A stretch of 64,000 bases of DNA from a virus, in IMG/VR virus record IMGVR_UViG_3300020160_000328, positions 1 to 64,000 of that record. The stretch is one strand, 5' to 3'. This document shows positions 1-64,000 of this stretch, piece after piece; positions within the stretch are counted from its first letter, which is position 1, and every line of letters begins with the position of its first letter. The position numbers were made by a program, and so were the translations under genes. The notes under the pieces were generated by a model. That model had not been told where the DNA came from and ran no database searches. It was given only the letters and a program-made list of their open reading frames with translations.

Positions 1-3000
1 AATCTTTATCATCATCATCATTGTAAGTAAGACTTGCAATAGCAAATTTAATTGCTAGTAAGCTTAACATAATAGCTAACTCTCTTGTCATAGCTTGCAT
101 AGAGTTTATTTCTTCTTGAGACATATTAGTTCCTGCAAAGCTATTGTTTTTAATTTGTAACTTATTTAAACCTGGAACTGATGAACCTATTCTAGAAGGA
201 TAGTTTAAACTCTCTATTAAAGTTGACTTTAAGAACTGAACCATCTCTTGAGCATAATTTACATCTCTTTTTAAAGATTCTTCTGTAGTAATCTTTTTAA
301 CAAATTGATTATATACATATGCACTTACTAATCCAGCTCCCATTAATCCTACTATACCTAATGAACCATAGGAAATACCTAAAACTCCTAAAACATACAT
401 TAGAAAATTAGCTTTATTAGTTTTATAACCTGCAATAAATCTACCTTCTTTCTTTTCTTTACCTGTGAATAAATTGTAATTATCTTTACCTCTTAATCCC
501 CATCTTTGATTCATATGTTCAGGAAACCAAGTCATAAATAATGTACCAGCTCTACCCCAAATATTTTTTTTAGCTAACATTATATCATATTGATTGTAGT
601 TACCTTGAGAGTGTGATACAGCATCTTCTATCTTTAAAGTAAGCTTAGTCATTTCATCACCTTGTAATGAGAATGAGTCTTCAAACTCAGGTTTAATTTT
701 TAATACCCCATCTATAATATCAAAAGGTACAAACTTCTTAGTATCTTTATCTAATAATGTATGTTCATTACCTTGGTTATCTTTAATTTTAGTATCCATC
801 ATAATAGATAACATAATAGCACCTTGATTTTTAAATTCAGGTCTTTCTACAGCCCATTTGAATAAGTTTAAAGATTCTGTATTGAATTTAGATTCATCTA
901 CATTTCTTTGTAATTCATTCTTTCTGTCTTGTAATGTACCTAATTTATTTATAAGTAACTCAAATGTTTCTATTGTATGTTTTCTTTCTTTATAAGTATC
1001 AGTTAATCTATGTGGTAGTATCTTAGTTAAGTTAGAAAAAGCCATCATTTGATTAGCTACATCTATATTACCTTTAGTCCAATACTCATTAGTTAAATCC
1101 ATAATCATAGCTGAGTGTTTACCTTCTATCCTGTTGAATATACCTGATATAGGATTTAAAGCTAATGATTTATATATGATAGTTTTTAAAGTACCATCTA
1201 TAAGTCCAGCTACATTTAATTCTAAACCTAAACTAAGTTTCTTATCTTCTATATATTTATCAAAATATTTTCTAAACTGTTCTTCATCAATAATATTACC
1301 ATTATAATTATGTAAATATTGTTCAGTCTCAGGGTCTAATACTCTTTGTAATAAGTGTCCTAACTCATTAATAGTAAACTCTCCAGAGTATCCTACTTTT
1401 TGTAAAGATTTTAATTCTTCTAAAGTTTTCTTTTCAGCTTCATTTAGTAATCTTAATCTCTCAGTACTTGTTACTTTTTTTGATAATTTTTTATAAAAAC
1501 TAGCTAACATTGATTTATTAGATAAATCAGTTCCACCTACTTCAGAATAACCTCTTTGCTTTTCACTTTGGTTTAATATAATTTTAGATACATAATACTC
1601 AAGTCTTTGCATAGAGTTTTTATTATCTATAACATCACCACTTTTATTTTTTATTTTCTTAAATTTATTTAATACACCTTTAGCCATAGGTGCTACATCC
1701 AATCTAGTTTCATGTAATGCAGCTTCTAAAGCCATAGCTTTAAATACAGTGTTTATATCTGTAGAGTAATCTTTTAATATCTCTGTTGTAGCTTTCTCAT
1801 AAGCATCAGTTCTAGATATACCTTTTAACATGTACACTTTAGCTAACTGAGCTATTTCTTTTTTAGATGTGTCTGAGTAATTAGAAACTATTCCTTCTTG
1901 TACTTTGTGTTTACCTTGTTCATAAAAGAAAGCTTTATACTCATGTCCTAATTCTTTAAATTGTTTACCTACCTTTCCAAAAGCTTTACTATTAGCTCTA
2001 ACAGATTTAATATTCTCAAGCATTCTTTCATTAAAAGTAGATTTAACTTTAGGATAAGATAATCTACCTTGATCTTCTAAGTTATATGTAGAGTTAATGT
2101 AATTAGACATTTCTTTAAGAATAGTCCAATACTCTACTTTATCTCTATCACCTAAGATATTTTGAAATTCTTCTGAGTAAAAACCTGAGTCTTTTTCTTC
2201 TGAAATTCTTTCTGTATCTGTAGTAATTGTTTTAACTATTTTACTTTTAGGTAATATAGCTAAGTCATTAAAAGCAGAAAAATATACTTTACCTTGTCTA
2301 TCTTCACCATATGTATAGTTCATTTGTCCTGGAGTACCTTTCTTATATTCTTTAAGGAATTGCCATACATCATGACTAGCTAAGTTTCTTTCTTTATATT
2401 CACTATCAGATTCTTTTAATTCTTCAAACTTTTGTAACTTGTTAAGTACTTGAGATATAACTTCATCATATCTAGGTCCTAATTGTTTCTTTATGTTTTC
2501 TTCATAAGAATCTATTTGCTCATCTGTATGTGTAAAGTGTTCTGAATATACATCTCCATATATATTCTTAACATCTCTTAATCTAGTAAAATCTATTAAA
2601 TTAGTATTATTTTTATACCAATTAACTAAGTTAGTATATGTAGTTTTAGTATCTACATTGTTACTAGCAAGTGAATCTATAAATTGTTTTAGTTTAGTAT
2701 TTCTATTTCTAAACTCACCATACCAACCTTTAGAAAATATATCTATAAGGTGACCATCTATTTCTCCTTTACTATTTCTAGAAAATACCCAATCAAAATC
2801 TTTCATGTTAGTTCTCTTAGTAAAACTATTTAGTTTATCTATAAGTGCAATAACATTATTTTGATTCTCATGTAGTTTAGTTCTAAACTCAGACATTAAG
2901 AATTGAGGTAGTATAGTTTCATTTGTAGTAGAACTGATTAATCCTAAAAAAGTTTTATCAGCCCAAGATATATCAGACTCAGCAGTAAGTAAATCTTCTA

Positions 3001-3865
3001 CTTGTAATTTATCTATATCTTCTCTATCTGTATTTAAGTTAGTAACTAGATCTTGTACTAATATATTTTCTTCTAATTGTTTTACTACTTTATCATCAAG
3101 TAATTTATCATATGAATTTAATAGTCTAGTTATCTTACCTGTAATCTCATTAAAGTCTTCATGACCATAAGGTATTAATTCTTTAACAAACTCTGAATAG
3201 TAATCTAACTTTTCTTTTACATCATTTACTTCATGTATATTAAAATCTTTTAAAGCAGCATCTATACTGTTTAAATCATCTATAATAGCATGAAACATAT
3301 AATCTACTTGATTATTAGCTAATATCTCTAATTGATTAGAAATATTAATAGATATCTTATCTAACTCTTTTAATTTAGCTCTAGACTCTACTGTATCAGT
3401 ATTTTTTAATCTTTTTCTTTTAGCTTCTATTTCTTCTAATTGAGTTTGTTTATATCTTACAAACTCTGCATAATTATCTCCAATAGGTTTTTGAGAATTT
3501 TGTAATTCCTTATCTAACTCTTGTTGAACTTGATATCTAGAACTATACACTTCATCATTAGCATTTTGTTGAGACATTGCTTCAGCAAGTTTTCTAGAAG
3601 GATGAATATTAAATTCTACTCCATCAACTTTCTGACTAAATGATACAACTGCATTATATTGTTCTGCTCCAAATTCCTTATTCAAAAGGCTTTCTAAATT
3701 TTTTACTTTACCAAACAAAACATTTTTAGAAGGATTGCTGGCATCATAAGGAATGAAACCAGCAACTCTATCTGAGTATTTTGTAAATTTAACAGAGTCA
3801 AAGTTATCTTTAACCCTGTTTTTAAGTAAGTCTTGTATGTCTTTTTGTGTTACTATACAACTCAT
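1..3865 (-). CDS. Large virion cargo/ejection protein downstream of the vRNAP gene; runs off the left edge
   Basis: Not in the ORF track. ATG at 3865 (MSCIVTQKDIQDLLKNRVKDNF...); the frame appears open to the window edge, with a hydrophobic Gly-rich stretch near 330-410. Position matches the third giant protein of crAss-like phages. Confidence 0.75.
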   Translation of the reverse strand, partial: MSCIVTQKDIQDLLKNRVKDNFDSVKFTKYSDRVAGFIPYDASNPSKNVLFGKVKNLESLLNKEFGAEQYNAVVSFSQKVDGVEFNIHPSRKLAEAMSQQNANDEVYSSRYQVQQELDKELQNSQKPIGDNYAEFVRYKQTQLEEIEAKRKRLKNTDTVESRAKLKELDKISINISNQLEILANNQVDYMFHAIIDDLNSIDAALKDFNIHEVNDVKEKLDYYSEFVKELIPYGHEDFNEITGKITRLLNSYDKLLDDKVVKQLEENILVQDLVTNLNTDREDIDKLQVEDLLTAESDISWADKTFLGLISSTTNETILPQFLMSEFRTKLHENQNNVIALIDKLNSFTKRTNMKDFDWVFSRNSKGEIDGHLIDIFSKGWYGEFRNRNTKLKQFIDSLASNNVDTKTTYTNLVNWYKNNTNLIDFTRLRDVKNIYGDVYSEHFTHTDEQIDSYEENIKKQLGPRYDEVISQVLNKLQKFEELKESDSEYKERNLASHDVWQFLKEYKKGTPGQMNYTYGEDRQGKVYFSAFNDLAILPKSKIVKTITTDTERISEEKDSGFYSEEFQNILGDRDKVEYWTILKEMSNYINSTYNLEDQGRLSYPKVKSTFNERMLENIKSVRANSKAFGKVGKQFKELGHEYKAFFYEQGKHKVQEGIVSNYSDTSKKEIAQLAKVYMLKGISRTDAYEKATTEILKDYSTDINTVFKAMALEAALHETRLDVAPMAKGVLNKFKKIKNKSGDVIDNKNSMQRLEYYVSKIILNQSEKQRGYSEVGGTDLSNKSMLASFYKKLSKKVTSTERLRLLNEAEKKTLEELKSLQKVGYSGEFTINELGHLLQRVLDPETEQYLHNYNGNIIDEEQFRKYFDKYIEDKKLSLGLELNVAGLIDGTLKTIIYKSLALNPISGIFNRIEGKHSAMIMDLTNEYWTKGNIDVANQMMAFSNLTKILPHRLTDTYKERKHTIETFELLINKLGTLQDRKNELQRNVDESKFNTESLNLFKWAVERPEFKNQGAIMLSIMMDTKIKDNQGNEHTLLDKDTKKFVPFDIIDGVLKIKPEFEDSFSLQGDEMTKLTLKIEDAVSHSQGNYNQYDIMLAKKNIWGRAGTLFMTWFPEHMNQRWGLRGKDNYNLFTGKEKKEGRFIAGYKTNKANFLMYVLGVLGISYGSLGIVGLMGAGLVSAYVYNQFVKKITTEESLKRDVNYAQEMVQFLKSTLIESLNYPSRIGSSVPGLNKLQIKNNSFAGTNMSQEEINSMQAMTRELAIMLSLLAIKFAIASLTYNDDDDKD

Positions 3866-3888
3866 TATATTATAATTTTAATTGTTTA

Positions 3889-3896
3889 CAAAGATA
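3889..3896 (-). promoter_or_regulatory. Bacteroidota-type -7 promoter element (TATCTTTG)
   Basis: TAnnTTTG match in the intergenic gap, 23 nt upstream of ATG 3865. Confidence 0.5.
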
Positions 3897-3906
3897 CATA
3901 TTATTA

Positions 3907-6900
3907 TTAACATTTTTTAATTTCAGGTAATCTAAAGTTATTTCTTCTTGAATCATAACTATCTCCTCCTGAAGTAAATTTACTCATGTCAAATTCTAAT
4001 ACTTTTGTTTCTTTATTTTCTTGTACAATAGGTTTGTTAGTTTGTTCTATTTTATGAGTAGTTAATATGAATGAAGCATCTTCAGCTCTTGTTACTGCAA
4101 CATATTTTAATTGACTTTTTAACTCACTATCTTGAAAACTACTTATTGTATCATCTAAAATAAAAGAATACTTATATGTACCACCTTGAGATTTATGAAT
4201 TGTATGTGAATAACCATAATCTAAAGTTTTTCCTATTTTAGTATAACCATTATGTTTTATATCTACAGGGGATAAAAATGAATCTTTAAATTCTGTTAAA
4301 GTAGCCCAAGCTCTAGCACTTGCAGGACTACCTTTAGGTTGTTGAATTGCATTTAATCTTAATTGTTCATAATAAGAACCAATAGAATTTAAAATTTCTT
4401 CTGAGTTATCTTTACTAATTATAAATCCTCTAAAACTACTTTGTTCACTATCTAATATATTTTTAATCTCAACCTCAAAACCTTTTACTTTTTCGCCAGC
4501 TATATTATTAGTTGTTTCTTTAGAAGATATAATTTTATAATCTCCACCATTATTTAATTTAGGTTGTTTAGTTTTAAAATCTACTTTCCAATTACCATAC
4601 CCCATTATAATATCACCTGATTCATATTCTTTAGCTTCTTTACCAAATAATGCTTCTCTTATACTATTATTAGTTTCTTCTACTACTTTATTAGTACCTG
4701 ATAATATTCTAAGTAACAAAGGATTTTCTTTAAACTCTTCTGATTTAAACATATCAAAAGCTTTTGTTAAAAATTGAACCCTACTATTAGTAAAAGCAAT
4801 ACCTTTATTATTATCAATATTTGTAGTATAACTAAAATCACCAGTATTTCTTACATTCATAGATTCATTTAATAATGAATTGTTATTAGCTCTTTCAACT
4901 ATAGTTAATTTACTTTGTGCTTCAGTAGAAGTTAATGCTTTAGATTTATGTGTTTGTTTAACAGGTTTAATTTGAGCATCATCACCAACATAAAGAATCT
5001 TAACACCCATATTATCTAAATAATTATTAATTAAGTTAAATAACTCATCATTTATCATTGAAGCTTCATCAATAATTACAACATCATCTTGGTTAACTTT
5101 TAAATTATTTTGAGGTGTAAATTTAGCATCTTTACTATCAAATGTTTCTAAATCTTGTTCTATATTTAAACCTAATAATTGATGTAATGTATAAACTTTA
5201 GCATCTTTGTTTTTTAATTTAATAACAGCATTAGCTCTATGTGTAGGAGAAGTAAATATAACATTACTAAAAGGATTATCTATTTTTTCTTTTATTATAT
5301 TTAATAAAGTTGTTTTTCCTGTACCTGCATAACCTATTAAAGAATGTGTTTTTCTATCTTTATTATTAAAAAATTCTATTATTTCATTAAAAGCTTTTTC
5401 TTGATCTTTATTTAAAATTATTTTACCATTATTTATTATTTTAGATTGTTCTTTAATAGGTTCTACTCTTTGTACTTCAACCTCTAGAACTTCTACTCTA
5501 TCTTCTTGAATTACTTCTTGTAATGTAGGTTTAGCTTCTTTAAGTTCTATACCTTTATTATCAGGACTAATTTCTTTTTCAGTTTTAAGTAGATCTTTTA
5601 TAGCTCCAAATATCTCATCATTATATTTTAAAGTTTTACCTGTTGAATTATTGTAAAATATACCAAATAAATCTCTTAACATTTTTTTGAATCTATCCAT
5701 AAATCCTTCTTGTTTCTCTTCAAGCTTAGCTCTATAATCAGGAGATACAAAAACACCAGCTATAAATTCATATATGTCTTTAGAGTAATAAGTTGATATA
5801 TCTCTTTCATCATAAGGTACTTCTTGTCTAGCTGCTTCATACAATGCAACTAATTTGTTAGCAAACAATGGAGCATTTTCTATTAAAGTAACTTTTCCAG
5901 TTGTCTTATCCTCACTTTGTATATATTTCTTAATCTCATTAACAGTCATTGAATGTATAATCTCTTCAAATATAACTTCTTTAACTATGTTAATAGCATC
6001 ATTAAAACTTCCATTAGTTTGTAATAAAGCATCTTCTACTATAGTTGAACTAATAGTTATTGTATTAGTATCTCTATTGTATTGTCCAAATGTTCCATTA
6101 GACATAGGTGCATATTCAAACTTAACATCTAACTTAACATAATCTTTAAGTTCATTAATAAAGTTTTTATACTCTTGTGATGTTTTTTCAGAGTCATATA
6201 TTTTTTGTAATATACCCTCTAAACCTAAACTTGATGGTAACAACTCATTAACACTAGGAAGTTTAGTTCTTAATCTAGTATCCTTGTTAATGTAACTTCT
6301 TACACCACCTATATTATCAATCTTAAATGTACCTTTTTTAAACACATTGTTTTTTACAATTGTAGTTTGTACAGGATTATTTGAATTATACTCATTGTAA
6401 CCTCTAGTACCTAATACATCTATTCTCTTATAAGAATCTGAATCTTCATTATACTTAAATAAGATATATTTCTTATTAGAAGTTTTAATTGAACCATCTC
6501 TTACAGATACAAACTCAGGAGTTTCATTCTCTAATCTAAATTCTTCTAATGTATTAGCTTTAGCTAACTCTCCTTTTATAGCTACAAAACCTTTATCTAC
6601 TTGATTATTTGGATTTAATGTGTAAGCTCTATCAGGATTATGTTGAAAGAATTGAGTAACAAAATTATCCATTAAAGTATTCTCTTGTCCATCTTTAATC
6701 TTATCAAACATGTTTCTAAACTTATCAGTTGATTGTAATACTTTTAAGTAATCAACAGATATAAAGTTTCTAAATCCTGTAGCTCCATTTTCATTATCAG
6801 CTAAGTAAGCATATGATGCTAAATCTTGTGCCAACTTTTGTGATGTTAATGTTTCACCATTAAACTCTCCTAACACTTCATCTGATTGTAATAACTCATT

Positions 6901-9900
6901 AAAAGATTCATATTTAGATATCTTATCAAAAGATGTACTATTAGAAGCTAAGTGACTTATTAGAGATATACCTGAACCATCTTTATTAATCTCAAATTTA
7001 AAATCTTTCAATAATAAATTATTCATAATAGGATGTCTAGATTCTTTTAACTCTTTAAGTATTTTAGCTAATGATTTATTAGTATCTGTATCTTTAAATA
7101 ATCTAGCTCTTTCATTGTTAGCATTACCTTGGAATATACCTGTATCAGAAGATATAAAATCATTTAAGTTAGACATTATCTCATACTTTAATTTAAGTAC
7201 ACTAGATGATTTCTTATTAGGATCTATATTTTTTACAGTAAATATTCTATTTACTACATCTTGATAAGCTTTAGCTTCATATGGAAAGAATATAGGTAAT
7301 ACATCTTGAGCTGATTTTAATGAATTAATTAACATTGTACCTTCAATAGTATTAGGTTTCCAATAGAACTCTCCTACTTTAGTGTATTCTTTTCTCTCTT
7401 CCATAGGTAATTCTAAATACTCATAATCACTTATAGCATTACCAACTAAGTTATTTGAATTTTCAAATGAATTAGTTCTACCTAAATTATTAAGTGTTTC
7501 TATTCTTTGCATTACTTCAAAGTAAGATATACCTAATTCTGATGTAGATAAGTTAATTAATTGTTGGTATTGAGATAACTCTAAAGCTTTAGCTTGGAAT
7601 CTAAAGAACTTTTGTAATGCTGCTGCTTGTATATTAGAGCTAACATTATCTTTCTTTAAATTATCCCAAAGCTTTTGTCCTGTCATTTCATTACTAGCTT
7701 CACTATATACATTACCTTCCATAAAGTTTGTAAGACTATAAACACCAAATTGGTTTTTAAGTGGTACAAAATTATATCTTTTACCTAACTCTTCTAATAT
7801 TTTACTATCTGTATCCTTAGAAAACTCTGCTGTAATAGAAGAGTATTTCTCTTTCAATTCTACATAATCTCTAATTACAGGTTGATTCATTAACAATGAT
7901 GGTACATGCAATTTGGTAGATTCCCCTATTCCTGTATTAACTTTATCTAAAGTTAAATCAAAACCTAAGTGAGCCATAAAAGCATACACTGACATAGTAT
8001 GAGTATTTTCATTTCTTTTACCCATAATCTGTTTGTTAATATTATCTGTAGATACGTTTTGGTTTTCACCATGTTGATCTGCTACATCTCTACCACCATC
8101 TAAAGTTTTATAAGATTTACCTAACCAACCTTCAGATGTTAAACCTCTACCTATTGTTTCATCAAAATATATAGGAGCTTGAGTTTCTAAATCATAATGG
8201 TCTACAATTCTAACTTTATTATCATTATCAATCTTTTGTAATTGAGCTTCTAAAGTTACAGCATTAGAGTGAACCCCAATACCACCTTTACCATCAGCAC
8301 CTAATTTTAATAAGTATCTTTGATAGTTATCACTTAAGATACTAAAGTTAGTATAATCTTTATCTGTAGATAAATACTTATCCATTAAACTAGAAGTTTC
8401 TTCTGCTGTATCTGTTACAAGAGGTCTAAATATCTTTCTTTGTATTTCATCATTTGGTGATTGATACACAGATTTATAAATATCTATTAAAGAGTTTTCT
8501 AACATTTTAAGTTTTAACTTATTCAATGCTTTCTTACCTACTTTAATTAAACCTTCTGAGTTAGCATTAACTCCCATATCTACAATTTCATCTCTTAACT
8601 CTTGTGCTTCATCTACTAAATTACTTTGAGTAAGTGCACTAACTAACTTATCAGATGTAATATCTTCTTGAGTTAATATAGAGTTAATAGTTTCAATTGA
8701 AGCTTTTACATTTTCTTCATATTGTAATTTCTTAATTGAACCTGTTTTAGAATCTACATAGTAGTTAGATTTATAGATATATCTTTTATCAATATCATAA
8801 TCCTCCCCTAACTGAACTGTGTGTTCTTTAGGTACTAATAATAAATCTCCAGCTTCAGTAGGTAAGAACCCTGCTACTTTCAATACCACACCTGATTGAT
8901 GTGAAGATGTAGGGATTCTAAAAGAGAATTGACTTAATAATTGTTCATCAATTTTATCTTGTTTTAACTTTCTACCTGTTATTTTACCATCAGTAATTAT
9001 AGGTTCTGAATATTCATCTGATTGTAAATCTATATATTTAAAACCATAAGTATCATTACCTTGTTCATCTTGTCCATTAACATATCTTACTTTATAGTGA
9101 GATTTAATTAACACTTCAGATTCAACTATTTGACCATCTTTATTTATTGTAGATTTTAATTCACCTGGACCTCTATCTCCTAACCATACAATACCATTTC
9201 TAGTTTTTTCACTTATAGCTTCTAAGTTAGTGATTCTTTCAAACCCTTCAGATGAAGCAGATATATGTGAGTTTCCTGGTAACTTATGATTAATAAGTCT
9301 AGAAGATACAATAGCTAATAGTAGTGATTCAAACTTATGTGAGTTAGCATCAAACATTAAAGGCATCTCTGTCTTTAATATACCAGCTTCTTCAACTAAT
9401 CTAACACTTTCTTCTAAGTAGTTAGGATAACCTCTTTCTACAATTTCTTTTTTAATAATTCTTTGTAAGTTAGTTATGATTTCATTTTGTTGAGGTTCAC
9501 TCAATTGTTCAAAACTTCTTCTATCATTTAAACCTAGTTCAGAATATAAATCATCTTTTAAAGTTTGACTATACTCAGAGTATATATTTTTGTATATCTT
9601 ATCTAAATCTTGTCCACTTAATTTACCTTTAACTGGTAATACACCATTCATATCTAAAATATCTTGACTAAACAAGTTAGGGAATATTTTCTCTGTGATA
9701 TGGTTTATACCATTACCTGTAATAACTTTAAAGAACTGAGAACCCATTGTTATATATGAGTCTTTACCTTTCTTATAAGCTTTCTCTTCTTTAGATGGAG
9801 TTTCTTGTTGTACTTTAAAGTTCTTAGTAGGTAATACACTAATAGCAGAATTTAATAATCCTGTATTATCTTCTGTGTATAATTCATTAATATCTTTAGA

Positions 9901-12900
9901 GTATAAGTCTTCCATAGAAAGTTTAGTATTTCTAGCACCAATTTTATTAGCTGTCTGATAAGACATTCTAACTACTGTACCAGATCTTTCTTCTAAAGTT
10001 TCTAATTTCTTTCTAACTTCATCTATCTTCAAGTTCTTAGTTACTTGTGGTAACAATGGGAAACTTGATGATTTTATATATACAGGTCTTATTAAATTAC
10101 CTTCAGGAACTAAACCAGTATAAACAGGTTTAATAGGTTGCATCAAAGTTTTTAACTCTTCTGCATTTACTTCTTGTCCATTAGAAAGTTTTTCATAAGC
10201 TGAACTTATTATTCTTTCATCTTCATCTGTTAGTTTACCTTGTCTATATAAAGTATCTATATGTGCTTTCCAAGTAGTATACTCTTGAGCATCTGTACCT
10301 GTAATATTAAAGTAATCTTTTAATTCAGATAGATGAGACTCAATAAGTACTTTCTTTCTTTTCTCTAATGCTTTTATTTCATTACTATCTTGAGTACTAT
10401 TTATTTTTTCATCAATACTTAAAACTTCATCTAAAGCTTTACTTGCTTCATTTTCAAATTTACCATATTGTGATTCAACTAATTCTCTAATAACTGAAGA
10501 CATACTCTCAACATCATTTACAGCTATGTGCATGTAGTGTGTATTGTTTTTGTATAACTTGTTATCTGAGTTAGCTAACTTCAACCCTGGTGCAATAAGT
10601 GATGCAGCTCTTTTATCAATAATAACTCCAATACCTTCTAATATAGAACCATATACTTTAGGATCTGATATTCTAGAAGTATCTATTGTACCATCTGTGT
10701 TAAAAGCCATACCTGATATCTTACCAGCTTTAGAGTAATATGCTATATCTCCTAAATATACTTGATGTATATTATTTAAGTTTAAGATATTATTTATAAT
10801 AAACTCTGTAGTTACATATCTTAATTTATCTAAAGATGTTTCTCCAGGTTTAGAATTTAAGTACTCTGTATCAATATTTTTAACTCTAATACCAGATTCT
10901 TTTTCATCCTCTACAGTATTATCATACATATCAAATTGTACAAATTGTCCTTCTGTACCTTTAGAATTAATCTTAGAATTTAATTCAGAATTAACATAAG
11001 CAGCAATTTTAGCTTTAGCTTGTGTTCTTAATTCTTGCATTACCTCTGGAGAAGCTTTCTCAAAGTCAGGATCTCTTAAGTACTCATGTATGTTTTTACC
11101 TTTATAATCTATAGAGTTTAAACTAGGTAAAGAAGTAAATATTTTAGATGCTACATCATATTCTTTTATATTTGTTTTACCATTCTTATATGATTGTACT
11201 ATTCTGTTTAAGTCAGACTCAAACAATTGTTCTGATAAATAACTTAATACATTATCATCTAAAGCTACAGTATCTCCATCAAAAGTAATGTTATCACTTT
11301 TTAAATCTAATAATGCTGTAGTTAAATATACCATTCTACCTTTATCAGATAGTGTAGGTGTAGTTAACTGTCCTATTCTAAAAGATAAACCTTTTTTAAA
11401 GTTTGGATCTGATAATGTAGGATTACCTTTTGTGTTAGTATATAAAGCAAATGTTGTAGCAATGTTATCTTGTTCAGCTATTTTATCAAAATCTGTATCT
11501 CCAAAGTTATTCTTACCATGAACTTTATATGAGTCTGGTGAAGAGAAACCTACTGAGAATGCTTGATTAAATTTAGCATCATTCTCTAACAATTCAATAA
11601 TAGTATTGTTTTTAGTTAAAGCATTATTTTTCAAAGCTTTAAATAAATCTGAGTTCTCAAAGTCTTTTAACTCTTGAGTAATATCATATATTGAAGTATT
11701 AGCAATAACACCTTGCATAGTCTTACCTGCAACTCTAATAGAGTTAGATACAAAACTACCATTTAACATTACTTCTAATTGAACTAATTTATCTAATGCT
11801 GAGTTAGCATTATTAAATAAGTTATTAGTTTTCTCTGTTAATAATATTTTCTTACTATCTTTCTTATCTTTATCAGCTTTTATTAAATCATTTAATTTTT
11901 GATTTACAAACCAAAGTATACCTGTGTTTTTCTCAAAAGGATTATTTCCTTTTAAGTACTCTTTAATAGTATTATCATTGAATACACCTAAACCAAAGTG
12001 ATTGAATATCTCTCTAACTTTAGTTTCATCTGCACTCTTACCATTATCTAATATGTATTTAGATAAAGCTTTTTGTGCATTCTCAGTATATTGTCTATTT
12101 AAGATTATATCTCCTGCATCATCAGTCTGTCCAAAAGAAGAAGAAATAAATCCATCTTTAATAGAGTTTCTTAATCTCATATCTTCTTTAGAAGAGTTTT
12201 CATCTAATACAGATAAATCATATCCTGTTATAATTTGTTGTCCTTTACTATTGTATCCATAGATAGGGCTATTTAAAATTTTATAGATTGTTAATTTCTT
12301 AGCAATAGATTTGTACAATAACTCATTCTTTAAATAATCAGGTAAAGCATTCAACTTGTTTTTTAATTGTTGATATATAGGTAAACCTCTATCTTCATAA
12401 GCAGCATCTAATCTAGATACTAAAGTATCCCAGTTACTATTCATTGTAGAAGTTATATCTAATAGTATATTAATTACATCATCTACATTATGATACTTAG
12501 GTAAATTTAAGAAACCTGTTACTTGATTCTTATTAGAATTTAAAGTTGGAACTCCAAATAAACTTAATCTTAAACCTACTGAATAACTTAACTTCAATTC
12601 TTTTTCTAAGAAAGATTTTGAGAAAGAATCTTCATTCTCTTCTATATCTTCTTCTTCTAAATTAGTACCAAATAAAGTATTAAGCTCTTTAGTTATAGAA
12701 CCTAAATTATCTTTCTTAGTAGATATAAGTTTATCTCCTTGCTCAAAGATAGTATCCATAGTTTCAATGTTACTTTGTAATTTTAAAATAACATCTTGTA
12801 AACTTTGTCCTCTTTCATTTTGAACCATTCTTTTTTCTTCAGGTAGATTACTTAAATTAGCAAGTATACTTTTATTAGTATTATACACTGGTACTAAATG

Positions 12901-15900
12901 ATCTTGTAAGCTAGTAGCTAAAGCATCTTTAATAGTTTTAATGTATACTTTCTTGTTGTAATCTATAGAAGATATAATAAGATTTTTTAAAGAAGATACT
13001 AATTGTAAGTTCTCTAAATTACTTAAACCTTTAATCTTATTAGATTTAATAGCTTGTATAGCTTCTTGTTGTTCCTCATTTACATTCCATCTAGAATTAA
13101 ATGTGTTATCTATATTAAAGTTATCTAACATAGAGTTCAAGAAATCTTGTTCTGATTCTGAAAGATTACTTTTAGCTTCTTCTACAATAGAACTAAATTC
13201 TTGTTTAGCTATATTTTGTGCTGCATTAGAAGCAGCCTGTGCTGCTTTATCTAATGAAGAATTACTATTACCTACAATATCATAACCATTGTAAGGAGGT
13301 AACTCAAAGTTAGATTTACTTTTTGAAGATTCAAAATAGATCATAGGTTGTACATCTAATACCCATTTATCTTTACCTTCAATAGTTTTAATCTTATGAG
13401 ATATAATGTTAGTTCTTAAATTATCTTTTACTGTATCATTATAAGTTCTAGCACCAGGTATGATTTCTCCTTTCTCATTTACATTAGAAATAAGAATATC
13501 ATCTTTACCTAATGTACCTAAGTTAACTGCAAATTGAGATTTCTTAACAATACCTCTTTCAGGATGAAATAACTTATCAAAATTACTCATTGTAATTCCA
13601 ACAGCATCTCTACCTGCTACTTCAGTAATTCTATTACCAATACCTATTTGTCCTCTGTAATTTTCCTCATTAGGTTTGAACTCTCCTTTATGTAATACTT
13701 GTATAGCATTAGGAATAGATTTCCATTGTCCTGTTTTGTTATCTAAGTACTTATTATCAAAGTAAGTAATACCTGTTTTATGAAAACTATTATTAGCTAC
13801 TTTATCTAAAGTCTCATTTGTTTTACCCATCTGTACAAATAAACCTGTATAATCTGCTATGTTAGTAGAGATATTTATACCAGTATCTTTTTGTACTTGT
13901 TTTTTTAATTCCTCTGCTTTACCTAATGTAAAGTTATATTTATCTTCTATTTGTTTTCTTAGTTCAGAATTATCAGAGTTATTTAATATGATAGAAGATA
14001 GTACTCCATATTTAATATTATTAAATACTCTCTCATCAAGATCTGCTTTTAAGTTATCTGTAGCTACAGGAGAATTATTCATTGTATGTAAAACCATATG
14101 AATAGGTTCTCCATTACTATTCTCCATTGCAACTCTTAAGTCAACAACAGTTCCATTAGCAAACATAGGGTTACCATTTTCATCTAATTGATTTATATCT
14201 ACATTAGTAGCACCTTTGAATACTTTACCTTTAGAAGTTTCTATAACATATAAGTTACCTTGTTTTTTAACTATACCAATAGTAGACTCTCCAGTAGCTT
14301 GACTTATAGTCAATGGAGTTTTATCTATATGGTTATTAGTTTTATCTAAACTACCAAAATGTGTAGAAGATATTTCTATCTCATTGTTACCTGCAATTAT
14401 TTGTTTTCTTAATTCTTTAACATTGTTAAAACCTTCATCTGCTATAGCTTGTTGTTTTTCTACACCTTCTCTATCAGATATATTTCTTTCATTATACCAA
14501 GATGGTTCATGTATCATAAATAAAGGTACAGGATTAGATTTCTCATCTGCTGTATAAGTTGCAACCATAGGAACTTTAGCAGCCCATAAGTCATTACCTT
14601 CTACTAGTTTACCTTTATTTTTTATTTTATATAATCCCCAAGTTGTATTCAAAGCAGTACCATCAGATAAATATTCTGTCATTGGAATATCATCTAAATC
14701 CATTTGAACTACTTTTAACTTCATCCCTGGTTTAATAAAACTATAATCTAATATAAAGTGATTATCAACTAAGTCATTAGTTTTTAATTCTCTATTTAAT
14801 ACAGTCCAAGTTACATCATCTATTCTTTTAGAATCTTGTAAATTAAAAGCAGCCTTTAATCCTGCATTAGCAGTTCTTCTATCCTCAGATTGGAATGAAT
14901 CTATATCTACAGATTGAGCTTTTCCATTTAAGTCAAACTTATTTTTCTTAGCTGTATCTTCTTGTAATTGATATTCTTGTTTCTTAACAGCTTCAACTAC
15001 TTCTTGTTCAGAAGAATTATCTATATGATTTAAAGCTTCATTTAATAAAGCATCATCTACATTGAATAAGCTTTCATATACTTCATCTCTGTTAGATACA
15101 TCTCTACCTATAGCTTGCCAAGCATCTGTAAATACATTGAATAAATCTTCTACTTGTGCATATGTATGTTTTCTAATTCTACTCTCAATAAAATCTTTTA
15201 GATTAGCTTTCTTATCTAATTGTTCATCTAATCTATCTGCTACAGTTTGAGTTAATTGTTTTAAACTAGTACTAACATTACCTGTACTTCTTCTAGAGAA
15301 TGTAGGCTCATCTAATACATCATCAGGAGCTTGTTCATTTTGAGATAGAATTAAGTTAAGCAAATTATCATCTGCAACTTCAGGAGCTTCAGAAGACTCT
15401 ACAATACTCTCAGGTTTAGGTATAGAATCTACAGGATTAACTCCTAAGTTTTCTTTAACCTCAATCTCATTTACTTTCTCTTGAGCTTTTTTTAATATTT
15501 GATTATCTTTAGATAACTCAATTAATCTAACTTCATCAGTTTCAATATCTCTAACTTGTAGATATCTTTTTTCATCTTCTACTTTTATATCTCCTAATAT
15601 TTCTTCATTAGGTTTTAACTCTGTAGATAGTTTTCTAGATAGTTCATATATAGAATCCTTATCAACTGCTGTAGCTAATACAGAAGATGCTTCTAATTGT
15701 TTTTGTTTTTTTATTTGTGCAGCAAAGTAATCTTGATTAAGTGGATTAGTTTGGTTATTTAATTCACTCTCATTTTCAAAATCTAAATCTTCAACTAAAG
15801 ATTTATGATTTCTTAACTCTATTAATTCTTTTACATTACCTACATTATTTTTAATTAACTCATTTACATATTTTAATTGAGCTGCATATGTTTCATTTAA

Positions 15901-18546
15901 ACCTGTGATCTCACCAGTGTTAGTAGTTTCATTAATACTAACATTAGCATTAGAGTTATCTTGTTCATTCTCTAATGAGTCTAAAATAGCATTAATATCT
16001 TGATAGTTATAACCTCTTTGTTTGTTATACTTATCAATACTTTCTTTACCTTCTAAAGTAGTCTTATCTATTTTAGCTTGTAGATCTTTAACAGTTTGTT
16101 CTGTAAGTACTTTGTTTATACCTAATTGTGCTATAGTACCAAAGTTTACTTTACCACCATGCTCTTCTCTTATGTTAGATAATTGTTTAACTACAGATAA
16201 AGCATTTGTAGCATTAGCTCTAGTATCTTCAGATAAGTTTTCATTTCTTGAAGTTCTAATTAAACTCTTTTCAAAAGAATCTAAAGTTCCAGTCTCTAAT
16301 GCTTTAACAGCTAAATTAGTAAATGATTTTTTCTCTAATCTATCTGCTTCTTCTTTCTTACCATCAGTTCTTAACTCAGCTACTTTTCTTTGGTAGTCTT
16401 GTAGTTCAAATAATGAACCACCTGTATTCATAATAATATGCTCAGCTAAATTATCATCTGTAATAGCCTTATCTATATTACTATATGTTTGAGCTAATTG
16501 TTTTTTAGTTTCTTTATTTTGTTTCCAGTTATCTCTATACTCTTTATTAGTAGTGTAGTTAACTGCATGTGAACTTGCACCTAAACCACCAAATCCTACA
16601 CCCATTAATAATGTTTGTGCAACTACATCCCCATAGAATCTAGCAGCTTGACTATCTTTAAAATCAACTTCTTTACCACTTGAGTCATGACTAAAGTCGT
16701 ATAAAGATTTTAATTGTTTAGCATAGTCTTCTTGATAAGTAGGTGTAAGTTGAACTGCAATCTCTTCTAAAACCTCTCCAGGTAAACTATGAAATATCTT
16801 AGCTCCTCCTGTATGAGATGCAGCAGATTGTGACATCTTACCTAAGTAAGTATCATTAACAATTTCTCTACCTTTTCTGTACATGTTAGTAACAGGACTT
16901 AAAAACTTCTCAGCTTTAGTACCTGCCATAGCTTTAGCTATTCTAGAACCTTTAAATAGTTTATCTCCTAATTGACCTACATACTTCTCAGCAGCAAGTT
17001 CTTTTATAGATTCAGTATAACCATATATAAAAGCATCTTTCTCAGATACATCAGCTTCTATGTTATTTGTATTAGGATCATAGATAGTACTTAAAGCATC
17101 AGATACTTCTTTCATCTTACCTCTAATTTGAGATAGTTTATTCAAATCATCTTCAGTCTTTTTAGGCTTACTATCTATTTCATGTTCTTGTTGTTTTAAT
17201 ATAGCAATAGAGTTTTTAGCTTCTTTCTCATATGCTTTTCTAGCAGATGCAGAAACTAAAACTTTTTCATTACCTTCTGAATCAGTTACTAATTGTGTTT
17301 GTCCAATATATTTTCTTGCAGCACTATCATAAGTTGCAGGCATTGCAAGAGATTGTGTTAATACATTACCTGTACCAATAAGACCTTTTTCAACAAAGTT
17401 AATAGTAGCTAGTTTAGCTAATTGTGCTTTAGTTAATTGTGCTCCAATCTCTCCACCTAATATAGTACCAAGAGCTAATCTTTCTGTTAAAGGAGTTACT
17501 ACAGCTTTAGTAGCTGCACCTCCCCAACCTCCTACAGGAGCTGTTAATAACATTTGTTCCATAAACACAACAGAGTGTCCTGTACCTTCTCCTGTTCTAT
17601 ACCAGAATCTATTAGCTGATAAATCTAAATTCTCAGTTTGTTGTTGTAAGTTGTATGCTTGTAATAAATGTTCTTCTTGTATACTAAGAGGTTTACCATC
17701 TCTTTGTTTAGCTGCTGCTACACTTACATTAAGTTTATCTCTCAATGGTAATAAACCTGCTGTAGCTAAACCATCAGAAGCAGTTCCTAAACCATCTAAT
17801 AAACCATCTTCACCATTTAAGAATTTCTCTAAAATTTCTTTTTGATTCTTTAGTATGTTAATAGCACTTCTTTCTCCACCTACTTGATTTTCAATTTGAG
17901 CATCCATAAGACCCATAGTAGATACACCAGCAACTCCTGCATTTTGCATGTTTCTGTTTACATCATCCCAATCTATTTGAGGACCTTCATTTTTAAATTT
18001 CTCTAAATGTTCATTTACATTTTTAAGTTTAGCTTTAGCAATTGGTTCTTCAACAATTCTTTTTTGTTTTACAAGTTCTTTATATTGTTTCTTTTCATTA
18101 TCAGACATACCCATAGTGTCTGGTGTAACTGCATCAGCTAACCAGTATATAGGTGCAAAAATATTAACTCCATTATCATCAAAGAATGAAGAATTTCTAT
18201 CTGCTGTTTTAGCCCAGTTCTTGTTTTCTAACTTAGCTATTTTATCTTTAATGTCTTTATAACCTTTATAAGTTTCTTTTGGAACTTCTTTAGCTACTGT
18301 GGCTTCAAATTCAGTTTTAGGAGCATACTTCTCATTCTCTTTTTCTTCAGCTAGTTTTTGTTCATACTCATGAAGTTGTTGTTCAACTTCTTTTTGTTTA
18401 TTCACATCTTCTTCTAAAAAGTCTTGTTGCTCTTTATTTAACTTAGGTAAACTTATAGGTTTATCAAATGTTAAATCTGATTGTCCATAAAGTGTACTGT
18501 TTGTATTTTCTATCTGACCTTGTAACCAACTTCTTCTTTTTGCCAT
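3907..18546 (-). CDS. Giant virion-packaged RNA polymerase polyprotein (crAss-like vRNAP) with a zincin-like domain and a C-terminal SF1B helicase
   Basis: 4879 aa; FRIPTSSHQS and catalytic LGEDYDIDK (DxDxD at 8788-8802); EEIIH zincin-like motif; helicase motifs GYAGTGKTT, IIDEASM, VGDDAQ, TIHKSQG, YVAVTRA. Confidence 0.9.
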   Translation of the reverse strand: MAKRRSWLQGQIENTNSTLYGQSDLTFDKPISLPKLNKEQQDFLEEDVNKQKEVEQQLHEYEQKLAEEKENEKYAPKTEFEATVAKEVPKETYKGYKDIKDKIAKLENKNWAKTADRNSSFFDDNGVNIFAPIYWLADAVTPDTMGMSDNEKKQYKELVKQKRIVEEPIAKAKLKNVNEHLEKFKNEGPQIDWDDVNRNMQNAGVAGVSTMGLMDAQIENQVGGERSAINILKNQKEILEKFLNGEDGLLDGLGTASDGLATAGLLPLRDKLNVSVAAAKQRDGKPLSIQEEHLLQAYNLQQQTENLDLSANRFWYRTGEGTGHSVVFMEQMLLTAPVGGWGGAATKAVVTPLTERLALGTILGGEIGAQLTKAQLAKLATINFVEKGLIGTGNVLTQSLAMPATYDSAARKYIGQTQLVTDSEGNEKVLVSASARKAYEKEAKNSIAILKQQEHEIDSKPKKTEDDLNKLSQIRGKMKEVSDALSTIYDPNTNNIEADVSEKDAFIYGYTESIKELAAEKYVGQLGDKLFKGSRIAKAMAGTKAEKFLSPVTNMYRKGREIVNDTYLGKMSQSAASHTGGAKIFHSLPGEVLEEIAVQLTPTYQEDYAKQLKSLYDFSHDSSGKEVDFKDSQAARFYGDVVAQTLLMGVGFGGLGASSHAVNYTTNKEYRDNWKQNKETKKQLAQTYSNIDKAITDDNLAEHIIMNTGGSLFELQDYQRKVAELRTDGKKEEADRLEKKSFTNLAVKALETGTLDSFEKSLIRTSRNENLSEDTRANATNALSVVKQLSNIREEHGGKVNFGTIAQLGINKVLTEQTVKDLQAKIDKTTLEGKESIDKYNKQRGYNYQDINAILDSLENEQDNSNANVSINETTNTGEITGLNETYAAQLKYVNELIKNNVGNVKELIELRNHKSLVEDLDFENESELNNQTNPLNQDYFAAQIKKQKQLEASSVLATAVDKDSIYELSRKLSTELKPNEEILGDIKVEDEKRYLQVRDIETDEVRLIELSKDNQILKKAQEKVNEIEVKENLGVNPVDSIPKPESIVESSEAPEVADDNLLNLILSQNEQAPDDVLDEPTFSRRSTGNVSTSLKQLTQTVADRLDEQLDKKANLKDFIESRIRKHTYAQVEDLFNVFTDAWQAIGRDVSNRDEVYESLFNVDDALLNEALNHIDNSSEQEVVEAVKKQEYQLQEDTAKKNKFDLNGKAQSVDIDSFQSEDRRTANAGLKAAFNLQDSKRIDDVTWTVLNRELKTNDLVDNHFILDYSFIKPGMKLKVVQMDLDDIPMTEYLSDGTALNTTWGLYKIKNKGKLVEGNDLWAAKVPMVATYTADEKSNPVPLFMIHEPSWYNERNISDREGVEKQQAIADEGFNNVKELRKQIIAGNNEIEISSTHFGSLDKTNNHIDKTPLTISQATGESTIGIVKKQGNLYVIETSKGKVFKGATNVDINQLDENGNPMFANGTVVDLRVAMENSNGEPIHMVLHTMNNSPVATDNLKADLDERVFNNIKYGVLSSIILNNSDNSELRKQIEDKYNFTLGKAEELKKQVQKDTGINISTNIADYTGLFVQMGKTNETLDKVANNSFHKTGITYFDNKYLDNKTGQWKSIPNAIQVLHKGEFKPNEENYRGQIGIGNRITEVAGRDAVGITMSNFDKLFHPERGIVKKSQFAVNLGTLGKDDILISNVNEKGEIIPGARTYNDTVKDNLRTNIISHKIKTIEGKDKWVLDVQPMIYFESSKSKSNFELPPYNGYDIVGNSNSSLDKAAQAASNAAQNIAKQEFSSIVEEAKSNLSESEQDFLNSMLDNFNIDNTFNSRWNVNEEQQEAIQAIKSNKIKGLSNLENLQLVSSLKNLIISSIDYNKKVYIKTIKDALATSLQDHLVPVYNTNKSILANLSNLPEEKRMVQNERGQSLQDVILKLQSNIETMDTIFEQGDKLISTKKDNLGSITKELNTLFGTNLEEEDIEENEDSFSKSFLEKELKLSYSVGLRLSLFGVPTLNSNKNQVTGFLNLPKYHNVDDVINILLDITSTMNSNWDTLVSRLDAAYEDRGLPIYQQLKNKLNALPDYLKNELLYKSIAKKLTIYKILNSPIYGYNSKGQQIITGYDLSVLDENSSKEDMRLRNSIKDGFISSSFGQTDDAGDIILNRQYTENAQKALSKYILDNGKSADETKVREIFNHFGLGVFNDNTIKEYLKGNNPFEKNTGILWFVNQKLNDLIKADKDKKDSKKILLTEKTNNLFNNANSALDKLVQLEVMLNGSFVSNSIRVAGKTMQGVIANTSIYDITQELKDFENSDLFKALKNNALTKNNTIIELLENDAKFNQAFSVGFSSPDSYKVHGKNNFGDTDFDKIAEQDNIATTFALYTNTKGNPTLSDPNFKKGLSFRIGQLTTPTLSDKGRMVYLTTALLDLKSDNITFDGDTVALDDNVLSYLSEQLFESDLNRIVQSYKNGKTNIKEYDVASKIFTSLPSLNSIDYKGKNIHEYLRDPDFEKASPEVMQELRTQAKAKIAAYVNSELNSKINSKGTEGQFVQFDMYDNTVEDEKESGIRVKNIDTEYLNSKPGETSLDKLRYVTTEFIINNILNLNNIHQVYLGDIAYYSKAGKISGMAFNTDGTIDTSRISDPKVYGSILEGIGVIIDKRAASLIAPGLKLANSDNKLYKNNTHYMHIAVNDVESMSSVIRELVESQYGKFENEASKALDEVLSIDEKINSTQDSNEIKALEKRKKVLIESHLSELKDYFNITGTDAQEYTTWKAHIDTLYRQGKLTDEDERIISSAYEKLSNGQEVNAEELKTLMQPIKPVYTGLVPEGNLIRPVYIKSSSFPLLPQVTKNLKIDEVRKKLETLEERSGTVVRMSYQTANKIGARNTKLSMEDLYSKDINELYTEDNTGLLNSAISVLPTKNFKVQQETPSKEEKAYKKGKDSYITMGSQFFKVITGNGINHITEKIFPNLFSQDILDMNGVLPVKGKLSGQDLDKIYKNIYSEYSQTLKDDLYSELGLNDRRSFEQLSEPQQNEIITNLQRIIKKEIVERGYPNYLEESVRLVEEAGILKTEMPLMFDANSHKFESLLLAIVSSRLINHKLPGNSHISASSEGFERITNLEAISEKTRNGIVWLGDRGPGELKSTINKDGQIVESEVLIKSHYKVRYVNGQDEQGNDTYGFKYIDLQSDEYSEPIITDGKITGRKLKQDKIDEQLLSQFSFRIPTSSHQSGVVLKVAGFLPTEAGDLLLVPKEHTVQLGEDYDIDKRYIYKSNYYVDSKTGSIKKLQYEENVKASIETINSILTQEDITSDKLVSALTQSNLVDEAQELRDEIVDMGVNANSEGLIKVGKKALNKLKLKMLENSLIDIYKSVYQSPNDEIQRKIFRPLVTDTAEETSSLMDKYLSTDKDYTNFSILSDNYQRYLLKLGADGKGGIGVHSNAVTLEAQLQKIDNDNKVRIVDHYDLETQAPIYFDETIGRGLTSEGWLGKSYKTLDGGRDVADQHGENQNVSTDNINKQIMGKRNENTHTMSVYAFMAHLGFDLTLDKVNTGIGESTKLHVPSLLMNQPVIRDYVELKEKYSSITAEFSKDTDSKILEELGKRYNFVPLKNQFGVYSLTNFMEGNVYSEASNEMTGQKLWDNLKKDNVSSNIQAAALQKFFRFQAKALELSQYQQLINLSTSELGISYFEVMQRIETLNNLGRTNSFENSNNLVGNAISDYEYLELPMEERKEYTKVGEFYWKPNTIEGTMLINSLKSAQDVLPIFFPYEAKAYQDVVNRIFTVKNIDPNKKSSSVLKLKYEIMSNLNDFISSDTGIFQGNANNERARLFKDTDTNKSLAKILKELKESRHPIMNNLLLKDFKFEINKDGSGISLISHLASNSTSFDKISKYESFNELLQSDEVLGEFNGETLTSQKLAQDLASYAYLADNENGATGFRNFISVDYLKVLQSTDKFRNMFDKIKDGQENTLMDNFVTQFFQHNPDRAYTLNPNNQVDKGFVAIKGELAKANTLEEFRLENETPEFVSVRDGSIKTSNKKYILFKYNEDSDSYKRIDVLGTRGYNEYNSNNPVQTTIVKNNVFKKGTFKIDNIGGVRSYINKDTRLRTKLPSVNELLPSSLGLEGILQKIYDSEKTSQEYKNFINELKDYVKLDVKFEYAPMSNGTFGQYNRDTNTITISSTIVEDALLQTNGSFNDAINIVKEVIFEEIIHSMTVNEIKKYIQSEDKTTGKVTLIENAPLFANKLVALYEAARQEVPYDERDISTYYSKDIYEFIAGVFVSPDYRAKLEEKQEGFMDRFKKMLRDLFGIFYNNSTGKTLKYNDEIFGAIKDLLKTEKEISPDNKGIELKEAKPTLQEVIQEDRVEVLEVEVQRVEPIKEQSKIINNGKIILNKDQEKAFNEIIEFFNNKDRKTHSLIGYAGTGKTTLLNIIKEKIDNPFSNVIFTSPTHRANAVIKLKNKDAKVYTLHQLLGLNIEQDLETFDSKDAKFTPQNNLKVNQDDVVIIDEASMINDELFNLINNYLDNMGVKILYVGDDAQIKPVKQTHKSKALTSTEAQSKLTIVERANNNSLLNESMNVRNTGDFSYTTNIDNNKGIAFTNSRVQFLTKAFDMFKSEEFKENPLLLRILSGTNKVVEETNNSIREALFGKEAKEYESGDIIMGYGNWKVDFKTKQPKLNNGGDYKIISSKETTNNIAGEKVKGFEVEIKNILDSEQSSFRGFIISKDNSEEILNSIGSYYEQLRLNAIQQPKGSPASARAWATLTEFKDSFLSPVDIKHNGYTKIGKTLDYGYSHTIHKSQGGTYKYSFILDDTISSFQDSELKSQLKYVAVTRAEDASFILTTHKIEQTNKPIVQENKETKVLEFDMSKFTSGGDSYDSRRNNFRLPEIKKC

Positions 18547-18557
18547 TTTTCTTTATT

Positions 18558-20129
18558 TTAAAATCCTATGTTAAGTGGATCATTTCCTATATAAAATTCT
18601 GAGTAGAAAGGTTTTCCATTCTCAGGAGTAATCTTAACTGTTGCTACAGTACCTGACTTATTACTCTTATCAGCAGCAGGCATAAATGCAGCAGTACCTT
18701 CTACTATTTCAATGTTAGAGATTCTATCTCCTTTGTAACCTGGTATACCATCTATACTTTTACCTTTAAGAGAACTTAATGTTACCTTCTTACCTTTATC
18801 TAAACCTACATTGTAATGTTGTGTTCCATTAATACTACCAAAATCTAAATAACCTTCTTTATTAGATAATATTTTATCAACACCTTTAGCTTTAAATTTA
18901 GTATCTACATAATCAATTTGTTTTTGATTGAAACCTAAATTCTTAAAGTACTGTGTTCCTGCTGTCATATTAACATTTAACATGTTATCTAATCTTTGTA
19001 ATTCCTTAAATTGAGCAGGATATTTACTAGGATTATTTCTGATAGCTGTCATATACTTATCATAATCTTTTGGATCCTTAGCACCAATCTGTGTAGCTAG
19101 ATTTGCTATATTAGCTTTATATTTCTGAACTACTTTTTTTCCTTCTTTAGTATAATTGTAATAAAAACTTGTATCTTTATTAAATGTTATAGGTAGCTCT
19201 TGAGGTTGATTAGCTTTAGCTAATGTATACTCATATTGTTTTAACCTCATACTACTAGCTTCTTGAGCTTTCAATAAACCATATTGATCTTCATCCTTTT
19301 TAGCTTCAGCTTTTTGTTGTTTGTATTCAAAGTTCTTAATGTATTGTCCTTGTTGGTGCATTGAACCATTAGGATCATCTATACTTAATAAGTTTCCTTG
19401 TTCATCAAAGTACTTACCTAAACCAAATTGTTGTTCTTGTTTAAAATAAGGTTCATAATTTTTAGCTTTAACAAAATTAGCATAAGCTTCTTTTAAACCA
19501 TTTAGTTCTTTTGTAGATAGAGATTTAGTATCTATCTATCTTCCATTAGAAGATGCTGTTGCTTTAGCATATATATCAGCTTCACTATTTTTTAACTCTG
19601 CTAAAAATTCTCCTGTTGGATCTTGCTTATCATATATCTCATTAGATTGAAATGTATTATCTAAACTTCTATTAGGATTCTTTTTCCATTCATTTAAGAA
19701 AGCTTGTCTTGCTGCTTCTTTTCTAACTGGATCTTTTATAGTCTTAAGATGATCTTCCATAGCTTTATAATTAGCTGCTGACTTTTCTATCTTAGATATA
19801 TCTCCTGTTTTATAATCTGATTCAACTTCTCTCTTTAAATTATTAATCTCAGGTAAAACACTTTTCCAATCATTTCCACTACCTTGTAACTTCTTAGTTA
19901 ACTCATCTGCTCTTAAAGCATATAAATCTTGTTTCTCTTTTACTTTCTGTCTTTCTACTGGATCATCAATATAATTTATATCAATGTTCTTAAATAGATC
20001 TGCTTTAGCTAAGGAAGCATCATAACTTTGTTGTTCCTGTCCTAAAGCTTCTTTCATTAATTCCCAAGGTGGTTGATATGTAAAATCATCAATAAACTCG
20101 GGTTTGGCTGTTTTATAAAATCTTCCCAT
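18558..20129 (-). CDS. Virion cargo protein of ~523 codons with one in-frame TAG (ORF-track pieces of 197 aa and 267 aa)
   Basis: The two pieces are in the same frame, and 19362-19535 is open (IDTKSLSTKELNGLKEAYANF...). The only interruption is TAG at 19536-19538. Confidence 0.75.
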
Positions 20130-20132
20130 TTC

Positions 20133-22031
20133 TTACTTTGGTTTATTAATATTAATTTCTTTATTATCTTCTCTTGAGTATACTTTATTATCTTTACCAA
20201 TATACCATTCTCTTTTAGCTACTTTATCTATAACTGTATCTCTAACTTCTTTATCAGGTATAGTTTTAAGAAACTCTGAATTTTCACTAGCTACATTAGT
20301 AACTACTTTTTTCATTTTACCTGAATAAGCATTCATATTAAAGTCAGGGAATAATGAATCCATTATATTACTAGTAACATTTCTTTCTTTAATAGCATTT
20401 ACATTCTTACCTATATGTTGTAATCCTGTTCCTTTAGTTGCAATATCTTCTGCCATTTGAGAGAAGTAATTATCTCTATCTTGTCTATCTGCTAAGTCTC
20501 TACCATATTCTCCTTGCATTACTTTTGCATCTTGATCATTTTCTAAAGCTGCTTCTTGTCCATATATCTGTTGCATAGCTTGAGCAAACTGATTATAGAT
20601 TTGGTTTCTACTATTATTAGCATTAGCATCAGTTGCTAAATCTAAAGCTCTTAAAGTATTAACTCCTCTTGCAGAATTTCTACCTCTTTTAATTGCAGAG
20701 TTTTTAGATAGTTCTAAATCACTTAATTGATTATCTCTAACTTGATTTACATATTGTTTAGAAGCATCCATTTTAGCTAGAGCATCTTTACCATAATTTT
20801 TAAAAGCATTTACATTAGGAGTATCTCCTGCTCTATTTGCTTTTGTATTTTGCATAGGTTTAAAAGTAGAATACAATTGTCCTGCCATACCTATCATATC
20901 TCCTGCTGTAACTCCTAAGTTTGCATCTGATAAATTTAATTTATCTAACCAACTATTCTTAGGTGGAGTACCTTTATTTTCTTCTCCTACATAAGGTCTA
21001 TTCATTCTAGTTGACATTTCATCAAAACTTTCTGAATCAGATATTCCTGTGTCTAAAGAAGCATTGTCTAGTATAGGTTGGTTCTTAAGTCTACTATCTA
21101 ACTTATCATAATCTATTAAAGGATTTTTAGTATAAGCTCCCCAACCTTGCCCAAAGTTATTAGCAAATGTAGGAATATCTTCTTCTTCTAATGGACCATA
21201 TACAGGTCCTCCTATAGCAAACTCTTCTACAGTTCCTCCAAATGCAAAATGTTGAGCCATGTCAGACATCATCTTAGCAAATTGCATTTTCATCATATCT
21301 GCTTTTTCTTGTTTCTCATTATTTTGCTTTGTTCTACCATAAGTATCTTTTAAAGCTTTATCAGAAGGATTACCTTTAAGAAGTTTTTCTAATTTTTGTT
21401 CTTGTTTTTCTCTAGCAATTTTTCTATCTGCCATAGACTTACCATTTGGACCTTTTATTCTTTTAGAGAATATTTCTGTACCTGATGGTACTACCATATC
21501 TATACCACCTTCAGCATGTGAAGGTCCATTAAGTTCTTGTACTTCTCCATTAGGTGTTTCCATTACTTCATCACCTTCAGCTTCAATAGGGGTAGGTATT
21601 CCTACCTTACCCCCTGTAGCCATCTTTCCAAAATTCTTATTCATAAATCCTGCTGAACCAGTTGTACTTGCAGTCTTACCACCTAAAGTTTCTGTTGAGG
21701 AAGCTCCACTTCCATAACTCATTAACATACTACCTAGTTGTTGTGCTAATCCTCCTCCTATTTCTAAACCTTTAACCCAACCATTATTAGATGCAGTTCT
21801 ATCTGCATTAACTTTAGCTATATCATTTTTCATTAAAGCTTCTTCAGGACTTTCTATATTGACACCACTATTAGATGGTTGCTTTATAGGATCAGTTCCA
21901 ATAGAGTTATTATTAGATAACTCACTTATCAAACTAAATAACTCTGGCATAGCTTGTGCTATACCTCCAAAATCATATCTAGGTAATCTAGCACCTTTAT
22001 TTGATTTAGTTACTATTCTCTTACTTTTCAT
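20133..22031 (-). CDS. crAss-like virion cargo/structural protein
   Basis: 632 aa; EAEGDEV...GPSHAEGGI motif and (F/M)AxGG repeats as seen in crAss-like cargo proteins; lies between the tail and vRNAP genes. Confidence 0.65.
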   Translation of the reverse strand: MKSKRIVTKSNKGARLPRYDFGGIAQAMPELFSLISELSNNNSIGTDPIKQPSNSGVNIESPEEALMKNDIAKVNADRTASNNGWVKGLEIGGGLAQQLGSMLMSYGSGASSTETLGGKTASTTGSAGFMNKNFGKMATGGKVGIPTPIEAEGDEVMETPNGEVQELNGPSHAEGGIDMVVPSGTEIFSKRIKGPNGKSMADRKIAREKQEQKLEKLLKGNPSDKALKDTYGRTKQNNEKQEKADMMKMQFAKMMSDMAQHFAFGGTVEEFAIGGPVYGPLEEEDIPTFANNFGQGWGAYTKNPLIDYDKLDSRLKNQPILDNASLDTGISDSESFDEMSTRMNRPYVGEENKGTPPKNSWLDKLNLSDANLGVTAGDMIGMAGQLYSTFKPMQNTKANRAGDTPNVNAFKNYGKDALAKMDASKQYVNQVRDNQLSDLELSKNSAIKRGRNSARGVNTLRALDLATDANANNSRNQIYNQFAQAMQQIYGQEAALENDQDAKVMQGEYGRDLADRQDRDNYFSQMAEDIATKGTGLQHIGKNVNAIKERNVTSNIMDSLFPDFNMNAYSGKMKKVVTNVASENSEFLKTIPDKEVRDTVIDKVAKREWYIGKDNKVYSREDNKEININKPK

Positions 22032-22060
22032 TTTAAAATTTATTTTTATTAATATTATTA

Positions 22061-25000
22061 TTAACTAAAAGATTGTTGTTCATTTTCAGTTGAATAATTA
22101 GTAATTAGTTTGATATTACTTGAAGTTGCAAATTTATCAAATATTAATCTAACCACCAAATATTTATCTCTAAAACTTTCTAACTGTGTCCAATCTTTAT
22201 TTACATTAAGAGAAGATGTGTTAAGAATCTTATCTATAAAATATTCAGATTGAACTGAACTAAGTTTGGAGTTCCATATAGGTAAGTTATAATTAGTTCT
22301 AATATCTCTTAAATCATTTATGTTCCAATCTCTTTCTCTTCTTTCTATAACAATGTCATTATTATTCTCATTTATAGTTTGATTACTAAACCAATCTTGT
22401 TGATTATAATCTGTATCCTTAACTTTTAAATTTAATTCTCCAGAGCATTGTCTAGAGTTATAAAATATAGCTTTATTAAATGTTGTAAATCTATCTTCTA
22501 CGTATTGCTCATAATCTGAATTATATACTTTAGCTTCTGTTACAAGTTTTAAATGATTCCATATTCTAGTAATAAGAGGTGTTGATAAAGAAACATATTC
22601 AATTATATGTGGTTTATAAACTCCATAGTAAGTTTGATAATTAGCAAGTCTATTATGTTTCCATATATTATTATCTCCATATCTCCAAGAATAAAACTTC
22701 TCAGGTACATTAATATAGAAGTTAGGTAAGTAAGAATGCCATGAAGTCCATGTTCCTTGTTTTAATGAGTAACTCATAGTCCAAGAATTATTTAATTCTA
22801 TAGGATCTTCAACTACTGTACCATCTATATATTGGTATTCTGTTTCTACATAAGTTACATCTGTTTCTACTTCTTCTATTATTGTTTGTGTGAATCCAGC
22901 TAATAAAGCTGTAATATCATCTTGAAATTGTTGTGATGTTAATACTGTATTAGAACCATCCCAATATCTATTAGGAATAATTCTCCATCCATAATCTCTT
23001 AAAGGTGTACCTAAAGTAGAATATGGGTTGCTTCCTTGTAAGGCTGCTAACATTGTACCCCACTCTCCACTAGTAAAACCTGGGTTAACAGGAATTGCAG
23101 CAGCTTCAATTGCAGTAAATATAGCACCTTGAATACCAGCTAAACAATGCTCAACATAACATTTAGACATTGAAGAGTATCCTCCTGAAGAGAATGCTAT
23201 AGGATAATTAACACCTATGAAAGAGTTTAACTTAGTTGTACTAGGAGTACTAGTTGTATTAATTCTAGATACAAAGGTATTGTAATCTGTTTGGAATGTT
23301 CCAGTGAATCCATTAATAGGATTTTCTAAACCTCCTCCATGATACCCTGGAGTAGATTCATTAACAAATGTAACTAAGATTACATCTTTAGTAGATAAAT
23401 CTACTCCACTATATGTAGTACCAATTGCTACTTCTAAAAAGTTAACCCATCTTTCTCTACTATTATTATATTCATATAAATTACCTGTCCAAGAAGTATT
23501 AGTAGCTGCAAAATTAGCAACCCAATCTGCTACAGCATTTCTAATATCTTGTAAACCTTGTCCATCAAATGAACCTGATGTATCATAGAATACATGTATA
23601 TCAGCTTTATTTGAAACATTAACTACTGTTGTAATCTCTCTTATTTCAGTTCTTGTTTTTAATACATCTCTACTAAACTTCATTCTACAATTCTCTAAAC
23701 CTAAGTAATTCCATCCAGCAGCTTCTTCAGTACTTATGATTGTATTATAATTAGGAAACAATATTACTTGTCCATTATTAATACATATCTCGTAGTCTGG
23801 AGTATCTACTACATCAGGTGAAAATAAGAAATCCTTTTTAGTAAATAGTATTCTTTCTTTCTTAGTATCATATGTTGATATAAATCCTGAACCAAATAAG
23901 TTAGAAGGATTATCATTGTATGTGTATATATTACCTGTAGTGTTATAGTACTGTTGGTTAATAGCTAGTCTTATATGTTCTTTAAACCAATTAGATAGAC
24001 CTATATTTGAAATAGGTTTTAATTGTTTACCATCAAATTGATATATCCTTCTTTGATTTTCAGATACAAAGAAGTAACCATTAGGTGTTTTTATACTAGA
24101 CCATTTATGTTGTGTACCAGCACTTGAACCATTATCATCATCAATTATTTTTTGAGGAGGAATTTCAAAGAAAGAACCTGTACCAATAAAAGATACAATT
24201 TGATCTGTAACTCTTTCTTGATAACTTCTAGGCATTTGCCATAACCCTTCTAATGTATGTATAAATAAATCATTGTTTATTTTAAATATATTTTTTATTT
24301 CTCCAGTCTCTCCTTCTATATCTCTATAGTTATTAGGTAAGAAAGTTCTATAATTATCTGTTAGTTCTTCTTGAAAAGATTGTTCTGAGTAATGTACTCT
24401 ATGTGGAAAATCTTCTTGACAATCTGTACAACAATCATACTCTAAAGGTAAGTGATAGAATGGTTTTTCCTTATCTGTTCTGTGATAATCAGGATTTACA
24501 TTGTAGTATTCTCCTGTAGGTAATCCCATGTATTCATAACCTTCATATCTATCTTGATTGTTTACTAATAATTTTTTATGTAAATGTTGTTCTAACTTAG
24601 ATACAGGATATCTTGTGTAAGACATTACCCATCTAGCTCCACCTTTTTTTCTAAAGTATTCTCTACATACCATTTGAGAAGTATTACCTGATTCTATAAA
24701 ACCAGGTGCATTCAAATGAGTAGCTAAATTAGAAGTAAAACCATTTCTTAAAGATATATTTACAGAAGTTTCAAACCATAAATCTGTGATACAATCACCT
24801 ATCCATTGTACTGTATCATCTGAAGGACCATCTACACCATCATTCCATTCTGATGTATAAACAGGTATACCAAAAGAGTTATCTAAATTAGTATTATAGT
24901 TAGGATATTGATAAAAATATCTAACCCACTTATCTAATGCTGTTTCTCTTAAACCTTTAGCATATTCTTCTGAGTAAGCTTTTCTATATGCAGCTTCTTT

Positions 25001-28000
25001 AACAGCAGCAGAAGCAAATAATGCAGCTCCTCCAGCAGCTATTAAAGCAGCACCTGTACCAATTAATGCAGCAGATGCAGCTACTCCTGTTCCCCAAGAG
25101 AATATAGCAATAACAACAGCAGCTACAAATAGTACAGCAGCTAATACTATATTCCAAGCATTAGTTCTACCTGCTCTTTTAGCAACTCTTGTATCCCAAA
25201 AGACAGTATTAACATATCTCATAGGATGTACCATACTATCTCCACCAAATACTTCTACATTACTTGTAGTATTACTACCAAATAATTCAATATTAGTATG
25301 AACTTTATAATAAGTAGATTGTCTAAAAGTAGAATAGTTATCTAGTATATTTCTTTTGTATACTACATAAGGTAAATTATACTGACTTACATTGGTATGT
25401 AAAGCAGTCTCTAAGTTATCTAATTTTAATATACCTATTCTGTTATCAGCAGCTATATTATAAACATCCCAAAATCTTTTACCTAAATATTCATTTCCAG
25501 TTGCATACTCTAATGTCTCACTTGCTAAAGCATCTAAGTAAAATTGTTTTTCTACTTGACTTTTAGTTATAGTAAATCCATTATTAACAGTTTTATAATC
25601 TGTTATAAAATCTCTAGATAATATATCTATAGAGAATCCATCTTTAACACCATGTTGTGCTTCATTTCCATAACCATCTGAACCATCATCATTACCATCT
25701 TTATGTGCATCACTATCATAAGAAGAACCATTAGAAACATCATTCTGAGTTATCTTACCATATAATATTTTATCTTTATCAAAATTACCTTCTTGTATGA
25801 TTTCATCAAAATTAAAAATCTTGTTATCTCTAAACTTATGCTCAGGATGTATCACAGCCCAAGTAGTTTTTTCTTGTGTAGCATTTCCAATACTAAAATC
25901 TGGTGATAATAATCCTGTTGCTATGTATTTATTATTTCTTAAAGTAGGAACTAAAACAGCACTATCTAATATAGTCTTTTCAGTATCAACTCTTTCATTT
26001 CTTACTATATAATAACCTATAATTTTTTCTCCATTAGTTTCTGATAATGGAGGTAAATCTATACCTGTAAATTTAATACCTAATATATCTGTTTCAAATT
26101 GTTTTGAATCTAGTGTCTGTACATAAGTACCTACTATAATACCAGGCTCAACTGTACCAGTTAAAGTATTAATAAAAGATGTTCCTGCTCCTGCTGGAAA
26201 AGTATTAATAGGTGTACTAGGTACTGTAGGTTGATTAGAAGGTTCAAAATAAAAATTACTACTATTAGTTGTAGAGTAATCATTATATGTGCTCATGTAA
26301 TAACCAAATTCTAAATATTGACTATCTATTAAGTTAGGTGTAGGTAATAATAACTCTGCATCTATTATTTCTTGTGGTACAATAATTGTAATTCTTGTTA
26401 CTTGAAATATACTTCCTTGGTCATAAGCTGGGCTGGAACCATACAATTTAACTAATACATGTGTATCTACACCTGTTTGAAAAAAAGATGGATTGACATT
26501 TAAAACAACTTCTCCTGTTGCAGCTCCATTTACAGTATATAATACTTTAACATGGAAAGGATTCTTAATTATAGGTGGTATACTAGGTGTTACAGAAGTA
26601 TCTTCAGGCATAGGTAATAGTATATCTAATTCTAAGCTTACTTGTAAAGATACAGTTTCAACTGTAGTACTATTTGAAGCTCCAGCATTTCTAACTAAAT
26701 CTAAACCTATATCTTTTCTCATAGGAAATCTATGATGTCTTACAGGTTGATTTAATAAAACATTACCTTCTGAATCTAATCCCCAATAACCATATCCACT
26801 ATTTTGACAAGTCTCATTATCTACATAAGTAGATTGACTTGAGTTACTTATAGACATAGGATAAACATCATCACCTGGAGCAAATACTGTTGTATCAGTT
26901 AAGGTATTACTTTTACCTGGTATGTGATATACTGGTGTAGTTGAACCATCCTCAAATACATATACTATACCAAAAGAATATACTTCTCCTGGCATATAAC
27001 CTAATCCTTCAAAATTAGCTGTAGGATTTTTAGGATTAGCATCTAAGTTAGTAGAACTTATAGGATGAACATTTGTTAAATCAACTTGTTTAGTTATACA
27101 ATCTGCTTTAATTCTAGAAGCAAATTTTTGTAAATTACAAAAGTTAACTTGTTTACCTTGTGTGTTACCTAATATTAATCTATTTTCTATTTGTTCTATA
27201 CTTTGAACTCTTTCTATTTTTTCTGAAAAGAATACTAAATCTTCTTTTGTACCTTCTTCTACAACATTTACTCCTGTATATATAAAGTAATTCTTTGATG
27301 TAGGTATTACATCAGAGTACTTAACATTAGTTATTATACCTGAACCTGATACTGCTTCAATAAAAGCTAATCTATAGTATATAAAAGAATCATCTAATGA
27401 AGTATTCTTAAATTCTATATATATAGATTTAGAAGTTTCAGGAAAGTTAAGGTATGAAAACTCTGCATTAGGAGGTAAAGAACCTCTAATGTCTCTGTAC
27501 ACATCTTCTAAAGAAGAATTATATATGTTTATAGTAGGTGAAGTAGTAATCCATTCTGTAGCATTTAAACCTTCATCTACATATTGTATAGCTATATTAT
27601 AACTACCAGGTTTTAATTGTCCTCCAGACTCTAATACTTCTACTTTCTCAAACTCAGGTATTCTACTATAACCTTTAAATAAGTTAAATTTTCTACTAGA
27701 CCATTGTCCAGCTTCTTTAAAATTCTCTGGTTTATCTAAGTTAAAGTATCTAGGTTTGTTGTAATCATCTGTAAAGTATATAGTTCTCTCACAACCTCTT
27801 CTTAATCTGTAAGTAGCTTGTATTTGGTGTGTAACTTTAAAGTTTAGTTTATTATCAGCACTTGAAGTAGCATCATTTACTACTTCAATATATTCACAGT
27901 TATCATTTATAATACCTATTTCTGAAGTTGTTTCATCTTCAGATACAGAGAATACTATAACTTCATTACTATTAATATACACTTTACCTATAGGCACAAA

Positions 28001-28180
28001 TGATGGTTTTAACTGTGCACATAATTCATTACTTTCCTCATTACTTAAAAATGCAAAATCTCCTAACTCAGTTTCATTAACTGAGTTAAGAGCAAATCTA
28101 TATGTTTTTTTAGGTTGATTTATTAATGAATTATCTTGATGTAAACCACCACCTAATTCTGTTATATTATCTTTATCCAT
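22061..28180 (-). CDS. Tail stabilisation/muzzle-like protein with an inserted vWA domain and a hydrophobic segment
   Basis: 2039 aa; N-terminal GGGLHQDNS..QPKKTYRFALN, IYFTDDYNKPRYFNLD, C-terminal WTSWHSYLP and FRDKYLVVRL resemble crAss-like stabilisation proteins; VFYDTSGS is MIDAS-like. Confidence 0.75.
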   Translation of the reverse strand: MDKDNITELGGGLHQDNSLINQPKKTYRFALNSVNETELGDFAFLSNEESNELCAQLKPSFVPIGKVYINSNEVIVFSVSEDETTSEIGIINDNCEYIEVVNDATSSADNKLNFKVTHQIQATYRLRRGCERTIYFTDDYNKPRYFNLDKPENFKEAGQWSSRKFNLFKGYSRIPEFEKVEVLESGGQLKPGSYNIAIQYVDEGLNATEWITTSPTINIYNSSLEDVYRDIRGSLPPNAEFSYLNFPETSKSIYIEFKNTSLDDSFIYYRLAFIEAVSGSGIITNVKYSDVIPTSKNYFIYTGVNVVEEGTKEDLVFFSEKIERVQSIEQIENRLILGNTQGKQVNFCNLQKFASRIKADCITKQVDLTNVHPISSTNLDANPKNPTANFEGLGYMPGEVYSFGIVYVFEDGSTTPVYHIPGKSNTLTDTTVFAPGDDVYPMSISNSSQSTYVDNETCQNSGYGYWGLDSEGNVLLNQPVRHHRFPMRKDIGLDLVRNAGASNSTTVETVSLQVSLELDILLPMPEDTSVTPSIPPIIKNPFHVKVLYTVNGAATGEVVLNVNPSFFQTGVDTHVLVKLYGSSPAYDQGSIFQVTRITIIVPQEIIDAELLLPTPNLIDSQYLEFGYYMSTYNDYSTTNSSNFYFEPSNQPTVPSTPINTFPAGAGTSFINTLTGTVEPGIIVGTYVQTLDSKQFETDILGIKFTGIDLPPLSETNGEKIIGYYIVRNERVDTEKTILDSAVLVPTLRNNKYIATGLLSPDFSIGNATQEKTTWAVIHPEHKFRDNKIFNFDEIIQEGNFDKDKILYGKITQNDVSNGSSYDSDAHKDGNDDGSDGYGNEAQHGVKDGFSIDILSRDFITDYKTVNNGFTITKSQVEKQFYLDALASETLEYATGNEYLGKRFWDVYNIAADNRIGILKLDNLETALHTNVSQYNLPYVVYKRNILDNYSTFRQSTYYKVHTNIELFGSNTTSNVEVFGGDSMVHPMRYVNTVFWDTRVAKRAGRTNAWNIVLAAVLFVAAVVIAIFSWGTGVAASAALIGTGAALIAAGGAALFASAAVKEAAYRKAYSEEYAKGLRETALDKWVRYFYQYPNYNTNLDNSFGIPVYTSEWNDGVDGPSDDTVQWIGDCITDLWFETSVNISLRNGFTSNLATHLNAPGFIESGNTSQMVCREYFRKKGGARWVMSYTRYPVSKLEQHLHKKLLVNNQDRYEGYEYMGLPTGEYYNVNPDYHRTDKEKPFYHLPLEYDCCTDCQEDFPHRVHYSEQSFQEELTDNYRTFLPNNYRDIEGETGEIKNIFKINNDLFIHTLEGLWQMPRSYQERVTDQIVSFIGTGSFFEIPPQKIIDDDNGSSAGTQHKWSSIKTPNGYFFVSENQRRIYQFDGKQLKPISNIGLSNWFKEHIRLAINQQYYNTTGNIYTYNDNPSNLFGSGFISTYDTKKERILFTKKDFLFSPDVVDTPDYEICINNGQVILFPNYNTIISTEEAAGWNYLGLENCRMKFSRDVLKTRTEIREITTVVNVSNKADIHVFYDTSGSFDGQGLQDIRNAVADWVANFAATNTSWTGNLYEYNNSRERWVNFLEVAIGTTYSGVDLSTKDVILVTFVNESTPGYHGGGLENPINGFTGTFQTDYNTFVSRINTTSTPSTTKLNSFIGVNYPIAFSSGGYSSMSKCYVEHCLAGIQGAIFTAIEAAAIPVNPGFTSGEWGTMLAALQGSNPYSTLGTPLRDYGWRIIPNRYWDGSNTVLTSQQFQDDITALLAGFTQTIIEEVETDVTYVETEYQYIDGTVVEDPIELNNSWTMSYSLKQGTWTSWHSYLPNFYINVPEKFYSWRYGDNNIWKHNRLANYQTYYGVYKPHIIEYVSLSTPLITRIWNHLKLVTEAKVYNSDYEQYVEDRFTTFNKAIFYNSRQCSGELNLKVKDTDYNQQDWFSNQTINENNNDIVIERRERDWNINDLRDIRTNYNLPIWNSKLSSVQSEYFIDKILNTSSLNVNKDWTQLESFRDKYLVVRLIFDKFATSSNIKLITNYSTENEQQSFS

Positions 28181-28757
28181 AATAAAATTTAATTGTTTTA
28201 TTTATATTACTTGTTCTTCCTGATAATCTATGTGTAATTAAACTTCTAGATATATTTAAAATTCTACTTGCTTCAATAGCAGATTCATATATAATAATTT
28301 TATTTTCAATTATTACTTTAATAGGTTTACAAACAGATTTTCCATTTGTTGCTCCATTTTTAGAACCTAAATTTTTAATATGTATTAATTGAGATTCATC
28401 TAATTTTCTTTCTTTTAAAGCTTTACTTATTTTTAATCTTGTAGATTTTTTAACCTCATTTCTCTTATTATAAACTACATCTTTACAACTATTATATAAG
28501 TTAGTTTTTATATCAATATAATGTTGTTCTCTTGTAAATCTTTCTTCTTCCTTACAAATTTCTAATATATTAAATTCAAAACAACTATCTCCATAAGCAT
28601 TATAAGCTCTTTGTAAATGTTTATTATAATGCTTATTATTTTTAAGATTTCTTTTATGTTCTTTAATTCTTTTATCTAAATTTTTAGAAGAACCTATGTA
28701 AGATTTTTTACTATAATTATTGTATATCTCATATACACCTGCTTTTTTTTCTATCAT
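28173..28757 (-). CDS. GIY-YIG homing endonuclease with a NUMOD-type C-terminus
   Basis: GVYEIYN...YIGSS..L.KR..EH, N.HLQRAYN.YG, REQHYI; C-terminal YESAIEASRILNI. Confidence 0.9.
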   Translation of the reverse strand: MIEKKAGVYEIYNNYSKKSYIGSSKNLDKRIKEHKRNLKNNKHYNKHLQRAYNAYGDSCFEFNILEICKEEERFTREQHYIDIKTNLYNSCKDVVYNKRNEVKKSTRLKISKALKERKLDESQLIHIKNLGSKNGATNGKSVCKPIKVIIENKIIIYESAIEASRILNISRSLITHRLSGRTSNINKTIKFYYG

Positions 28758-29746
28758 TATATTCCTCTAAATGTAAAATTACTTCTATTAGGATCTTTAA
28801 AGTTAGTATTCTCTGGTCTTCCCATCTTACCAAAGAAACCATAATATCTATTTTGTTTTGGTATTAGTTGATGTCTCATGTCTTTAAAGTTTTCATGTTG
28901 ATCTATACCATATAACATCATTTGTTTATTACCTGCTTGTTTACAATACCATTGCCAATCTTGTTCTGCTTTTTGAAACTTATCTCCATAACCTTCTCTA
29001 CCCATGTACCATAATCTACCCATATACTTCATAGTAATGTACATTGTAATAGCTGTAATAATACTATATTCATCAGGTATCATAGGATAACCTGTTTCTA
29101 CATCTATCATTTGTCTGTAGTAAGATATTGCTACAGAACCTTCTTTAAAAGAAGTTCTTATTTTATCTTGTACTATTGTATATTCATCTATACAACTATG
29201 ATATAATTCTTTATCTTCATTACAAACTATACTATTAAAAAATGTATGATTAGCTAATCTTACTGGTGTAAAATGGTTTCTATACATTTTAGAGTTGGTC
29301 CAACCATAGTATTCATATTGTAAATCAAAGTAAGGTCTATAATAAGCTATCTCAGTATCACCAAGTAATGAACCTTTACAATCTAAAGCTACACCTTCTG
29401 TAGCTAAAGAACTTCCACATCCACAATCAGGTTGTACTACTTCATCTTTTGTACAATCTAACTTAATATTAGCAGCAGTTAAATTACATTCTTTATTTTC
29501 TTTTATCCAACTATTATCCCTTGCTATTTGTATAATAGCATGTAATCCATTAGGTAAGTTAGCTTGATGATTTTCTATTTCTACAAAAGCAACAGCTTCT
29601 TCATATAATGTAATAGCTCCTATAGCTTCAAGAGATTCACCTGTCCATTCTACTACATCAGTTTCTGATATTTCTTCTAGACCTAAATCTCTATATATTT
29701 TAGATAGTACTCTATCTAAAGTTGTATACTGTAATTTTCTTCCCAT
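28757..29746 (-). CDS. Tail ring/tubular protein
   Basis: 329 aa; YTTLDRVLSKIYRDL and GYPMIPD motifs; position in the crAss tail module. Confidence 0.6.
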   Translation of the reverse strand: MGRKLQYTTLDRVLSKIYRDLGLEEISETDVVEWTGESLEAIGAITLYEEAVAFVEIENHQANLPNGLHAIIQIARDNSWIKENKECNLTAANIKLDCTKDEVVQPDCGCGSSLATEGVALDCKGSLLGDTEIAYYRPYFDLQYEYYGWTNSKMYRNHFTPVRLANHTFFNSIVCNEDKELYHSCIDEYTIVQDKIRTSFKEGSVAISYYRQMIDVETGYPMIPDEYSIITAITMYITMKYMGRLWYMGREGYGDKFQKAEQDWQWYCKQAGNKQMMLYGIDQHENFKDMRHQLIPKQNRYYGFFGKMGRPENTNFKDPNRSNFTFRGI

Positions 29747-30207
29747 TATTTTATAAGGTATTCTTTACCTTGTTTTATTTTGTTAGACAAATCTCTTTTG
29801 TTAGTTCTAGTTAATCTTAAACTATATAATGTCTTATTAGCCACTAGAACTCTATTTGTACTCCAATGAAACTTATATCTTATACCATTAGAATCTTCAT
29901 TGAAATGATATACTAATTGTTTTCTATCTTTAGCTTCAGGATCTTGTTTCCAAAGTTCTTTAGTTTTAACCCAATCAGGAGCTAATCCTTTTATAACTCC
30001 ATCTTCAATTCTAACCTTAACCTTTTTACCTATTACTTGTAATTTACCTAATTTCTCAGGTATGTTTATTTCTCCTTTATCAAATAATCTTTGTATTAGA
30101 AACTTCAAATAACCTTTTACAATTAACATGTATGTTTTAATATCAACAGGATCTTCAGATATATTAGAGTAAACACTATAACTACTTCTAATATTTAAGT
30201 GTTTCAT
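29746..30207 (-). CDS. IHF/HU-like DNA-binding protein (crAss type)
   Basis: GEINIPEKLGKLQV...PDWVKTKELW...YHFNE; sits between ring-protein genes. Confidence 0.65.
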   Translation of the reverse strand: MKHLNIRSSYSVYSNISEDPVDIKTYMLIVKGYLKFLIQRLFDKGEINIPEKLGKLQVIGKKVKVRIEDGVIKGLAPDWVKTKELWKQDPEAKDRKQLVYHFNEDSNGIRYKFHWSTNRVLVANKTLYSLRLTRTNKRDLSNKIKQGKEYLIK

Positions 30208-30209
30208 AT

Positions 30210-30914
30210 TTATTTACTTTGTTGTTTGATACTATCTGTACTGTTATTAGTAAGATCTTCTATGTTTTGTCCAAATAATATAATTAATTCTTGTATAGTA
30301 AGTTCTATTAATGTATCTATCATATCAACATCTATATCAAAATCCATATCCATGTAGTCTACACAATCTATACAGTCTACACAATCTTCATTACAGTAGT
30401 TTTTAAATTGTTTTACTAAAATAGGGTCTTCAAAAATACCTGTTAGAGTAACTACTTTTAGTTTAGCTGGAGTACTTATATATAAGTATTCATTGTATAT
30501 AAAATAATTATACTTCTTTGATGTATATTTATTACCTTTTTGATAAATCATAGAGTTAAAATTTATACTATCTATCTTAATAGACTTATCTATAGTAGTT
30601 ACAGATTGTATAATATCTCCATTAAATCCTGCTAATGGTGTAGGTATCTTATATTTACTTCTAAGTATATCACATCCAATAGGAGGAATACAAGGACAAT
30701 CATGAGTAGGTACTTTAATAAGTTCAATACAAGGTATAGTCTGATAGTTCCAAGGAGATATTTTTTGTTTCTTCTTAGCTTCTTGAGATATTAATTTAGA
30801 TCTTACAGTAAGTAGTTTATTATAAATATGTCTACTCATTAGTCTAGTATCATCTGATTGTACTCCTTTAGAGTATAGAGATTGTACTCTTTGTATTATT
30901 TCATCTACTTTCAT
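30210..30914 (-). CDS. Tail ring/structural protein
   Basis: 234 aa; YQTIPCIELIKV, LRSKYKIP and GIFEDP motifs typical of crAss ring proteins. Confidence 0.6.
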   Translation of the reverse strand: MKVDEIIQRVQSLYSKGVQSDDTRLMSRHIYNKLLTVRSKLISQEAKKKQKISPWNYQTIPCIELIKVPTHDCPCIPPIGCDILRSKYKIPTPLAGFNGDIIQSVTTIDKSIKIDSINFNSMIYQKGNKYTSKKYNYFIYNEYLYISTPAKLKVVTLTGIFEDPILVKQFKNYCNEDCVDCIDCVDYMDMDFDIDVDMIDTLIELTIQELIILFGQNIEDLTNNSTDSIKQQSK

Positions 30915-31666
30915 CCTTTTAACTCATTTAATAGTAATTGTGTATAATCTTGTGTCTTAAACACTTCATAATTTCCATCTGGTTTCAACCAAACTATTCT
31001 CCTAGATTCCACTTCAAACCCAACTTGTTCAAATAGTAATTGATATAAAGATAGTTGAAGTTGGTATTTGTTATAAGAGCTATCAAGCAAATCACTAAAT
31101 GGATGCAATAGTTTCTTACCTTTATAATTTTTGAATAAGTCTTCATTTGTTTTATAGTCTGCAATTATAAATTTTCCTGTTTTTGTATTGTACAATATTA
31201 TATCTGCTGTACCTGCTATACCTAATGTCTCAGAATACATTTGCAGCTCAAATAAGAAAGGTTCTATATAATCTGGTATACTATCCCAAAACTTAACAAT
31301 TGCTTGTTCAAATCCATTCTTAGGGTTATTTCCTTTCTGATAAGTTTCTCCAAAATAATGTACATCTGTTCCTCTATCACAAGCTACATTTTTCTTATTT
31401 TCCCATTCTGCTAGTACTTCTTCTTTACTAACATATCTTCCTTCTTCTCTAGTTCTTTTCTTAGCTACAAAACCTGCTATTTTATCTGCATCAAAAGGTT
31501 CTGAAAATCTTTTTAAAGTAACAGATACAGAAGTTAAATTGTTTTTATTAACTCTATACTTATGCTGTTCTGCATTAAACTCCAATGCAGAGAAGTAATC
31601 TAGGACTACTCTCTGCATGTTTTGTTGGTGTTGTAGAGGTTTCATTTTATCTACTATACTCTCCAT
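30911..31666 (-). CDS. PD-(D/E)xK exonuclease
   Basis: RGTDVH, E...GIAGTADII, IADYKT, YQLQLSLY. Confidence 0.85.
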   Translation of the reverse strand: MESIVDKMKPLQHQQNMQRVVLDYFSALEFNAEQHKYRVNKNNLTSVSVTLKRFSEPFDADKIAGFVAKKRTREEGRYVSKEEVLAEWENKKNVACDRGTDVHYFGETYQKGNNPKNGFEQAIVKFWDSIPDYIEPFLFELQMYSETLGIAGTADIILYNTKTGKFIIADYKTNEDLFKNYKGKKLLHPFSDLLDSSYNKYQLQLSLYQLLFEQVGFEVESRRIVWLKPDGNYEVFKTQDYTQLLLNELKG

Positions 31667-32622
31667 TATAATTTTAGGTATTGAGAATTACTTATTTTAA
31701 ATAAATGATTATCATTTTTACATTTCATTACTCTTTGTATAGTTCCTACAGGAGTAACAGTAGTCTTAAATAATTCTAAATCAGAACCTCCACATATAGG
31801 ACAACTAGTTTTTTCTTTACCATCTAATACACCTAAATGAACAGGATGTTTTAAATACTTTTTCAATTTTAAATATAGTTGTTCTGTAGTTAATATATCT
31901 TGTATATTATACTTAATTAAAAGTTTCATAGCTTCTTTAGACTCTTTTTTAGTTCCATAAACTAAATCTTCCCAAATATCCTCTAAATGAACTTTCATTT
32001 TTTGAATAGGCATTTCAAAGTATCTACCTAAATATTTCATAGAATAAGAAGGTAATCTAAATAATCTTCTACATTCTTTTTGAACATCTAAAGACTTAAC
32101 ATGTAAATTAACATCTAAGTCATACTTTGCTGCTCTTGTATTAATAAATTTATTATCAAATCTATCATTATTAATACCAATAACCATGTCAGCTTCATTA
32201 TAAGATTTTAAGAACTCTATCATTAGTTCTCTATCAGATCTGTTTTTATCCCATTTAACAGCATAAACTTCATCTGCACCTAACCACTTATAAGAAATAG
32301 TAACAATTTTAGAATCATCTAAAGCACTATTACCATTAACAAATTGTTTTCCACTCCACCATAACTCAAAAGGTGTTTTAGATGTTTCAATGTCATAGAT
32401 AAGTACTTTTGATTGTTTATCCTCATTAATAGGATTTGTCAATTTTTTGTATTTTCTCCAAACATCATTAGAAGCTTTTCTTCTTTGATCTGTAGAAGCT
32501 CCTACTTTAATTAAAAAGGTAACAGCTAAATCATACCATGATGATTCTCCCTTACCTACATTTAGAATATGTTGAATCATATTCCACTCATTACTTGCAA
32601 ATTTTTGCTTTAAATTTTTCAT
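31666..32622 (-). CDS. DnaQ/RNase H-like 3'-5' exonuclease with a C-terminal Zn-ribbon
   Basis: IYDIET, N.DRFD, YNIQDI (DEDDy-like); CPICG...C. Confidence 0.8.
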   Translation of the reverse strand: MKNLKQKFASNEWNMIQHILNVGKGESSWYDLAVTFLIKVGASTDQRRKASNDVWRKYKKLTNPINEDKQSKVLIYDIETSKTPFELWWSGKQFVNGNSALDDSKIVTISYKWLGADEVYAVKWDKNRSDRELMIEFLKSYNEADMVIGINNDRFDNKFINTRAAKYDLDVNLHVKSLDVQKECRRLFRLPSYSMKYLGRYFEMPIQKMKVHLEDIWEDLVYGTKKESKEAMKLLIKYNIQDILTTEQLYLKLKKYLKHPVHLGVLDGKEKTSCPICGGSDLELFKTTVTPVGTIQRVMKCKNDNHLFKISNSQYLKL

Positions 32623-32634
32623 ATGTATATAAAT

Positions 32635-32676
32635 AAAAATAGTTTTAACTTAAAGTGCAAAGTTAAAACTATTTTT
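32635..32676 (-). promoter_or_regulatory. Inverted repeat overlapping a -7 promoter element (TAACTTTG, 32658-32665)
   Basis: AAAATAGTTTTAACTT...AAGTTAAAACTATTTT palindrome containing TAnnTTTG, upstream of the exonuclease gene. Confidence 0.5.
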
Positions 32677-32707
32677 TTACATTTTAGCTATATAGCTAAT
32701 TTATTTT

Positions 32708-33064
32708 TTATTTTTTTAGTCTGTACGCATCAAACTCCTTTTTAAGCTTATCATATGAAATTTTTAGTTTCTCATAATTACCTTTTAAAGTGTTATACTT
32801 ACCTTCCTCATCCTCCAATTGGGCTGTCACATCTATCAGCTTTTTTTTTAAATCCATTACTTCTTTTCTAAGACTGTCATATTGTTCTAAAGCATTAGCT
32901 GTAAACTTATCATAACCTTCTTGCATCTTAGTAAGAGCATCAGCACCTAATTGTTTTTCTTCTATTTTTCTTTTTTTCTTCTCTAATATAAGAGCTATAA
33001 ATGATCCACTACCAAATAAAGTAGTTAAAATCAATCCTATGTTCTGTGCTATCCATGCTTCCAT
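32708..33064 (-). CDS. Membrane-anchored coiled-coil protein (holin/lysis-associated candidate)
   Basis: N-terminal TM helix followed by a long coiled coil. Confidence 0.45.
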   Translation of the reverse strand: MEAWIAQNIGLILTTLFGSGSFIALILEKKKRKIEEKQLGADALTKMQEGYDKFTANALEQYDSLRKEVMDLKKKLIDVTAQLEDEEGKYNTLKGNYEKLKISYDKLKKEFDAYRLKK

Positions 33065-33068
33065 TAAG

Positions 33069-33887
33069 TTATTCTATTAGTGTGTTTATAATTTTGTATT
33101 GTTTTGGGTATTCATTTTTTACAATTGTTTCTATATTCTTATACCAAGTGTTATCATTCTTAGCTCCCCATATATGTATTAAACCTTGTTTTTCAATATC
33201 TTGATGATTACAATCCTTAGATAAAAAATAAGGTTCTATGTTTAGTAATTTAGCAGTTGTAGCTCCAAGATATTGTTCAAATATAACACAGTATAAACCA
33301 GGATGTCCTGTACTTAATATTGTTTCTATGTTATTGTCAACTAATTGAAATGCTTCTTCACAATACTTTCTATTGTAATTTAGATCATTACAACTATAAA
33401 TACCAAAGTTAAATGCTTCATCAACTAATCCCCAACTTTCAGGAAGACCTTGACCATACTCACTTAAGTTATTAAATTGACCTCTATAATAACCTTCAAA
33501 CCAATCTCCTCCTTCTATATTCTGAAATCCAATAGGAGCATTTAAAAAGTCTTGTGAAGGTTTTAAAAACATAATAAAATCATTATCTATATGTACAAAA
33601 GGTTTATCTTGTATTTGATATGCTTTTATTTTACCTAATGACCAAAAAGATTTTGGATATTTTTCTAATTCATCAAGGTCTGTTCTAATACTTGTAAAAG
33701 GTAAGTCTAATTCTTTAAAGATTGGTAATGATGCACTATCTGTAACTAATTCAACTTCATCAAAGAATTTGGCAGCTTGATTAACTGCCAAAGTCCATGA
33801 GTATAAATGAAATTTAGGATTTGCCCAATTAGTTGCTTGTACTAAAGCATTACCACTTGTATTCCAAAAACTAAATACTGCTTTCAT
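33069..33887 (-). CDS. Glycosyltransferase-like (DUF6734-like) protein
   Basis: VELVTD, FWSLGKIKAY, PFVHIDND (DxD), IFEQY, IHIWG. Confidence 0.65.
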   Translation of the reverse strand: MKAVFSFWNTSGNALVQATNWANPKFHLYSWTLAVNQAAKFFDEVELVTDSASLPIFKELDLPFTSIRTDLDELEKYPKSFWSLGKIKAYQIQDKPFVHIDNDFIMFLKPSQDFLNAPIGFQNIEGGDWFEGYYRGQFNNLSEYGQGLPESWGLVDEAFNFGIYSCNDLNYNRKYCEEAFQLVDNNIETILSTGHPGLYCVIFEQYLGATTAKLLNIEPYFLSKDCNHQDIEKQGLIHIWGAKNDNTWYKNIETIVKNEYPKQYKIINTLIE

Positions 33888-33890
33888 ATA

Positions 33891-34541
33891 TTAAGGTGTA
33901 AATGTTATACTACCACCTGTACATAAAGTATTATTAGGTGTACTATAAGTTCCTGCTGTAACAACAATTTTACTTATAGCATTAACACTTACTGGGAAAG
34001 GATAGTTACCACTAATTACTGTTGTACCAAAATTTATATAAGGGTTTTGTGCTAATACAGTATTAGCTTGATCAAGAAAAGTAATACTTCCTTGTCCTGC
34101 TGTAATACCTGTTTGTGTAAACTCGAAATAAACTTGACCTTCAAATACAGTAAATTTTACTTGTCCAAAAGTACCACCACAGAAAAATTGGTTACTACTT
34201 TGTGTATTAAATAATCTAGCATTTGCCCATGCTTCTACTAATCCACCATCTATTCCTGCTCCACCAGAACCAGAACCATTTGGATTACTTGAACCACCAG
34301 GAGTTACAATAACTTCTTCACAGCAAGTACAATAACCATCTTCAAATGGACCTATTTGTGTTAATTTAGTTTTAACACCTTTGAAAAGAACAAACTGTTC
34401 TTTTACATTTTTATTTTGTAGTACTGTTACTAAGTTAGCATTAGTACATTTACCATTAAGTTTGAACTTAATTTGTGTTGTAATCAAATCTTCATTACAA
34501 CATATTAATTTTTGTAAGTCTTTTATTTTTATAACATTCAT
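33891..34541 (-). CDS. Hypothetical tail-associated protein with a Gly/Ser linker
   Basis: 216 aa; Cys-rich N-terminus, GS linker, beta-rich C-terminus. Confidence 0.45.
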   Translation of the reverse strand: MNVIKIKDLQKLICCNEDLITTQIKFKLNGKCTNANLVTVLQNKNVKEQFVLFKGVKTKLTQIGPFEDGYCTCCEEVIVTPGGSSNPNGSGSGGAGIDGGLVEAWANARLFNTQSSNQFFCGGTFGQVKFTVFEGQVYFEFTQTGITAGQGSITFLDQANTVLAQNPYINFGTTVISGNYPFPVSVNAISKIVVTAGTYSTPNNTLCTGGSITFTP

Positions 34542-34633
34542 TATTTTATATTTATTTTTAATTGTTAATTTTAACCCATGCCCAAACCTACAATCAAGAG
34601 GTCAGGGCTAATAACAGAGTTACAATGCAGTTA

Positions 34634-34685
34634 CCTAAAATCAAAAGGAGTCTGCTAGTTATGATCTTTCCTAAAATCAAAAGGA
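34634..34685. repeat. 16-bp direct repeat CCTAAAATCAAAAGGA x2
   Basis: Copies at 34634-34649 and 34670-34685, with a partial CCTAAA at 34690. Confidence 0.85.
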
Positions 34686-34697
34686 TTGACCTAAATT

Positions 34698-35756
34698 TTA
34701 TTTACTTCCTATTTTTGTAATATGTCCAAATATATAAGGTTTATATCCTAAAGAATAATCACTTAAATCTGTTTGAAAATTACCTATTTTAGGAGTAATG
34801 TATATTGGTTGTGATAAATCACTAAAAATTCTTTTTTCATATACACCTGTTTCTGAATTATAAGATTCAGGTACACCTGCACTTAATCTAAAAAACAGTA
34901 CAGAATTTCTTTTATAAACTCTATTTGTTTTTGAATTAAATTTAATATCACCTATTTTTTTAACTCTTATAAATCCTTCAGAATTATCTAATATCATAGG
35001 ATAACTTAATAATTCTTCACTTATATTAGCTCTTCTTTTAATTTGGAAGAAATCTCTAACATCAATTTCAACAGTTATGTTTGGATTGTTTAATCTATTT
35101 AATCCACTGCCATTCATGTTATCTCCAAAGGATAAAGCTGTTTCATCTAACAACCATTCAGTTTGTTTAATACCAGGAAAATAATCACTTCCTATTGCTG
35201 TACCACCTGAATAAATAGTATCTACAATATTATTCTTATCATATCCACTATTAGCAGGATGAACAATTGCATTATGGAAATTATCTTTATTTCCTTTACC
35301 TGATATAACTAAATTTGAATTAGCTTGTTGTACACCTATCTTTTTATATGACTTGTTAGACACCATACAAAGTTCAATTCTTTTGTCAGGCAAAGATAAC
35401 CAATTATTAGTATTACTTGCAAATAAATTAAAATAAATATCAAATTGTTCTTTATAATATAATGTTGGAAAAATATAACCTAATAAACTTGTAATGTTAT
35501 TTGTTCTTGTACTTATACTATCTATCTCTTCCCTATTATTTTTTGGATCTATAGGGTCTCTTGGATTTGGTAAAAAAATCTTTCTTTTTGCTATTTGAGG
35601 TGTAGGTAAATATGATATTACTCCATCAATTAAGTCAGGTATTAAATCAATAATATCCTCCATGTTTTGACCTACATCAATTGGAGAGATACTATTTGTT
35701 GCTGTTTTAGTTGTAACAGCATTATGTACATTACTTTTTACTTGTGCTTTTGTCAT
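34698..35756 (-). CDS. Hypothetical tail fibre/receptor-binding-like protein
   Basis: 352 aa; short N-terminal anchor-like segment (TATNSISPIDVG); located in the variable tail region. Confidence 0.4.
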   Translation of the reverse strand: MTKAQVKSNVHNAVTTKTATNSISPIDVGQNMEDIIDLIPDLIDGVISYLPTPQIAKRKIFLPNPRDPIDPKNNREEIDSISTRTNNITSLLGYIFPTLYYKEQFDIYFNLFASNTNNWLSLPDKRIELCMVSNKSYKKIGVQQANSNLVISGKGNKDNFHNAIVHPANSGYDKNNIVDTIYSGGTAIGSDYFPGIKQTEWLLDETALSFGDNMNGSGLNRLNNPNITVEIDVRDFFQIKRRANISEELLSYPMILDNSEGFIRVKKIGDIKFNSKTNRVYKRNSVLFFRLSAGVPESYNSETGVYEKRIFSDLSQPIYITPKIGNFQTDLSDYSLGYKPYIFGHITKIGSK

Positions 35757-36472
35757 TACATAAATGTATTATTAAATTCAAATGTATAGATTCCTTGAGG
35801 TTCTGTGTAAATTGCACTCTTAATACAAGTTTCATTTATACCTAATTTTTTTATACATTGAATTATTTTATTATAATTATATCTTTCTGTAACTACAGAT
35901 AAATTACCATTAAGTTTTAAATCAGTGTAATAGAATACTAAGTAATAGTAAGCTACTAGTTGTTTCATTAATAGTGTATTATCACTACTACCCATTACAG
36001 TTTCATGTAAAAGTATACATTGATTTGAATCTAATATATTACATTTAATACAATCATTAGTAGCTGTTAAATATTGATTATAAACAGCACCATTAATTAT
36101 ATTATATGATAGTAATTTCATTATAGCAGAAAGATAATCTTTTTCTTTTTTATCACAATCATCACATTCAGAACAAGCACAACCACACAATATGTATTCT
36201 ACATCCTCAACAAAAGACTTTAAAAAAGCTGTATATATAGATACATTTATTGTATCAAATAAAGCAGCTTTATCAGTAATAACAATTTTATATAAATCAT
36301 CTTTATTAGGTAGAGTTATATTTAATGTACCATTAGTAAATTGCTCAGGAATAAGAACTTCCCATTGATTTGAACCACAGTAAGTTTGAGTATATACAGT
36401 TACATATATAGCATTAGTGCCAGTTTTTGTAATAGTAAATGTATTATTATTTCTTGTTATTGTATATCCCAT
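35756..36472 (-). CDS. Tail-associated structural protein (Cys-rich)
   Basis: 238 aa; CGCACSECDDC; structural-module context. Confidence 0.5.
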   Translation of the reverse strand: MGYTITRNNNTFTITKTGTNAIYVTVYTQTYCGSNQWEVLIPEQFTNGTLNITLPNKDDLYKIVITDKAALFDTINVSIYTAFLKSFVEDVEYILCGCACSECDDCDKKEKDYLSAIMKLLSYNIINGAVYNQYLTATNDCIKCNILDSNQCILLHETVMGSSDNTLLMKQLVAYYYLVFYYTDLKLNGNLSVVTERYNYNKIIQCIKKLGINETCIKSAIYTEPQGIYTFEFNNTFM

Positions 36473-36487
36473 TTTATTTTAAATATT

Positions 36488-36514
36488 AAAAAAGGGGTTA
36501 TTAAACCCCTTTTT
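36488..36514 (-). terminator. Intrinsic terminator
   Basis: AAAAAGGGGTT-ATT-AAACCCCTTTTT hairpin flanked by A/T runs. Confidence 0.8.
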
Positions 36515-36515
36515 G

Positions 36516-37733
36516 TTATGCTATACCATCTGTAGCAGCTACCTTATTTTCAGTAGGTTCTACAACAGTTGGATTTGTATTAGCTGTTGCTGCATCATCT
36601 GCCAAAGCATCAAAACCTATAGGAGTGATTAATGTATCTAAGACAGTAGCTAAACCATTTCTAGTTACTGTATCAGTAGCAGGAACTGCTATAATACTTG
36701 CTAAGTTTCTTGTGTACTGTAACCATGCACCTTGTGATTCTTGATCATATGTTAATGCAAATTGATCATATTTCTGATTGATATCAGTATTAAATACTCT
36801 ATCATCAGCTACACCATTAAGTGTAGATAATCTATAAGGACTTTCACTGAATCCTTTAGCTTCATATTCTAACTGTTTAATATCATAACCTGAACCTTCT
36901 TCAAAAGCTACTGTTTGTGTAGTAACTAATGTTCCATTACATTTGAATCCTTCAATAGGAGAAGCTATAATAACTGTCTCTCTTGGGAAGAAGTATTTCA
37001 AGTTTAATGAACCTGCAAAGTTAGCTTGTGCTTGATTAACAGTTTCAATCTCTAAATCTGTATAAACAAAGTTAGCTGGATCTGTTTGAGTTGCATTAAA
37101 TGCCATAATAGCAAGTAATTGTGCATCTGTTACAACAGCACCTGCTGCAATAGCAGCTCCACCTGTTTGAGCAGAAGTTAAAGCTGTTCTAGCTAAAGCT
37201 CTTGCTTTTACTAATTTAGTTGGATCATTATTAATATTAATTAATAGTAATCTAGTAATTTCATTTGCATCACCTGAAGGACAAGTAGGTGCACATCCAT
37301 CACAACATCCAGTTACAATACTATAAGTTTTTGTGAACTGATTATAACCTTGACTTCTGTATATTTCTTGATTTCTTAATTCAAGTTTAATACCATACTC
37401 TGTTTCACAGTTTGCTGTGTAATCTTTAAGAACTACTTTCATAGGTCTTGAAGCTGTATGAGGTCTAAAGCTATAAAATTTTATGTTGTTTTTCTGTACT
37501 ATACTTCCTGAAGATTTAGCAACTTCATCAGTAATTCCATCCCCATTTAAGTCTAAACCTACTGCCAAATAGAAGTTTCTAACTCCAGTACCTGTTGTAA
37601 TAGATAGGTTTGTATTAGCATCAAAAACACCAATTTGACCTGGGCTTAAAGCTGTAATCTTACTACCTGCTGGTAATACAGCTTGGTTGTTTTTAGTTAC
37701 TAAAACTTTAAATACGTCATTATTTCTTGCCAT
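36516..37733 (-). CDS. Conserved crAss-like structural protein (auxiliary capsid-like)
   Basis: 405 aa; GQIGVFD; third gene after the MCP, followed by a terminator. Confidence 0.55.
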   Translation of the reverse strand: MARNNDVFKVLVTKNNQAVLPAGSKITALSPGQIGVFDANTNLSITTGTGVRNFYLAVGLDLNGDGITDEVAKSSGSIVQKNNIKFYSFRPHTASRPMKVVLKDYTANCETEYGIKLELRNQEIYRSQGYNQFTKTYSIVTGCCDGCAPTCPSGDANEITRLLLININNDPTKLVKARALARTALTSAQTGGAAIAAGAVVTDAQLLAIMAFNATQTDPANFVYTDLEIETVNQAQANFAGSLNLKYFFPRETVIIASPIEGFKCNGTLVTTQTVAFEEGSGYDIKQLEYEAKGFSESPYRLSTLNGVADDRVFNTDINQKYDQFALTYDQESQGAWLQYTRNLASIIAVPATDTVTRNGLATVLDTLITPIGFDALADDAATANTNPTVVEPTENKVAATDGIA

Positions 37734-37744
37734 AATTTTTAATT

Positions 37745-38464
37745 TTAATTAATTTGGTTTAAATTTATTTTTGCTTGTTTTAGTTGGTAATCTCCTGTTT
37801 GAAGATCCCCACTTGTTATAAGAACAGCTATATCAACAATTTCTCTATGTGTATGTTCAGGAAGTTCACAATCTTGAAACCCAGTTAATACAATACCATC
37901 AGGTAAGGTATATGATTGAGTAGGAAGAAAATCTTGAGCATTGTGCATATAAGCATGTTTCCTTATATAATTTAATTTTAATTGTGTTGGAACAAATGTT
38001 CCATCTGTAAATATTTTAATTCCTCTTTCAAAGAATCTTATGTTTACTTCTTTCCATTCAAAAGAAGATTTATCAAATACACTTAACTCATGTTTATCAT
38101 CATGTTGTCTTAAAATACAAGTTGCTTCTCTTGGAGAACATCCTGTTTTAGTTATAGTTACATTTGAAGATACATAGAACATATAATTAGTAGGTAATGG
38201 TACATAGTATGTAGTAGGTGTTAAAGCTATTGGTACTATTGAGTAATCATTAATTACTAAGGTTCTTATATCATCTATACTTCTTTGTGAAGTTTCAAAT
38301 CCTAAATGATTACTAACTCTTGGCTCTGCTACTGACTTGATAAAAATATCAATAGCTTCATTCATTTTCCAATCAATCTCAGGTACTCTTAAGTTCCTGT
38401 ATTGTTGAGAATCTAGCTTATTTAGTTTTTGTTTAAAGTCATAGTGAAAACCTCTTGAGTTCAT
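37745..38464 (-). CDS. Head-proximal tail ring protein
   Basis: GFETSQRSIDDIRTL and CELPEHTHREIVDIAV motifs. Confidence 0.65.
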   Translation of the reverse strand: MNSRGFHYDFKQKLNKLDSQQYRNLRVPEIDWKMNEAIDIFIKSVAEPRVSNHLGFETSQRSIDDIRTLVINDYSIVPIALTPTTYYVPLPTNYMFYVSSNVTITKTGCSPREATCILRQHDDKHELSVFDKSSFEWKEVNIRFFERGIKIFTDGTFVPTQLKLNYIRKHAYMHNAQDFLPTQSYTLPDGIVLTGFQDCELPEHTHREIVDIAVLITSGDLQTGDYQLKQAKINLNQIN

Positions 38465-38470
38465 ATTCTA

Positions 38471-39265
38471 TTAGTTTATTTTTTCTAAAATCTGAGCTTT
38501 CATAGCTTGATTCTTAGGATCTATAAAGTAGTCAACTGCTGACTCAACATCAAATCCTATTTGATCATCCATGTAGTACACTGCTGTACCCTCTTTTCTT
38601 AGAACATTTTTATATATACCTTCTAATACTAGAGCATGAATTGAAGTTCTAGTTTTATCTCTTTGAATCAAGTTAAGTACTTTTTCTGCACCAGCTTGTT
38701 CAACAGCATCATCTAGTTTTAAATCTACATAATCATCAGATTGATTTCTCACTGATATACCAAGTATGATTTGTACAATTTCAGCTTTTCTAGTTTTAGT
38801 CAATTTAGAACTTTCTAAAATTACTTTTCTTTTTACTGAAGCTTTAGAAGCTTTTAGTTCTATTTCTTCTTGCTCATCATAAATTACATACAAAGCATTT
38901 GGAAATTTACCTTCTTCATATTCTTTCATTGAATTAGCTACTAAATCTGAAGCTTTCATCAACTTGACTTTTATCTCATCTTGTGCTATAGAAGTATTAA
39001 ATATGTTTGTTTTGTATTCTAATTTTACTTGAGCTGCTGGAGAGTTCCAAAATTCATGAGGTTTACCTACCATATAATCAGGTGATAAATTATAACCTGT
39101 TGCTTTTTGTAATCTTTCTCTATCTTCTTCAGATAGACCTGTAGCAAATTGTCCTGTTCTAAGACTAATTAATGCTTCAATTGTTGTAGGTCTGGTAAAG
39201 ACATCTTTACCTTTAACTCCATGCCATCTTTCTCTCTCAATGGGTTTTACTTCTACTATTGCCAT
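38471..39265 (-). CDS. Conserved crAss-like protein immediately downstream of the MCP
   Basis: 264 aa; TGLSEED...EFW motif; conserved gene order. Confidence 0.6.
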   Translation of the reverse strand: MAIVEVKPIERERWHGVKGKDVFTRPTTIEALISLRTGQFATGLSEEDRERLQKATGYNLSPDYMVGKPHEFWNSPAAQVKLEYKTNIFNTSIAQDEIKVKLMKASDLVANSMKEYEEGKFPNALYVIYDEQEEIELKASKASVKRKVILESSKLTKTRKAEIVQIILGISVRNQSDDYVDLKLDDAVEQAGAEKVLNLIQRDKTRTSIHALVLEGIYKNVLRKEGTAVYYMDDQIGFDVESAVDYFIDPKNQAMKAQILEKIN

Positions 39266-39299
39266 TTTTCTTTTTTGTTTAAATTAATATTATTTGCAG

Positions 39300-39323
39300 A
39301 GGGAAAGTTTTTATACTTTCCCT
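39300..39323 (-). terminator. Hairpin after the MCP gene (terminator or 5' stabilising hairpin)
   Basis: AGGGAAAGT-loop-ACTTTCCCT; a TATATTTG -7 element lies at 39334-39341. Confidence 0.55.
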
Positions 39324-39360
39324 ATTTAGACTGCAAATATAAGAAATATTTTTCTATTTA

Positions 39361-40830
39361 TTAGACACCAACATTTCTTTTTAAGATTAACTCTCCACAT
39401 TTTGTAATATCTTCAATATGTACACCACATTGTTTAGATACGTGCATTGAGTAATATTCTCCTGAGTGACTCATTTGTCCACCTTTAGAAGGACCATAAG
39501 GACCAACTAAACCATTAACATAACCAAATTTGTAACCATCTTTTTTAGATACTAACTGTACATTTGAATTACCACCATCACCTGAGAAATCTAAGAAAGT
39601 AAATCTCATAGATTCTACTGGGTATCCTGTAATAGGATCAATCTCAAAGTTGATACTTCTATCATCATATAAAGGATTGTGAACTAATTCTAACTCAGCA
39701 CCATTGTGCATTTTGTATTGTACGAATTGGTAACCTACAGAATAAGCATTTGTATGGTATTCTGATTTAGCTTGTTGTACTGGGTTAAAGTTTTGATTAG
39801 CAATAATCCAACCTCTTTTTTCCATTACATCTTGCATAGCTCTATTGAACAAGATCATTCCATACTCTCCAGTAAATACTTTAATTTTTCTACCTGAACC
39901 TGGTTTAACTCTTGAGTAGAAGATATCTAATAAGAACTCTTCAATCAATTTAGCTGTTAATTCAGAGTAGTAATGTAAGTGAGAATCTTCAAGTTTTTCT
40001 TGAATACCTGAGAATGAATCTACACTTCTACCACTTGAACCTTCAATACTTCTAGCTTTTCTATTGTACCAATAAGCTCTTTCAAGCTCTCTGTACCATT
40101 GTTGCCAGTATTCTACCTCAGCAAATTTAACCCAAGAATCATGATATCCACCTTTTGAATCAGGTACTTTAACAGCTAAAACTTCTTCTGAAGCATAATC
40201 TGTTACTTGATATTTTTTTCTGAATTTACCCATAGAATCTCTTAGAGTCATAGGCATGCTGTATTGTGTAGAACCATCTTCATTTGCACCCTCTTCATAA
40301 GTAGAGTACATTTTAGCCCATTGTTGACCTGCTGCTAAGTACACTGGTGGTACAAAAGCTTGGAAATCATCTGATACCAATCTTACTGTATATACCCATC
40401 CATTACCATGTCTTTCCGGATCTTCCATAATTCTACATTGATATCTTTGTCCTGCTGTACCTGGTGTAATAACATCCCCAGCTACGAACCAATTTTCATC
40501 AAGTTTAATCTTGAATGTAGTTTTACCTTGACCTGGTGTAGTATTAGATGTAGGTTCTACATTCTCAATAGCTACAAGTGGTCTTGTATTAGCACCTTTT
40601 AGTTGCCATTCCCATTCATTTGTTGTAAGAACTTTTTCTGCTCCAGTTCCCCAAGCTATACTAGATAGTGGGTTATCAGAATAATAATTCTGTGCTGAGA
40701 ACAATTGATTCATTTTACCTTCAAATACATGAGGTTTAGCAATCAAAGCAGCTCCCAAGTGATTTAACTCAGTCATGTTAGCATGCCAAGGCATTTGTTT
40801 TGTTTTAAATTTACTTCCTAATGTTGCCAT
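39361..40830 (-). CDS. Major capsid protein (crAss-like)
   Basis: 489 aa; EWEWQL, LVHNPLYDD, IDPITGYPVESMRFTFLDF; follows portal and scaffold. Confidence 0.9.
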   Translation of the reverse strand: MATLGSKFKTKQMPWHANMTELNHLGAALIAKPHVFEGKMNQLFSAQNYYSDNPLSSIAWGTGAEKVLTTNEWEWQLKGANTRPLVAIENVEPTSNTTPGQGKTTFKIKLDENWFVAGDVITPGTAGQRYQCRIMEDPERHGNGWVYTVRLVSDDFQAFVPPVYLAAGQQWAKMYSTYEEGANEDGSTQYSMPMTLRDSMGKFRKKYQVTDYASEEVLAVKVPDSKGGYHDSWVKFAEVEYWQQWYRELERAYWYNRKARSIEGSSGRSVDSFSGIQEKLEDSHLHYYSELTAKLIEEFLLDIFYSRVKPGSGRKIKVFTGEYGMILFNRAMQDVMEKRGWIIANQNFNPVQQAKSEYHTNAYSVGYQFVQYKMHNGAELELVHNPLYDDRSINFEIDPITGYPVESMRFTFLDFSGDGGNSNVQLVSKKDGYKFGYVNGLVGPYGPSKGGQMSHSGEYYSMHVSKQCGVHIEDITKCGELILKRNVGV

Positions 40831-40846
40831 AATTTTTTATTAATAA

Positions 40847-41971
40847 TTAATTAAATAAATCAGATAAGCTTCTTCCTTGTAACGAACTTCCAGAGTTACT
40901 TGGTCTCAAATTCTTTCTCTGTTCTAAATTTGTTTTTACTTCTTTTGTTTTTTTAGTTATTACTTCTTTAGCAAATCCACTCATATCAAAATCACTTTCT
41001 ACAAGTTTAGCTAAAAGAATCATTTTATTAGTATCTTGAAATGTCTCAGCTAATTTCTTTTGGAAACCTGTTACTGATTTAGTATTAGATACTTTGTGTT
41101 CTTTCTTAGTTAAGAAATTAAATACTTTAATTTTATCTTGTGCAGATATTTTTAAACCATTAATTTCTTCTGTTTCATCTAAAGCTTCTTTTAATGTGTC
41201 TTTAAATTCATCTTCAGTTTCTTTTTGTTTTTGTCTATTAATTTCAGCTTGTTTTAAAAGATCTTCTTTTTGTTTCTCAACTTGTTCTTTTACTTTAGCA
41301 TCATATTTCAAAGCCATCTTTTCTTTTTTACCTGACTCAGTTAGATAAGCTAATCTATCTTCAACTTCATCCCTATCCCAACCCTCTTGTAATAGTTGGT
41401 ATCTAATTACTTCATCTTGGTAATCTTCATCAGCAATGTTACCTATAGGTAATTCAGTTACTTTACTAAAAGCTTTAAAAAACTCTTCTGTTGAACCACC
41501 ATCTCTTTTAAATTTAATAAATGCTTGAGCATCTTTATCTAATTCTTCAGTAGCCCATGATTTAAGTCTTTGAGAAACTTCTGTTTCATATTCTTCTTCT
41601 TGAAGTTCAATGAATCTATCTTCATCTATTTCTTCTCCTTCTTCTAATTGTACATGTTTAAAGATACCTGTATCCTTTAAATCTTTGTACATATCTCCAT
41701 AAAAAGAACCTTCATTTTGAGGTGTTTTAGTTTTGTCTTCTAAATCTTCCTCTTCTTCATCACCAAAACTAAACTTATCTTCAGTTTCTTTTTCTTTATC
41801 CTTTTCAGGAGTTTTAGATTTATCCTCTTCAGGTTCCTTATCTTTCTCAGGATCTTTAGCTGGTTCTTTCTTCTCTACTTCTTCAGGTTTTGTAACTCCA
41901 AAGAAATCTTCAGTACTATTTTCCCAATCAAAGTTTAATAAATCATTCTGTGTTTCTAATTCTGTTGCCAT
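40847..41971 (-). CDS. Acidic scaffolding-like protein; start probably 41971 (MATELETQ)
   Basis: E/D/K-rich, between portal and MCP. A TAAATTTG -7 element at 41981-41988 overlaps the ORF-track start, favouring the downstream ATG. Confidence 0.7.
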   Translation of the reverse strand: MATELETQNDLLNFDWENSTEDFFGVTKPEEVEKKEPAKDPEKDKEPEEDKSKTPEKDKEKETEDKFSFGDEEEEDLEDKTKTPQNEGSFYGDMYKDLKDTGIFKHVQLEEGEEIDEDRFIELQEEEYETEVSQRLKSWATEELDKDAQAFIKFKRDGGSTEEFFKAFSKVTELPIGNIADEDYQDEVIRYQLLQEGWDRDEVEDRLAYLTESGKKEKMALKYDAKVKEQVEKQKEDLLKQAEINRQKQKETEDEFKDTLKEALDETEEINGLKISAQDKIKVFNFLTKKEHKVSNTKSVTGFQKKLAETFQDTNKMILLAKLVESDFDMSGFAKEVITKKTKEVKTNLEQRKNLRPSNSGSSLQGRSLSDLFN

Positions 41972-42052
41972 AATATTCTGCAAATTTAAGATTAATTATT
42001 TAATATATTTAAGTTTTAAACTTAACTTTTTTCATTTTGTAGCTAATAGCTA

Positions 42053-44497
42053 TTATTTACTTGTTCTACTTTTTAACTGATTATTTTTTGCTTTAGCTAT
42101 AGTGTTCTTTTCTTTATCTAACTTAAGCTTTTCTTTATCCATTACTTTTTGATGTTGAAACTTATCTGAATCTAATTGTATCTTAGCACTTTTTAAGTTA
42201 GCATCTACTCCAAACTTAGCTACTTCCATAACATCAGGAGTTCCATCTTTATCAAGATCTTTATCTTCATTAAATCCAAGAGATAAGATAGTTTGTTTTT
42301 GTATCTCTCTATCAGTTTTAAGTTCTTCTTCTCTTTCCATCATAACCATTTCATGATCCCACTCTTCTCTTCTGAACTGTCTAGCTTTTTCTTCAGACTC
42401 AGCTTGTGCTTTCATTTTTTGTTGCTCAATAGATTGTTCTCTTTCAATTCTTTCTTTCTCTGCTTTCTTAAGTACTTCTTCTGCTTCTTGTGTAGACTCT
42501 GAGTTTAATATAACAAGTAAGTCTGACATTTCTAACATTTGATTTTGCATAGCTGCATGAGATAATTGTTGTATAGTTTGTAAAGTCTCTCCTGCTTTAG
42601 TAGAGTTAGATACAAATAAACCATATGTAGAGTTTTCTAATAAATCATAATCAGGTTGTAACATCTTAATAGACATATCATCTAATACATAAGATATACT
42701 TGCTGGTTGATATTCAGAATAAGCTACTTTAGCACATTCAATTAATGCTTGTAATACATTTCTTTTTATATTATTATGTATATCAAAGTAAGGTTCTAAT
42801 ATATTAGCAGATTGTACTAAAGCTTGTTGTGTATTTCTTACAGCTTCATCACCACTAATTTGACCTTCAATTTGTTTATTAATACCTACAGATTCTCCAC
42901 ATCTTCTCTCAAAGTATTCAGCTAACATTTGATACTTTTGTATATCAGATACTAAAGATAAATCTATTTCTTTAGCAGCTTCTCCCATGTTAGAGTTTCC
43001 TTTATTACCTTCTTCAGATGGATCCAATAGACCTATCTTATTTACTTTAAAGTAATACATCCATTTCTCAATGTCAAGTCCTGCTGACTTAGGTATTAAA
43101 TTAGAGTTAAGTAACAATGCTTTACCATCATCTGATGCCATAAGTAATTCTACTCTATACCATATAATATTAAACATATATTGGTAGTATTTCATTCTAT
43201 CTACAAGAGATGTAATTTCAGAGTTTAAGTTATCATATGCAGCACCTATATAAGATAATTTACAAGTGTGTAGATTATCTAAATCTTTATGTTGTCCAGG
43301 TACTTCTCTTAAGAAAGCATATTTATCTCTATCTATTAAATATCCTTCATATTTAGTAGGAATCCATTCTGTAGTAATTTCTGTATCACCTGCTTCAGGA
43401 TTTAATACATATGCTTCATCTACTATATCTTCATAAGGTAATCCTGTTTCAGGTTCTATACCTTTTAAAAACTTGAATGGTTTTAAAGATTTCCATTCAG
43501 CATGTAACACTCTAGTTCCTAACATACTATTAGTACCATCATTTCTAAATGTAAATGATTCATTAGGTAATGAACTAGCATGAGAATAATTTTTATAAAT
43601 ATCATCAATCTCATCTAAAGACAATTCAGATCCAAAGTATTTAACTACTTCAGATGGTGTCATATGTGTTTCATAACAAGCCCATTCTCCATCTTCTATA
43701 TAGTCTAACTCTGGAGATTTATCATAATCAAATCTTAAAGGATTAACTACTTTTACAGTAGGTTCACCATTGTAAGCTCCAACCCAAAAGATTTCTCTTC
43801 CTGATATAAGACCATGTTTCCAAGCTTTGTTAAATTTCATTTTAATATCTTCTTTTTGTATAAGATATTGTAACAACTGATGTGATAAAGCTTCTGCTGG
43901 ATCTTGATGTTCCCTCTCCATATATTTCTTTACTTCATCAGGAGTCATTGTTTGTAGTTCTTGTTGAACTTGTTCTTGTATTTTTTGTTCTTCATCTGGA
44001 GTTAATTTCTTACCATCAGTTGAAGCATATTTCTTTTCTATCTCAAGTTTGATAGGTTGCATTATTGAGTTTTGTACAAAATCTTTTAATCTACCAAATT
44101 CTTCTTGTTCTTTTCTTGTTGTAGCTTCTTTATTAGTAGCTACTATTTTCCAAGAGAAAGGTCTTTTCATTTCCATACCAAGTAAAGCTTTAATCTTTCC
44201 TGATATAATATCCTTATTAGTAAAGTCAACAGGTAATTCACCTACTCCTTCACCAAATGGACTACATACTTTTTCAAAGTCTGCTTTATTAATTATGTTA
44301 TTAAACAAATCATAATTAATTTTCATTCTTCTGTATTCACTAATTCCTGTGTTAGTTTCATTAAATCCAAACACACCTCCTTTAGTAAATGATACTTTAT
44401 CTAAGGTATTTATATTATCCTTAAACCATTGTTTATCATCTTTATTCTTCTGTGCTCTTGTTAATCTTTGTTCAGGATTAAATATTGTTTCTGACAT
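42053..44497 (-). CDS. Portal protein
   Basis: 814 aa; NYDLFN, KIKALLGME.KRPF, SLVDRMK.YQY; directly after TerL. Confidence 0.9.
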   Translation of the reverse strand: MSETIFNPEQRLTRAQKNKDDKQWFKDNINTLDKVSFTKGGVFGFNETNTGISEYRRMKINYDLFNNIINKADFEKVCSPFGEGVGELPVDFTNKDIISGKIKALLGMEMKRPFSWKIVATNKEATTRKEQEEFGRLKDFVQNSIMQPIKLEIEKKYASTDGKKLTPDEEQKIQEQVQQELQTMTPDEVKKYMEREHQDPAEALSHQLLQYLIQKEDIKMKFNKAWKHGLISGREIFWVGAYNGEPTVKVVNPLRFDYDKSPELDYIEDGEWACYETHMTPSEVVKYFGSELSLDEIDDIYKNYSHASSLPNESFTFRNDGTNSMLGTRVLHAEWKSLKPFKFLKGIEPETGLPYEDIVDEAYVLNPEAGDTEITTEWIPTKYEGYLIDRDKYAFLREVPGQHKDLDNLHTCKLSYIGAAYDNLNSEITSLVDRMKYYQYMFNIIWYRVELLMASDDGKALLLNSNLIPKSAGLDIEKWMYYFKVNKIGLLDPSEEGNKGNSNMGEAAKEIDLSLVSDIQKYQMLAEYFERRCGESVGINKQIEGQISGDEAVRNTQQALVQSANILEPYFDIHNNIKRNVLQALIECAKVAYSEYQPASISYVLDDMSIKMLQPDYDLLENSTYGLFVSNSTKAGETLQTIQQLSHAAMQNQMLEMSDLLVILNSESTQEAEEVLKKAEKERIEREQSIEQQKMKAQAESEEKARQFRREEWDHEMVMMEREEELKTDREIQKQTILSLGFNEDKDLDKDGTPDVMEVAKFGVDANLKSAKIQLDSDKFQHQKVMDKEKLKLDKEKNTIAKAKNNQLKSRTSK

Positions 44498-46720
44498 TTA
44501 TCTTCTTTTATTAAAATTATCTAACATTTTCATCATACTTTCTATAGCTTTATTACCTTTACTTGATACATATTCTTTTCCTAACTCATCTTCTTGTACT
44601 TGGAACATACACATCATAAATGCCATAACCCTATCAAAGTTACCTTTTCTATTATACTGTATCAGCTCTTCTAATAAACCAATAGAGTAAATTGTTTCTA
44701 AATTTAGAATAGGATTACCATGTTCATCATAATCTCTAACTTCTAACAACCAATCTTTTATATACTTTTCTCCTGCATCTTTTAATTGGTCTACCATGTG
44801 TATACCATATATCCTTGCTACAGTAGAGTTCTTTACATTTTTAGAAATAACAGCATCAGGTTGTACAGCTAATTGATTTAATCTCTTTATTCTTCTAAAG
44901 TAATTCTTAACATGTGTTACCTCATTCTCGTGCATTATCTCAGCATTGTATAATTCAGCTAACATAGAACCTATTCTATTTACATCATCTGCTTCTTGAG
45001 GTCTACCCACATACTCAGCTACTATTTTGTTATTAGTAAATGAACCTTTATGTGTAGTCTTATAAACATAAATTGCAGCAAGTGAAACACCTGAAGATAA
45101 ATCTTGTCTATAAGGGTCATACCCAATCTTATACAAACCTTTAGGAGGTAAATCTACTGGATACTCATAAATTAAAGGACATCCACTTAAGTCAGTTACT
45201 TTAGGTTTATAATCTAAAATAGGAGTTAACTTATTATTCAAATCTGGTTTAGCTATTACTTTACCTTCTTGTCTTTCTAATGTTACAGGTGTACCTTTCT
45301 TTAACTGTAGTTTCTCATGCTTTATTTTATTTAATTGATTTCTTAATTCTATTACTGGGAAGTTATTGGAACTTACAGTTAAGAATGCTTCAGCAGGTCC
45401 AAATGGAAACTCCTGTACATGTTTCTGTAATTCCATAGAAGAGGATGCTTTTTCAAGTATCTCTTTTCTTCTTTCCATTTCATATTCTGTAGCTCCTTCA
45501 ATATCTGAGTTACCTTGAGCATCATAGAATCCTTCCATATTCCATGTTACAGGGTGAAAGAATCCACATACTGTATTCTCTGCACCTTCATCCCATATAT
45601 TCATAAAAGGCATTAATCTATAAGCTTCAGGACTATAGAACATATCAGCATAATCTACTGTACCAGACTCCATATCTCCACCTGTTCCAAATATAATAAT
45701 TTGTCCAGTGATATATGAACCTCCTGTTAAGGCAGGGTAAATAGCATTGTATGCTTCTTTTAAATTAGGAAAAGCTCCAGCTTCTTCTAGTAATACAATT
45801 TTACCATCTTTACCCCTAGCAGCATCAGGATTATCTCTAAATGATAGAGCCATTACTTCAGACTTGTAACCTTTAATAATCTTTACTCCATTTACTACTT
45901 CTTCATATCCTGACTTCTTGTGATCTTGTTTATCTACAAGCATAGATTTAGACCAACCTGTATGTTGATTTAAGTAATTCAGATAATCTGAAGTCATACC
46001 CATAGTTCCTTTAGGATATAAGAACTTCTTCTCAAAAGCTCCTATAATAATCTGTGCATCCCTAACAGTGTTATATATATTTGCACATATAGCTCCATCT
46101 TTATAAGAATACCCTTTCCTTCTAGATTTACCTACAATCATATGATAACCACCACTTACATAATCTAAATGTGGTTTTACTTTTAATGCTAGTCTATTAA
46201 GAACTTTTTGAGATACTTTATCTCTAGCTTCTTTTAATGTATAATAATCTGTAGACTTTTTATAGTCTGAACCAAGTTCTTTTTTTAAGTTTTTAAGTTG
46301 TCTTTGATAACTTCTATATTCTAATTTCTCTTCATCTGTAGAAGGTACTTGAGAACTCTTAGTAAATAAACCATTCTTAGCTATTTCTAAACTCCAAAAG
46401 TAATCATAATCTCCATCCCAAAAGTCAGGGTTTCTAGTTTCTTTTGTAGCTACTACTGAATCCTCATCTTCTTCATCTTCAACAACTATTTGTATTTGAG
46501 TAAAGTTTAAATAAAAGTAATGGTTTCCTGTTATCTTATGTCCTCCAACTTCATATCCTACAATACATCTTTTAAGTTGTTCTTCCCAATAAGCATACCA
46601 ATCAGGAGTACCTGTAGGAGAAGAACAATAAGAACCATTCTTTTGGAACCTTATAGCTTCTTCTCTAAATACTGCTGAGTTTAACCACTTACCATTATTA
46701 TCTCTAATCTCTAATGACAT
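44498..46720 (-). CDS. terL: Terminase large subunit
   Basis: ITGNHYFYLNF, Walker A KSRRKGYS, Walker B LLEEAG, FGTGG, nuclease GYDPY, GNFDRV. Confidence 0.95.
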   Translation of the reverse strand: MSLEIRDNNGKWLNSAVFREEAIRFQKNGSYCSSPTGTPDWYAYWEEQLKRCIVGYEVGGHKITGNHYFYLNFTQIQIVVEDEEDEDSVVATKETRNPDFWDGDYDYFWSLEIAKNGLFTKSSQVPSTDEEKLEYRSYQRQLKNLKKELGSDYKKSTDYYTLKEARDKVSQKVLNRLALKVKPHLDYVSGGYHMIVGKSRRKGYSYKDGAICANIYNTVRDAQIIIGAFEKKFLYPKGTMGMTSDYLNYLNQHTGWSKSMLVDKQDHKKSGYEEVVNGVKIIKGYKSEVMALSFRDNPDAARGKDGKIVLLEEAGAFPNLKEAYNAIYPALTGGSYITGQIIIFGTGGDMESGTVDYADMFYSPEAYRLMPFMNIWDEGAENTVCGFFHPVTWNMEGFYDAQGNSDIEGATEYEMERRKEILEKASSSMELQKHVQEFPFGPAEAFLTVSSNNFPVIELRNQLNKIKHEKLQLKKGTPVTLERQEGKVIAKPDLNNKLTPILDYKPKVTDLSGCPLIYEYPVDLPPKGLYKIGYDPYRQDLSSGVSLAAIYVYKTTHKGSFTNNKIVAEYVGRPQEADDVNRIGSMLAELYNAEIMHENEVTHVKNYFRRIKRLNQLAVQPDAVISKNVKNSTVARIYGIHMVDQLKDAGEKYIKDWLLEVRDYDEHGNPILNLETIYSIGLLEELIQYNRKGNFDRVMAFMMCMFQVQEDELGKEYVSSKGNKAIESMMKMLDNFNKRR

Positions 46721-46958
46721 AAAACATACTAGATTCCAAATCTCTTAAATAAAGAAATTCTCTGTTATCAATTGTTATAGGTTCTGTAAAGGATTCTCTA
46801 AATACTACTTTACAACCTTTTAAATCTGTATGCACTTCTCCTGCATACACTATAATACCTGTATTAGGTTTCTTATCTTCAACACCTAAAATCAAAGATT
46901 TAGTTGCTGGAATATCTCTCTCAATTATTACTGAATGTTTTGGTAATTCTATATTCAT
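46704..46958 (-). CDS. groES: GroES/Cpn10-like co-chaperonin
   Basis: 84 aa; VIIER..., ILG...KPNTGIIVYAG, VVF, ITIDNREFLYLR pattern. Confidence 0.65.
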   Translation of the reverse strand: MNIELPKHSVIIERDIPATKSLILGVEDKKPNTGIIVYAGEVHTDLKGCKVVFRESFTEPITIDNREFLYLRDLESSMFYVIRD

Positions 46959-46978
46959 TATTTACTTATTAAGAAATG

Positions 46979-46986
46979 CAAAGATA
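46979..46986 (-). promoter_or_regulatory. Bacteroidota-type -7 element (TATCTTTG) upstream of groES-terL
   Basis: TAnnTTTG in the intergenic gap. Confidence 0.55.
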
Positions 46987-46990
46987 CACT

Positions 46991-47545
46991 TTACATTTCA
47001 AATGGGTTAATTACTTTGTTACTTTTTGTTTTAGTTTGTTCAAACAATTCCTGTTCTACTTTATCTTTCATACTATTTAAGTTCTGTAAAACTTTATCAG
47101 TATCTGTCATAGCAGAGGTAATATCTCTAGGTTTATAAATAGGTAAACCTGTTCTTTCACTTCTTTCTGTAATATCAAATGTATTAAAGAAGTTTTTCAT
47201 CTTCTCTGCTGCTTGTAATACTGATGTATAGTAAGAATAAGTAGGTGAAGCTTCTTTATGAAATTCACTCATCTTAATTAAACCTTGCTCTAATAATGTA
47301 TCAGGTTGCCACTCACTATCAAAGTATATTTGTTGCAGTTTCTCAAATCTTATTTCATCAGAATATCCTGCATAAGGATTACTCTTTTTCTTTGAAGACA
47401 TTAACTCTATAAAAGTAAACTCCTTTATAGCTCTAGATTTATCTGATGTTGTATCTCTCTCCCATATCTCCTTGAAGGGAGATATGAGTAGAGTTTCTAC
47501 ATTTGGTTTTGCTACTGCATTTTCTACTACAAATAAAAATGCCAT
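46991..47545 (-). CDS. Conserved crAss-like protein upstream of TerL (small terminase candidate)
   Basis: LLISPFKEIWERD..DKS.A..EF.FI, GLPIYKP.DI. Confidence 0.5.
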   Translation of the reverse strand: MAFLFVVENAVAKPNVETLLISPFKEIWERDTTSDKSRAIKEFTFIELMSSKKKSNPYAGYSDEIRFEKLQQIYFDSEWQPDTLLEQGLIKMSEFHKEASPTYSYYTSVLQAAEKMKNFFNTFDITERSERTGLPIYKPRDITSAMTDTDKVLQNLNSMKDKVEQELFEQTKTKSNKVINPFEM

Positions 47546-47546
47546 A

Positions 47547-47918
47547 TTATAGTTCTGGGTTTGTTAAAGCTTTAACTACAAAATAAGTTGATTTCTCTAC
47601 TTCTGTTTGTGCTAATGAGACTTCTCTAAAGAAGTCTGCTGATATAGCTTTAAATGATTGTTCATCCATTTCATAGAACTTATATGCAAAATCATTTTTC
47701 TTAGCTTCTAAATAATCTATAAGATTAGCAGCTCCTTCTTTTACTTTATATACTTCTGATTCATCTTCAGAGTTATAAGTAATTCTCATTCTTCTCTCTC
47801 CTAAAGTAGGTTTATATACTTCAGTTTCTACTACTTCATTTTCTTTTTGTTCTTGAAGTTTAGCTAGCATCATTAAGAATGCTATAGCTTTCATTTTTTC
47901 TTCTACTTGTGTGTTCAT
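47547..47918 (-). CDS. Acb2/Tad1-like helical hairpin protein (putative anti-defence sponge)
   Basis: TLGERRMRITYN...KEGAANLID...REVSLAQTEVEKSTYFVVKALT. Confidence 0.5.
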   Translation of the reverse strand: MNTQVEEKMKAIAFLMMLAKLQEQKENEVVETEVYKPTLGERRMRITYNSEDESEVYKVKEGAANLIDYLEAKKNDFAYKFYEMDEQSFKAISADFFREVSLAQTEVEKSTYFVVKALTNPEL

Positions 47919-47920
47919 AA

Positions 47921-48403
47921 TTATAAATTTATAAAATTAGTTCCTGTTATAAAATCTTTGTTTTTGTGTTTTGTTTTTATTTGTTGTAGTGTTAAACCTT
48001 TTGTTTTCTCAAAGTGTGGCATATCTTTAAATGTTCTCCAATCTCCACCCCATGAATATCCTGCTTTCTTAAATACCTGTACTACTTCCATCCAATCAGA
48101 TTGTTGATCTTTATCCCAATCTTTCTTAGTATCCCATGAAGCTTCTTTACCATTTATAATTAACACAATGTCTATAGCTAATCCATAATTATGAATACTA
48201 TCTCCACCTTTAGCATTAGTTACTTTAGGTACTTGTTTAAACAAAGCATCCTGTTCTGCAAAGGTTCTTAAACCTTGAGCAATTCTTACTTTAGAATTTC
48301 CTGTTAGTACAGTACTATTAATATTATCTACTAATTTAGTTACTTCATTTTTTATTAAAGGATGAAGCTTTCCTATTTTTTCTTGTGATGCTTTATCTAC
48401 CAT
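47921..48403 (-). CDS. Endolysin, peptidase M15 family
   Basis: GLRTFAEQDALF, SIHNYGLAID (SxHxxGxAxD), WGGDW, DMPHFE. Confidence 0.92.
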   Translation of the reverse strand: MVDKASQEKIGKLHPLIKNEVTKLVDNINSTVLTGNSKVRIAQGLRTFAEQDALFKQVPKVTNAKGGDSIHNYGLAIDIVLIINGKEASWDTKKDWDKDQQSDWMEVVQVFKKAGYSWGGDWRTFKDMPHFEKTKGLTLQQIKTKHKNKDFITGTNFINL

Positions 48404-48705
48404 TACTTTGTTACTTTAGCTGTAAAACTTAATATTTCTTGACTGCTATCTTTATATGTTATAGTTATAACTTTTCTTATATCCTGCCAACCAGGATTAT
48501 GTATTAAATGTTTAGGTATACTTTGTGCATGATACTCTACAACAAGTTTAGTATCATCATAAGTTTTAACTGTAGTACATGAACCACAGTTAGGTGTAAT
48601 ACTAAATACATCTTCTATCTTTAGTTCATTAAGATAATATATTAATGTATGTCTAGTATTTTCTTTTATGGTCCCTAAATTTATGTAGTAATCTTTCCAT
48701 TTCAT
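48403..48705 (-). CDS. Ig-like (DUF1573-like) small protein
   Basis: NLGTI...PNCGSCT...LSFTAKV. Confidence 0.5.
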   Translation of the reverse strand: MKWKDYYINLGTIKENTRHTLIYYLNELKIEDVFSITPNCGSCTTVKTYDDTKLVVEYHAQSIPKHLIHNPGWQDIRKVITITYKDSSQEILSFTAKVTK

Positions 48706-49061
48706 TTTCCTAATACTTTAAAGATTAGTTTATCTTTATTTAGATTCCAAATAATATTGTTCTTTTTATCAAACCACATACCACCTAATTTTAACCATTT
48801 CCAATTAGATTTATTCTGCATTACAGGATAGCAAGGCTTATCACATTCCTTATTACTCATTTGTAATGCTGTAGTATTACAACCACACAATTTACATTGA
48901 CCTGTAGTGTAACAATCTAAATCCATAGAGTTTATTCTATATTGTATTTGTTCTCTAATATGTTTAGGTATTAAGAAACTAAATTTAGAATAATATAATT
49001 GGTATCTTATATTTCCTTGTATATAAGCTTTTATGTTTTTTAAATTAATTTGTGCTTTCAT
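48702..49061 (-). CDS. Cys-rich conserved phage protein
   Basis: C...GQCKLCGC...C...CYP. Confidence 0.55.
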   Translation of the reverse strand: MKAQINLKNIKAYIQGNIRYQLYYSKFSFLIPKHIREQIQYRINSMDLDCYTTGQCKLCGCNTTALQMSNKECDKPCYPVMQNKSNWKWLKLGGMWFDKKNNIIWNLNKDKLIFKVLGK

Positions 49062-49344
49062 AACTATCTAATACTTTAAGTCTTTCTAAATATCTTCTTT
49101 CTGATATTAAACCATTCTTGTAATTTTCTTCAATTACACTTCTACTATATTTGATTCTACTTTTAGATACCTCAAATACACCAAAATATTGTAATCTAAT
49201 ATCTCTTAGTATACCACTTGTAAATGCTTTTCTAACCATCTTAAAAGGACTAGAGCATATTAATCTAAATTCTTCTATATCTATAGAATCATTAAACTCA
49301 CTTAGTTCATAGTATTCTTCTATTGTAGTTAGAGTTGATTCCAT
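49045..49344 (-). CDS. HU/IHF-like protein
   Basis: IRLQYFGVFEV resembles the HU beta-arm. Confidence 0.5.
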   Translation of the reverse strand: MESTLTTIEEYYELSEFNDSIDIEEFRLICSSPFKMVRKAFTSGILRDIRLQYFGVFEVSKSRIKYSRSVIEENYKNGLISERRYLERLKVLDSYESTN

Positions 49345-49739
49345 TAGTATATCAATTTACTATTATTCTGATTCTTTCTTATTTCTGTTTGTGCCATATC
49401 ATAGATATTAATATCTGTAGGTGTAGCAACTTCTTCTTGAACCTTCTCTTCAGCTCTAGCTTTTAGAGCTACTTGTCTTAAAGCATCTATATTTTCTATT
49501 TCAGTCATAAACTTACTTAGGAAAATCTCTAGTTGTGAGAGTGTAATTCTAAAGAGTAAAGACTCCCAATTGATATCTACCTCTTCTATACCTTTAGATT
49601 CATCTGTAAACTTATAGAATAAATCTTTTCTTTCTGTAGCATTAGCTTTTTCATATAAAGCTTTAGGTCCAATTTCTTTGATATACTCTAGAATAAACAT
49701 TCTAGTTATCAGGTTGGATGGGTGTTCTAGTTTAAACAT
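49344..49739 (-). CDS. Hypothetical protein
   Basis: 131-aa ORF, translationally coupled to its neighbours. Confidence 0.55.
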   Translation of the reverse strand: MFKLEHPSNLITRMFILEYIKEIGPKALYEKANATERKDLFYKFTDESKGIEEVDINWESLLFRITLSQLEIFLSKFMTEIENIDALRQVALKARAEEKVQEEVATPTDINIYDMAQTEIRKNQNNSKLIY

Positions 49740-49941
49740 TTTCTTCTCTACTTAAATTATCTAATTGTCTTAAAAAGTCAGCCTGTGTTGTTGGTTGAGT
49801 TGTTGGTTGTAATCTTATAAACTTTATAGGTTTATCTTTTGTGTGTCTTGGCTCCTGAAGTAAATCTTCTACCTCTTTTAGATTAGGAGAGGTTGTGTTG
49901 GTAACCCATAGACCATTTGGTATTATAGATACATTATTCAT
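49732..49941 (-). CDS. Hypothetical protein
   Basis: 69-aa ORF overlapping both neighbours by 8 nt. Confidence 0.5.
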   Translation of the reverse strand: MNNVSIIPNGLWVTNTTSPNLKEVEDLLQEPRHTKDKPIKFIRLQPTTQPTTQADFLRQLDNLSREENV

Positions 49942-50284
49942 TTATCTCTAGTTTAAATTGATATCCTTGTACTTTCTCATTAGGTATAAGAATAGGTAAA
50001 ATCTTTATGTTCTTCTCATCACCATAAATAAATTTCTTATTCTTTAATTGTTCTAAGTAGTTTCCTAAACCACCCGCAGAGATTCCTAATTTCTCTCTTA
50101 CTATTTTTCTACCTGAAGTACCAAAAGGTTCTCTAGATATATCTCCTTGTAATGACATGAATGCAGCAAGTACTTCTGCTTCTTTAGGTGTCATTTGAAT
50201 TGGAAGAATATGATTTATTAAAAGCAAGTGCTTTTTGTAATACTCTTCTCTGTTTAACTGTAATGCTTTTTTGATTATTTCCAT
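49934..50284 (-). CDS. Winged-helix DNA-binding protein
   Basis: MTPKEAEVL...VREKLGISAGGLGNYLEQLKNKKFI. Confidence 0.65.
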   Translation of the reverse strand: MEIIKKALQLNREEYYKKHLLLINHILPIQMTPKEAEVLAAFMSLQGDISREPFGTSGRKIVREKLGISAGGLGNYLEQLKNKKFIYGDEKNIKILPILIPNEKVQGYQFKLEINE

Positions 50285-50595
50285 TTCATAAATTGTCTTA
50301 TTGCTTGACTAAACATATTATTGTTTACTTCAAATTGTTTATGGTCCATAACAAACATATAATTACCATCTACAGATTCATCATGATATCTTGTGCAATT
50401 AATACAATGTATAATTTCCATAACTTCATGACAAATTATCATAAATACTGAGCCTGGGTCTCTATCTAAATGAAGAGTACCTATAGCTATACTTCTATCT
50501 TTAAAAGCAAAGCTTTCACCACCATGTTCTTTATGGTAAGTAACTGTAAATGTCATATGACCTATTTCTACTTTCTTTGGTAACTTTAATTCCAT
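50275..50595 (-). CDS. Small zincin-like protein; likely start 50595 (MELKLPKKV)
   Basis: P..VEIG...F.V and ICHEVMEIIH. The -7 element TATCTTTG (50600-50607) lies 4 nt upstream of this ATG. Confidence 0.55.
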   Translation of the reverse strand: MELKLPKKVEIGHMTFTVTYHKEHGGESFAFKDRSIAIGTLHLDRDPGSVFMIICHEVMEIIHCINCTRYHDESVDGNYMFVMDHKQFEVNNNMFSQAIRQFMKWK

Positions 50596-50719
50596 GCTGC
50601 AAAGATAATACTTATTTTTAAACTGCAAAGAAAAATATTAAAAATATTTAATAAAAATATTAACTGTTCTTATAAACTATATAAATGTAGTCTAATTGCT
50701 AAAATAATTTTTAAAACAC

Positions 50720-50750
50720 TTGCATCTTAAAAATAAAAGAACTAACTTTG
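50720..50750 (+). promoter_or_regulatory. Full Bacteroidota sigma70 promoter
   Basis: TTG (50720-50722), 20-nt spacer, TAACTTTG (50743-50750). Confidence 0.7.
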
Positions 50751-50754
50751 CGTA

Positions 50755-50893
50755 CTCAAGTTTGAGAAACAAACTTAGAAACTAGCTAGAGTTTCTGAGA
50801 TAGGTGTGTTTATAAGAGAGGAAAGAACTCTTTGTTAGATATTGTTTTAGTTATAAGAATTGCTAACCTTTGTAGAAATACAAAGGTTTTTTT
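50755..50893 (+). ncRNA. Candidate small RNA at the late/early divergence point
   Basis: Bounded by the promoter and an intrinsic terminator (AACCTTTGTA-GAAA-TACAAAGGTT-T run); three internal hairpins; no credible ORF. Confidence 0.45.
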
Positions 50894-51039
50894 GTTTTAT
50901 ATAACTAGCCACCAAAATTTTTTAAAATAAAATTATTAGAAAGATTGTGTGTATGTGAATGTCCCTACACCAACCACCCCCACTTATTTCAGAACCTAAA
51001 TACCCCCACCTATGTTTAGTAACCTTAAATAAACTTCCC

Positions 51040-51213
51040 GTGAAAGATATTCTTACCTATTTATATGTTGTTGTGATGTTCTTCCTGAGCTTGTTAGCTT
51101 GGTCTTCACAGTCTTGTCTGTTCTACACACTGTTGTGTGTGTGGTGTGCACCCTATGTGGTGTGGTACTGTGTCAAGCTTTACAAGGATATTGTGTTGTA
51201 CTTTAATGTATGA
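51040..51213 (+). CDS. Small hydrophobic protein (GTG start suggested)
   Basis: Hydrophobic 3' part of the 84-aa ORF, downstream of a motif copy. Confidence 0.35.
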   Translation: MKDILTYLYVVVMFFLSLLAWSSQSCLFYTLLCVWCAPYVVWYCVKLYKDIVLYFNV

Positions 51214-51298
51214 TATAATAACCCAATACGCACATATGAATACCCTCACTTATGTGGGATACAATTAACCTAATGTCTAATCCTTAACACTCTACATC

Positions 51299-51373
51299 AT
51301 GCGTACATTCTATGTATTACCTAATGGAGTTATAGCTATCTCAAGAGAGACTGCTATTAACTACAAGAACTAA
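51299..51373 (+). CDS. 24-aa micro-ORF MRTFYVLPNGVIAISRETAINYKN
   Basis: ATG about 45 nt after a motif copy. Confidence 0.35.
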   Translation: MRTFYVLPNGVIAISRETAINYKN

Positions 51374-51525
51374 CAGTATGTCTAACATACAGTGATTTAT
51401 ACACAACACACATTGCTCATATGTGTGTTGTTATATTTTACATATTAACACACACTAAATACCCTCACTTATTTTTGCGTGTAGTACGCAATTAAAATCA
51501 TTTATAATCTTTAATTAATTACATT

Positions 51526-51951
51526 ATGTCAGTAAAAGTAGTAGCACACCCAGAAACAGGAGCAGTAATAACTCCTTCAGTTAAAAACCCATTGTGGGGA
51601 ACATTTAGAGTAGATTCTGAAAATGTATCTATGGAGAATGGTATCTTCAACAAATCTAAAAGATCAGCCTTTATTAGAGGTAAAATTGAGGATTTGAATT
51701 TAGCAGGATTAACTGCGGGTAAAACTCTTCCAGGTAAGATTATCAAAAGAGAGAGCTTTGAGCCTTTCTATGAAGGTCAACCTGCAAAGATTAACCCTTC
51801 AAATGGAGAAACTGTATTAACTAATGGTATGGAAACTTACATTGAGTTTGTTTACACACAAGATGCTAATGCAACAGACTATTGGGTAGACCAAGCACCT
51901 GCTGAAGTAAGTACTGAAGCAACTAATGCACTAGCAGAACAAACTGCATAG
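51526..51951 (+). CDS. Hypothetical early protein (beta-rich with an acidic tail; possibly ssDNA-binding)
   Basis: 141 aa, own terminator, motif copy upstream. Confidence 0.65.
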   Translation: MSVKVVAHPETGAVITPSVKNPLWGTFRVDSENVSMENGIFNKSKRSAFIRGKIEDLNLAGLTAGKTLPGKIIKRESFEPFYEGQPAKINPSNGETVLTNGMETYIEFVYTQDANATDYWVDQAPAEVSTEATNALAEQTA

Positions 51952-51975
51952 TAATAGTATACAGTGCATAGCAAG

Positions 51976-52012
51976 ATAAAGAGAGTATTAACTTACTCTC
52001 TTTATTTTTTTT
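51976..52012 (+). terminator. Intrinsic terminator
   Basis: ATAAAGAGAGTA-loop-TACTCTCTTTAT followed by a T run. Confidence 0.85.
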
Positions 52013-52211
52013 CTTTGAGGTTTATTCAATACTGACAACAAGGCTAACAAATCTTATCCCAATAAGGCACTCATAGTGCATTCATAGGGATTTTGTTGGG
52101 TTTTAATTTAATTTTAAATGGTGTGTTGATAGGGAGGAGTCTTAATCCAACCTTATTTACATCAAATCAAATTTCATCATTTCTACAATGATATAATAAT
52201 ATAGCTAAAAC

Positions 52212-52448
52212 ATAATCTTATATTCGTACTACAATGAAAAGCAAAAGAAAGTTCTTAAGAAACTATCCAAATATGTTGATAGTATTCTAATAACCCAATT
52301 AGATATCTTATTAGGAAATAGTGGTGATACTACCATTATACTACCTTTAGGTAGAATACTTGAACAATGTTCTAATGAAGATGAACCAGAAATATCTAAA
52401 TTAGTAACTAAACTAATTAGATTACACTTTAAAAAGCATAATAACTAA
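52212..52448 (+). CDS. Unannotated 78-aa ORF with an ATA start (or a lost ATG)
   Basis: Open frame (I)ILYSYYNEKQKKVLKKLSKYVDSILITQLD...HFKKHNN*, preceded by AAAAC. Confidence 0.4.
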   Translation: MILYSYYNEKQKKVLKKLSKYVDSILITQLDILLGNSGDTTIILPLGRILEQCSNEDEPEISKLVTKLIRLHFKKHNN

Positions 52449-52486
52449 CAAATAGCCAAATCATATAATCTTTAATAATCTATAAA

Positions 52487-52738
52487 ATGGGACAATTTAT
52501 AACACCAGCAGAATTAAGACTAATATCTGCTAATTATTCAGGAGAGAAAGTAATATCAATGCTTAAATCAATACGCAAGGTTGCAATAATGCGTAAGATG
52601 AATTTAGCAAGACAAAATTCAGTATCTGAATTGAATAACTATTATTCAATTCATAAGTCATTAGATACAGTACAGTTTAAAATGCTGTATAGACTATGGT
52701 TTAACTTTGTATTAATGGATTACTCTGATGTAGAGTAA
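52487..52738 (+). CDS. Hypothetical protein
   Basis: 83-aa ORF with an A-rich leader. Confidence 0.6.
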   Translation: MGQFITPAELRLISANYSGEKVISMLKSIRKVAIMRKMNLARQNSVSELNNYYSIHKSLDTVQFKMLYRLWFNFVLMDYSDVE

Positions 52739-52770
52739 TCCAAATTGTGTAATATCTAATAAACATTCAA

Positions 52771-53136
52771 ATGAACACACTTATATTCTTTATAGCATTA
52801 CTATTCAGTGTTGCTACAGTATTTCAGATAATACAATTAATAGTTAATGAGAAAAATAGTATATTACCTACAGTATATGCTTTTATAGCTTGTATACTAT
52901 GGTCTGTGTTATATTATAACACAACAGTTAATACTACAGTGCCACCAAAACAAGTTAAAGATAACTCAATACATTTCGTATGGAATGATGATGAAGAGTC
53001 AATACCTAAAGATGGTTCATTAATTACATTAGAAATGACTGATGAAAATACAGTTTATATTGGTCCATATGACCCAAAAGCAAGTAAGAAGAATATAAGT
53101 TGCATAATCATTGAGCAACACACCAAACTTAAATAA
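52771..53136 (+). CDS. Membrane protein (2 TM)
   Basis: Two N-terminal hydrophobic helices. Confidence 0.6.
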   Translation: MNTLIFFIALLFSVATVFQIIQLIVNEKNSILPTVYAFIACILWSVLYYNTTVNTTVPPKQVKDNSIHFVWNDDEESIPKDGSLITLEMTDENTVYIGPYDPKASKKNISCIIIEQHTKLK

Positions 53137-53270
53137 CATTCCAAGTTGTTGAGGACAGCATAGTTTATTATATTCAGTATAATATAGAAGATAAACAACT
53201 CTTCTATATAGTACAAATATAAGTTTCTGCTGTAAAACACATAATCAATTAATAACCAAATAATAACACA

Positions 53271-53654
53271 ATGAAAAAACTTATTTATTTATTGTCTTTA
53301 GTAATGATAATTACTATGGCAAGTTGTACTGCTGATACAGAATCAGCTAGAATAGATGATACTACTACAAGTAATCCTAAAACATTATATGTAGAATGTA
53401 ATAAAGTAGCAGATACTATTAAATTAGAAATCTTGAATAGCTCTAATCAAGTTATAGAAACACAAATTGGTTTAAATACATTTAATAAACTATTTACCAT
53501 TGATAAAGGTGTTAAGTTTAATTTAAGATGTAGAGTTATAAATCAACACTTCGGGGGTAAATACATAATGTATAAAGATTATGGTAATACAATAGTATTA
53601 CAAGATTCTTATACTAGTTGGTATAACCTATTTGAAGCTAGTAGAGAATATTAA
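53271..53654 (+). CDS. Lipoprotein
   Basis: MKKLIYLLSLVMIITMASC signal peptide II. Confidence 0.7.
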   Translation: MKKLIYLLSLVMIITMASCTADTESARIDDTTTSNPKTLYVECNKVADTIKLEILNSSNQVIETQIGLNTFNKLFTIDKGVKFNLRCRVINQHFGGKYIMYKDYGNTIVLQDSYTSWYNLFEASREY

Positions 53655-53670
53655 TATTAAATATAAACAC

Positions 53671-54015
53671 ATGTGTAAGATTGTAATTAACAAAAGTGCT
53701 GAAAATCTATTTGAAGCTATTGGTTTAGAAAGTTCAGAAGAAGCTATTAATGAATTTAACAATAAAGCTGCTGCTATTTCTATGAAGATGGCAGACATTA
53801 TGGTTGGAAAAGCAGAACCTGATAGTTATTCTAGAAATGAAGCTATTGATGATATTCAGAACAAATTCTCTCAAGGAGAGATATTGTTATTAGCTTTAAC
53901 TTGTATTGAGCAGAGAACTGACAGTGCTCTACAAAGATTAGAGTTTGAACAAATGATGGCAGGTATGCAACAAGAAATAGCAGAGGAAACTCCTGTTGAA
54001 GAAAGTGCAGAGTAA
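53671..54015 (+). CDS. Hypothetical acidic protein (start probably MCKIVINK)
   Basis: In-frame ATG at 53671 after an A-rich leader; a terminator follows. Confidence 0.6.
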   Translation: MCKIVINKSAENLFEAIGLESSEEAINEFNNKAAAISMKMADIMVGKAEPDSYSRNEAIDDIQNKFSQGEILLLALTCIEQRTDSALQRLEFEQMMAGMQQEIAEETPVEESAE

Positions 54016-54016
54016 T

Positions 54017-54040
54017 AAATGGGACTTAGGTCCCATTTTA
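54017..54040 (+). terminator. Intrinsic terminator
   Basis: AAATGGGAC-TTAG-GTCCCATTTT. Confidence 0.75.
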
Positions 54041-54069
54041 AATTATGTTTAACAATTAATAATTAAATC

Positions 54070-54237
54070 ATGTATAGATTTCACATATCATATAAAGACC
54101 TTGAGAAGAATGATAAATTCTTAAGAGGTGCTAATGTTATTCTTCAAGAAGATAATATTATAGAAGCATTGCGTACATTTCAAAATGAGTATCATAACAC
54201 AGAGATTCAAGGAGTCTTAAGATCAATTGTAGAGTAA
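54070..54237 (+). CDS. 55-aa hypothetical protein (MYRFHISYKDLEKNDKFLRG...)
   Basis: Stop overlaps the AAA+ start (TAATG coupling). Confidence 0.6.
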   Translation: MYRFHISYKDLEKNDKFLRGANVILQEDNIIEALRTFQNEYHNTEIQGVLRSIVE

Positions 54238-55568
54238 TGCACGAAGAAAATAAATACGAAGTAGCAGAAGTAATTGAAGATAAGGGAACAATAGTACCTG
54301 ACTTTGATTTAGATAGATTAGCTAAAGACATTGATGATGTCTTTCAAAAGCAATTAGAAAGAAAAATAAGTGAACTTAGATTAGATTCTAATAAATTGTT
54401 ACATGAAGTTGATGATAAATTAACTGAACAATTTACAGGATTTAAACAAAGAGTTGACTCTATATTTCCTGATATTAAAGAAAGATTAGTAGAGGAAATA
54501 CAAAGAGGTAGAACTATTATTGTTTTACCTAGTACACAAGAAATTAATGTACAACATATGGATCATCCTGTAACTGAAGGTGCTATTAAATCACTACAGT
54601 TACAAAGAAAACTTATGTTAGTAGGTCCAGCAGGAACAGGTAAGACTACAATGGTAGAGAAAATAGCAAAATCATTAGATATTGCATTTTATAAATACTC
54701 TTGTTCTAGAGATTCATCTGTACATGATTTATTAGGTTATAAACAACCAACTTCAGAAACATATTTAGAAACAACATTTCTAAATGCTTATGAAAATGGT
54801 GGTATATTCCTTGTAGATGAATATGATGCAATGTCTGGAGATATGGCTCTATTCTTTAATGGTGTAGCAGATAATTCTAAATTCATATCTATTCCTCATA
54901 GAGATACTAAACCACAAGCAGAGAAACACAAAGACTTTTATTTAGTTATGTGTGGTAATACTTGGGGTAAAGGTTCTACTGATTATTCAGGTAGAGATTT
55001 TCAAGATATGGCTCTAATGGATAGATTTAGATTTTGTAGACATCATGTTGGTTATCATCATTTACTTGAAAAAAAGTTTATGAAACATAATTATGAGAGT
55101 ATATCAAGATTAAGATCTGCATTAGAAAATGTAGGTTCTTATTTATCTACAAGAAATGTAGAAGATATTGCTATTTTAATTGAGTGTGATGTACCATTTA
55201 CTAATATATTGGATATGGTTCTTCAAGATCTTGCAGAAGATGATAAAAGAAGAATTAAAGATTCATTAAGAAGTGAAAGAGTTACAAAATCAGCACCAGT
55301 TCAAAGAGAGGTACAAGAACCACAAAGACCTAATTTTGATCCTACTTTAAATGTTAGAGATGGTCAAGGTAGAATCTTTAAGTTAACAGATTTAATGAAA
55401 GCTTATCCAGTTAATCAACCACATAGAATGGAACAATTAAAGACAAGAGATAAAGTTCTACATGGTAGATACTTAGGTATGTTAATGCAACAAAGTATAC
55501 CTACATCTGGTATGGTAAGTAGTGATTGGGAGGACCATAATGGAGTTATTAGATCAAGTAGCTGGTAA
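54237..55568 (+). CDS. MoxR/CbbQ/CobS-like AAA+ ATPase
   Basis: GPAGTGKT, FLVDEYD, CGNTWGKG, DMALMDRF. Confidence 0.9.
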   Translation: MHEENKYEVAEVIEDKGTIVPDFDLDRLAKDIDDVFQKQLERKISELRLDSNKLLHEVDDKLTEQFTGFKQRVDSIFPDIKERLVEEIQRGRTIIVLPSTQEINVQHMDHPVTEGAIKSLQLQRKLMLVGPAGTGKTTMVEKIAKSLDIAFYKYSCSRDSSVHDLLGYKQPTSETYLETTFLNAYENGGIFLVDEYDAMSGDMALFFNGVADNSKFISIPHRDTKPQAEKHKDFYLVMCGNTWGKGSTDYSGRDFQDMALMDRFRFCRHHVGYHHLLEKKFMKHNYESISRLRSALENVGSYLSTRNVEDIAILIECDVPFTNILDMVLQDLAEDDKRRIKDSLRSERVTKSAPVQREVQEPQRPNFDPTLNVRDGQGRIFKLTDLMKAYPVNQPHRMEQLKTRDKVLHGRYLGMLMQQSIPTSGMVSSDWEDHNGVIRSSSW

Positions 55569-56377
55569 TGAAACCAACATTCTTATATAAGACCTTAGAA
55601 TCAGGTTCTAAACTTATAAGATTTGATAATCTAGGTGATATATATTATTTTGATGAAGAAGAGAATAATCCTAGAGGATTAGGACATAGAGCTTCAGAAG
55701 AATACTTTAGAGATAGAAATATCTTAACATCTAGAAAACAGTTAATGATACAGAAAGCTCAAAAAGAGCTTTCTGTTGATAAAGAGTTCTTAGATTTAGT
55801 TTATAAAGCTAAATCAGCTAAAAGAGATTTTAAGTTAAATAAATTTGGAGGTAATTTATCTATGCCACATTATGCTGCACAAAATGATAAAGTATTTAAG
55901 AAAGGAACACCTGGTGCAAAGAAATCATCTTTGAATATGGCATTCCAAGTAGGTACATTCAGTGGTGGTAATTATGATGAATCTTTTACAAGGATACTAA
56001 AGACTATATTAATGTGTCAAGCAATGAATATTAGTGTAAGTATTGATGTATTTGATTCAGATACTAGAGCAATAGGTGGTAGAAATGGTTATGTTATATG
56101 TAATGTAGCTAAATCTAATGAAAAGATAAACTTCAGAAATATATTAGCTTCATCTCATTCAGATTTCTTTAGTACTACATTATTTAATGGTTATAGTGCT
56201 TCAGGATGTCAAGAACATATTGGTAGATTTCTTCCACAATCTTTAATTGTGAGAGATTTAGGTCCAATGTATGATGTCATTGGAGGTAATATGCTATTAG
56301 ATGGTATGGAAGATGAACAAAAACAAAAACAAATGGTAAGTAAAATTCTTAAAATAGGTATCAATGGGTCAAGATAA
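55568..56377 (+). CDS. Probable vWA-like partner of the AAA+ ATPase (degenerate MIDAS)
   Basis: Coupled to the AAA+ gene; GG.LS.P.Y motif and alpha/beta pattern; no clear DxSxS. Confidence 0.45.
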   Translation: MKPTFLYKTLESGSKLIRFDNLGDIYYFDEEENNPRGLGHRASEEYFRDRNILTSRKQLMIQKAQKELSVDKEFLDLVYKAKSAKRDFKLNKFGGNLSMPHYAAQNDKVFKKGTPGAKKSSLNMAFQVGTFSGGNYDESFTRILKTILMCQAMNISVSIDVFDSDTRAIGGRNGYVICNVAKSNEKINFRNILASSHSDFFSTTLFNGYSASGCQEHIGRFLPQSLIVRDLGPMYDVIGGNMLLDGMEDEQKQKQMVSKILKIGINGSR

Positions 56378-56762
56378 CATTACAATAGACAAAACTTATT
56401 TTAAGTTACCAGGAGATAATAACTCTGATAGTTCAGGAAACTCTGAAAAGTCTGATAGTTCAAATAACTATATGGATTTCACATCAACACCTAATAAAAA
56501 AACTTCAGAACAATTGAGGGAGTTAGATATGATGTCAATGATGGAGGAATTTCAAGAAATTGAGAATAAAAGAAAACAAAAAAAACAAGAACAATCATCA
56601 CCTGTAGAAGATGAAGAGCTAGATGAAGATCTAGAAGATAATGTACAAAATGGAGATGAGCCATCAGGTGAAGGTTCTTGGCAAAGTGGGAACAATAGTT
56701 TAGAGAATGTTCCATCTGAAAGATTTTCAGTAGATAAGAAATTAAGAAATTTCTTCAACTAA
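56364..56762 (+). CDS. Acidic, disordered hypothetical protein
   Basis: 132 aa, S/D/E-rich. Confidence 0.55.
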   Translation: MGQDNITIDKTYFKLPGDNNSDSSGNSEKSDSSNNYMDFTSTPNKKTSEQLRELDMMSMMEEFQEIENKRKQKKQEQSSPVEDEELDEDLEDNVQNGDEPSGEGSWQSGNNSLENVPSERFSVDKKLRNFFN

Positions 56763-56769
56763 AATAAAA

Positions 56770-57102
56770 ATGTCCTTAGATAAAAATAAGAAAGTAATCA
56801 GACCCAATAATAGTAAGTCTGATAACAAGCGAAGTAAAGTGCTACAACTTTTACACAAAATATTCATTGCGAAATCAGGAACTGTATCTTATGTATTTCT
56901 TTCTGAAAGAATTAGATTTACAAAAGAGAATCCTAATGGTGAGACTTATGCAAATAAGTCTATTATACATAGTGATATCAATCCTTTAATCTTTACAAAA
57001 GTAGAGAATGGTAGAACTTACAAGAGAAGTCTTGAAGAAGTAGCTAAAGTGTTAGAAGACACTTGTCATGATTTAGGTGCGAATTATTTTTTAATTGATT
57101 AA
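56770..57102 (+). CDS. Hypothetical protein
   Basis: 110-aa ORF in the operon. Confidence 0.6.
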   Translation: MSLDKNKKVIRPNNSKSDNKRSKVLQLLHKIFIAKSGTVSYVFLSERIRFTKENPNGETYANKSIIHSDINPLIFTKVENGRTYKRSLEEVAKVLEDTCHDLGANYFLID

Positions 57103-57113
57103 TACATAAAGAT

Positions 57114-57371
57114 ATGTCAATAATTATGTTAAAAATGGTAGCTAAAATGATGCCAGTAGAACAACACATTGAGAGATTACAAGAAGAACTATTAATTTAT
57201 AAAATTACTCCTAATAAAGAGAAAAAGAATAATTTGATGTCTTCTTTAATGATCCTTATGACAGCACTTCAAGATGAAGATAAATCTTTAGAAGATATTA
57301 TGAAATCTGCTGTAGATGATGAGAGAAAGATGAGTGCTGTGAAGAATATGTTTGATCAAAACACAAACTAA
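57114..57371 (+). CDS. Hypothetical protein
   Basis: 85-aa ORF in the operon. Confidence 0.6.
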   Translation: MSIIMLKMVAKMMPVEQHIERLQEELLIYKITPNKEKKNNLMSSLMILMTALQDEDKSLEDIMKSAVDDERKMSAVKNMFDQNTN

Positions 57372-58012
57372 TGTCTTATAGAGATATCAAGAGAGAAGTG
57401 AAGGAGTCTATTGTAGACTCCTTCTATAACTGTCATATTGATACTCCTGTTATAGTAACCACATTAGCTGGACCAAACTTTGACAGAATTGCTAGTCTAG
57501 CTTATCAATCATTAAATCCAATAGAGATTAACTCTTATGAAATTGATCCTGTTATATTTAAACAACAGGAATTTCAATTAGATTGTACTCTATTACCAGA
57601 GATTGCAGATATATGTAAGATATATTTTCAAGATATTAATAAATGCTTTGTATCTAACTTTATGGATATAGACCTTATGGGAACAATATTAACCCAAGGT
57701 AACACAATAAGACAACTATTAGAACAACAGTCTTATCTAGAAGGAACAAAAGTATTTATTGGTACATTCTCTTTAAGGTTAACAGGAATACAAACAACTC
57801 TATCTTATATTAGAAATATAATTGGATTAATTCTCAAATCCACAGTGCACATTGATATGACTCCTAGTTGTGAATTAAAAGCAACAGGTTTACGTCAACC
57901 ATATAAGTACAATTATAAATCTACTGTAAGTAAAAGAGTTGAAAGTTTAAATGTATATCATTATTTTGACCAAGCAGGACCTATGGTGACATTTCGTATT
58001 ATATACAAATAA
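57371..58012 (+). CDS. Possible class I SAM-methyltransferase-fold protein
   Basis: IVTTLAGP / INSYEID / FMDIDLMG spacing resembles Rossmann MTase motifs. Confidence 0.35.
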   Translation: MSYRDIKREVKESIVDSFYNCHIDTPVIVTTLAGPNFDRIASLAYQSLNPIEINSYEIDPVIFKQQEFQLDCTLLPEIADICKIYFQDINKCFVSNFMDIDLMGTILTQGNTIRQLLEQQSYLEGTKVFIGTFSLRLTGIQTTLSYIRNIIGLILKSTVHIDMTPSCELKATGLRQPYKYNYKSTVSKRVESLNVYHYFDQAGPMVTFRIIYK

Positions 58013-58038
58013 TTGTCAAATAAAATTGAACTAAAAAC

Positions 58039-59730
58039 ATGACTAAATCTAATTCAAAATTAGCTAGTATTATAGGTGAAAAAAAGCCTAAACAAGAATT
58101 AGTAGAAGCTAAAGCTATCCCAAAACCTGATGCTAAGAATCAACAAGGATTACCTGCTTATACACAAGATATGTGGTTAAAATTACTTACAATGTTAAAT
58201 ACATTGAAGTTACAACCACAATATTACAGAACAGAACAGAAGACATTAAAGGAATTACAAGATCTTATTAAGCTTTGTGCTACACAAGATTTGTATTTTA
58301 CTTGTCAATGTATTGTATATTCTAGATGTCTTGGAGAAGGTATGAGAACTATTTCTCATGCAGCAGCAGTATTTGTAGCTCCTTACATTTCAGGTCAAGA
58401 ATACTCTAAAAGATTCTATGGACCTTGGGATAAGAAAAAGAAAAGAGGTGGATTAATCTATAGACCTGATGATATGAGTGAAATCATATCAGGATTTGTA
58501 GCTTTAAATGGTGAGTATAAAACTACCACTATTACCACAAAAGAAGGTACTTCTACTACTGTAGATATTTCAGGTACTAAGTTAACTAATGCAATGAAGA
58601 AAGGTTTTAAAGCTGCTATTGAATCATATGATACATATAGTTTGCTTAAATACAAATCTTCATTAATTGATGTTATTAATTTAGTACATCCAAAACCTTC
58701 AGAATCTCAAGCTACTGTTAAAGTAGAAGGAGAAGATGTTTACACTATTGATGCTATTATGAGAGGTATGAATGTACTAGCTGAAACTTGGGAAGTATCT
58801 CAAGGTGAAGCAGGTCAGATAGTAGCTAAAGCTGTAAAAGAAGGTAAACTAGATGAAACTGAAGCTAAAGAAGTATTAACTCAAGCTAAAGCTGATAATT
58901 GGGCTGAATTGTTAGATAATAACAAATTACCTATACTAGCTTGTCTAAGAAACTTAAGAAACATTCTTATTAACAATCCTACACAGGCTACTGTTGATAA
59001 AGTATGTGCATTAGTTTCTAATCCTAAGTTAATACTTGAAGGAAAGATATTTCCTTATCAATTAGATTTATCTAATGAGATTATGCTTACTGAGTTTAAT
59101 GATGGTAAAGCAAGACAAATATCACAAGCATTAGCTAAAGGATATGAACTAGCTATACCTAATCTTAAAGCTTTATTACCAGGTGATAATGTAATCTATT
59201 TAGACCAATCAGGTTCAATGGGTACACCTATTATATTGAGTGGTAAAGATAGAAAGTATGGTAAATCTCAATGTATTGATAAAGCTGCCCTAATTGCTGC
59301 TACAATAGCTAAAGCAACTAATGCTGATATTATTGTATTTGGTTCAACTGCTAAATATGTATCTTATAATCCTAATTTAGATGTATTCACATTAGCTAAA
59401 CAATTATCTTCTGCTCATATGGGTGGAACTAATTTGTCTACAGCTTGGAATGCAGCTCAAAACTCTGGTAAGAAATATGATAGAGTATTTATCTTATCAG
59501 ATAATGAAGTAAATCAAGGTAGTACATATAATGCTTATACATCTTATTTAAGAGCTGTAGGTAGTCCTTATGTATATTCTGTAGATCTAGCTGCTTATGG
59601 TACAAATTGTATTGCAGGTGATAAAGTTAGATATTACTATGGTTATGGATTTAGTATGTTTGATGATATTGCATCATCAGAATTTAATGCTAATTATCAT
59701 ATTGAGAAAGTTAAACAAGTAATTATATAA
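58039..59730 (+). CDS. rsr: TROVE/Ro60 (Rsr-like) RNA-binding protein
   Basis: 563 aa; N..G.PAY, GMRT, RPDDM.EI, Y.LLKY, DVINLVHPKP, TWE, LRNLRNI, PYQ; C-terminal vWA with DQSGSM, GGTN, ILSDNE, YSVDL..YG. Confidence 0.92.
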   Translation: MTKSNSKLASIIGEKKPKQELVEAKAIPKPDAKNQQGLPAYTQDMWLKLLTMLNTLKLQPQYYRTEQKTLKELQDLIKLCATQDLYFTCQCIVYSRCLGEGMRTISHAAAVFVAPYISGQEYSKRFYGPWDKKKKRGGLIYRPDDMSEIISGFVALNGEYKTTTITTKEGTSTTVDISGTKLTNAMKKGFKAAIESYDTYSLLKYKSSLIDVINLVHPKPSESQATVKVEGEDVYTIDAIMRGMNVLAETWEVSQGEAGQIVAKAVKEGKLDETEAKEVLTQAKADNWAELLDNNKLPILACLRNLRNILINNPTQATVDKVCALVSNPKLILEGKIFPYQLDLSNEIMLTEFNDGKARQISQALAKGYELAIPNLKALLPGDNVIYLDQSGSMGTPIILSGKDRKYGKSQCIDKAALIAATIAKATNADIIVFGSTAKYVSYNPNLDVFTLAKQLSSAHMGGTNLSTAWNAAQNSGKKYDRVFILSDNEVNQGSTYNAYTSYLRAVGSPYVYSVDLAAYGTNCIAGDKVRYYYGYGFSMFDDIASSEFNANYHIEKVKQVII

Positions 59731-59732
59731 AA

Positions 59733-59981
59733 ATGGCAGTATTTACAGCAAAGGATAAGATCCAAGAATTAAAAGATAAGAGTGCTAATGCACTATCAAT
59801 CTTTAGAAAGACAGTCTCTGATTTGAATGGAGTTAATAACTCTATTACATCAGAGATTAAAGACAGAGAGAGTAAAATAGTTGCATTGAAAGATGAATGT
59901 ACTTCACTTAGTGGAATACAATCAGAAAACACTCAATTTATTACTAAAATTAATGAGTTCTTAGGAACTCCAAATTCTTAA
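59733..59981 (+). CDS. Coiled-coil hypothetical protein
   Basis: 82 aa with a heptad pattern. Confidence 0.6.
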   Translation: MAVFTAKDKIQELKDKSANALSIFRKTVSDLNGVNNSITSEIKDRESKIVALKDECTSLSGIQSENTQFITKINEFLGTPNS

Positions 59982-59984
59982 GTT

Positions 59985-60311
59985 ATGTTTATAGATTATA
60001 AAGATCAAGAATTAGCTTTTAGATTTAGACACAACACAAATCCTTCTATTGATATCCCAAGAGGTACTGAATGTACTGTTACAGATAGAGAAGGTAATTT
60101 TGTAGCTAAATCATTTGCAAAATTACATCCAAAGGATAACTTTGATAAAGCTAAAGGTAGAGAAATTGCCTTTGGAAGAGCTTTACAAGAGTTTGTACCA
60201 AAAGAGGATAGATTCCAATTTTGGGAAAAGTATTCTAATTGGAGAACAGAATTTCCTAGAATAGTTCTAGGAACAAAGAAACCAGCTAAAGATAAATTAA
60301 CAATAGTATGA
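59985..60311 (+). CDS. Conserved small phage protein (A.LHP.D.FD...G..IA..RAL motif)
   Basis: GTECTV...SFAKLHPKDNFDKAKGREIAFGRAL. Confidence 0.6.
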   Translation: MFIDYKDQELAFRFRHNTNPSIDIPRGTECTVTDREGNFVAKSFAKLHPKDNFDKAKGREIAFGRALQEFVPKEDRFQFWEKYSNWRTEFPRIVLGTKKPAKDKLTIV

Positions 60312-60694
60312 AAAAAGTAATTTTCTTAGTGCTTTTAAGCATTATGTTTATCTCTTGTAGTGAAAACTACAGTAATGGAGAAAGAGTAGGTTATGTAACC
60401 AAGTTTTCTGAAAAGGGACTCTTATTCAAATCACATGAAGGTGAATTAAACTTGTCACAAACAGGTATGAACTCAGCAGGAGTGTTTGAATTTTCCATTG
60501 ACAATGATAATGTACCAGTAGATGTTGTTAAGAAATTAGATTCAGCTCAGAGGACTGGTGATAGGGTAAAACTTATATATCATGAAACTATAGGTTGGAA
60601 TTGGTTTGGCAACAGAGGAGATACAAATCACTTTGTAACTACTTGTGAAATACTCACAAATAAGTCTGTTGTGAAAGATACAATTAAGAATTAA
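60308..60694 (+). CDS. Lipoprotein
   Basis: MKKVIFLVLLSIMFISC lipobox; YSNGERVG..TKFS.KG..FK..EGEL. Confidence 0.7.
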   Translation: MKKVIFLVLLSIMFISCSENYSNGERVGYVTKFSEKGLLFKSHEGELNLSQTGMNSAGVFEFSIDNDNVPVDVVKKLDSAQRTGDRVKLIYHETIGWNWFGNRGDTNHFVTTCEILTNKSVVKDTIKN

Positions 60695-60705
60695 TAAAAA
60701 TATTT

Positions 60706-60755
60706 AAAATATTTAACCTATCTCTTGGTAGGTTAAATATTTTTCTTTAAATTTG
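60706..60755 (+). promoter_or_regulatory. Terminator hairpin overlapping a Bacteroidota promoter that likely drives the tmRNA/tRNA/Y-RNA region
   Basis: AAAATATTTAACCTATC/GGTAGGTTAAATATTTT hairpin; TTG 60725-60727, 20-nt spacer, TAAATTTG 60748-60755. Confidence 0.65.
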
Positions 60756-60765
60756 CACAGTTGAA

Positions 60766-60969
60766 ATGGAAATAACTATTGATAAGACCTATTTACTTAA
60801 ACCTCTTATAGTTGATGTGAAAGTAGCTAGTGATGGTAAGTTAAGAGATATATTAACTTTAGTAGGACATATGTATCTATATGGTAGAATAAAAGGTAGA
60901 TATAGTTATCATAAAATCCTTGATGAAGCAATTGAAGAAGAAACAAAAAGAAGAAAAACAAGGGAGTGA
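60766..60969 (+). CDS. Hypothetical protein
   Basis: 67 aa, directly after the promoter; stop overlaps the tmRNA 5' end. Confidence 0.5.
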   Translation: MEITIDKTYLLKPLIVDVKVASDGKLRDILTLVGHMYLYGRIKGRYSYHKILDEAIEEETKRRKTRE

Positions 60970-61299
60970 CATGGAATTGACTACCTATTATATAGTATAT
61001 AATTCAGCCTAGAGAGATAACTAGTAAAACTAAGGTGAAATAAGTAAATGGAAAAGATTCAAAACAAATCGAAGCTAACATGACTGTAGTACATAACATC
61101 TTAAATGGTGGTGTATCAGTTAAATCAACTCAAAGAGTAGAAATGGCATTAGCAGCATAAAACTTATAGGTTAGTAAGTTCCTTAATACTTACAAAGCAT
61201 ACAAAAATATCTAACTTAAAGATATAAAAGAAAAGTAAGCTGTAAAAAATTATATATCTTGAAGTATGTAACACGGGAGTTCGAGTCTCCCCACTTCCA
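60962..61299 (+). ncRNA. ssrA: tmRNA
   Basis: 5' GGGAGTGACATGGAATTGAC; 3' T-arm GGGAGTTCGAGTCTCCC plus CACTTCC-A; G3:U70 Ala identity pair; internal tag ORF ending MALAA*. Confidence 0.93.
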
Positions 61300-61311
61300 C
61301 AATATAATACA

Positions 61312-61426
61312 ATAGGGTAGTTATAGTAAACTTACTTCGTGAAATTGGTATACACATTTGTCTTAAGAACAAACTTTTGCTGGTTCAAGTCCAGCAGTAA
61401 TAAATGTTTACTAACTTTCTCCCTAT
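61312..61426 (+). ncRNA. Y-RNA-like element E1 with tRNA-Leu(TAA)-like cargo
   Basis: Stems ATAGGG/CCCTAT and TAGTAAAC/GTTTACTA; TTACTTC at 61332; D, anticodon (TAA) and T arms inside. Confidence 0.75.
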
Positions 61427-61430
61427 AAAT

Positions 61431-61503
61431 GGTCTATAGGTCAAATGGTTAAGATATCCCACTGTCTCTGGGTATGGAAAGGGTTCGACTCCCTTATAGA
61501 CTG
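61431..61503 (+). tRNA. tRNA-Asp(GTC)
   Basis: Cloverleaf; loop CTGTCTC; T-loop TTCGACT. Confidence 0.9.
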
Positions 61504-61505
61504 CA

Positions 61506-61627
61506 AATAAGAATAGTAATAATTAACTTACTTCGTGCTTTTTGGAAAGCATTTCACTTTTAATGAAACAATCAGGTTCAAATCCTGCGGGAGAGATCCC
61601 ACTAGTTAATTAAATTTCTTTCTTATT
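61506..61627 (+). ncRNA. Y-RNA-like element E2 with tRNA-Lys(TTT)-like arms
   Basis: Stems AATAAGAA/TTCTTATT and TAATTAAC/GTTAATTA; TTACTTC at 61528; arm TTTCA-CTTTTAA-TGAAA; T-arm CAGG-TTCAAAT-CCTG; extra GGGA/TCCC hairpin. Confidence 0.75.
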
Positions 61628-61631
61628 ATTT

Positions 61632-61703
61632 GCCAAATTAACACAATGGTAGTGTACTGCATTTGTAACGCAGAGGTTATAAGTTCGAATCTTATATTTG
61701 GCT
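61632..61703 (+). tRNA. tRNA-Thr(TGT)
   Basis: Acceptor GCCAAAT/ATTTGGC; loop TTTGTAA. Confidence 0.9.
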
Positions 61704-61733
61704 CAATGTGTTCATTGATTTATTGGTTATAAT

Positions 61734-61807
61734 AGCTCTATAGCTCATTAGGATAGAGCAACAGATTTCTAATCTGTGGGTGGTAGGTTCGAATCCTACT
61801 AGGGCTA
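61734..61807 (+). tRNA. tRNA-Arg(TCT)
   Basis: ACAGA-TTTCTAA-TCTGT; canonical D and T arms. Confidence 0.92.
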
Positions 61808-61811
61808 CTAC

Positions 61812-62028
61812 AAGAGTGGTAAAAAATAGGTTACTTCGCAAAAATTCTATGAGAGTTCTTCTCATAAAACTTGATACTAATGGTATCTTACTAAACACTA
61901 TGAAAATTAGACAGTTAAATGGGGTAAATTTAAACAAACGAAATTTAACAAACTTTTACTAATTTAGTTATAAATTGGAACCTTTATTGGAAGGATAAAC
62001 CAATAACCCTATTTTTAATTTCCCTCTT
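61812..62028 (+). ncRNA. Y-RNA-like element E3 with a long multi-hairpin cargo
   Basis: Stems AAGAG/CTCTT and AAAATAGG/CCTATTTT; TTACTTC at 61831; internal hairpins TATGAGA/TCTCATA, GATAC/GTATC, TTATTGG/CCAATAA. Confidence 0.7.
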
Positions 62029-62033
62029 TTTAA

Positions 62034-62119
62034 GGACTGATAGCCTAGAGGTCAGGCAGCAGACTGTTAATCTGCCCAAAGGAGCAATCCCTACATTGGT
62101 TCGAATCCAATTCAGTCTT
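62034..62119 (+). tRNA. tRNA-Asn(GTT) with a long variable arm
   Basis: GCAGA-CTGTTAA-TCTGC; variable arm GGA-GCAA-TCC. Confidence 0.85.
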
Positions 62120-62122
62120 CAA

Positions 62123-62189
62123 AGGAATAGTAATATAAGAGTTACTTCGTAAGCTATACAAAAAATAAACTCTTATAATTTTCTTTCCT
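62123..62189 (+). ncRNA. Y-RNA-like element E4 (minimal, A-rich loop)
   Basis: Stems AGGAA/TTCCT and TATAAGAG/CTCTTATA; TTACTTC at 62142. Confidence 0.72.
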
Positions 62190-62193
62190 AAAT

Positions 62194-62267
62194 GGTCTTT
62201 TAGCTCAATTGGTTAGAGCAGTCCCCTCATAAGGGAAAGGTTCCAGGTTCAAGTCCTGGGAGGACCA
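62194..62267 (+). tRNA. tRNA with CAT anticodon (Ile2 or elongator Met)
   Basis: Loop CTCATAA; canonical D arm GCTCAATTGGTTAGAGC. Confidence 0.88.
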
Positions 62268-62268
62268 C

Positions 62269-62340
62269 AAATAGTATACTAAAAACAGCACTACAACAGT
62301 AATTTATATAGAGTGTGATTGTTTACTGATGTACTATTTA
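62269..62340 (+). ncRNA. Irregular long hairpin between tRNAs (candidate ncRNA)
   Basis: Nested pairings AAATAGTATA/TGTACTATTT, AAACAG/TTGTTT and CACT/AGTG. Confidence 0.35.
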
Positions 62341-62343
62341 TTT

Positions 62344-62414
62344 ACCTTGTTTGCATAATGGAAGTGCCATTGTTTTACATGCAATAGGAGGTAGTTCGAT
62401 TCTACCACAAGGTA
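62344..62414 (+). tRNA. tRNA-Val(TAC)
   Basis: Acceptor ACCTTGT/ACAAGGT; loop TTTACAT. Confidence 0.85.
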
Positions 62415-62419
62415 CAAAC

Positions 62420-62490
62420 GCATCGTAGCTTATGGAAGCAACAGGTCTCCAAAACCTTGTATGGAGTAGGTTCGATTCCTACACTTTGTG
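62420..62490 (+). tRNA. tRNA-Trp(CCA), acceptor stem with mismatches
   Basis: AGGT-CTCCAAA-ACCT; T arm GTAGG-TTCGATT-CCTAC; acceptor GCATCGT/ACTTTGT. Confidence 0.7.
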
Positions 62491-62495
62491 CAAAA

Positions 62496-62568
62496 GGGTC
62501 TCTGGTGTAACTGGTGTGCACGCTAGTCTGAAGAACTAGAGGATAAGGTTCGAGTCCTCGGGCTTCCA
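62496..62568 (+). tRNA. tRNA-Phe(GAA), acceptor stem with mismatches
   Basis: CTAGT-CTGAAGA-ACTAG; acceptor GGGTCTC/GGCTTCC. Confidence 0.72.
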
Positions 62569-62584
62569 CAAATAAATTAAAGTT

Positions 62585-62746
62585 ATGGGTTACAAAGATG
62601 AAAATATAAAACACAGAGTAGGTGTATTAACACCTAAGAAAGGTTTTAAATGTCCTAAATGTGGGGATGATAAGATCTATACAAAAGCAAGCCTTGTTGT
62701 ATGTCCTTCTTGTAAGAAGATAGTTGAAGGTAAAGATTTAAAATAA
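62585..62746 (+). CDS. 53-aa zinc-ribbon protein
   Basis: MGYKDENIKHRVGVLTPKKGFKCPKCGDDKIYTKASLVVCPSCKKIVEGKDLK, two CxxC; not in the ORF track. Confidence 0.7.
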   Translation: MGYKDENIKHRVGVLTPKKGFKCPKCGDDKIYTKASLVVCPSCKKIVEGKDLK

Positions 62747-62753
62747 AATATAT

Positions 62754-62828
62754 TGTGGAGTGGACTGGAAGTGGTGCCAGCTCAGTCTCATAAGCTGAAT
62801 TATGTGAGTTCGAGTCTCACCTCCGCAA
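62754..62828 (+). tRNA. tRNA-Met(CAT)
   Basis: Acceptor TGTGGAG/CTCCGCA; TCAGT-CTCATAA-GCTGA. Confidence 0.8.
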
Positions 62829-62833
62829 CAAAG

Positions 62834-62974
62834 AAGAGTAGTAAAAAGAAAGTTACTTCTATGTGGCAGACGTAGTATAGGTTCAAATCCTGTCATACTC
62901 CCTAAAGTAATACAAATGGAGTATGTAGTGTAATTGGTTAGCACACGAAAATTACTTTCTTTATTTTCTCTCTT
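62834..62974 (+). ncRNA. Y-RNA-like element E5, YrlA-type, with a circularly permuted tRNA-His-like module
   Basis: Stems AAGAG/CTCTT and AAAGAAAG/CTTTCTTT; TTACTTC at 62853; order is GTG remnant, T-arm ATAGG-TTCAAAT-CCTGT, loop-closed acceptor CATACTCC/GGAGTATG, then D-arm TA-GTGTAATTGGTTAGCAC. Confidence 0.85.
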
Positions 62975-62979
62975 TAATT

Positions 62980-63050
62980 CTAGAAACGAAGCTAGGTTTC
63001 ATGCCACACTTGGACTGTGGAGTACGCAAGTTCGAATCTTGCTTTCTAGA
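62980..63050 (+). tRNA. tRNA-Pro(TGG), atypical D arm
   Basis: Acceptor CTAGAAA/TTTCTAG; CCACA-CTTGGAC-TGTGG. Confidence 0.8.
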
Positions 63051-63071
63051 CTAATTTAAAACTAAACTATC

Positions 63072-63263
63072 ATGTCAAAATCAGAAACATCAAGTAAAGG
63101 TATAGGTTTTGGAGGATTATTAACAGTACTATTTATTGGTTTGAAACTTACAAATCATATTGCATGGTCTTGGTGGTGGGTATTATCTCCACTATGGTTA
63201 CCTGCTGTAATAGTATTAGGAATAGTCTTAATTGCTTTAATTTTTAAAGCTGTATTAACTTAA
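63072..63263 (+). CDS. Small membrane protein
   Basis: LTVLFIGLKLT..IAWSWWWVLSPLW, a common small phage membrane-protein motif. Confidence 0.8.
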   Translation: MSKSETSSKGIGFGGLLTVLFIGLKLTNHIAWSWWWVLSPLWLPAVIVLGIVLIALIFKAVLT

Positions 63264-63268
63264 TACAT

Positions 63269-63339
63269 TCCCCTGAAGCTTTAAGGTGAAGCACATCACT
63301 TTTAATGATGGGAAGTTGGGTCAGTACCACCCAGGGGAA
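63269..63339 (+). tRNA. tRNA-Lys(TTT), non-canonical T loop
   Basis: Acceptor TCCCCTG/CAGGGGA; CATCA-CTTTTAA-TGATG; T loop GTCAGTA. Confidence 0.78.
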
Positions 63340-63344
63340 CAATT

Positions 63345-63427
63345 GCAAGAGTGGCTTAATAACGAACTGGTATAGTAAGTAGTTTTAGAAACTACTAGCT
63401 TTGTGGGTTCAACTCCCACCTCTTGTA
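63345..63427 (+). tRNA. tRNA-Leu(TAG), extended D region and short variable arm
   Basis: Acceptor GCAAGAG/CTCTTGT; GTAGT-TTTAGAA-ACTAC. Confidence 0.75.
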
Positions 63428-63434
63428 CAACAAT

Positions 63435-63520
63435 GCCTTCATGGTGGAATGGTAGACACGAGGGACTTAAAATCCCTTCCTCAGAAATGGGGGGTGCAAG
63501 TTCGAGTCTTGCTGGAGGTA
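63435..63520 (+). tRNA. tRNA-Leu(TAA)
   Basis: AGGGA-CTTAAAA-TCCCT; long variable arm. Confidence 0.92.
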
Positions 63521-63649
63521 CAAGTATTGCAAAGATACTGATTAAAAACCTGTTCCCTGTCCTCATAACAGCTATAAGGCAGCTAGGAGTTGAATGTACA
63601 TTCGGGGTTATAAAAAGTACAAGGGTAAGTTAGGGTTCTTACCAAATTT

Positions 63650-63735
63650 GGAGAGGTGTCAGAGATGGATTATTGTATCACTCTTGAAAAGTGATGGGTG
63701 TAACAGCCCCCTGGGTTCGAATCCCAGTCTCTCCT
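63650..63735 (+). tRNA. tRNA-Ser(TGA)
   Basis: Acceptor GGAGAGG/TCTCTCC; TCACT-CTTGAAA-AGTGA; long variable arm. Confidence 0.9.
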
Positions 63736-63900
63736 CAACATCCTGTACCCTTGAATCTTTGCTTTATATGTGGATAAAGCTCCCTGTATAAACATAAAAA
63801 GAGTAAACTCGTGAGCAAGTAATATTGTGGCAAACAGGATTAACTTGTGGCAAGCAGGTACTGGACCTGAAATAAAAGGGTAATAGAATAAGGTCCAAAT

Positions 63901-63985
63901 AGAGAGGTGGCAGAGTGGTTTATTGCACAGTCCTGCTAAGACTGCGGGTGTAAAAGCTCCAAGAGTTCGAATCTCTTATTCTGCA
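63901..63985 (+). tRNA. tRNA-Ser(GCT), poorly paired acceptor stem
   Basis: CAGTC-CTGCTAA-GACTG with good D, variable and T arms; acceptor AGAGAGG/ATTCTGC has 3 mismatches. Confidence 0.65.
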
Positions 63986-64000
63986 CATTTTTGCTGCGTT

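What the first reader, a model, noticed from the sequence alone, without database searches (positions are those of the whole stretch)
58039..62974. Phage Ro60/TROVE gene plus five modular Y-RNA-like ncRNAs sharing one scaffold with different cargo
Seen: five elements sit between tRNAs (61312-61426, 61506-61627, 61812-62028, 62123-62189, 62834-62974). Each has an outer stem, an internal loop (5' TRGTWA / 3' ANTTTCY), an 8-bp inner stem and an invariant TTACTTC. The inner stems differ in sequence yet all pair perfectly: TAGTAAAC/GTTTACTA, TAATTAAC/GTTAATTA, AAAATAGG/CCTATTTT, TATAAGAG/CTCTTATA, AAAGAAAG/CTTTCTTT. The outer stems covary too. The inserted cargo ranges from ~20 to ~160 nt and differs in each element. 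Established: Ro60/Rsr binds a bulged terminal stem of Y RNAs, and bacterial YrlA RNAs carry a tRNA-like effector module. Inference: the phage encodes one Ro60 that loads a panel of different RNA effector modules. These could be tRNA decoys against anticodon nucleases or tethers for RNA repair/decay enzymes, co-transcribed with the tRNAs.
Basis: partly seen in the sequence, partly recalled or inferred. Interest (0 to 1): 0.95.

Follow-up and report, generated by a model that had tools for sequence, protein, structure and literature searches.

The report
Phage Ro60 with six partner RNAs
This freshwater phage encodes the ring-shaped RNA-binding protein Ro60 and, between its tRNA genes, six small RNAs that share one conserved base-paired "handle" but carry different bodies (several mimic tRNA); the same handle lies beside Ro60 genes in many phages and bacteria, so these are an uncatalogued, many-membered branch of the known Y RNAs and not a new kind of system.

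Summary
The 563-aa ORF (58039-59730) is a true Ro60 (TROVE + Ro60-vWA; profile match to phage phiLo Ro60, PDB 9KOP). All five elements have the stated architecture, and a sixth lies just past the window (genome 64066-64146).

The handle is a real RNA family. A database scan with the 5' half alone recovered elements that also carry the unsearched 3' half. In 121 phage and 87 cellular copies, 96-97% of stem positions pair, with heavy compensatory change.

The family tracks Ro60:
- 16 of 22 handle-bearing viral records encode Ro60, against 0 of 24 controls.
- 65 of 77 viral and 56 of 80 cellular Ro60 loci have hits, every one on the Ro60 strand, mostly within 1 kb.

The bodies fall into classes: short A-rich loops, YrlA-order tRNA mimics (El5), normal-order tRNA mimics with anticodon loops (El1 UAA, El2 UUU), and long idiosyncratic inserts (El3).

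Rfam's YrlA model scores only 31-40 bits (cut-off 69) on relatives and finds nothing here. The known Ro-binding motif GNCGAA is absent.

Verdict: a new, diverged and expanded variant of the known Ro60/Y-RNA (YrlA/YrlB) system. Ro60 binding and any decoy or tether role remain untested inference. This scan has found the same family before in several other phage genomes.

The parts
58039..59730 (+). Ro60 (TROVE + Ro60-type vWA) gene, 563 aa; the only TROVE gene in the genome
   Evidence: Pfam TROVE and vWA_Ro60 both score above their cut-offs. PHROG 850 'RNA-binding protein' matches at E 2e-29. The family profile A3 matches phage phiLo Ro60 9KOP/9L5Y at E 7e-30 over residues 29-528, and also 1YVP, 9NEN and 2NVO. 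The MIDAS-like D389-x-S391-x-S393 is invariant in 10 homologues. There is a single TROVE hit in the genome.
60706..60743 (+). Terminator-like 17-bp hairpin with a T-rich tail. It lies after the last ORF of the Ro60 gene block and before the RNA array, and is followed by TAAATTTG.
   Evidence: Consensus scan and sequence. This is a consensus match only.
60962..61302 (+). tmRNA-like gene at the head of the array (context; it forms the 5' neighbour of El1)
   Evidence: Rfam tmRNA scores 29.2 bits, E 3e-9, below the cut-off of 47. The counterpart in relative L184 scores 60.6 bits, above the cut-off. An ...ALAA-stop reading frame is visible.
61312..61426 (+). El1: handle plus a normal-order tRNA mimic (D arm, anticodon arm with loop CUUAAGA, T arm). 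UUACU pairs with AGUAA as a 5-bp pseudo-acceptor.
   Evidence: Fold; R1 40.3 bits. ARAGORN calls it tRNA-Leu(taa) and Rfam tRNA gives 45 bits for 61330-61403. Anatomy.
61506..61627 (+). El2: handle plus a normal-order tRNA mimic. Its anticodon loop CUUUUAA is identical to that of the phage tRNA-Lys(UUU) at 63269-63339. It also has a T arm and an extra GAGA-tetraloop hairpin.
   Evidence: Fold; R1 39.1 bits. Partial Rfam tRNA match at 61537-61587, 32 bits. Loop comparison.
61812..62028 (+). El3: handle (UGGUAA variant, with the compensating ...UUUCC) plus a 170-nt insert with no tRNA arm. The insert is poorly conserved even in close relatives.
   Evidence: Perfect stem pairing. Counterparts at the same slot in L145 and L146, with only the handle conserved. 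A 193-nt contig of metatranscriptome run X9 covers 61830-62023 (weak evidence).
62123..62189 (+). El4: minimal element, the handle plus a 21-nt A-rich loop (YrlB-like)
   Evidence: R1 62.7 bits, E 3e-11; fold. An RNA-run contig covers 62121-62196 (weak evidence).
62834..62974 (+). El5: handle plus a permuted tRNA mimic in YrlA order (V hairpin, T arm, closed 8-bp acceptor-like hairpin, D arm)
   Evidence: Fold; R1 40.2 bits; anatomy.
61431..63985 (+). tRNA genes that flank every element at 0-9 nt (Asp, Thr, Arg, Asn, Met, Val, Trp, Phe, Met, Lys, Leu, Ser and others). The array continues to genome position 66204. El6 lies at genome 64066-64146, between tRNA-Glu and tRNA-Ala.
   Evidence: ARAGORN and Rfam; gaps computed.

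Best explanation
The six elements are Y-RNA-type partner RNAs of the phage's own Ro60.

Transcription and release (inferred): they are transcribed as part of the tmRNA/tRNA array. Because each lies within 0-9 nt of a tRNA or tmRNA-like gene on both sides, the enzymes that trim the neighbouring tRNAs (RNase P, RNase Z or equivalents) probably release them.

The handle (shown as structure; binding inferred): the two ends of each RNA pair to form a constant handle. It consists of the outer stem, a bulged pyrimidine, two conserved pairs (R-G with C-Y), an asymmetric internal loop (YRA opposite NNNUUU), an 8-bp stem of free sequence, and the near-invariant junction strand UUACUUCG. By position, the handle corresponds to the Ro-binding stem of YrlA and YrlB, and it is the likely docking site for Ro60.

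The cargo (inferred role): the variable body is displayed from the handle. In this phage the bodies are two tRNA mimics in normal arm order that show Leu-UAA-like and Lys-UUU anticodon loops, one YrlA-order permuted tRNA mimic, two minimal A-rich loops and one long idiosyncratic insert. My best guess for the role is that one Ro60 is loaded with a panel of tRNA look-alikes that engage tRNA-recognising host factors. They would act either as baits or decoys for tRNA-targeting defence nucleases, or as tethers that bring Ro60 to an RNA-processing enzyme, as Y RNA does with PNPase. I give about 0.8 to 'Ro60 partner RNAs' and about 0.3 to the decoy or counter-defence role.
For: (1) Family reality. 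A scan of IMG/VR with only TAGTAA-N8-TTACTTCG returned about 31 distinct elements on 22 records. These also carry the unsearched complementary stem, the A.TTTCT loop and the outer stem.

(2) Covariation. In 121 distinct phage copies, 96.4% of cells pair; the covariation score is 0.837 against 0.197 for shuffles and 0.05-0.14 for slid partners. In 87 cellular copies the figures are 97.2% and 0.862 against 0.209. The A-U to G-C switch next to the bulge is compensated (UAG...UCU versus UGG...UCC). G.U pairs number 62 and A.C pairs 15, which fits an RNA read from this strand.

(3) Link to Ro60.
- 16 of 22 handle-bearing records encode Ro60, against 0 of 24 control records (Fisher p 7.5e-8).
- Among loci chosen by Ro60 protein alone, 65 of 77 viral loci give 154 hits, and 56 of 80 cellular loci have a hit at E<=0.01 (106 hits at E<=0.1 overall).
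- Every hit is on the Ro60 strand. 63 of 100 lie within 1 kb of the gene.
- No other neighbouring gene is conserved with them.

(4) Kinship with YrlA. Relatives with T-arm-first cargo get whole-model YrlA matches at 31-40 bits, E 1e-5 to 5e-3. UUAC sits where YrlA has its YUAY (PMC4201824).

(5) Precedent. Phage Ro60 binds phage-encoded Y-like RNAs and host PNPase in vitro (PMC12135203). A Ro60-like protein of coliphage Bas63, encoded just upstream of tRNA genes, counters the Ppl defence (PMC11482910).

(6) Fast turnover. The same tRNA slots in relatives whose Ro60 is 72-73% identical hold different cargo or anticodon loops. A strain about 98% identical replaces El1 plus tRNA-Asp with 563 other letters.
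Against: - No binding data exist.
- The motif known to contact Ro60 (GGUCCGA in animals, GNCGAAN0-1G in YrlA/YrlB, CGAA in phiLo Yrl1/2) is absent from all six elements.
- Rfam YrlA and Y_RNA find nothing in the window, even at E<10.
- Here the RNAs lie 1.6-4.4 kb downstream of Ro60, behind a terminator-like hairpin. They are not directly beside the gene.
- Expression evidence is thin: low-depth contigs (about 3-4x) of a single metatranscriptome, which may contain DNA.
- One nearly complete 31-kb phage record has a handle but no Ro60 (G014).
- The decoy idea rests only on anticodon-loop likeness and on turnover.
Confidence: 0.75

Rival explanations
1. RYPER-like tether only. The RNAs are true Ro60 ligands, but the bodies serve mainly to recruit a host exoribonuclease such as PNPase for structured-RNA decay, as in Deinococcus, Salmonella and phage phiLo. 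On this reading the tRNA likeness has no decoy role.
For: This is the only experimentally shown role of bacterial and phage Y RNAs (PMC4201824; PMC12135203). About half of all family members carry only a short A-rich loop, which cannot mimic tRNA. The handle also occurs at ordinary chromosomal rsr loci.
Against: It does not explain why one phage keeps six different bodies. It does not explain why anticodon loops are retained, or why cargo changes between near-identical strains. The genome has no PNPase-related or RtcB gene, although the host's enzymes could serve.
Confidence: 0.3
2. The handle is a processing or stabilising cassette of tRNA operons, or the ligand of a protein other than Ro60. 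Its nearness to Ro60 would then be indirect.
For: In this phage every element abuts tRNA genes and lies behind a terminator-like site, apart from Ro60. A neighbouring DUF7873 gene with its own tRNA-like RNA has been noted in this genome. One phage record has a handle but no Ro60.
Against: In many relatives and bacteria the elements lie directly next to Ro60 with no tRNA genes between them, for example L044, L294 and L296. Ro60 is the only gene that travels with them. Strand agreement with Ro60 is 154 of 154 hits in viral loci at E<=0.01 and 106 of 106 in cellular loci at E<=0.1.
Confidence: 0.08
3. El1 and El2 are unusual precursors of working tRNAs (Leu-UAA, Lys-UUU), and the handle is a leader-trailer helix that is removed.
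For: ARAGORN and Rfam call El1 a tRNA at 45 bits and El2 a partial tRNA at 32 bits. The D, anticodon and T arms are in normal order.
Against: El1 has only a 5-bp pseudo-acceptor, with two mismatches and no free 3' end. It also lacks the long variable arm of bacterial tRNA-Leu. El2 has no acceptor partner at all, and an extra hairpin in its place. The phage already has standard tRNA-Leu(UAA) and tRNA-Lys(UUU) genes.
Confidence: 0.05
4. The elements are selfish inverted-repeat mini-elements that have spread between tRNA genes.
For: There are multiple copies with terminal complementary ends. Presence and absence differ between close strains.
Against: The stems differ in sequence between copies while still pairing. 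G.U pairs exceed A.C pairs 62 to 15. Orientation is uniform, loop motifs are conserved, and the family is linked to Ro60 across phyla.
Confidence: 0.03

Closest known systems
YrlA / YrlB Y RNAs with Rsr (Ro60) of Salmonella, Mycobacterium and mycobacteriophages (Chen et al. 2014, PMC4201824; Rfam RF02553)
   Same: - Encoded near Ro60 on the same strand.
- The ends pair into a two-helix stem with an asymmetric internal loop.
- A YUAY (here UUAC) follows the inner stem.
- One class of body is a tRNA mimic in the order V, T arm, closed acceptor hairpin, D arm (El5).
- A short partner lacks a tRNA domain (El4, El6, like YrlB).
- T-arm-first relatives give whole-model YrlA matches at E 1e-5.
   Different: - Scores stay at 31-40 bits against a cut-off of 69, and there is no match in this window.
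- The GNCGAAN0-1G motif is replaced by Y-R-G-Y-R-A plus an invariant UUACUUCG.
- There are six copies per genome (up to about eight in relatives) rather than one or two.
- Extra body types occur: normal-order tRNA mimics with intact anticodon loops, and permuted mimics that keep the anticodon arm.
- The RNAs are embedded in a tRNA array.
Thermus phage phiLo Ro60 with Yrl1 and Yrl2 (PMC12135203; PDB 9KOP, 9L5Y)
   Same: A phage-encoded Ro60 with phage-encoded Y-like RNAs. It is the closest solved relative of this protein family (E 7e-30).
   Different: The phiLo RNAs were picked by a CGAA motif in a large internal bulge. There are two of them, upstream of the gene, and no tRNA-like bodies were reported.
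Coliphage Bas63 gp130, a Ro60-like counter-defence protein (PhageMaP preprint, PMC11482910)
   Same: A Ro60-like gene lies directly upstream of a phage tRNA cluster. The authors speculate that some of the 'tRNAs' are Y RNAs.
   Different: No RNA partners were identified there. No sequence relation was tested here. The anti-Ppl role is shown only for that phage.
Class I RNAs of dictyostelid amoebae (PMC7919456)
   Same: A short end-to-end stem of free sequence is followed by a conserved unpaired motif that includes UUAC..C, then a variable body.
   Different: They are eukaryotic, have a single 6-bp stem and bind an RRM protein. The conserved A10 and A11 of their 11-nt motif are not matched here, and no Rfam hit appears in this window at E<10. 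I treat this as a resemblance only.

Membership tests
Ro60 / TROVE protein | TROVE (HEAT-repeat ring) domain above Pfam's cut-off | tested here: met
   PF05731 scores 32.1 bits against a cut-off of 23. The genome search gives 33 bits.
Ro60 / TROVE protein | C-terminal Ro60-type vWA domain with a MIDAS motif | tested here: met
   PF25045 scores 28.5 bits against a cut-off of 27.7. D389-x-S391-x-S393 is invariant in 10 homologues.
Ro60 / TROVE protein | Full-length homology to Ro60 proteins of solved structure | tested here: met
   Profile A3 matches 9KOP/9L5Y at E 7e-30 (residues 29-528), 1YVP at 2e-9, 9NEN at 1e-8 and 2NVO at 2e-6. No structure was predicted here.
Y RNA (Ro60 partner RNA, general) | Encoded close to Ro60 on the same strand | tested here: met
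   In this phage the RNAs lie 1.6-4.4 kb downstream on the same strand. Family-wide, all 154 hits at E<=0.01 in viral Ro60 loci and all 106 hits at E<=0.1 in cellular Ro60 loci are on the Ro60 strand, and 63 of 100 lie within 1 kb.
Y RNA (Ro60 partner RNA, general) | The 5' and 3' ends pair into a stem with a conserved bulged or internal-loop region, and a variable module lies beyond it | tested here: met
   Folds. Covariation is shown. Conserved columns are listed.
Y RNA (Ro60 partner RNA, general) | Known Ro-contact motif (GGUCCGA, GNCGAAN0-1G or CGAA) | tested here: not met
   The motif is absent from El1-El6.
Y RNA (Ro60 partner RNA, general) | Physical binding to Ro60 | not testable with these tools
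   No RNA-protein complex tool is available. EMSA or RIP is needed.
YrlA (Rfam RF02553) | Score at or above the gathering cut-off of 69 bits | tested here: not met
   There is no hit in the window at E<10. The best score in the genome is 15 bits, and it falls on true tRNAs. Relatives of the same handle family score 31-40 bits.
YrlA (Rfam RF02553) | tRNA-like domain in the order V, T arm, closed acceptor-like hairpin, D arm | tested here: met
   Met for El5 only, and for 34 relatives. El1 and El2 have normal tRNA arm order. El3, El4 and El6 have no tRNA arms.
tRNA (for El1 and El2) | 7-bp acceptor stem with a free 3' end; a long variable arm in the case of tRNA-Leu | tested here: not met
   El1 has a 5-bp UUACU/AGUAA helix that continues into the handle, and no long variable arm. 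El2 has no acceptor partner.
Dictyostelid Class I RNA | 6-bp terminal stem plus an 11-nt motif with conserved T3, C6, C9, A10 and A11 | tested here: not met
   UUAC..C fits T3, C6 and C9, but positions 10-11 are G and N here. The handle has two helices. There is no Rfam match.

The most novel reading that the evidence does not exclude
The handle is a universal adaptor that lets a single Ro60 display a fast-changing library of tRNA look-alikes, including anticodon loops identical to those of real tRNAs (Lys-UUU, Leu-UAA-like). The phage would use this library as Ro60-protected decoys or inhibitors against tRNA-cleaving or tRNA-sensing host defences, and it would swap cargo between strains as part of an arms race. 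That would give Y RNAs, whose role in bacteria is still unclear, a defined biological function.
Probability: 0.2. Interest if true: 0.85.

Novelty: new variant of a known kind. Interest (0 to 1): 0.6.

Why it matters
The role of the tRNA-like domain of bacterial Y RNAs is an open question.

This family offers hundreds of natural variants in which one conserved handle carries no body, a permuted tRNA, a normal-order tRNA with an anticodon loop, or something else. Often six to eight of these lie beside a single Ro60 gene.

The family is missing from Rfam, and the YrlA model does not detect it.

It also occurs next to rsr in cultured bacteria: Elizabethkingia, Chryseobacterium, Lewinella cohaerens, Prosthecobacter fluviatilis and Brevifollis gellanilyticus. 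Binding and function could therefore be tested directly.

For genome annotation, it explains several false or odd 'tRNA' calls in phage tRNA arrays, such as the 'tRNA-Leu(taa)' at 61330-61403.

Tried and rejected
- Rfam at E<10 over 60900-64000 found no Y_RNA, YrlA or other family on the elements. The YrlA model run on the whole genome gave only 15 bits, on true tRNAs.
- DNA search of isolate phages matched only the tRNA genes. Protein search found only distant Ro60s, at 24-31% identity.
- I looked for a conserved protein partner among 13 neighbouring ORFs. None travels with Ro60 beyond the closest relatives, including the AAA_5/MoxR-like ATPase at 54237-55568.
- The genome has no RtcB. There is one sub-threshold nucleotidyl-transferase ligase hit at 88.7 kb.
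- I tested whether GUAA of the UAGUAA loop pairs with UUAC of the junction. It shows no covariation: U9 to C in 20 copies and U34 to A in 12 copies are not compensated. Rejected.
- Model R1 cannot span El3's 170-nt insert, even with filters off. El3 therefore rests on pattern, pairing and synteny.
- Metatranscriptome run X9 gave only low-depth contigs over the tmRNA-like gene, El3, El4 and parts of Ro60. Other parts had no cover. This shows neither expression nor silence.
- The supplementary tables of Chen et al. 2014 are not held. I could not check whether any Bacteroidota or Verrucomicrobia members of this family were already on their YrlA list.
- The Annual Review on bacterial Ro60 is not held.

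Full report
**What the window is.** The window is the first 64 kb of a complete 97,777-bp virus record with direct terminal repeats. Near-identical DNA occurs in freshwater and freshwater-sediment metagenomes (X2 and X3 were laid).

**The protein.** The ORF 58039-59730 (+) encodes 563 aa.
- It matches Pfam TROVE and the Ro60-type vWA domain, both above their cut-offs, and PHROG 850.
- A profile of it and nine homologues matches the Ro60 of Thermus phage phiLo over nearly its whole length (9KOP/9L5Y, E 7e-30). It also matches Xenopus, human and Deinococcus Ro60.
- A DxSxS MIDAS-like motif is invariant.
- It is the only TROVE gene in the genome. There is no RtcB.

**The RNAs in this phage.** A sixth lies at genome 64066-64146, just past the window.

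The shared handle reads, from the 5' end:
1. An outer stem.
2. A bulged U.
3. A-G paired with C-U.
4. The loop UAA opposite about five or six nucleotides ending UUU.
5. An 8-bp stem of free sequence.
6. UUACUUC(G/U).

The cargo follows, and then the complementary strands. Each element lies 0-9 nt from a tRNA or tmRNA-like gene on both sides. There is no terminator-like site on the + strand inside the array. A strong one at 60706-60743 separates the Ro60 gene block from the array. I infer that the elements are made from the array transcript and released by tRNA end-processing.

**Is it more than chance?**
- A scan of IMG/VR with the 5' half alone (14 fixed bases) gave many chance hits. It also gave about 31 distinct elements on 22 records that carry the unsearched 3' half.
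- A covariance model built from 11 short elements of other phages finds El1, El2, El4, El5 and El6 at E 1e-5 to 1e-11.
- In 121 distinct phage copies, 96.4% of stem cells pair. The covariation score is 0.837, against 0.197 for shuffles and at most 0.14 for slid partners.
- In 87 cellular copies the values are 97.2% and 0.862 against 0.209.
- These alignments were fitted to the model, which favours pairing, but the margins are large. The initial set was found without any pairing requirement on the search side.
- G.U pairs outnumber A.C pairs 62 to 15.

**Link to Ro60.**
- Forward test: 16 of 22 handle-bearing records encode a Ro60 homologue (31-74% identity). Five of the six without one are 7-26% complete fragments. 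None of 24 control records that matched the 14-base pattern by chance has one (p 7.5e-8).
- Reverse test: of 77 viral loci chosen by Ro60 protein alone, 65 have hits at E<=0.01. All 154 hits are on the Ro60 strand.
- Of 80 cellular loci, 56 have hits at E<=0.01 (106 hits at E<=0.1 overall). Again all are on the Ro60 strand, usually just upstream of the gene.
- Carriers include Saprospiraceae, Chryseobacterium, Elizabethkingia, Lewinella, Prosthecobacter, Brevifollis, Dehalococcoidia and Saccharibacteria. I read one Elizabethkingia locus by eye.
- 63 of 100 elements lie within 1 kb of Ro60.
- No other neighbouring gene is conserved with them.

**Cargo.** Across the family the bodies fall into four groups:
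- Short A-rich loops of 14-42 nt, about half of all copies.
- T-arm-first permuted tRNA mimics (34 copies). Some of these also keep an anticodon arm.
- T-arm-last mimics in normal tRNA order, with 7-nt anticodon loops of many kinds (19 copies).
- A few long inserts.

In this phage:
- El1 and El2 are normal-order mimics. El2's loop equals that of the phage tRNA-Lys(UUU), and El1's is one base from that of tRNA-Leu(UAA).
- El5 has the YrlA order.
- El4 and El6 are minimal.
- El3 carries 170 nt that are barely conserved even in relatives whose Ro60 is 72-73% identical.
- El1 and El2 cannot be working tRNAs, because they lack a proper acceptor end.

The same tRNA slots in relatives hold different cargo. 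A strain about 98% identical replaces El1 plus tRNA-Asp, and also a tRNA-Met, with other sequence.

**Relation to known families.** Ro60 with nearby Y RNAs is established in bacteria and phages.
- T-arm-first relatives of this family get whole-model YrlA matches at only 31-40 bits (cut-off 69), driven by the T, acceptor and D arms. The handle is misaligned in these matches.
- Nothing in this window matches YrlA.
- The known Ro-contact motif is absent. UUAC sits where YrlA has YUAY.

I therefore class the elements as a diverged, expanded branch of YrlA/YrlB-type Y RNAs. They are not members of the Rfam family, and they are not a new kind of system.

**Function.**
- Shown: the RNA structure, its conservation and its association with Ro60.
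- Inferred: Ro60 binds the handle, and the body engages tRNA-recognising factors.
- The tether role has precedent (PNPase). A counter-defence role has one precedent for a phage Ro60-like protein, and it fits the rapid cargo turnover. Neither was tested here.

**Expression.** Expression evidence is weak. Low-depth contigs of one metatranscriptome cover the tmRNA-like gene, almost exactly El3 (61830-62023) and El4.

**Earlier notes.** Earlier notes of this scan describe the same handle family in several other phage genomes and reach similar verdicts. I did not count them as evidence.

Noticed in passing
window 60962-61302 (+): A phage-encoded tmRNA-like gene sits at the head of the tRNA array. 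Rfam tmRNA scores 29 bits (E 3e-9), below the cut-off, and ARAGORN does not call it. A frame ending ...ALAA-stop is visible. The counterpart in relative L184 scores 60.6 bits, above the cut-off.
   Followed up: partly
window 60962-61300 joined to 62121-62196 (run X9, contig 21): A 456-nt contig from a metatranscriptome joins the end of the tmRNA-like gene (61300), plus 'CT', to El4. Its two ends overlap by 30 nt, so it closes into a cycle of tmRNA plus El4. The DNA contig of the same sample has 563 other letters after 61300 instead. This could be another strain with El4-like copies on both sides of the tmRNA, a tandem or circular RNA form, or an assembly artefact. Depth is only 4.3.
   Followed up: no
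window 61300-61501, 62223-62334, 62750-62823: In a strain about 98% identical (runs X2 and X3), El1 plus tRNA-Asp is replaced by 563 letters, 110 nt are missing between tRNA-Met and tRNA-Val, and the second tRNA-Met is replaced by 439 letters. The RNA array is a hot spot of replacement, while the flanking genes are collinear.
   Followed up: partly
window 54237-56377 (+): An AAA_5/MoxR-like ATPase (443 aa; PHROG 249) and an overlapping 269-aa ORF of no known family lie 1.7 kb upstream of the vWA-bearing Ro60. The pair is conserved only in the two closest relatives (L145, L146), so it is not a general partner of Ro60.
   Followed up: partly
window 62980-63050, 63269-63339, 63345-63427: Three tRNA genes are seen by Rfam but missed by ARAGORN at default settings. 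With relaxed settings they read as Ser(gga) without a long variable arm, Lys(ttt), and Leu(tag) with an odd D region. These may be further atypical tRNAs or mimics.
   Followed up: partly
L065 (IMGVR_UViG_3300009169_000062, 31,446 bp, rated 98% complete): A nearly complete small phage carries one high-scoring handle element (70.8 bits) but no Ro60 gene. It may be an orphan Y RNA that uses the host's Rsr.
   Followed up: no
L261, L266, L252, L278 (Prosthecobacter, Brevifollis and other Verrucomicrobia): On long bacterial contigs, an array of 6-14 tRNA genes runs directly into one or two handle elements and then the rsr gene. This is the same tRNA-array, Y-RNA, Ro60 layout as in the phage. It may be an integrated element.
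   Followed up: no
window 60744-60760: Directly after the terminator-like hairpin lies TAAATTTG. It fits the TAnnTTTG -7 element of Bacteroidota promoters (from my own knowledge) and would start the tmRNA/tRNA/Y-RNA unit. The motif is not enriched in the array.
   Followed up: partly

What the first reader, a model, noticed from the sequence alone, without database searches (positions are those of the whole stretch)
61312..61627. E1 and E2 carry unpermuted tRNA arms with intact anticodon loops inside the Y scaffold
Seen: E1 has D arm, anticodon arm (TAA, Leu) and T arm in normal order, and TTACT can pair with AGTAA as a pseudo-acceptor continuing into the scaffold. E2 has a D-like hairpin, a Lys TTT anticodon arm, a T arm and one extra hairpin. 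Unlike YrlA, the scaffold here replaces the acceptor end and the anticodon is displayed. Separate tRNA-Leu(TAA) and tRNA-Lys(TTT) genes are also in the cluster. Inference: these are non-chargeable anticodon decoys. tRNA-Lys(UUU) is the known target of the anticodon nuclease PrrC.
Basis: partly seen in the sequence, partly recalled or inferred. Interest (0 to 1): 0.8.

Follow-up and report, generated by a model that had tools for sequence, protein, structure and literature searches.

The report
Phage Ro60 partner RNAs mimicking tRNA
Two small RNA genes in a phage tRNA cluster are tRNA look-alikes without a usable acceptor end, held in a conserved stem that always lies beside phage Ro60 genes; they are most likely a new variant of Y RNAs, not working tRNAs and not shown to be nuclease decoys.

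Summary
E1 (61312-61426) and E2 (61506-61627) each carry D, anticodon and T arms in normal tRNA order. Both sit inside a covarying two-helix handle: P1, internal loop UAGUAA / AAUUUUCU, P2, then UUACUUCG. The phage encodes Ro60 1.6 kb upstream.

A covariance model built only from 15 elements of other phages hits E1 at 76.9 bits and E2 at 66 bits, full length. Real tRNAs in the window reach 40 bits at most, and only in part.

The handle occurs beside Ro60 genes in 63 of 88 Ro60-bearing viral loci. It also occurs in GenBank crAss-like phages, where some elements are annotated as tRNAs, and in a related form beside chromosomal Ro60 genes of Bacteroidota. Rfam's YrlA model does not match it.

The anticodon arm keeps a 5-bp stem, and the loop keeps 7 nt (59 of 62), U33 (56 of 59) and R37 (56 of 59). 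The triplet itself is hypervariable: 22 anticodons, including nonsense ones. The same genomic slot in four close relatives holds UUU, CAU, UAG or no tRNA part at all.

So "non-chargeable tRNA mimic on a Y scaffold" is supported. "Lys/Leu-specific anticodon-nuclease decoy" is not supported by conservation and remains untested. The topology has a precedent in Deinococcus Yrn1.

This scan noted the same handle earlier in at least 9 other genomes. Verdict: a new variant of a known kind.

The parts
58039..59730 (+). Phage Ro60 (TROVE + Ro60-type vWA) gene, 563 aa
   Evidence: Pfam TROVE 32.1 bits and vWA_Ro60 28.5 bits, both above their cut-offs. Best PDB hit is Thermus phage phiLo Ro60 9KOP/9L5Y, E 8e-7; X. 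laevis and human Ro60 also match.
61312..61426 (+). E1: handle plus native-order tRNA-like body (anticodon loop CUUAAGA, UAA)
   Evidence: R1 model 76.9 bits, E 3e-15, full length. ARAGORN/Rfam tRNA call 61330-61403. Fold z-score -2.0.
61312..61339 (+). E1 handle, 5' strand: P1 ATAGGG 61312-17, loop TAGTTAT 61318-24, P2 AGTAAAC 61325-31, TTACTTCG 61332-39
   Evidence: Sequence, motif scan, CM alignment.
61357..61373 (+). E1 anticodon arm, 5-bp stem and 7-nt loop; anticodon TAA at 61364-61366
   Evidence: ARAGORN drawing. All 5 stem pairs covary across the family.
61396..61426 (+). E1 3' side: AGTAA pseudo-acceptor 61396-61400, bulge TAAAT, P2' GTTTACT 61406-12, loop AACTTTCT 61413-20, P1' CCCTAT 61421-26
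   Evidence: Sequence, CM alignment.
61431..61504 (+). Ordinary tRNA-Asp(gtc) between E1 and E2
   Evidence: ARAGORN and Rfam, 46.6 bits.
61506..61627 (+). E2: handle plus native-order tRNA-like body (anticodon loop CUUUUAA, UUU) plus GNRA-type hairpin
   Evidence: R1 model 66 bits, E 1e-12, full length. Rfam tRNA partial hit 61537-61587, 32 bits. Fold z-score -3.07.
61509..61535 (+). E2 handle, 5' strand: P1 AAGAA 61509-13, loop TAGTAAT 61514-20, P2 AATTAAC 61521-27, TTACTTCG 61528-35
61552..61568 (+). E2 anticodon arm; anticodon TTT at 61559-61561
   Evidence: The loop is identical to that of the phage's own tRNA-Lys.
61589..61600 (+). E2 extra hairpin GGGA-GAGA-TCCC, equivalent to the gcgc-GAAA-gcg hairpin of relatives
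61605..61624 (+). E2 handle, 3' strand: P2' GTTAATT 61605-11, loop AAATTTCT 61612-19, P1' TTCTT 61620-24
61811..62029 (+). E3, same handle with a 177-nt non-tRNA cargo
62122..62190 (+). E4, same handle with minimal cargo
   Evidence: 51.7 bits through the handle alone.
62833..62975 (+). E5, same handle with a permuted (T arm, closed acceptor, D arm) YrlA-type cargo
   Evidence: 37.7 bits.
63269..63339 (+). Canonical tRNA-Lys(ttt) of the phage
   Evidence: Rfam 40 bits; sequence.
63435..63521 (+). Canonical class II tRNA-Leu(taa) of the phage
   Evidence: ARAGORN and Rfam, 55.7 bits.

Best explanation
E1 and E2 are phage-encoded Y-type non-coding RNAs, partners of the phage's own Ro60 protein. 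They belong to an uncatalogued family whose constant part is a two-helix handle: P1, internal loop UAGUAA / AAUUUUCU, P2, UUACUUCG.

In E1 and E2 the variable part is a tRNA body in native order (D arm, anticodon arm, T arm). Its acceptor stem is cut down to 4-5 bp and runs into the handle. It therefore has no free CCA end and cannot be charged or used in decoding.

Shown:
- the fold, by covariation;
- family membership;
- the tight genomic link to Ro60;
- the lack of a normal acceptor end;
- the fast turnover of the anticodon triplet.

Inferred, by analogy with Rsr-Yrn1/YrlA-PNPase particles and the phiLo Ro60-Yrl-PNPase complex:
- Ro60 docks on the handle.
- The tRNA-shaped body, above all its conserved D/T-loop elbow and a genuine U-turn anticodon loop, serves as the adaptor. 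It would bring Ro60 to, or hold, a host protein that recognises tRNA shape.
- The six handles with four cargo types would give one Ro60 several alternative adaptors.
For: (1) A Ro60 gene lies 1.6 kb upstream on the same strand.

(2) The genome has six handle copies. P1 and P2 differ in sequence in each copy but still pair.

(3) Formal covariation on 14 elements: 92.9% of cells paired against 37-52% when slid; 17 of 21 pairs change on both sides; P2 7 of 7 and anticodon stem 5 of 5. RNAalifold on 15 foreign elements independently gives P1, P2, D, AC and T, with 22 of 29 pairs compensatory.

(4) Model R1, built without this genome, hits E1 at 76.9 bits and E2 at 66 bits, full length. True tRNAs reach 40 bits at most, in part only.

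(5) Link to Ro60:
- A handle-only pattern scan recovered loci with Ro60 genes only 29-41% identical to this one. Only two small fragments (8% and 11% complete) lacked Ro60.
- 142 elements were found in 63 of 88 Ro60 loci, on the Ro60 strand apart from two low-scoring matches.
- The UACUUCG motif is kept in a 63% G+C contig and beside chromosomal Ro60 genes of Bacteroidota.

(6) Among relatives the same handle carries permuted YrlA-type bodies (32), native-order bodies (29), short cargos (35) and other cargos (24).

(7) There is no decoding constraint. The 59 elements carry 22 anticodons, including 6 nonsense and 5 with A34. The Asp-Thr slot holds UUU, CAU, UAG or a minimal cargo in close relatives.

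(8) Published support:
- bacterial and phage Y RNAs carry tRNA-like domains, and Yrn1 has this orientation (PMC4201824);
- phage Ro60 binds phage Yrl RNAs and host PNPase (PMC12135203);
- a Ro60-like phage protein next to a tRNA array counters a defence system (bioRxiv 10.1101/2024.10.10.617714).
Against: - No expression or binding data exist.
- The handle lacks the published Ro60-binding motifs (GGUCCGA, GNCGAA). Rfam YrlA RF02553 gives no match: best 15 bits, at tRNA junctions.
- E1 scores as a tRNA (45 bits) and has A73, so release of a tRNA-like product by processing cannot be excluded.
- Some relatives (subclass A) carry a complete 7-bp acceptor, and a few an encoded CCA. These might be processed into real tRNAs.
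- U33 and R37 are each kept in 95% of loops. This suggests the anticodon loop matters in itself, which the plain 'adaptor' reading does not explain.
Confidence: 0.72

Rival explanations
1. Anticodon decoys. The Ro60-held mimics display anticodon loops that bind or absorb host tRNA-targeting defence nucleases such as PrrC-, RloC-, PARIS- or retron-type enzymes. This would spare the real tRNAs. Fast change of the triplet would reflect an arms race.
For: - The anticodon loop is canonical: 7 nt in 59 of 62, U33 in 56 of 59, R37 in 56 of 59. This is more constraint than a spacer hairpin needs.
- E2's loop CUUUUAA is identical to that of the phage's own tRNA-Lys.
- UUU loops recur in distant lineages: L122, L148 and csAssE-Sib.
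- The bodies are non-chargeable.
- Bas63 Ro60-like gp130 counters a defence system.
Against: - The triplet is not conserved even at one syntenic slot in close relatives.
- 11 of 59 carry anticodons that no ordinary host tRNA has: UUA, UCA, or A34.
- Only 26 of 59 match a canonical tRNA called in the same locus.
- The same handle carries cargos with no anticodon arm at all.
- From general knowledge: known anticodon nucleases depend on wobble-base modifications, and a stoichiometric decoy is a weak answer to a catalytic nuclease.
- Nothing was tested biochemically.
Confidence: 0.13
2. Real tRNA genes with an unusual leader-trailer duplex. The handle would be a processing or protection signal, and E1 and E2 would be trimmed into decoding tRNA-Leu(UAA) and tRNA-Lys(UUU).
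For: - ARAGORN and Rfam call E1 a tRNA, and at a relaxed threshold ARAGORN calls E2 tRNA-Lys.
- Relatives of subclass A have perfect 7-bp acceptors, and some have ACCA after them.
- GenBank annotates such elements as tRNA-Tyr, tRNA-Lys and tRNA-Gln in csAssE-Sib and cr111_1.
Against: - E1 has A·A and C·U at 1:72 and 2:71, lacks the class II variable arm of tRNA-Leu and has no CCA.
- E2's only acceptor is G·U-rich and competes with the GGGA-GAGA-UCCC hairpin.
- Canonical Leu(UAA) and Lys(UUU) tRNAs already exist in the cluster.
- Orthologues switch freely among sense and nonsense anticodons while keeping the same body.
- R1 scores E1 and E2 well above true tRNAs.
Confidence: 0.08
3. Decayed tRNA pseudogenes, or a repeat or mobile element with no RNA function. 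The flanking repeats would be recombination scars.
For: - E1's D stem has only 3 bp and E2's D loop is truncated.
- Cargo is swapped between close relatives.
Against: - Compensatory changes occur in all stems.
- Loop motifs are conserved across Ro60 proteins only 26-37% identical and across 30-66% G+C.
- The elements keep to the Ro60 strand.
Confidence: 0.03

Closest known systems
YrlA (Rfam RF02553): tRNA-like Y RNA of bacterial Rsr/Ro60 and of mycobacteriophages (Chen et al. 2014, PMC4201824)
   Same: - Encoded near Ro60 on the same strand.
- A terminal stem with an internal loop plus a tRNA-like module with conserved D and T loops.
- Several Y RNAs per locus.
- E5 of this phage has the YrlA arm order.
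   Different: - E1 and E2 have the arms in native tRNA order and keep a full anticodon arm. The handle takes the place of the acceptor end rather than the anticodon arm.
- The conserved motifs are UAGUAA, UUACUUCG and UUUCU, not GNCGAA.
- The RF02553 model does not match.
- The elements are interleaved with a phage tRNA array.
Yrn1, the Y RNA of Deinococcus radiodurans (Rsr-Yrn1-PNPase particle)
   Same: Same orientation according to PMC4201824: D-like region, an 'anticodon arm' with a 5-bp stem, then a T arm, with the Ro60-binding stem where the acceptor stem would be.
   Different: - Yrn1 has a 6-nt loop, no full D arm and no variable region.
- E1 and E2 are near-complete cloverleaves with a 7-nt U33/R37 loop.
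- No sequence comparison with Yrn1 could be run here.
Yrl1/Yrl2 with Ro60 of Thermus phage phiLo (PMC12135203; PDB 9KOP, 9L5Y)
   Same: - A phage-encoded Ro60 with phage-encoded partner RNAs next to the gene.
- This Ro60's best PDB match is the phiLo protein.
   Different: - The phiLo RNAs were picked by a CGAA motif and a stem-bulge-stem shape.
- No tRNA cloverleaf or anticodon display is described for them.
Phage tRNAs that replace or evade cleaved host tRNAs (for example T5 tRNAs against PARIS or retron nucleases)
   Same: They lie in a phage tRNA cluster and carry anticodon loops of tRNA type.
   Different: Those are chargeable, decoding tRNAs. E1 and E2 lack a usable acceptor end, and their anticodon is not conserved.

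Membership tests
Y RNA (Ro60 partner RNA) | Encoded close to a Ro60/TROVE gene, on the same strand | tested here: met
   Ro60 lies at 58039-59730 and E1 starts at 61312, both on the + strand. The same holds in 63 of 88 Ro60 loci.
Y RNA (Ro60 partner RNA) | 5' and 3' ends form a long stem interrupted by a conserved internal loop or bulge | tested here: met
   P1 and P2 covary and the loop motifs are conserved.
Y RNA (Ro60 partner RNA) | Published Ro60-binding motif (GGUCCGA in animals, GNCGAA(N)G in bacteria) on the 5' strand | tested here: not met
   The 5' strand carries UAGUAA and UUACUUCG instead. CGAAG appears only on the opposite strand, which the T-loop polarity excludes.
Y RNA (Ro60 partner RNA) | Physical binding by Ro60 | not testable with these tools
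   Needs EMSA or RIP. Only the genomic association is shown.
YrlA (Rfam RF02553) | Match to the family covariance model (gathering score 69 bits) | tested here: not met
   Best hit in the genome is 15.3 bits, at tRNA junctions, with none on E1-E6. There is also no hit at E up to 5.
YrlA (Rfam RF02553) | Arm order T arm, closed acceptor stem, D arm, with the Ro stem replacing the anticodon arm | tested here: not met
   E1 and E2 have the order D, anticodon, T. E5 does have the YrlA order.
Functional tRNA | Cloverleaf with conserved D and T loop nucleotides | tested here: met
   Rfam tRNA scores 45.1 bits for E1 and 32 bits, in part, for E2. E1's D stem has 3 bp and E2's D loop is truncated.
Functional tRNA | 7-bp acceptor stem with discriminator and a free (CCA) 3' end | tested here: not met
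   E1 has 5 bp plus two mismatches, and the stem continues into P2. E2 has a G·U-rich alternative that competes with a hairpin. Neither has CCA.
Functional tRNA | Anticodon kept among orthologues; for tRNA-Leu, a long variable arm | tested here: not met
   The syntenic slot holds UUU, CAU, UAG or none. There are 22 anticodons in 59 elements. E1 has a 5-nt variable region.
Anticodon-nuclease decoy | Anticodon loop mimics that of the targeted host tRNA and is conserved where the nuclease is | tested here: inconclusive
   Loop form is conserved (U33 and R37 each 95%) but the triplet is hypervariable, and 11 of 59 triplets are not natural sense anticodons. The hosts and their nucleases are unknown.
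Anticodon-nuclease decoy | Binding, cleavage or competition with an anticodon nuclease | not testable with these tools
   Biochemical assay needed.

The most novel reading that the evidence does not exclude
The native-order elements would be programmable baits. Ro60 would hold a non-chargeable tRNA body whose authentic, fast-evolving anticodon loop captures or senses anticodon-reading host factors, such as defence nucleases, modification enzymes or the ribosomal decoding site. Triplet turnover between near-identical phages would then record an arms race. That would give the long-unexplained tRNA-like domain of Y RNAs a concrete, testable function.
Probability: 0.15. Interest if true: 0.85.

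Novelty: new variant of a known kind. Interest (0 to 1): 0.6.

Why it matters
What the tRNA-like domain of bacterial Y RNAs does is still unknown. This family offers natural variants on one handle: native order, permuted, or no tRNA body. In the native-order form the anticodon arm is kept but the triplet runs free. That points to which parts are under selection: the elbow and the U-turn loop, not the triplet.

It also gives a direct experimental handle. One Ro60 protein can be tested against six partner RNAs.

The finding also corrects annotation. Several "tRNA genes" next to Ro60 in crAss-like and other phages are handle-embedded mimics, so phage tRNA counts and suppressor-tRNA calls (UUA, UCA) in such genomes may be inflated.

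Tried and rejected
- Rfam: no family other than tRNA matches E1 or E2. YrlA RF02553 gives no match in the genome or in 14 chromosomal Ro60 loci of Bacteroidota at gathering score.
- Opposite-strand reading: TTACTTCG reads CGAAGTAA on the minus strand, which resembles the CGAA motif of YrlA. I rejected this because T-loop polarity, G·U pairs in the stems, and the strand of Ro60 and the tRNAs all point to the + strand. The thermodynamic fold cannot tell the strands apart.
- Recent copies of the phage's own tRNA-Leu or tRNA-Lys: rejected. The best global matches are generic, around 70% identity, and mostly to other tRNAs.
- Handle pattern in 185,579 cellular genomes: the 120 stretches returned were chance matches, with no handle fold and no Ro60. 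The related chromosomal handles were found only by starting from TROVE genes.
- Minimum-free-energy folding does not form E1's TTACT/AGTAA pairing. That pairing rests on the tRNA model only.
- RtcB and a CCA-adding enzyme were sought in the phage and not found.
- My first regex-plus-duplex search was too noisy. I replaced it with a stricter filter and then with the covariance model.

Full report
**Setting.** The window is the first 64 kb of a complete 97,777-bp virus genome with direct terminal repeats. A cluster of 18-20 tRNA genes runs from 61.3 to 66.2 kb on the + strand. ORF 58039-59730, 1.6 kb upstream on the same strand, is a Ro60 orthologue. It matches Pfam TROVE and the Ro60-type vWA domain, both above their cut-offs. 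Its best solved relative is the Ro60 of Thermus phage phiLo, followed by frog and human Ro60. The nearest GenBank homologues lie in crAss-like phages of the human gut and in Vibrio phages. A TAnnTTTG box in front of the cluster fits a Bacteroidota host, from what is known of Bacteroidota promoters.

**The observation.** Six elements share one architecture; five are in the window and the sixth is at 64068-64143.
- P1, 5-6 bp.
- An internal loop, 5' UAGUAA(N) facing 3' (A)AUUUUCU.
- P2, 7-8 bp.
- An invariant UUACUUC(G).
- A variable cargo, which returns to the 3' strands of P2 and P1.

P1 and P2 differ in sequence in every copy yet stay complementary.

In E1 (61312-61426) the cargo is:
- a D arm (GTG/CAC);
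- an anticodon arm with loop CUUAAGA;
- a T arm with loop UUCAAGU;
- AGUAA, which can pair with UUACU of the invariant motif.

ARAGORN and Rfam therefore call 61330-61403 a tRNA-Leu(UAA). That call has A·A and C·U at the top of the acceptor, a 5-nt variable region and no CCA.

In E2 (61506-61627) the cargo is:
- a short D-like hairpin;
- an anticodon arm with loop CUUUUAA;
- a T arm;
- a GGGA-GAGA-UCCC hairpin.

These are shown. Canonical tRNA-Leu(UAA) and tRNA-Lys(UUU) genes lie further along the cluster.

**Is it real?** I collected relatives in two independent ways. Searching with the Ro60 protein gave loci with Ro60 51-73% identical to this one. Searching again with a Ro60 alignment gave 77 loci down to 34% identity. 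Separately, a DNA pattern made only of handle letters, followed by a fold filter, recovered further loci. These turned out to carry Ro60 genes only 29-41% identical to this one, either in the locus or elsewhere in the record. Only two fragments, 8% and 11% complete, lacked one.

In all, 142 elements (120 unique) lie in 63 of 88 Ro60-bearing loci. They are on the Ro60 strand except for two low-scoring matches that look like chance.

On an alignment of 14 native-order elements, 92.9% of cells pair, against 37-52% when partners are slid. All seven P2 pairs and all five anticodon-stem pairs show changes on both sides. RNAalifold on 15 elements from other phages predicts P1, P2, D, anticodon and T helices on its own, with 22 of 29 pairs compensatory.

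A covariance model built from those 15 foreign elements (R1) finds E1 at 76.9 bits and E2 at 66 bits, both full length. The true tRNAs of the window reach 40 bits at most and match only the cloverleaf part. E1 and E2 are therefore members of a conserved structured-RNA family. They are not decayed pseudogenes.

**What the family looks like.** The same handle carries four kinds of cargo:
- short cargo, 35 elements;
- permuted tRNA bodies with the T arm first, as in YrlA and E5, 32 elements;
- native-order bodies, 29 elements;
- other cargo, 24 elements.

The native-order group splits in two. Subclass A has a complete 7-bp acceptor that starts right after UUACUUC. Some members have an encoded ACCA, followed by an A-rich linker (examples L008:12401-12530 and L012:12549-12678). 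Subclass B keeps only a 4-bp acceptor remnant (UUCG/CGAR or UUCU/AGAG), followed by a GNRA-capped hairpin (typically gcgc-GAAA-gcg) and UACA. E2 has this build, so its "extra hairpin" is a family feature. E1 lacks the hairpin and has a 5-bp remnant instead.

In GenBank, phage csAssE-Sib has three such elements directly upstream of its annotated "Ro sixty-related protein". Two are annotated as tRNA-Tyr and tRNA-Lys(UUU). crAss phage cr111_1 has an annotated tRNA-Gln inside a variant handle.

Starting from TROVE genes in 301 Bacteroidota genomes, 19 carry such a gene. I found related handles with (A/U)UACUUCG next to the chromosomal Ro60 genes. One contig of 63% G+C had two full-length R1 hits, at 84.6 and 50.9 bits. 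That the motif letters survive from 30% to 66% G+C argues for a sequence-specific contact, most simply with Ro60. Rfam's YrlA model matches none of these.

**The anticodon question.** Among 62 unique handle-bearing native-order elements found by R1:
- 59 have a 7-nt loop;
- 56 of those 59 have U33, and 56 have a purine at position 37;
- the triplet takes 22 values;
- six triplets are nonsense anticodons (UUA, UCA) and five have A34;
- only 26 of 59 repeat the anticodon of a canonical tRNA called in the same locus.

Entropy is about 0.3 bit at position 33 and 1.2-1.8 bits at positions 34-36.

Orthologues that share the same D arm, T arm and GNRA hairpin just downstream of Ro60 differ mainly in the loop: CUUAAAC, CUUCAAC, CUUUAAC, CUUUAAU, CUUUUAU. 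Four phages have Ro60 proteins 72-73% identical to one another. In these, the slot between tRNA-Asp and tRNA-Thr holds E2 (UUU) here, CAU in L142, UAG in L016 and a minimal cargo in L007.

This rules out a conserved decoding role. On the other hand, the strict retention of the loop's form is more than a spacer hairpin needs. An anticodon-loop-reading partner is therefore not excluded. UUU-type loops do recur in distant lineages (E2, L122, L148, csAssE-Sib).

**Mechanism.** The fold, the family, the Ro60 linkage, the missing acceptor end and the free-running triplet are shown. That Ro60 binds the handle is inferred. So is the idea that the tRNA-shaped body acts as the adaptor module. Both inferences rest on analogy with three published cases:
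- Rsr-Yrn1-PNPase in Deinococcus, and YrlA (PMC4201824);
- the phiLo Ro60-Yrl-PNPase complexes (PMC12135203);
- the Ro60-like gp130 of phage Bas63, which lies upstream of a tRNA array and counters the Ppl defence system (bioRxiv 10.1101/2024.10.10.617714).

The phage has no RtcB and no CCA-adding enzyme.

**Comparison with what is known.** The closest family is the bacterial and phage Y RNAs. E1 and E2 differ from YrlA in arm order, in keeping the anticodon arm and in the handle motifs. They share their orientation with Yrn1 of D. radiodurans, which has only a 6-nt "anticodon" loop and an incomplete D arm (PMC4201824). In the papers held I found no description of handle-embedded, native-order, anticodon-bearing Y RNAs or of this UUACUUCG handle. 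I class it as a new variant of a known kind.

After my own analysis I consulted the scan's notes. The same handle had been noted in at least nine other genomes, and follow-ups there reached similar conclusions. They agree with this report and did not change it.

**Limits.**
- There are no expression data and no binding test.
- The element census partly rests on my own regular expressions. The T-loop filter fixes T54 and A58, though the R1 search does not.
- Related sequences are not independent, so counts of anticodons are descriptive.
- Hosts are unknown.

Noticed in passing
window 60962-61302 (+): A tmRNA-like gene lies directly upstream of E1. Rfam tmRNA scores 29.2 bits, below the gathering score of 47 (E 3e-9 in the small search). 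It has a tRNA-like end (GGAGTTCGAGTCTCC...CCA-less) and a tag frame ending ...ALAA-stop. It is conserved in L007 and L016, where the frame ends ...AA-stop. ARAGORN does not call it.
   Followed up: partly
window 60706-60765 (+): A 17-bp hairpin terminator (60706-60743) is followed by TAAATTTG, which fits the Bacteroidota -7 box TAnnTTTG. The whole block is conserved in L007 and L016. It is probably the promoter of the small ORF, tmRNA, Y RNA and tRNA transcription unit, and it hints at a Bacteroidota host.
   Followed up: partly
window 54237-55568 (+): A MoxR-type AAA+ ATPase (Pfam AAA_5, 40.8 bits) lies 2.5 kb upstream of Ro60, which itself has a vWA domain. MoxR ATPases commonly work with vWA proteins. 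Whether the pair is conserved was not checked.
   Followed up: no
window 61811-62029 (E3); L007:13647-13856; L142:11975-12175: The same handle carries a 160-180-nt cargo without tRNA features. It is kept at the syntenic slot between tRNA-Arg and tRNA-Asn in three relatives. The nature of the cargo is unknown.
   Followed up: no
L141 (csAssE-Sib OR575929) 6463-6885; L140 (crAss cr111_1 NC_055880) 5858-5986: GenBank 'tRNA-Tyr', 'tRNA-Lys' and 'tRNA-Gln' features next to Ro60-like genes are handle-embedded elements. The Tyr one has G33 instead of U33. tRNA annotation in such phages probably over-counts.
   Followed up: partly
L144:9800-9924, L162:7162-7287, L189:9879-10004, L159:9915-10040, L152:1604-1732: Handle-embedded mimics with UUA or UCA anticodons would be called suppressor tRNAs by gene finders. 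This could mislead inferences of stop-codon recoding in phages.
   Followed up: partly
L385 (G152:C120) 5984-6364 (-): A 63-66% G+C contig binned in a Bacteroidota-phylum genome carries two full-length native-order elements (UGU and UGA loops) upstream of its TROVE gene. Whether the 19.6-kb contig is a phage was not checked.
   Followed up: no
genome 88747-89340 (+), outside the window: A weak RNA-ligase-like match (PF09414, 24.2 bits, below the cut-off of 27) lies in a 402-aa ORF. It could be a DNA or an RNA ligase.
   Followed up: no
L007:15150-15224, L007:15327-15401, L016:16078-16152: Close relatives carry 75-nt tRNAs with Leu anticodons (UAG, UAA), normal acceptor stems and no long variable arm. 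This is unusual for tRNA-Leu.
   Followed up: no

What the first reader, a model, noticed from the sequence alone, without database searches (positions are those of the whole stretch)
62834..62974. E5 is a circularly permuted tRNA-His mimic that keeps the G-1:C73 identity pair
Seen: the 3' tRNA half (ATGTGGC anticodon remnant, T arm, CATACTCC) precedes the 5' half (GGAGTATG, TA, D arm), joined by a 16-nt loop. The 8-bp acceptor helix matches the extra G-1:C73 pair of tRNA-His. This T-acceptor-D order is the known YrlA topology. Inference: it is derived from tRNA-His, and cleavage of the loop could leave a His-like acceptor end on a Ro-bound RNA.
Basis: partly seen in the sequence, partly recalled or inferred. 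Interest (0 to 1): 0.75.

Follow-up and report, generated by a model that had tools for sequence, protein, structure and literature searches.

The report
Phage Y RNA shaped like tRNA-His
A small RNA gene in a phage tRNA cluster is a rearranged tRNA look-alike held in a stem that most likely binds the phage's own Ro60 protein; it looks like tRNA-His, but its relatives show those His-like features are mixed at random, so His mimicry is unproven.

Summary
Window 62833-62975 folds into a long two-part stem. That stem encloses a small hairpin carrying GUG, a T arm, an 8-bp closed acceptor-like helix (G:C on top, 16-nt loop) and a D arm.

It lies 3.1 kb downstream of a phage Ro60 (TROVE+vWA) gene on the same strand, between two tRNA genes. 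It belongs to a large family: I parsed 78 distinct members from viral contigs and more from metagenomes. All share the same stem motifs and the T-acceptor-D order. GC-richer members link the family to Rfam YrlA at 24-46 bits, but E5 itself does not match that model.

Unlike canonical YrlA, 59 of 78 members keep a local hairpin at the tRNA anticodon-arm position. The module therefore looks like a whole cloverleaf permuted at position 26/27.

The His reading is only partly supported:
- The permuted cloverleaf carries GUG, G-1:C73, a GUGU/GCAC D stem and a UAGU variable loop, as in some phage tRNA-His genes.
- An 8th acceptor pair is the family norm (44 of 60).
- G:C occurs as often without GUG (11/58) as with it (7/34).
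- The link between D-arm type and GUG failed on an independent sample.

Most likely E5 is a Ro60-bound Y RNA of a new YrlA variant. Loop cleavage and histidylation remain untested.

The parts
58039..59730 (+). Phage Ro60 orthologue (563 aa, TROVE + Ro60-type vWA domains), the presumed protein partner
   Evidence: Pfam TROVE E=9.4e-8 and vWA_Ro60 E=1.7e-6; TROVE hit in the whole record. Same strand, ends 3.1 kb upstream of E5.
62754..62829 (+). tRNA-Met(CAT) gene immediately upstream. Its 3' processing would define the 5' end of E5.
   Evidence: ARAGORN; Rfam tRNA 39.7 bits.
62833..62841 (+). P1, 5' strand of the outer stem (GAAGAG.AG)
   Evidence: Fold; pairs with 62968-62975.
62836..62844 (+). 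GAGTAGTAA motif. It occupies the place of the GNCGAA-type Ro60-binding motif of YrlA and is shared by all six scaffold elements of this phage.
   Evidence: six copies. GC-richer relatives have GGCGTAG or GGCGAAG at the same place. Ro60 binding is inferred.
62845..62853 (+). P2, 5' strand of the inner stem (AAAGAAAGT)
   Evidence: Fold; pairs with 62954-62962.
62852..62859 (+). GTTACTTC junction motif. It contains the YUAY conserved in YrlA and is invariant in relatives.
   Evidence: invariant columns; YUAY described in PMC4201824.
62856..62872 (+). Anticodon-arm homologue CTTCT-ATGTGGC-AGACG (4 of 5 pairs, GUG at 62863-62865). It competes with the hairpin CTATGT-GGCAG-ACGTAG at 62859-62875.
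   Evidence: E5 lacks one base relative to the family register, so this arm is degenerate.
62873..62876 (+). Variable loop TAGT. Its last base, U48, can form the Levitt pair with A15.
62877..62893 (+). T arm ATAGG-TTCAAAT-CCTGT
62894..62901 (+). Acceptor-like helix, 3' strand CATACTC plus C at the position of C73 (62901)
62902..62917 (+). 16-nt loop CTAAAGTAATACAAAT closing the acceptor-like helix. It resembles a tRNA 3' trailer (CTAA..) followed by a 5' leader (..AAAT).
62918..62925 (+). Acceptor-like helix, 5' strand: G at the position of G-1 (62918) plus GAGTATG
62926..62944 (+). U8-A9 and D arm GTGT-AATTGGTTA-GCAC (A14, A15, G18, G19 and A21 present)
62945..62953 (+). Single-stranded linker ACGAAAATT between the D arm and P2'
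   Evidence: A-rich linkers occur at this place in relatives.
62954..62975 (+). P2' (ACTTTCTTT), internal loop ATTTT and P1' (CTCTCTTT). Together they carry the conserved TTTTCTC 3' motif.
62980..63050 (+). tRNA gene immediately downstream (anticodon loop read by eye as CTTGGAC, Pro UGG). Its RNase P site would define the 3' end of E5.
   Evidence: Rfam tRNA 37.3 bits. The same Met-Pro order occurs in L002 and L011.

Best explanation
E5 is a phage-encoded Y RNA of the YrlA class.

It is probably cut out of a long tRNA-cluster transcript by the enzymes that trim the flanking tRNA-Met and tRNA-Pro (inferred).

Its two ends pair into a long bipartite stem. The internal loop of that stem carries GAGUAGUAA on the 5' side and UUUUCUC on the 3' side, where YrlA has its GNCGAA and CUUGUC motifs. 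This stem most likely binds the phage Ro60 ring (inferred from co-location and motif position).

The other end is a nearly complete tRNA cloverleaf, circularly permuted between positions 26 and 27, with its acceptor stem closed by a loop. It should fold into a tRNA-like L shape: A15:U48, G18 G19 and U54 U55 C56 are present. It would act as the effector domain that brings a tRNA-binding partner, or host PNPase as shown for other Ro60-Y RNA particles, to Ro60.

The module descends from a tRNA of His/Gln body type, most simply from the junction of two tandem tRNA genes. Whether the cell still reads it as tRNA-His is not shown.
For: - The fold has the T-acceptor-D order.
- A Ro60 gene lies 3.1 kb upstream on the same strand. 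This meets the 4-kb same-strand rule of PMC4201824.
- Six elements in this phage share the scaffold motifs.
- I parsed 78 distinct relatives with the same motifs and arm order from viral contigs.
- TROVE is present in all 3 near-complete records I tested that carry close relatives.
- Ro60 lies within 0.3-5.7 kb on the same strand in 13 loci.
- The acceptor and T helices covary.
- The Levitt pair N15:N48 is G:C or A:U in 72 of 78 elements.
- GC-richer family members score 24-46 bits against Rfam YrlA, with E down to 1e-8.
- A tRNA origin is supported by HMM scores of His 27.2 and Gln 24.8 against below 10 for other isotypes, and by N73-CCA relics in 8 of 60 acceptor loops (P = 4e-6).
- The E5 loop resembles this phage's tRNA trailers (N73-C-A/U-A-A) and leaders.
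- Leu-type relatives score 27-33 bits against tRNA-Leu and below 13 against other isotypes.
- Known biology: Y RNAs tether Ro60 to PNPase, and a Thermus phage Ro60 does so with host PNPase (PMC12135203).
Against: - E5 does not match Rfam YrlA RF02553 even at E = 10.
- It lacks the literal GNCGAA motif.
- No expression, processing or Ro60-binding data exist.
- I found no close orthologue of E5. The positional counterpart in the nearest relative, L011, is a scaffold without a tRNA-like insert, so conservation of this particular copy is unproven.
- The E5 anticodon-like arm is degenerate (4 of 5 pairs in a shifted register), and a competing hairpin is more stable in isolation (-4.9 against -1.9 kcal/mol).
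Confidence: 0.75

Rival explanations
1. RNase P and a 3' trimming enzyme open the 16-nt loop and CCA is added. The result is a two-piece RNA, still held by the long stem and bound to Ro60, that presents a true tRNA-His acceptor end (G-1:C73) and a GUG loop, and that HisRS can charge.
For: - G-1:C73, GUG, U33 and G37 are all present.
- The acceptor helix has the 7+1 bp length that RNase P needs.
- M. smegmatis YrlA, with a 7-bp helix, is cut by RNase P and gets CCA in vivo (PMC4201824).
- The loop begins like this phage's tRNA trailers and ends like its leaders.
- The phage's ordinary tRNA-His has A73 and two U.U mismatches.
- Two other elements, L243 and L181, combine GUG, G-1:C73 and the GUGU D stem.
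Against: - G-1:C73 is not linked to GUG in the family (7/34 against 11/58, p = 1.0).
- An 8th pair of any kind is the family norm (44/60).
- Many relatives close the helix with stable tetraloops.
- The E5 anticodon-like stem is imperfect.
- The base after C73 starts CUA, not CCA.
Confidence: 0.12
2. The tRNA-like module is a decoy. Its exposed anticodon-like loop and tRNA shape draw off host enzymes that attack tRNAs during phage defence (anticodon nucleases). The closed acceptor end keeps it out of translation. This is a function for the module and is compatible with Ro60 binding.
For: - The hairpin loops of the family keep the anticodon-loop signature (7 nt, U33, R37) far above chance: 59 observed with at least 4 bp against a shuffle mean of 24.
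- They carry many different triplets.
- Several such RNAs sit in one phage beside a full tRNA set.
- Phage tRNA clusters are thought to counter tRNA-targeting defences (general knowledge).
Against: - There is no direct evidence.
- The triplets are not concentrated on known nuclease targets.
- Canonical YrlA works without any anticodon loop (bioRxiv 10.1101/312249).
Confidence: 0.1
3. E5 is a true permuted tRNA-His gene. The long stem is excised and the ends are ligated, as in algal permuted tRNAs. The loop is then removed, giving a normal tRNA-His.
For: - All four arms are present in permuted order, and ARAGORN calls the un-permuted sequence tRNA-His.
- The authors of the YrlA structure raised this possibility for YrlA.
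Against: - ARAGORN calls almost any insert once the other three arms are good.
- No bacterial splicing endonuclease is known.
- The phage has no RtcB.
- The phage already has a tRNA-His.
- In 3 of 4 phages I checked, the triplet of the element duplicates an ordinary tRNA.
- The same stem encloses non-tRNA inserts in sister elements.
Confidence: 0.02
4. E5 is a decaying, functionless relic: a tRNA dimer junction that landed in one copy of a repeated scaffold.
For: - No orthologue with this insert exists in the nearest relatives.
- The anticodon-like arm is degenerate.
Against: - The acceptor helix is a perfect 8 bp.
- T and D arms are intact, with every tertiary-contact base.
- P1 and P2 pair perfectly.
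- The family is very large and covaries.
Confidence: 0.06

Closest known systems
YrlA (Y RNA-like A; Rfam RF02553; Chen et al. 2014, PMC4201824; crystal structure in bioRxiv 10.1101/312249)
   Same: - Encoded near Ro60 on the same strand.
- A long terminal stem carries the Ro60-binding motif.
- A conserved YUAY is present.
- The T arm comes before a closed acceptor-like hairpin, which comes before the D arm.
- The tRNA tertiary-contact bases are present and the Levitt pair covaries.
- YrlA is already known in phages (mycobacteriophages).
   Different: - E5 has no match to the Rfam model.
- The 5' motif is GAGUAGUAA, not GNCGAA.
- The D stem is GUGU/GCAC, whereas the Rfam consensus is GCUC/GAGC.
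- The anticodon arm is a local hairpin with a 7-nt loop, followed by a normal 4-5-nt variable loop, so the permutation point is 26/27. In canonical YrlA the anticodon stem is made by the two ends and the anticodon loop is absent.
- A 9-nt linker follows the D arm.
- The acceptor helix is 8 bp, against 6 bp in Salmonella.
M. smegmatis YrlA (PMC4201824)
   Same: The acceptor-like helix is of tRNA length. This is the precedent for RNase P cleavage in the loop followed by trimming and CCA addition.
   Different: Processing of E5 is untested. E5 adds a possible G-1:C73 pair and a GUG-containing hairpin.
Bacterial tRNA-His
   Same: - GUG in a U33...G37 loop.
- G-1 opposite C73.
- A D stem and variable loop like the tRNA-His genes of related phages.
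   Different: - The order of the halves is permuted.
- The acceptor end is closed.
- CUA, not CCA, follows C73.
- The anticodon stem is imperfect.
- The body scores equally well as tRNA-Gln once the anticodon is masked.
Circularly permuted tRNA genes of Cyanidioschyzon merolae and other algae, and of Thermofilum pendens (Soma 2007; Chan 2011; cited)
   Same: The 3' half precedes the 5' half, the acceptor stem is first made as a closed loop, and the ends are paired.
   Different: Those genes are matured by the archaeal/eukaryotic splicing endonuclease and a ligase, which are not known in bacteria. E5 sits in a Ro60-type scaffold shared with non-tRNA inserts.
Thermus phage phiLo Ro60 with Yrl1/Yrl2 (PMC12135203)
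   Same: A phage-encoded Ro60 with Y-like RNAs encoded next to it. The complex recruits host PNPase.
   Different: The phiLo RNAs were found through a CGAA motif. The passages I read do not describe them as tRNA-like. The phage group is also different (E5 comes from a crAss-like phage).

Membership tests
YrlA-class Y RNA | T stem-loop 5' of the D stem-loop, with a closed acceptor-like hairpin between them | tested here: met
   Fold and my own scanner. The helices covary in relatives.
YrlA-class Y RNA | Encoded within about 4 kb of a Ro60 (TROVE) gene on the same strand | tested here: met
   Ro60 is at 58039-59730 (+) and E5 starts at 62833 (+).
YrlA-class Y RNA | tRNA tertiary-contact bases, including a covarying 15:48 Levitt pair | tested here: met
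   E5 has U8, A14, A15:U48, G18 G19, U54 U55 C56 and G53:C61. In the family, N15:N48 is G:C in 37 and A:U in 35 of 78.
YrlA-class Y RNA | GNCGAAN0-1G motif near the 5' end (presumed Ro60 contact) | tested here: inconclusive
   E5 has GAGUAGUAA at that place. Relatives show GGCGAAG, GGCGUAG, GCCGUAG and GUAGUAA at the same position before P2.
YrlA-class Y RNA | Conserved YUAY before the variable region | tested here: met
   UUAC lies within the invariant GUUACUUC. The feature is described in PMC4201824.
YrlA-class Y RNA | Score at or above the Rfam RF02553 gathering threshold (69 bits) | tested here: not met
   No hit over E5 at E up to 10. Relatives in loci that carry the same scaffold motif reach 24-46 bits, also below threshold.
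YrlA-class Y RNA | Bound by Ro60 in vivo | not testable with these tools
   Needs co-immunoprecipitation or a gel-shift assay.
tRNA-His | GUG anticodon in a 7-nt loop on a 5-bp stem | tested here: inconclusive
   The loop AUGUGGC has U33 and G37, but the stem has 4 of 5 pairs only in a register shifted by one base relative to the family. A competing hairpin is more stable.
tRNA-His | G-1 paired with C73 | tested here: met
   G62918:C62901. In the family this pair is not linked to GUG: 7/34 against 11/58.
tRNA-His | Free 5' end and 3' CCA acceptor end | tested here: not met
   In the gene the helix is closed by a 16-nt loop, and C73 is followed by CUA. Later processing cannot be tested here.
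tRNA-His | Body sequence closest to tRNA-His rather than other isotypes | tested here: inconclusive
   Isotype HMMs built from 264 phage tRNAs give His 27.2 and Gln 24.8. With the anticodon masked they give Gln 18.2 and His 16.1.
Functional permuted tRNA gene | Supplies a tRNA missing from the genome and has a splicing/ligation route | tested here: not met
   An ordinary tRNA-His lies at 65721-65794 of the record. There is no RtcB in the phage. Whether the junction forms a bulge-helix-bulge motif was not examined.

The most novel reading that the evidence does not exclude
A large group of phage and metagenome YrlA-like RNAs, E5 among them, are complete class-I tRNA cloverleaves permuted at position 26/27. 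They keep a working anticodon arm. In the AT-rich phages their trailer-and-leader-like acceptor loops are opened by RNase P and 3' trimming. The products are Ro60-tethered, two-piece tRNAs that can be aminoacylated, with E5 charged by HisRS.
Probability: 0.1. Interest if true: 0.85.

Novelty: new variant of a known kind. Interest (0 to 1): 0.5.

Why it matters
The job of the tRNA-like half of bacterial Y RNAs is still unknown, and so is their origin.

E5 and its relatives keep marks of their tRNA parentage that canonical YrlA has lost:
- an anticodon-arm hairpin;
- a normal variable loop;
- a discriminator base, in some cases still followed by CCA;
- loops that look like tRNA trailers and leaders.

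[quoted passage not shown] The Leu-type and His/Gln-type bodies suggest this happened more than once.

It also supplies a set of natural variants for testing. Their loops range from tetraloops to 20-nt trailer-like loops. They could show whether such RNAs are opened by RNase P and charged, and what the anticodon-like loop is for.

It shows as well that the current Rfam YrlA model misses a large phage branch of the family.

Tried and rejected
1. **ARAGORN on the un-permuted sequence.** It calls tRNA-His. It also calls a tRNA for nearly any insert length in every element. I therefore gave it little weight.

2. **Link between the GUGU D stem and GUG.** The first sample suggested one (4/21 against 0/57, p = 0.004). 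That sample was biased by a search pattern that required TAGTGT. On newly fetched GUG-bearing elements the link was not significant (5/39 against 2/51, p = 0.23).

3. **G-1:C73 as a conserved His mark.** Rejected: the frequency is the same with and without GUG.

4. **Search for orthologues of E5.** BLAST against 158 fetched loci found only about 70-74% partial matches to other family members. The positional counterpart in L011 has no tRNA-like insert.

5. **Pseudoknot between AAGUAA in the acceptor loop and UUACUU in the junction motif.** It is possible in E5, but the complementary sequence is not kept in relatives' loops.

6. **Rfam YrlA.** No match to E5.

7. **Phage collection DNA search.** It hit only the neighbouring tRNA-Met.

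8. **First covariation count.** It used columns shifted by one and was discarded. One search is the corrected count. Its D-stem columns are still off by one and are not used.

9. **Two reviews.** Sim and Wolin 2018, and the 2020 Annual Review on bacterial Ro60 and Y RNAs, are not held.

Full report
**Setting.** The window is the first 64 kb of a 97,777-bp virus record with direct terminal repeats. Its Ro60 protein is most similar, among named phages, to proteins of crAss-like gut phages. A tRNA cluster runs from about 61.3 to 66.2 kb. ARAGORN finds 18 genes and Rfam finds a few more. A 563-aa protein with TROVE and Ro60-type vWA domains is encoded at 58039-59730 on the same strand.

Six intergenic elements in the cluster share the pattern [stem]-RUAGUWA-[stem]-UUACUUC ... 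[stem]-WUUUCY-[stem]. The finding concerns the fifth, E5.

**The observation.** It is correct as written. The fold of 62825-62985 gives:
- an outer stem (62833-62841 with 62968-62975);
- an inner stem (62845-62853 with 62954-62962);
- a small hairpin;
- a T arm (62877-62893);
- an 8-bp helix, CAUACUCC with GGAGUAUG, closed by a 16-nt loop (62894-62925);
- UA;
- a D arm (62928-62944).

The top pair of the helix is G62918:C62901. The element starts 4 nt after tRNA-Met and ends 5 nt before the next tRNA. Processing of those two tRNAs would therefore release it; this is inference.

**What it is.** The T-acceptor-D order next to a Ro60 gene is the definition of YrlA (PMC4201824). E5 does not match Rfam YrlA, so I looked for relatives.

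- The Ro60 protein retrieved 10 viral loci.
- A scanner for T arm, 7-bp hairpin and D arm, checked against an ARAGORN map to remove tRNA dimers, found the same kind of element inside the same scaffold in those loci.
- Two DNA patterns built on the scaffold motif and the T loop retrieved many more loci.
- In all I parsed 78 distinct elements.

GC-richer members have GGCGUAG or GGCGAAG where E5 has GUAGUAA, and CUUGUUCC where E5 has UUUUCUC. Loci that hold them contain elements scoring 24-46 bits against Rfam YrlA, with E down to 1e-8. TROVE genes were found in all three near-complete records tested that carry close relatives of E5. A Ro60 gene lies within 0.3-5.7 kb on the same strand in the 13 loci where tblastn could see one.

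Covariation supports the structure:
- The acceptor and T helices covary.
- The Levitt pair, which my scanner did not constrain, is G15:C48 or A15:U48 in 72 of 78 elements.

I conclude that E5 is a Y RNA of the YrlA class, in a branch that the Rfam model does not reach.

**How it differs from canonical YrlA.** In the Rfam consensus and the Salmonella crystal structure, the two ends of the RNA form the anticodon stem, and there is no anticodon loop.

In this family, UUACUUC is followed by a local hairpin of 5 bp with a 7-nt loop. A 4-5-nt variable loop (AGGUC, UAGU) follows, and then the T arm.
- 59 of 78 elements have at least 4 of 5 pairs, against a shuffle mean of 24 and a maximum of 38.
- 27 have 5 of 5, against a shuffle mean of 3.4.
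- The loop has U at position 2 in 55 of 59 and a purine at position 6 in 57 of 59.
- Two of the stem pairs show compensatory changes.

A linker of roughly 8-12 nt joins the D arm to the scaffold. The module is thus a whole class-I cloverleaf permuted between positions 26 and 27. The triplets in the loops are diverse (GCU, UCC, UAG, GUG and about 25 others).

The E5 copy of this arm is degenerate. It lacks one base relative to the family register and pairs 4 of 5 only in a shifted register. An alternative hairpin is more stable in isolation.

**Origin.** Several results fit the dimeric-tRNA origin proposed for YrlA, with the helix made of the acceptor strands themselves.
- Eight of 60 acceptor loops begin with N73-CCA (P = 4e-6).
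- In this phage the tRNA genes are followed by N73-C-A/U-A-A and preceded by A/U-rich leaders such as UAAAU. The E5 loop reads C-CUAAAG...ACAAAU-G.
- Elements with a tRNA-Leu-type D arm score 27-33 bits against a tRNA-Leu HMM and below 13 against others.

**Is it a tRNA-His mimic?**

Evidence for:
- Un-permuted E5 scores His 27.2, Gln 24.8 and others below 10 against isotype HMMs built from 264 phage tRNAs.
- It shares the GUGU/GCAC D stem, the UAGU variable loop, the UGUGGC loop, G-1 and C73 with the tRNA-His genes of six related phages.
- Among the 264 tRNAs, the GUGU D stem is found only in His (6), Gln (6) and Val (1).

Evidence against:
- With the anticodon masked, Gln scores above His.
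- The GUGU/GCAC D arm and the UAGU loop recur in 20 other family members that carry many different triplets.
- An apparent link between that D arm and GUG (p = 0.004) came from a biased sample. It was not significant on 39 newly fetched GUG-bearing elements (p = 0.23).
- An 8th acceptor pair can form in 44 of 60 elements. It is U:A in 15 and G:C in 12.
- G-1:C73 occurs in 7 of 34 GUG-bearing elements and in 11 of 58 others (p = 1.0).

The His-like traits therefore assort independently in the family. Their meeting in E5 cannot be told from chance. Two other elements, L243 and L181, combine all three, so a small His-like lineage is not excluded.

**Mechanism.**
- Shown: the structure, its family, and its linkage to Ro60.
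- Inferred: the bipartite stem binds Ro60, and the tRNA-shaped end recruits a tRNA-binding factor or PNPase, as in other Ro60 particles.
- Open: whether the trailer-and-leader-like loop is cut. The precedent is M. smegmatis YrlA. The 7+1-bp helix and 16-nt loop make E5 a reasonable RNase P substrate. Many relatives, however, close the helix with UUCG, GAAA or GCAA tetraloops.

A role as a true permuted tRNA gene is unlikely. The phage has an ordinary tRNA-His and no RtcB. The same scaffold also holds non-tRNA inserts.

**Novelty.** Phage Ro60 genes and phage YrlA-like RNAs are already known. I found no description of the following:
- the retention of a local anticodon-arm hairpin, with permutation at 26/27;
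- the diverged Ro60-site motif;
- the CCA, trailer and leader relics;
- the size of this phage and metagenome branch.

I rate E5 a new variant of a known kind, of moderate interest. The specific His-identity claim is unproven.

An earlier follow-up in this scan on sister elements E1/E2 also filed them as variant Y RNAs near YrlA. I did not rely on it.

Noticed in passing
beyond the window: record positions 65100-65240 (T arm to D arm 65130-65198); L011:18516-18686: A second T-acceptor-D permuted tRNA-like element lies outside the Y scaffold. It is closed by CAATAGA/TCTATTG and has a G.U 8th pair. It is 84% identical over 129 nt in the related phage L011.
   Followed up: partly
beyond the window: record positions 65720-65794: The phage's ordinary tRNA-His has G-1 encoded but A at position 73, and two U.U mismatches in the acceptor stem. 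All eight tRNA-His genes of the related phages have C73.
   Followed up: partly
window 61330-64000 and record to 66204: Nearly all tRNA genes of the cluster are followed by N73-C-A/U-A-A, that is, the first C of CCA and then an A-rich trailer. This may be a shared 3' processing signal. The acceptor loops of AT-rich family members start the same way (NCAAAUAAU, NCUAA).
   Followed up: partly
L011:15505-15597 and L002:13278-13380: The scaffold that sits between tRNA-Met and tRNA-Pro in L011, the position of E5, has the same outer-stem sequence but only about 30 nt of A-rich insert. The tRNA-like insert is therefore gained or lost within one scaffold copy.
   Followed up: partly
L003:7522-7693, L007:6660-6835, L008:6038-6209 and 8071-8242: These are scaffold elements whose module is tRNA-Leu-like: a GCGG...ACGC D arm and a UAG loop. 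One copy still has A73-CCA at the start of the acceptor loop. They lie between genuine tRNA-Leu genes.
   Followed up: partly
window 54237-55568: A MoxR-like AAA+ ATPase (AAA_5, E=2.8e-10) is encoded 2.5 kb upstream of Ro60, which itself carries a vWA domain. MoxR ATPases often work with vWA proteins.
   Followed up: no
L011:18726-18802 and L005:18409-18482: ARAGORN calls tRNAs with a CUA anticodon (labelled Pyl) in two related phages. They may be amber-suppressor tRNAs.
   Followed up: no
window 3907-18546 (- strand): There is a single open reading frame of 4,879 aa, followed by further ORFs of 1,288 aa (open-ended) and 2,039 aa. These are very large phage proteins that I did not examine.
   Followed up: no
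window 60706-60743: A 17-bp perfect hairpin followed by T-rich sequence lies on the + strand just after the last ORF, upstream of the tRNA/Y RNA cluster. It looks like a terminator or a processing site.
   Followed up: no
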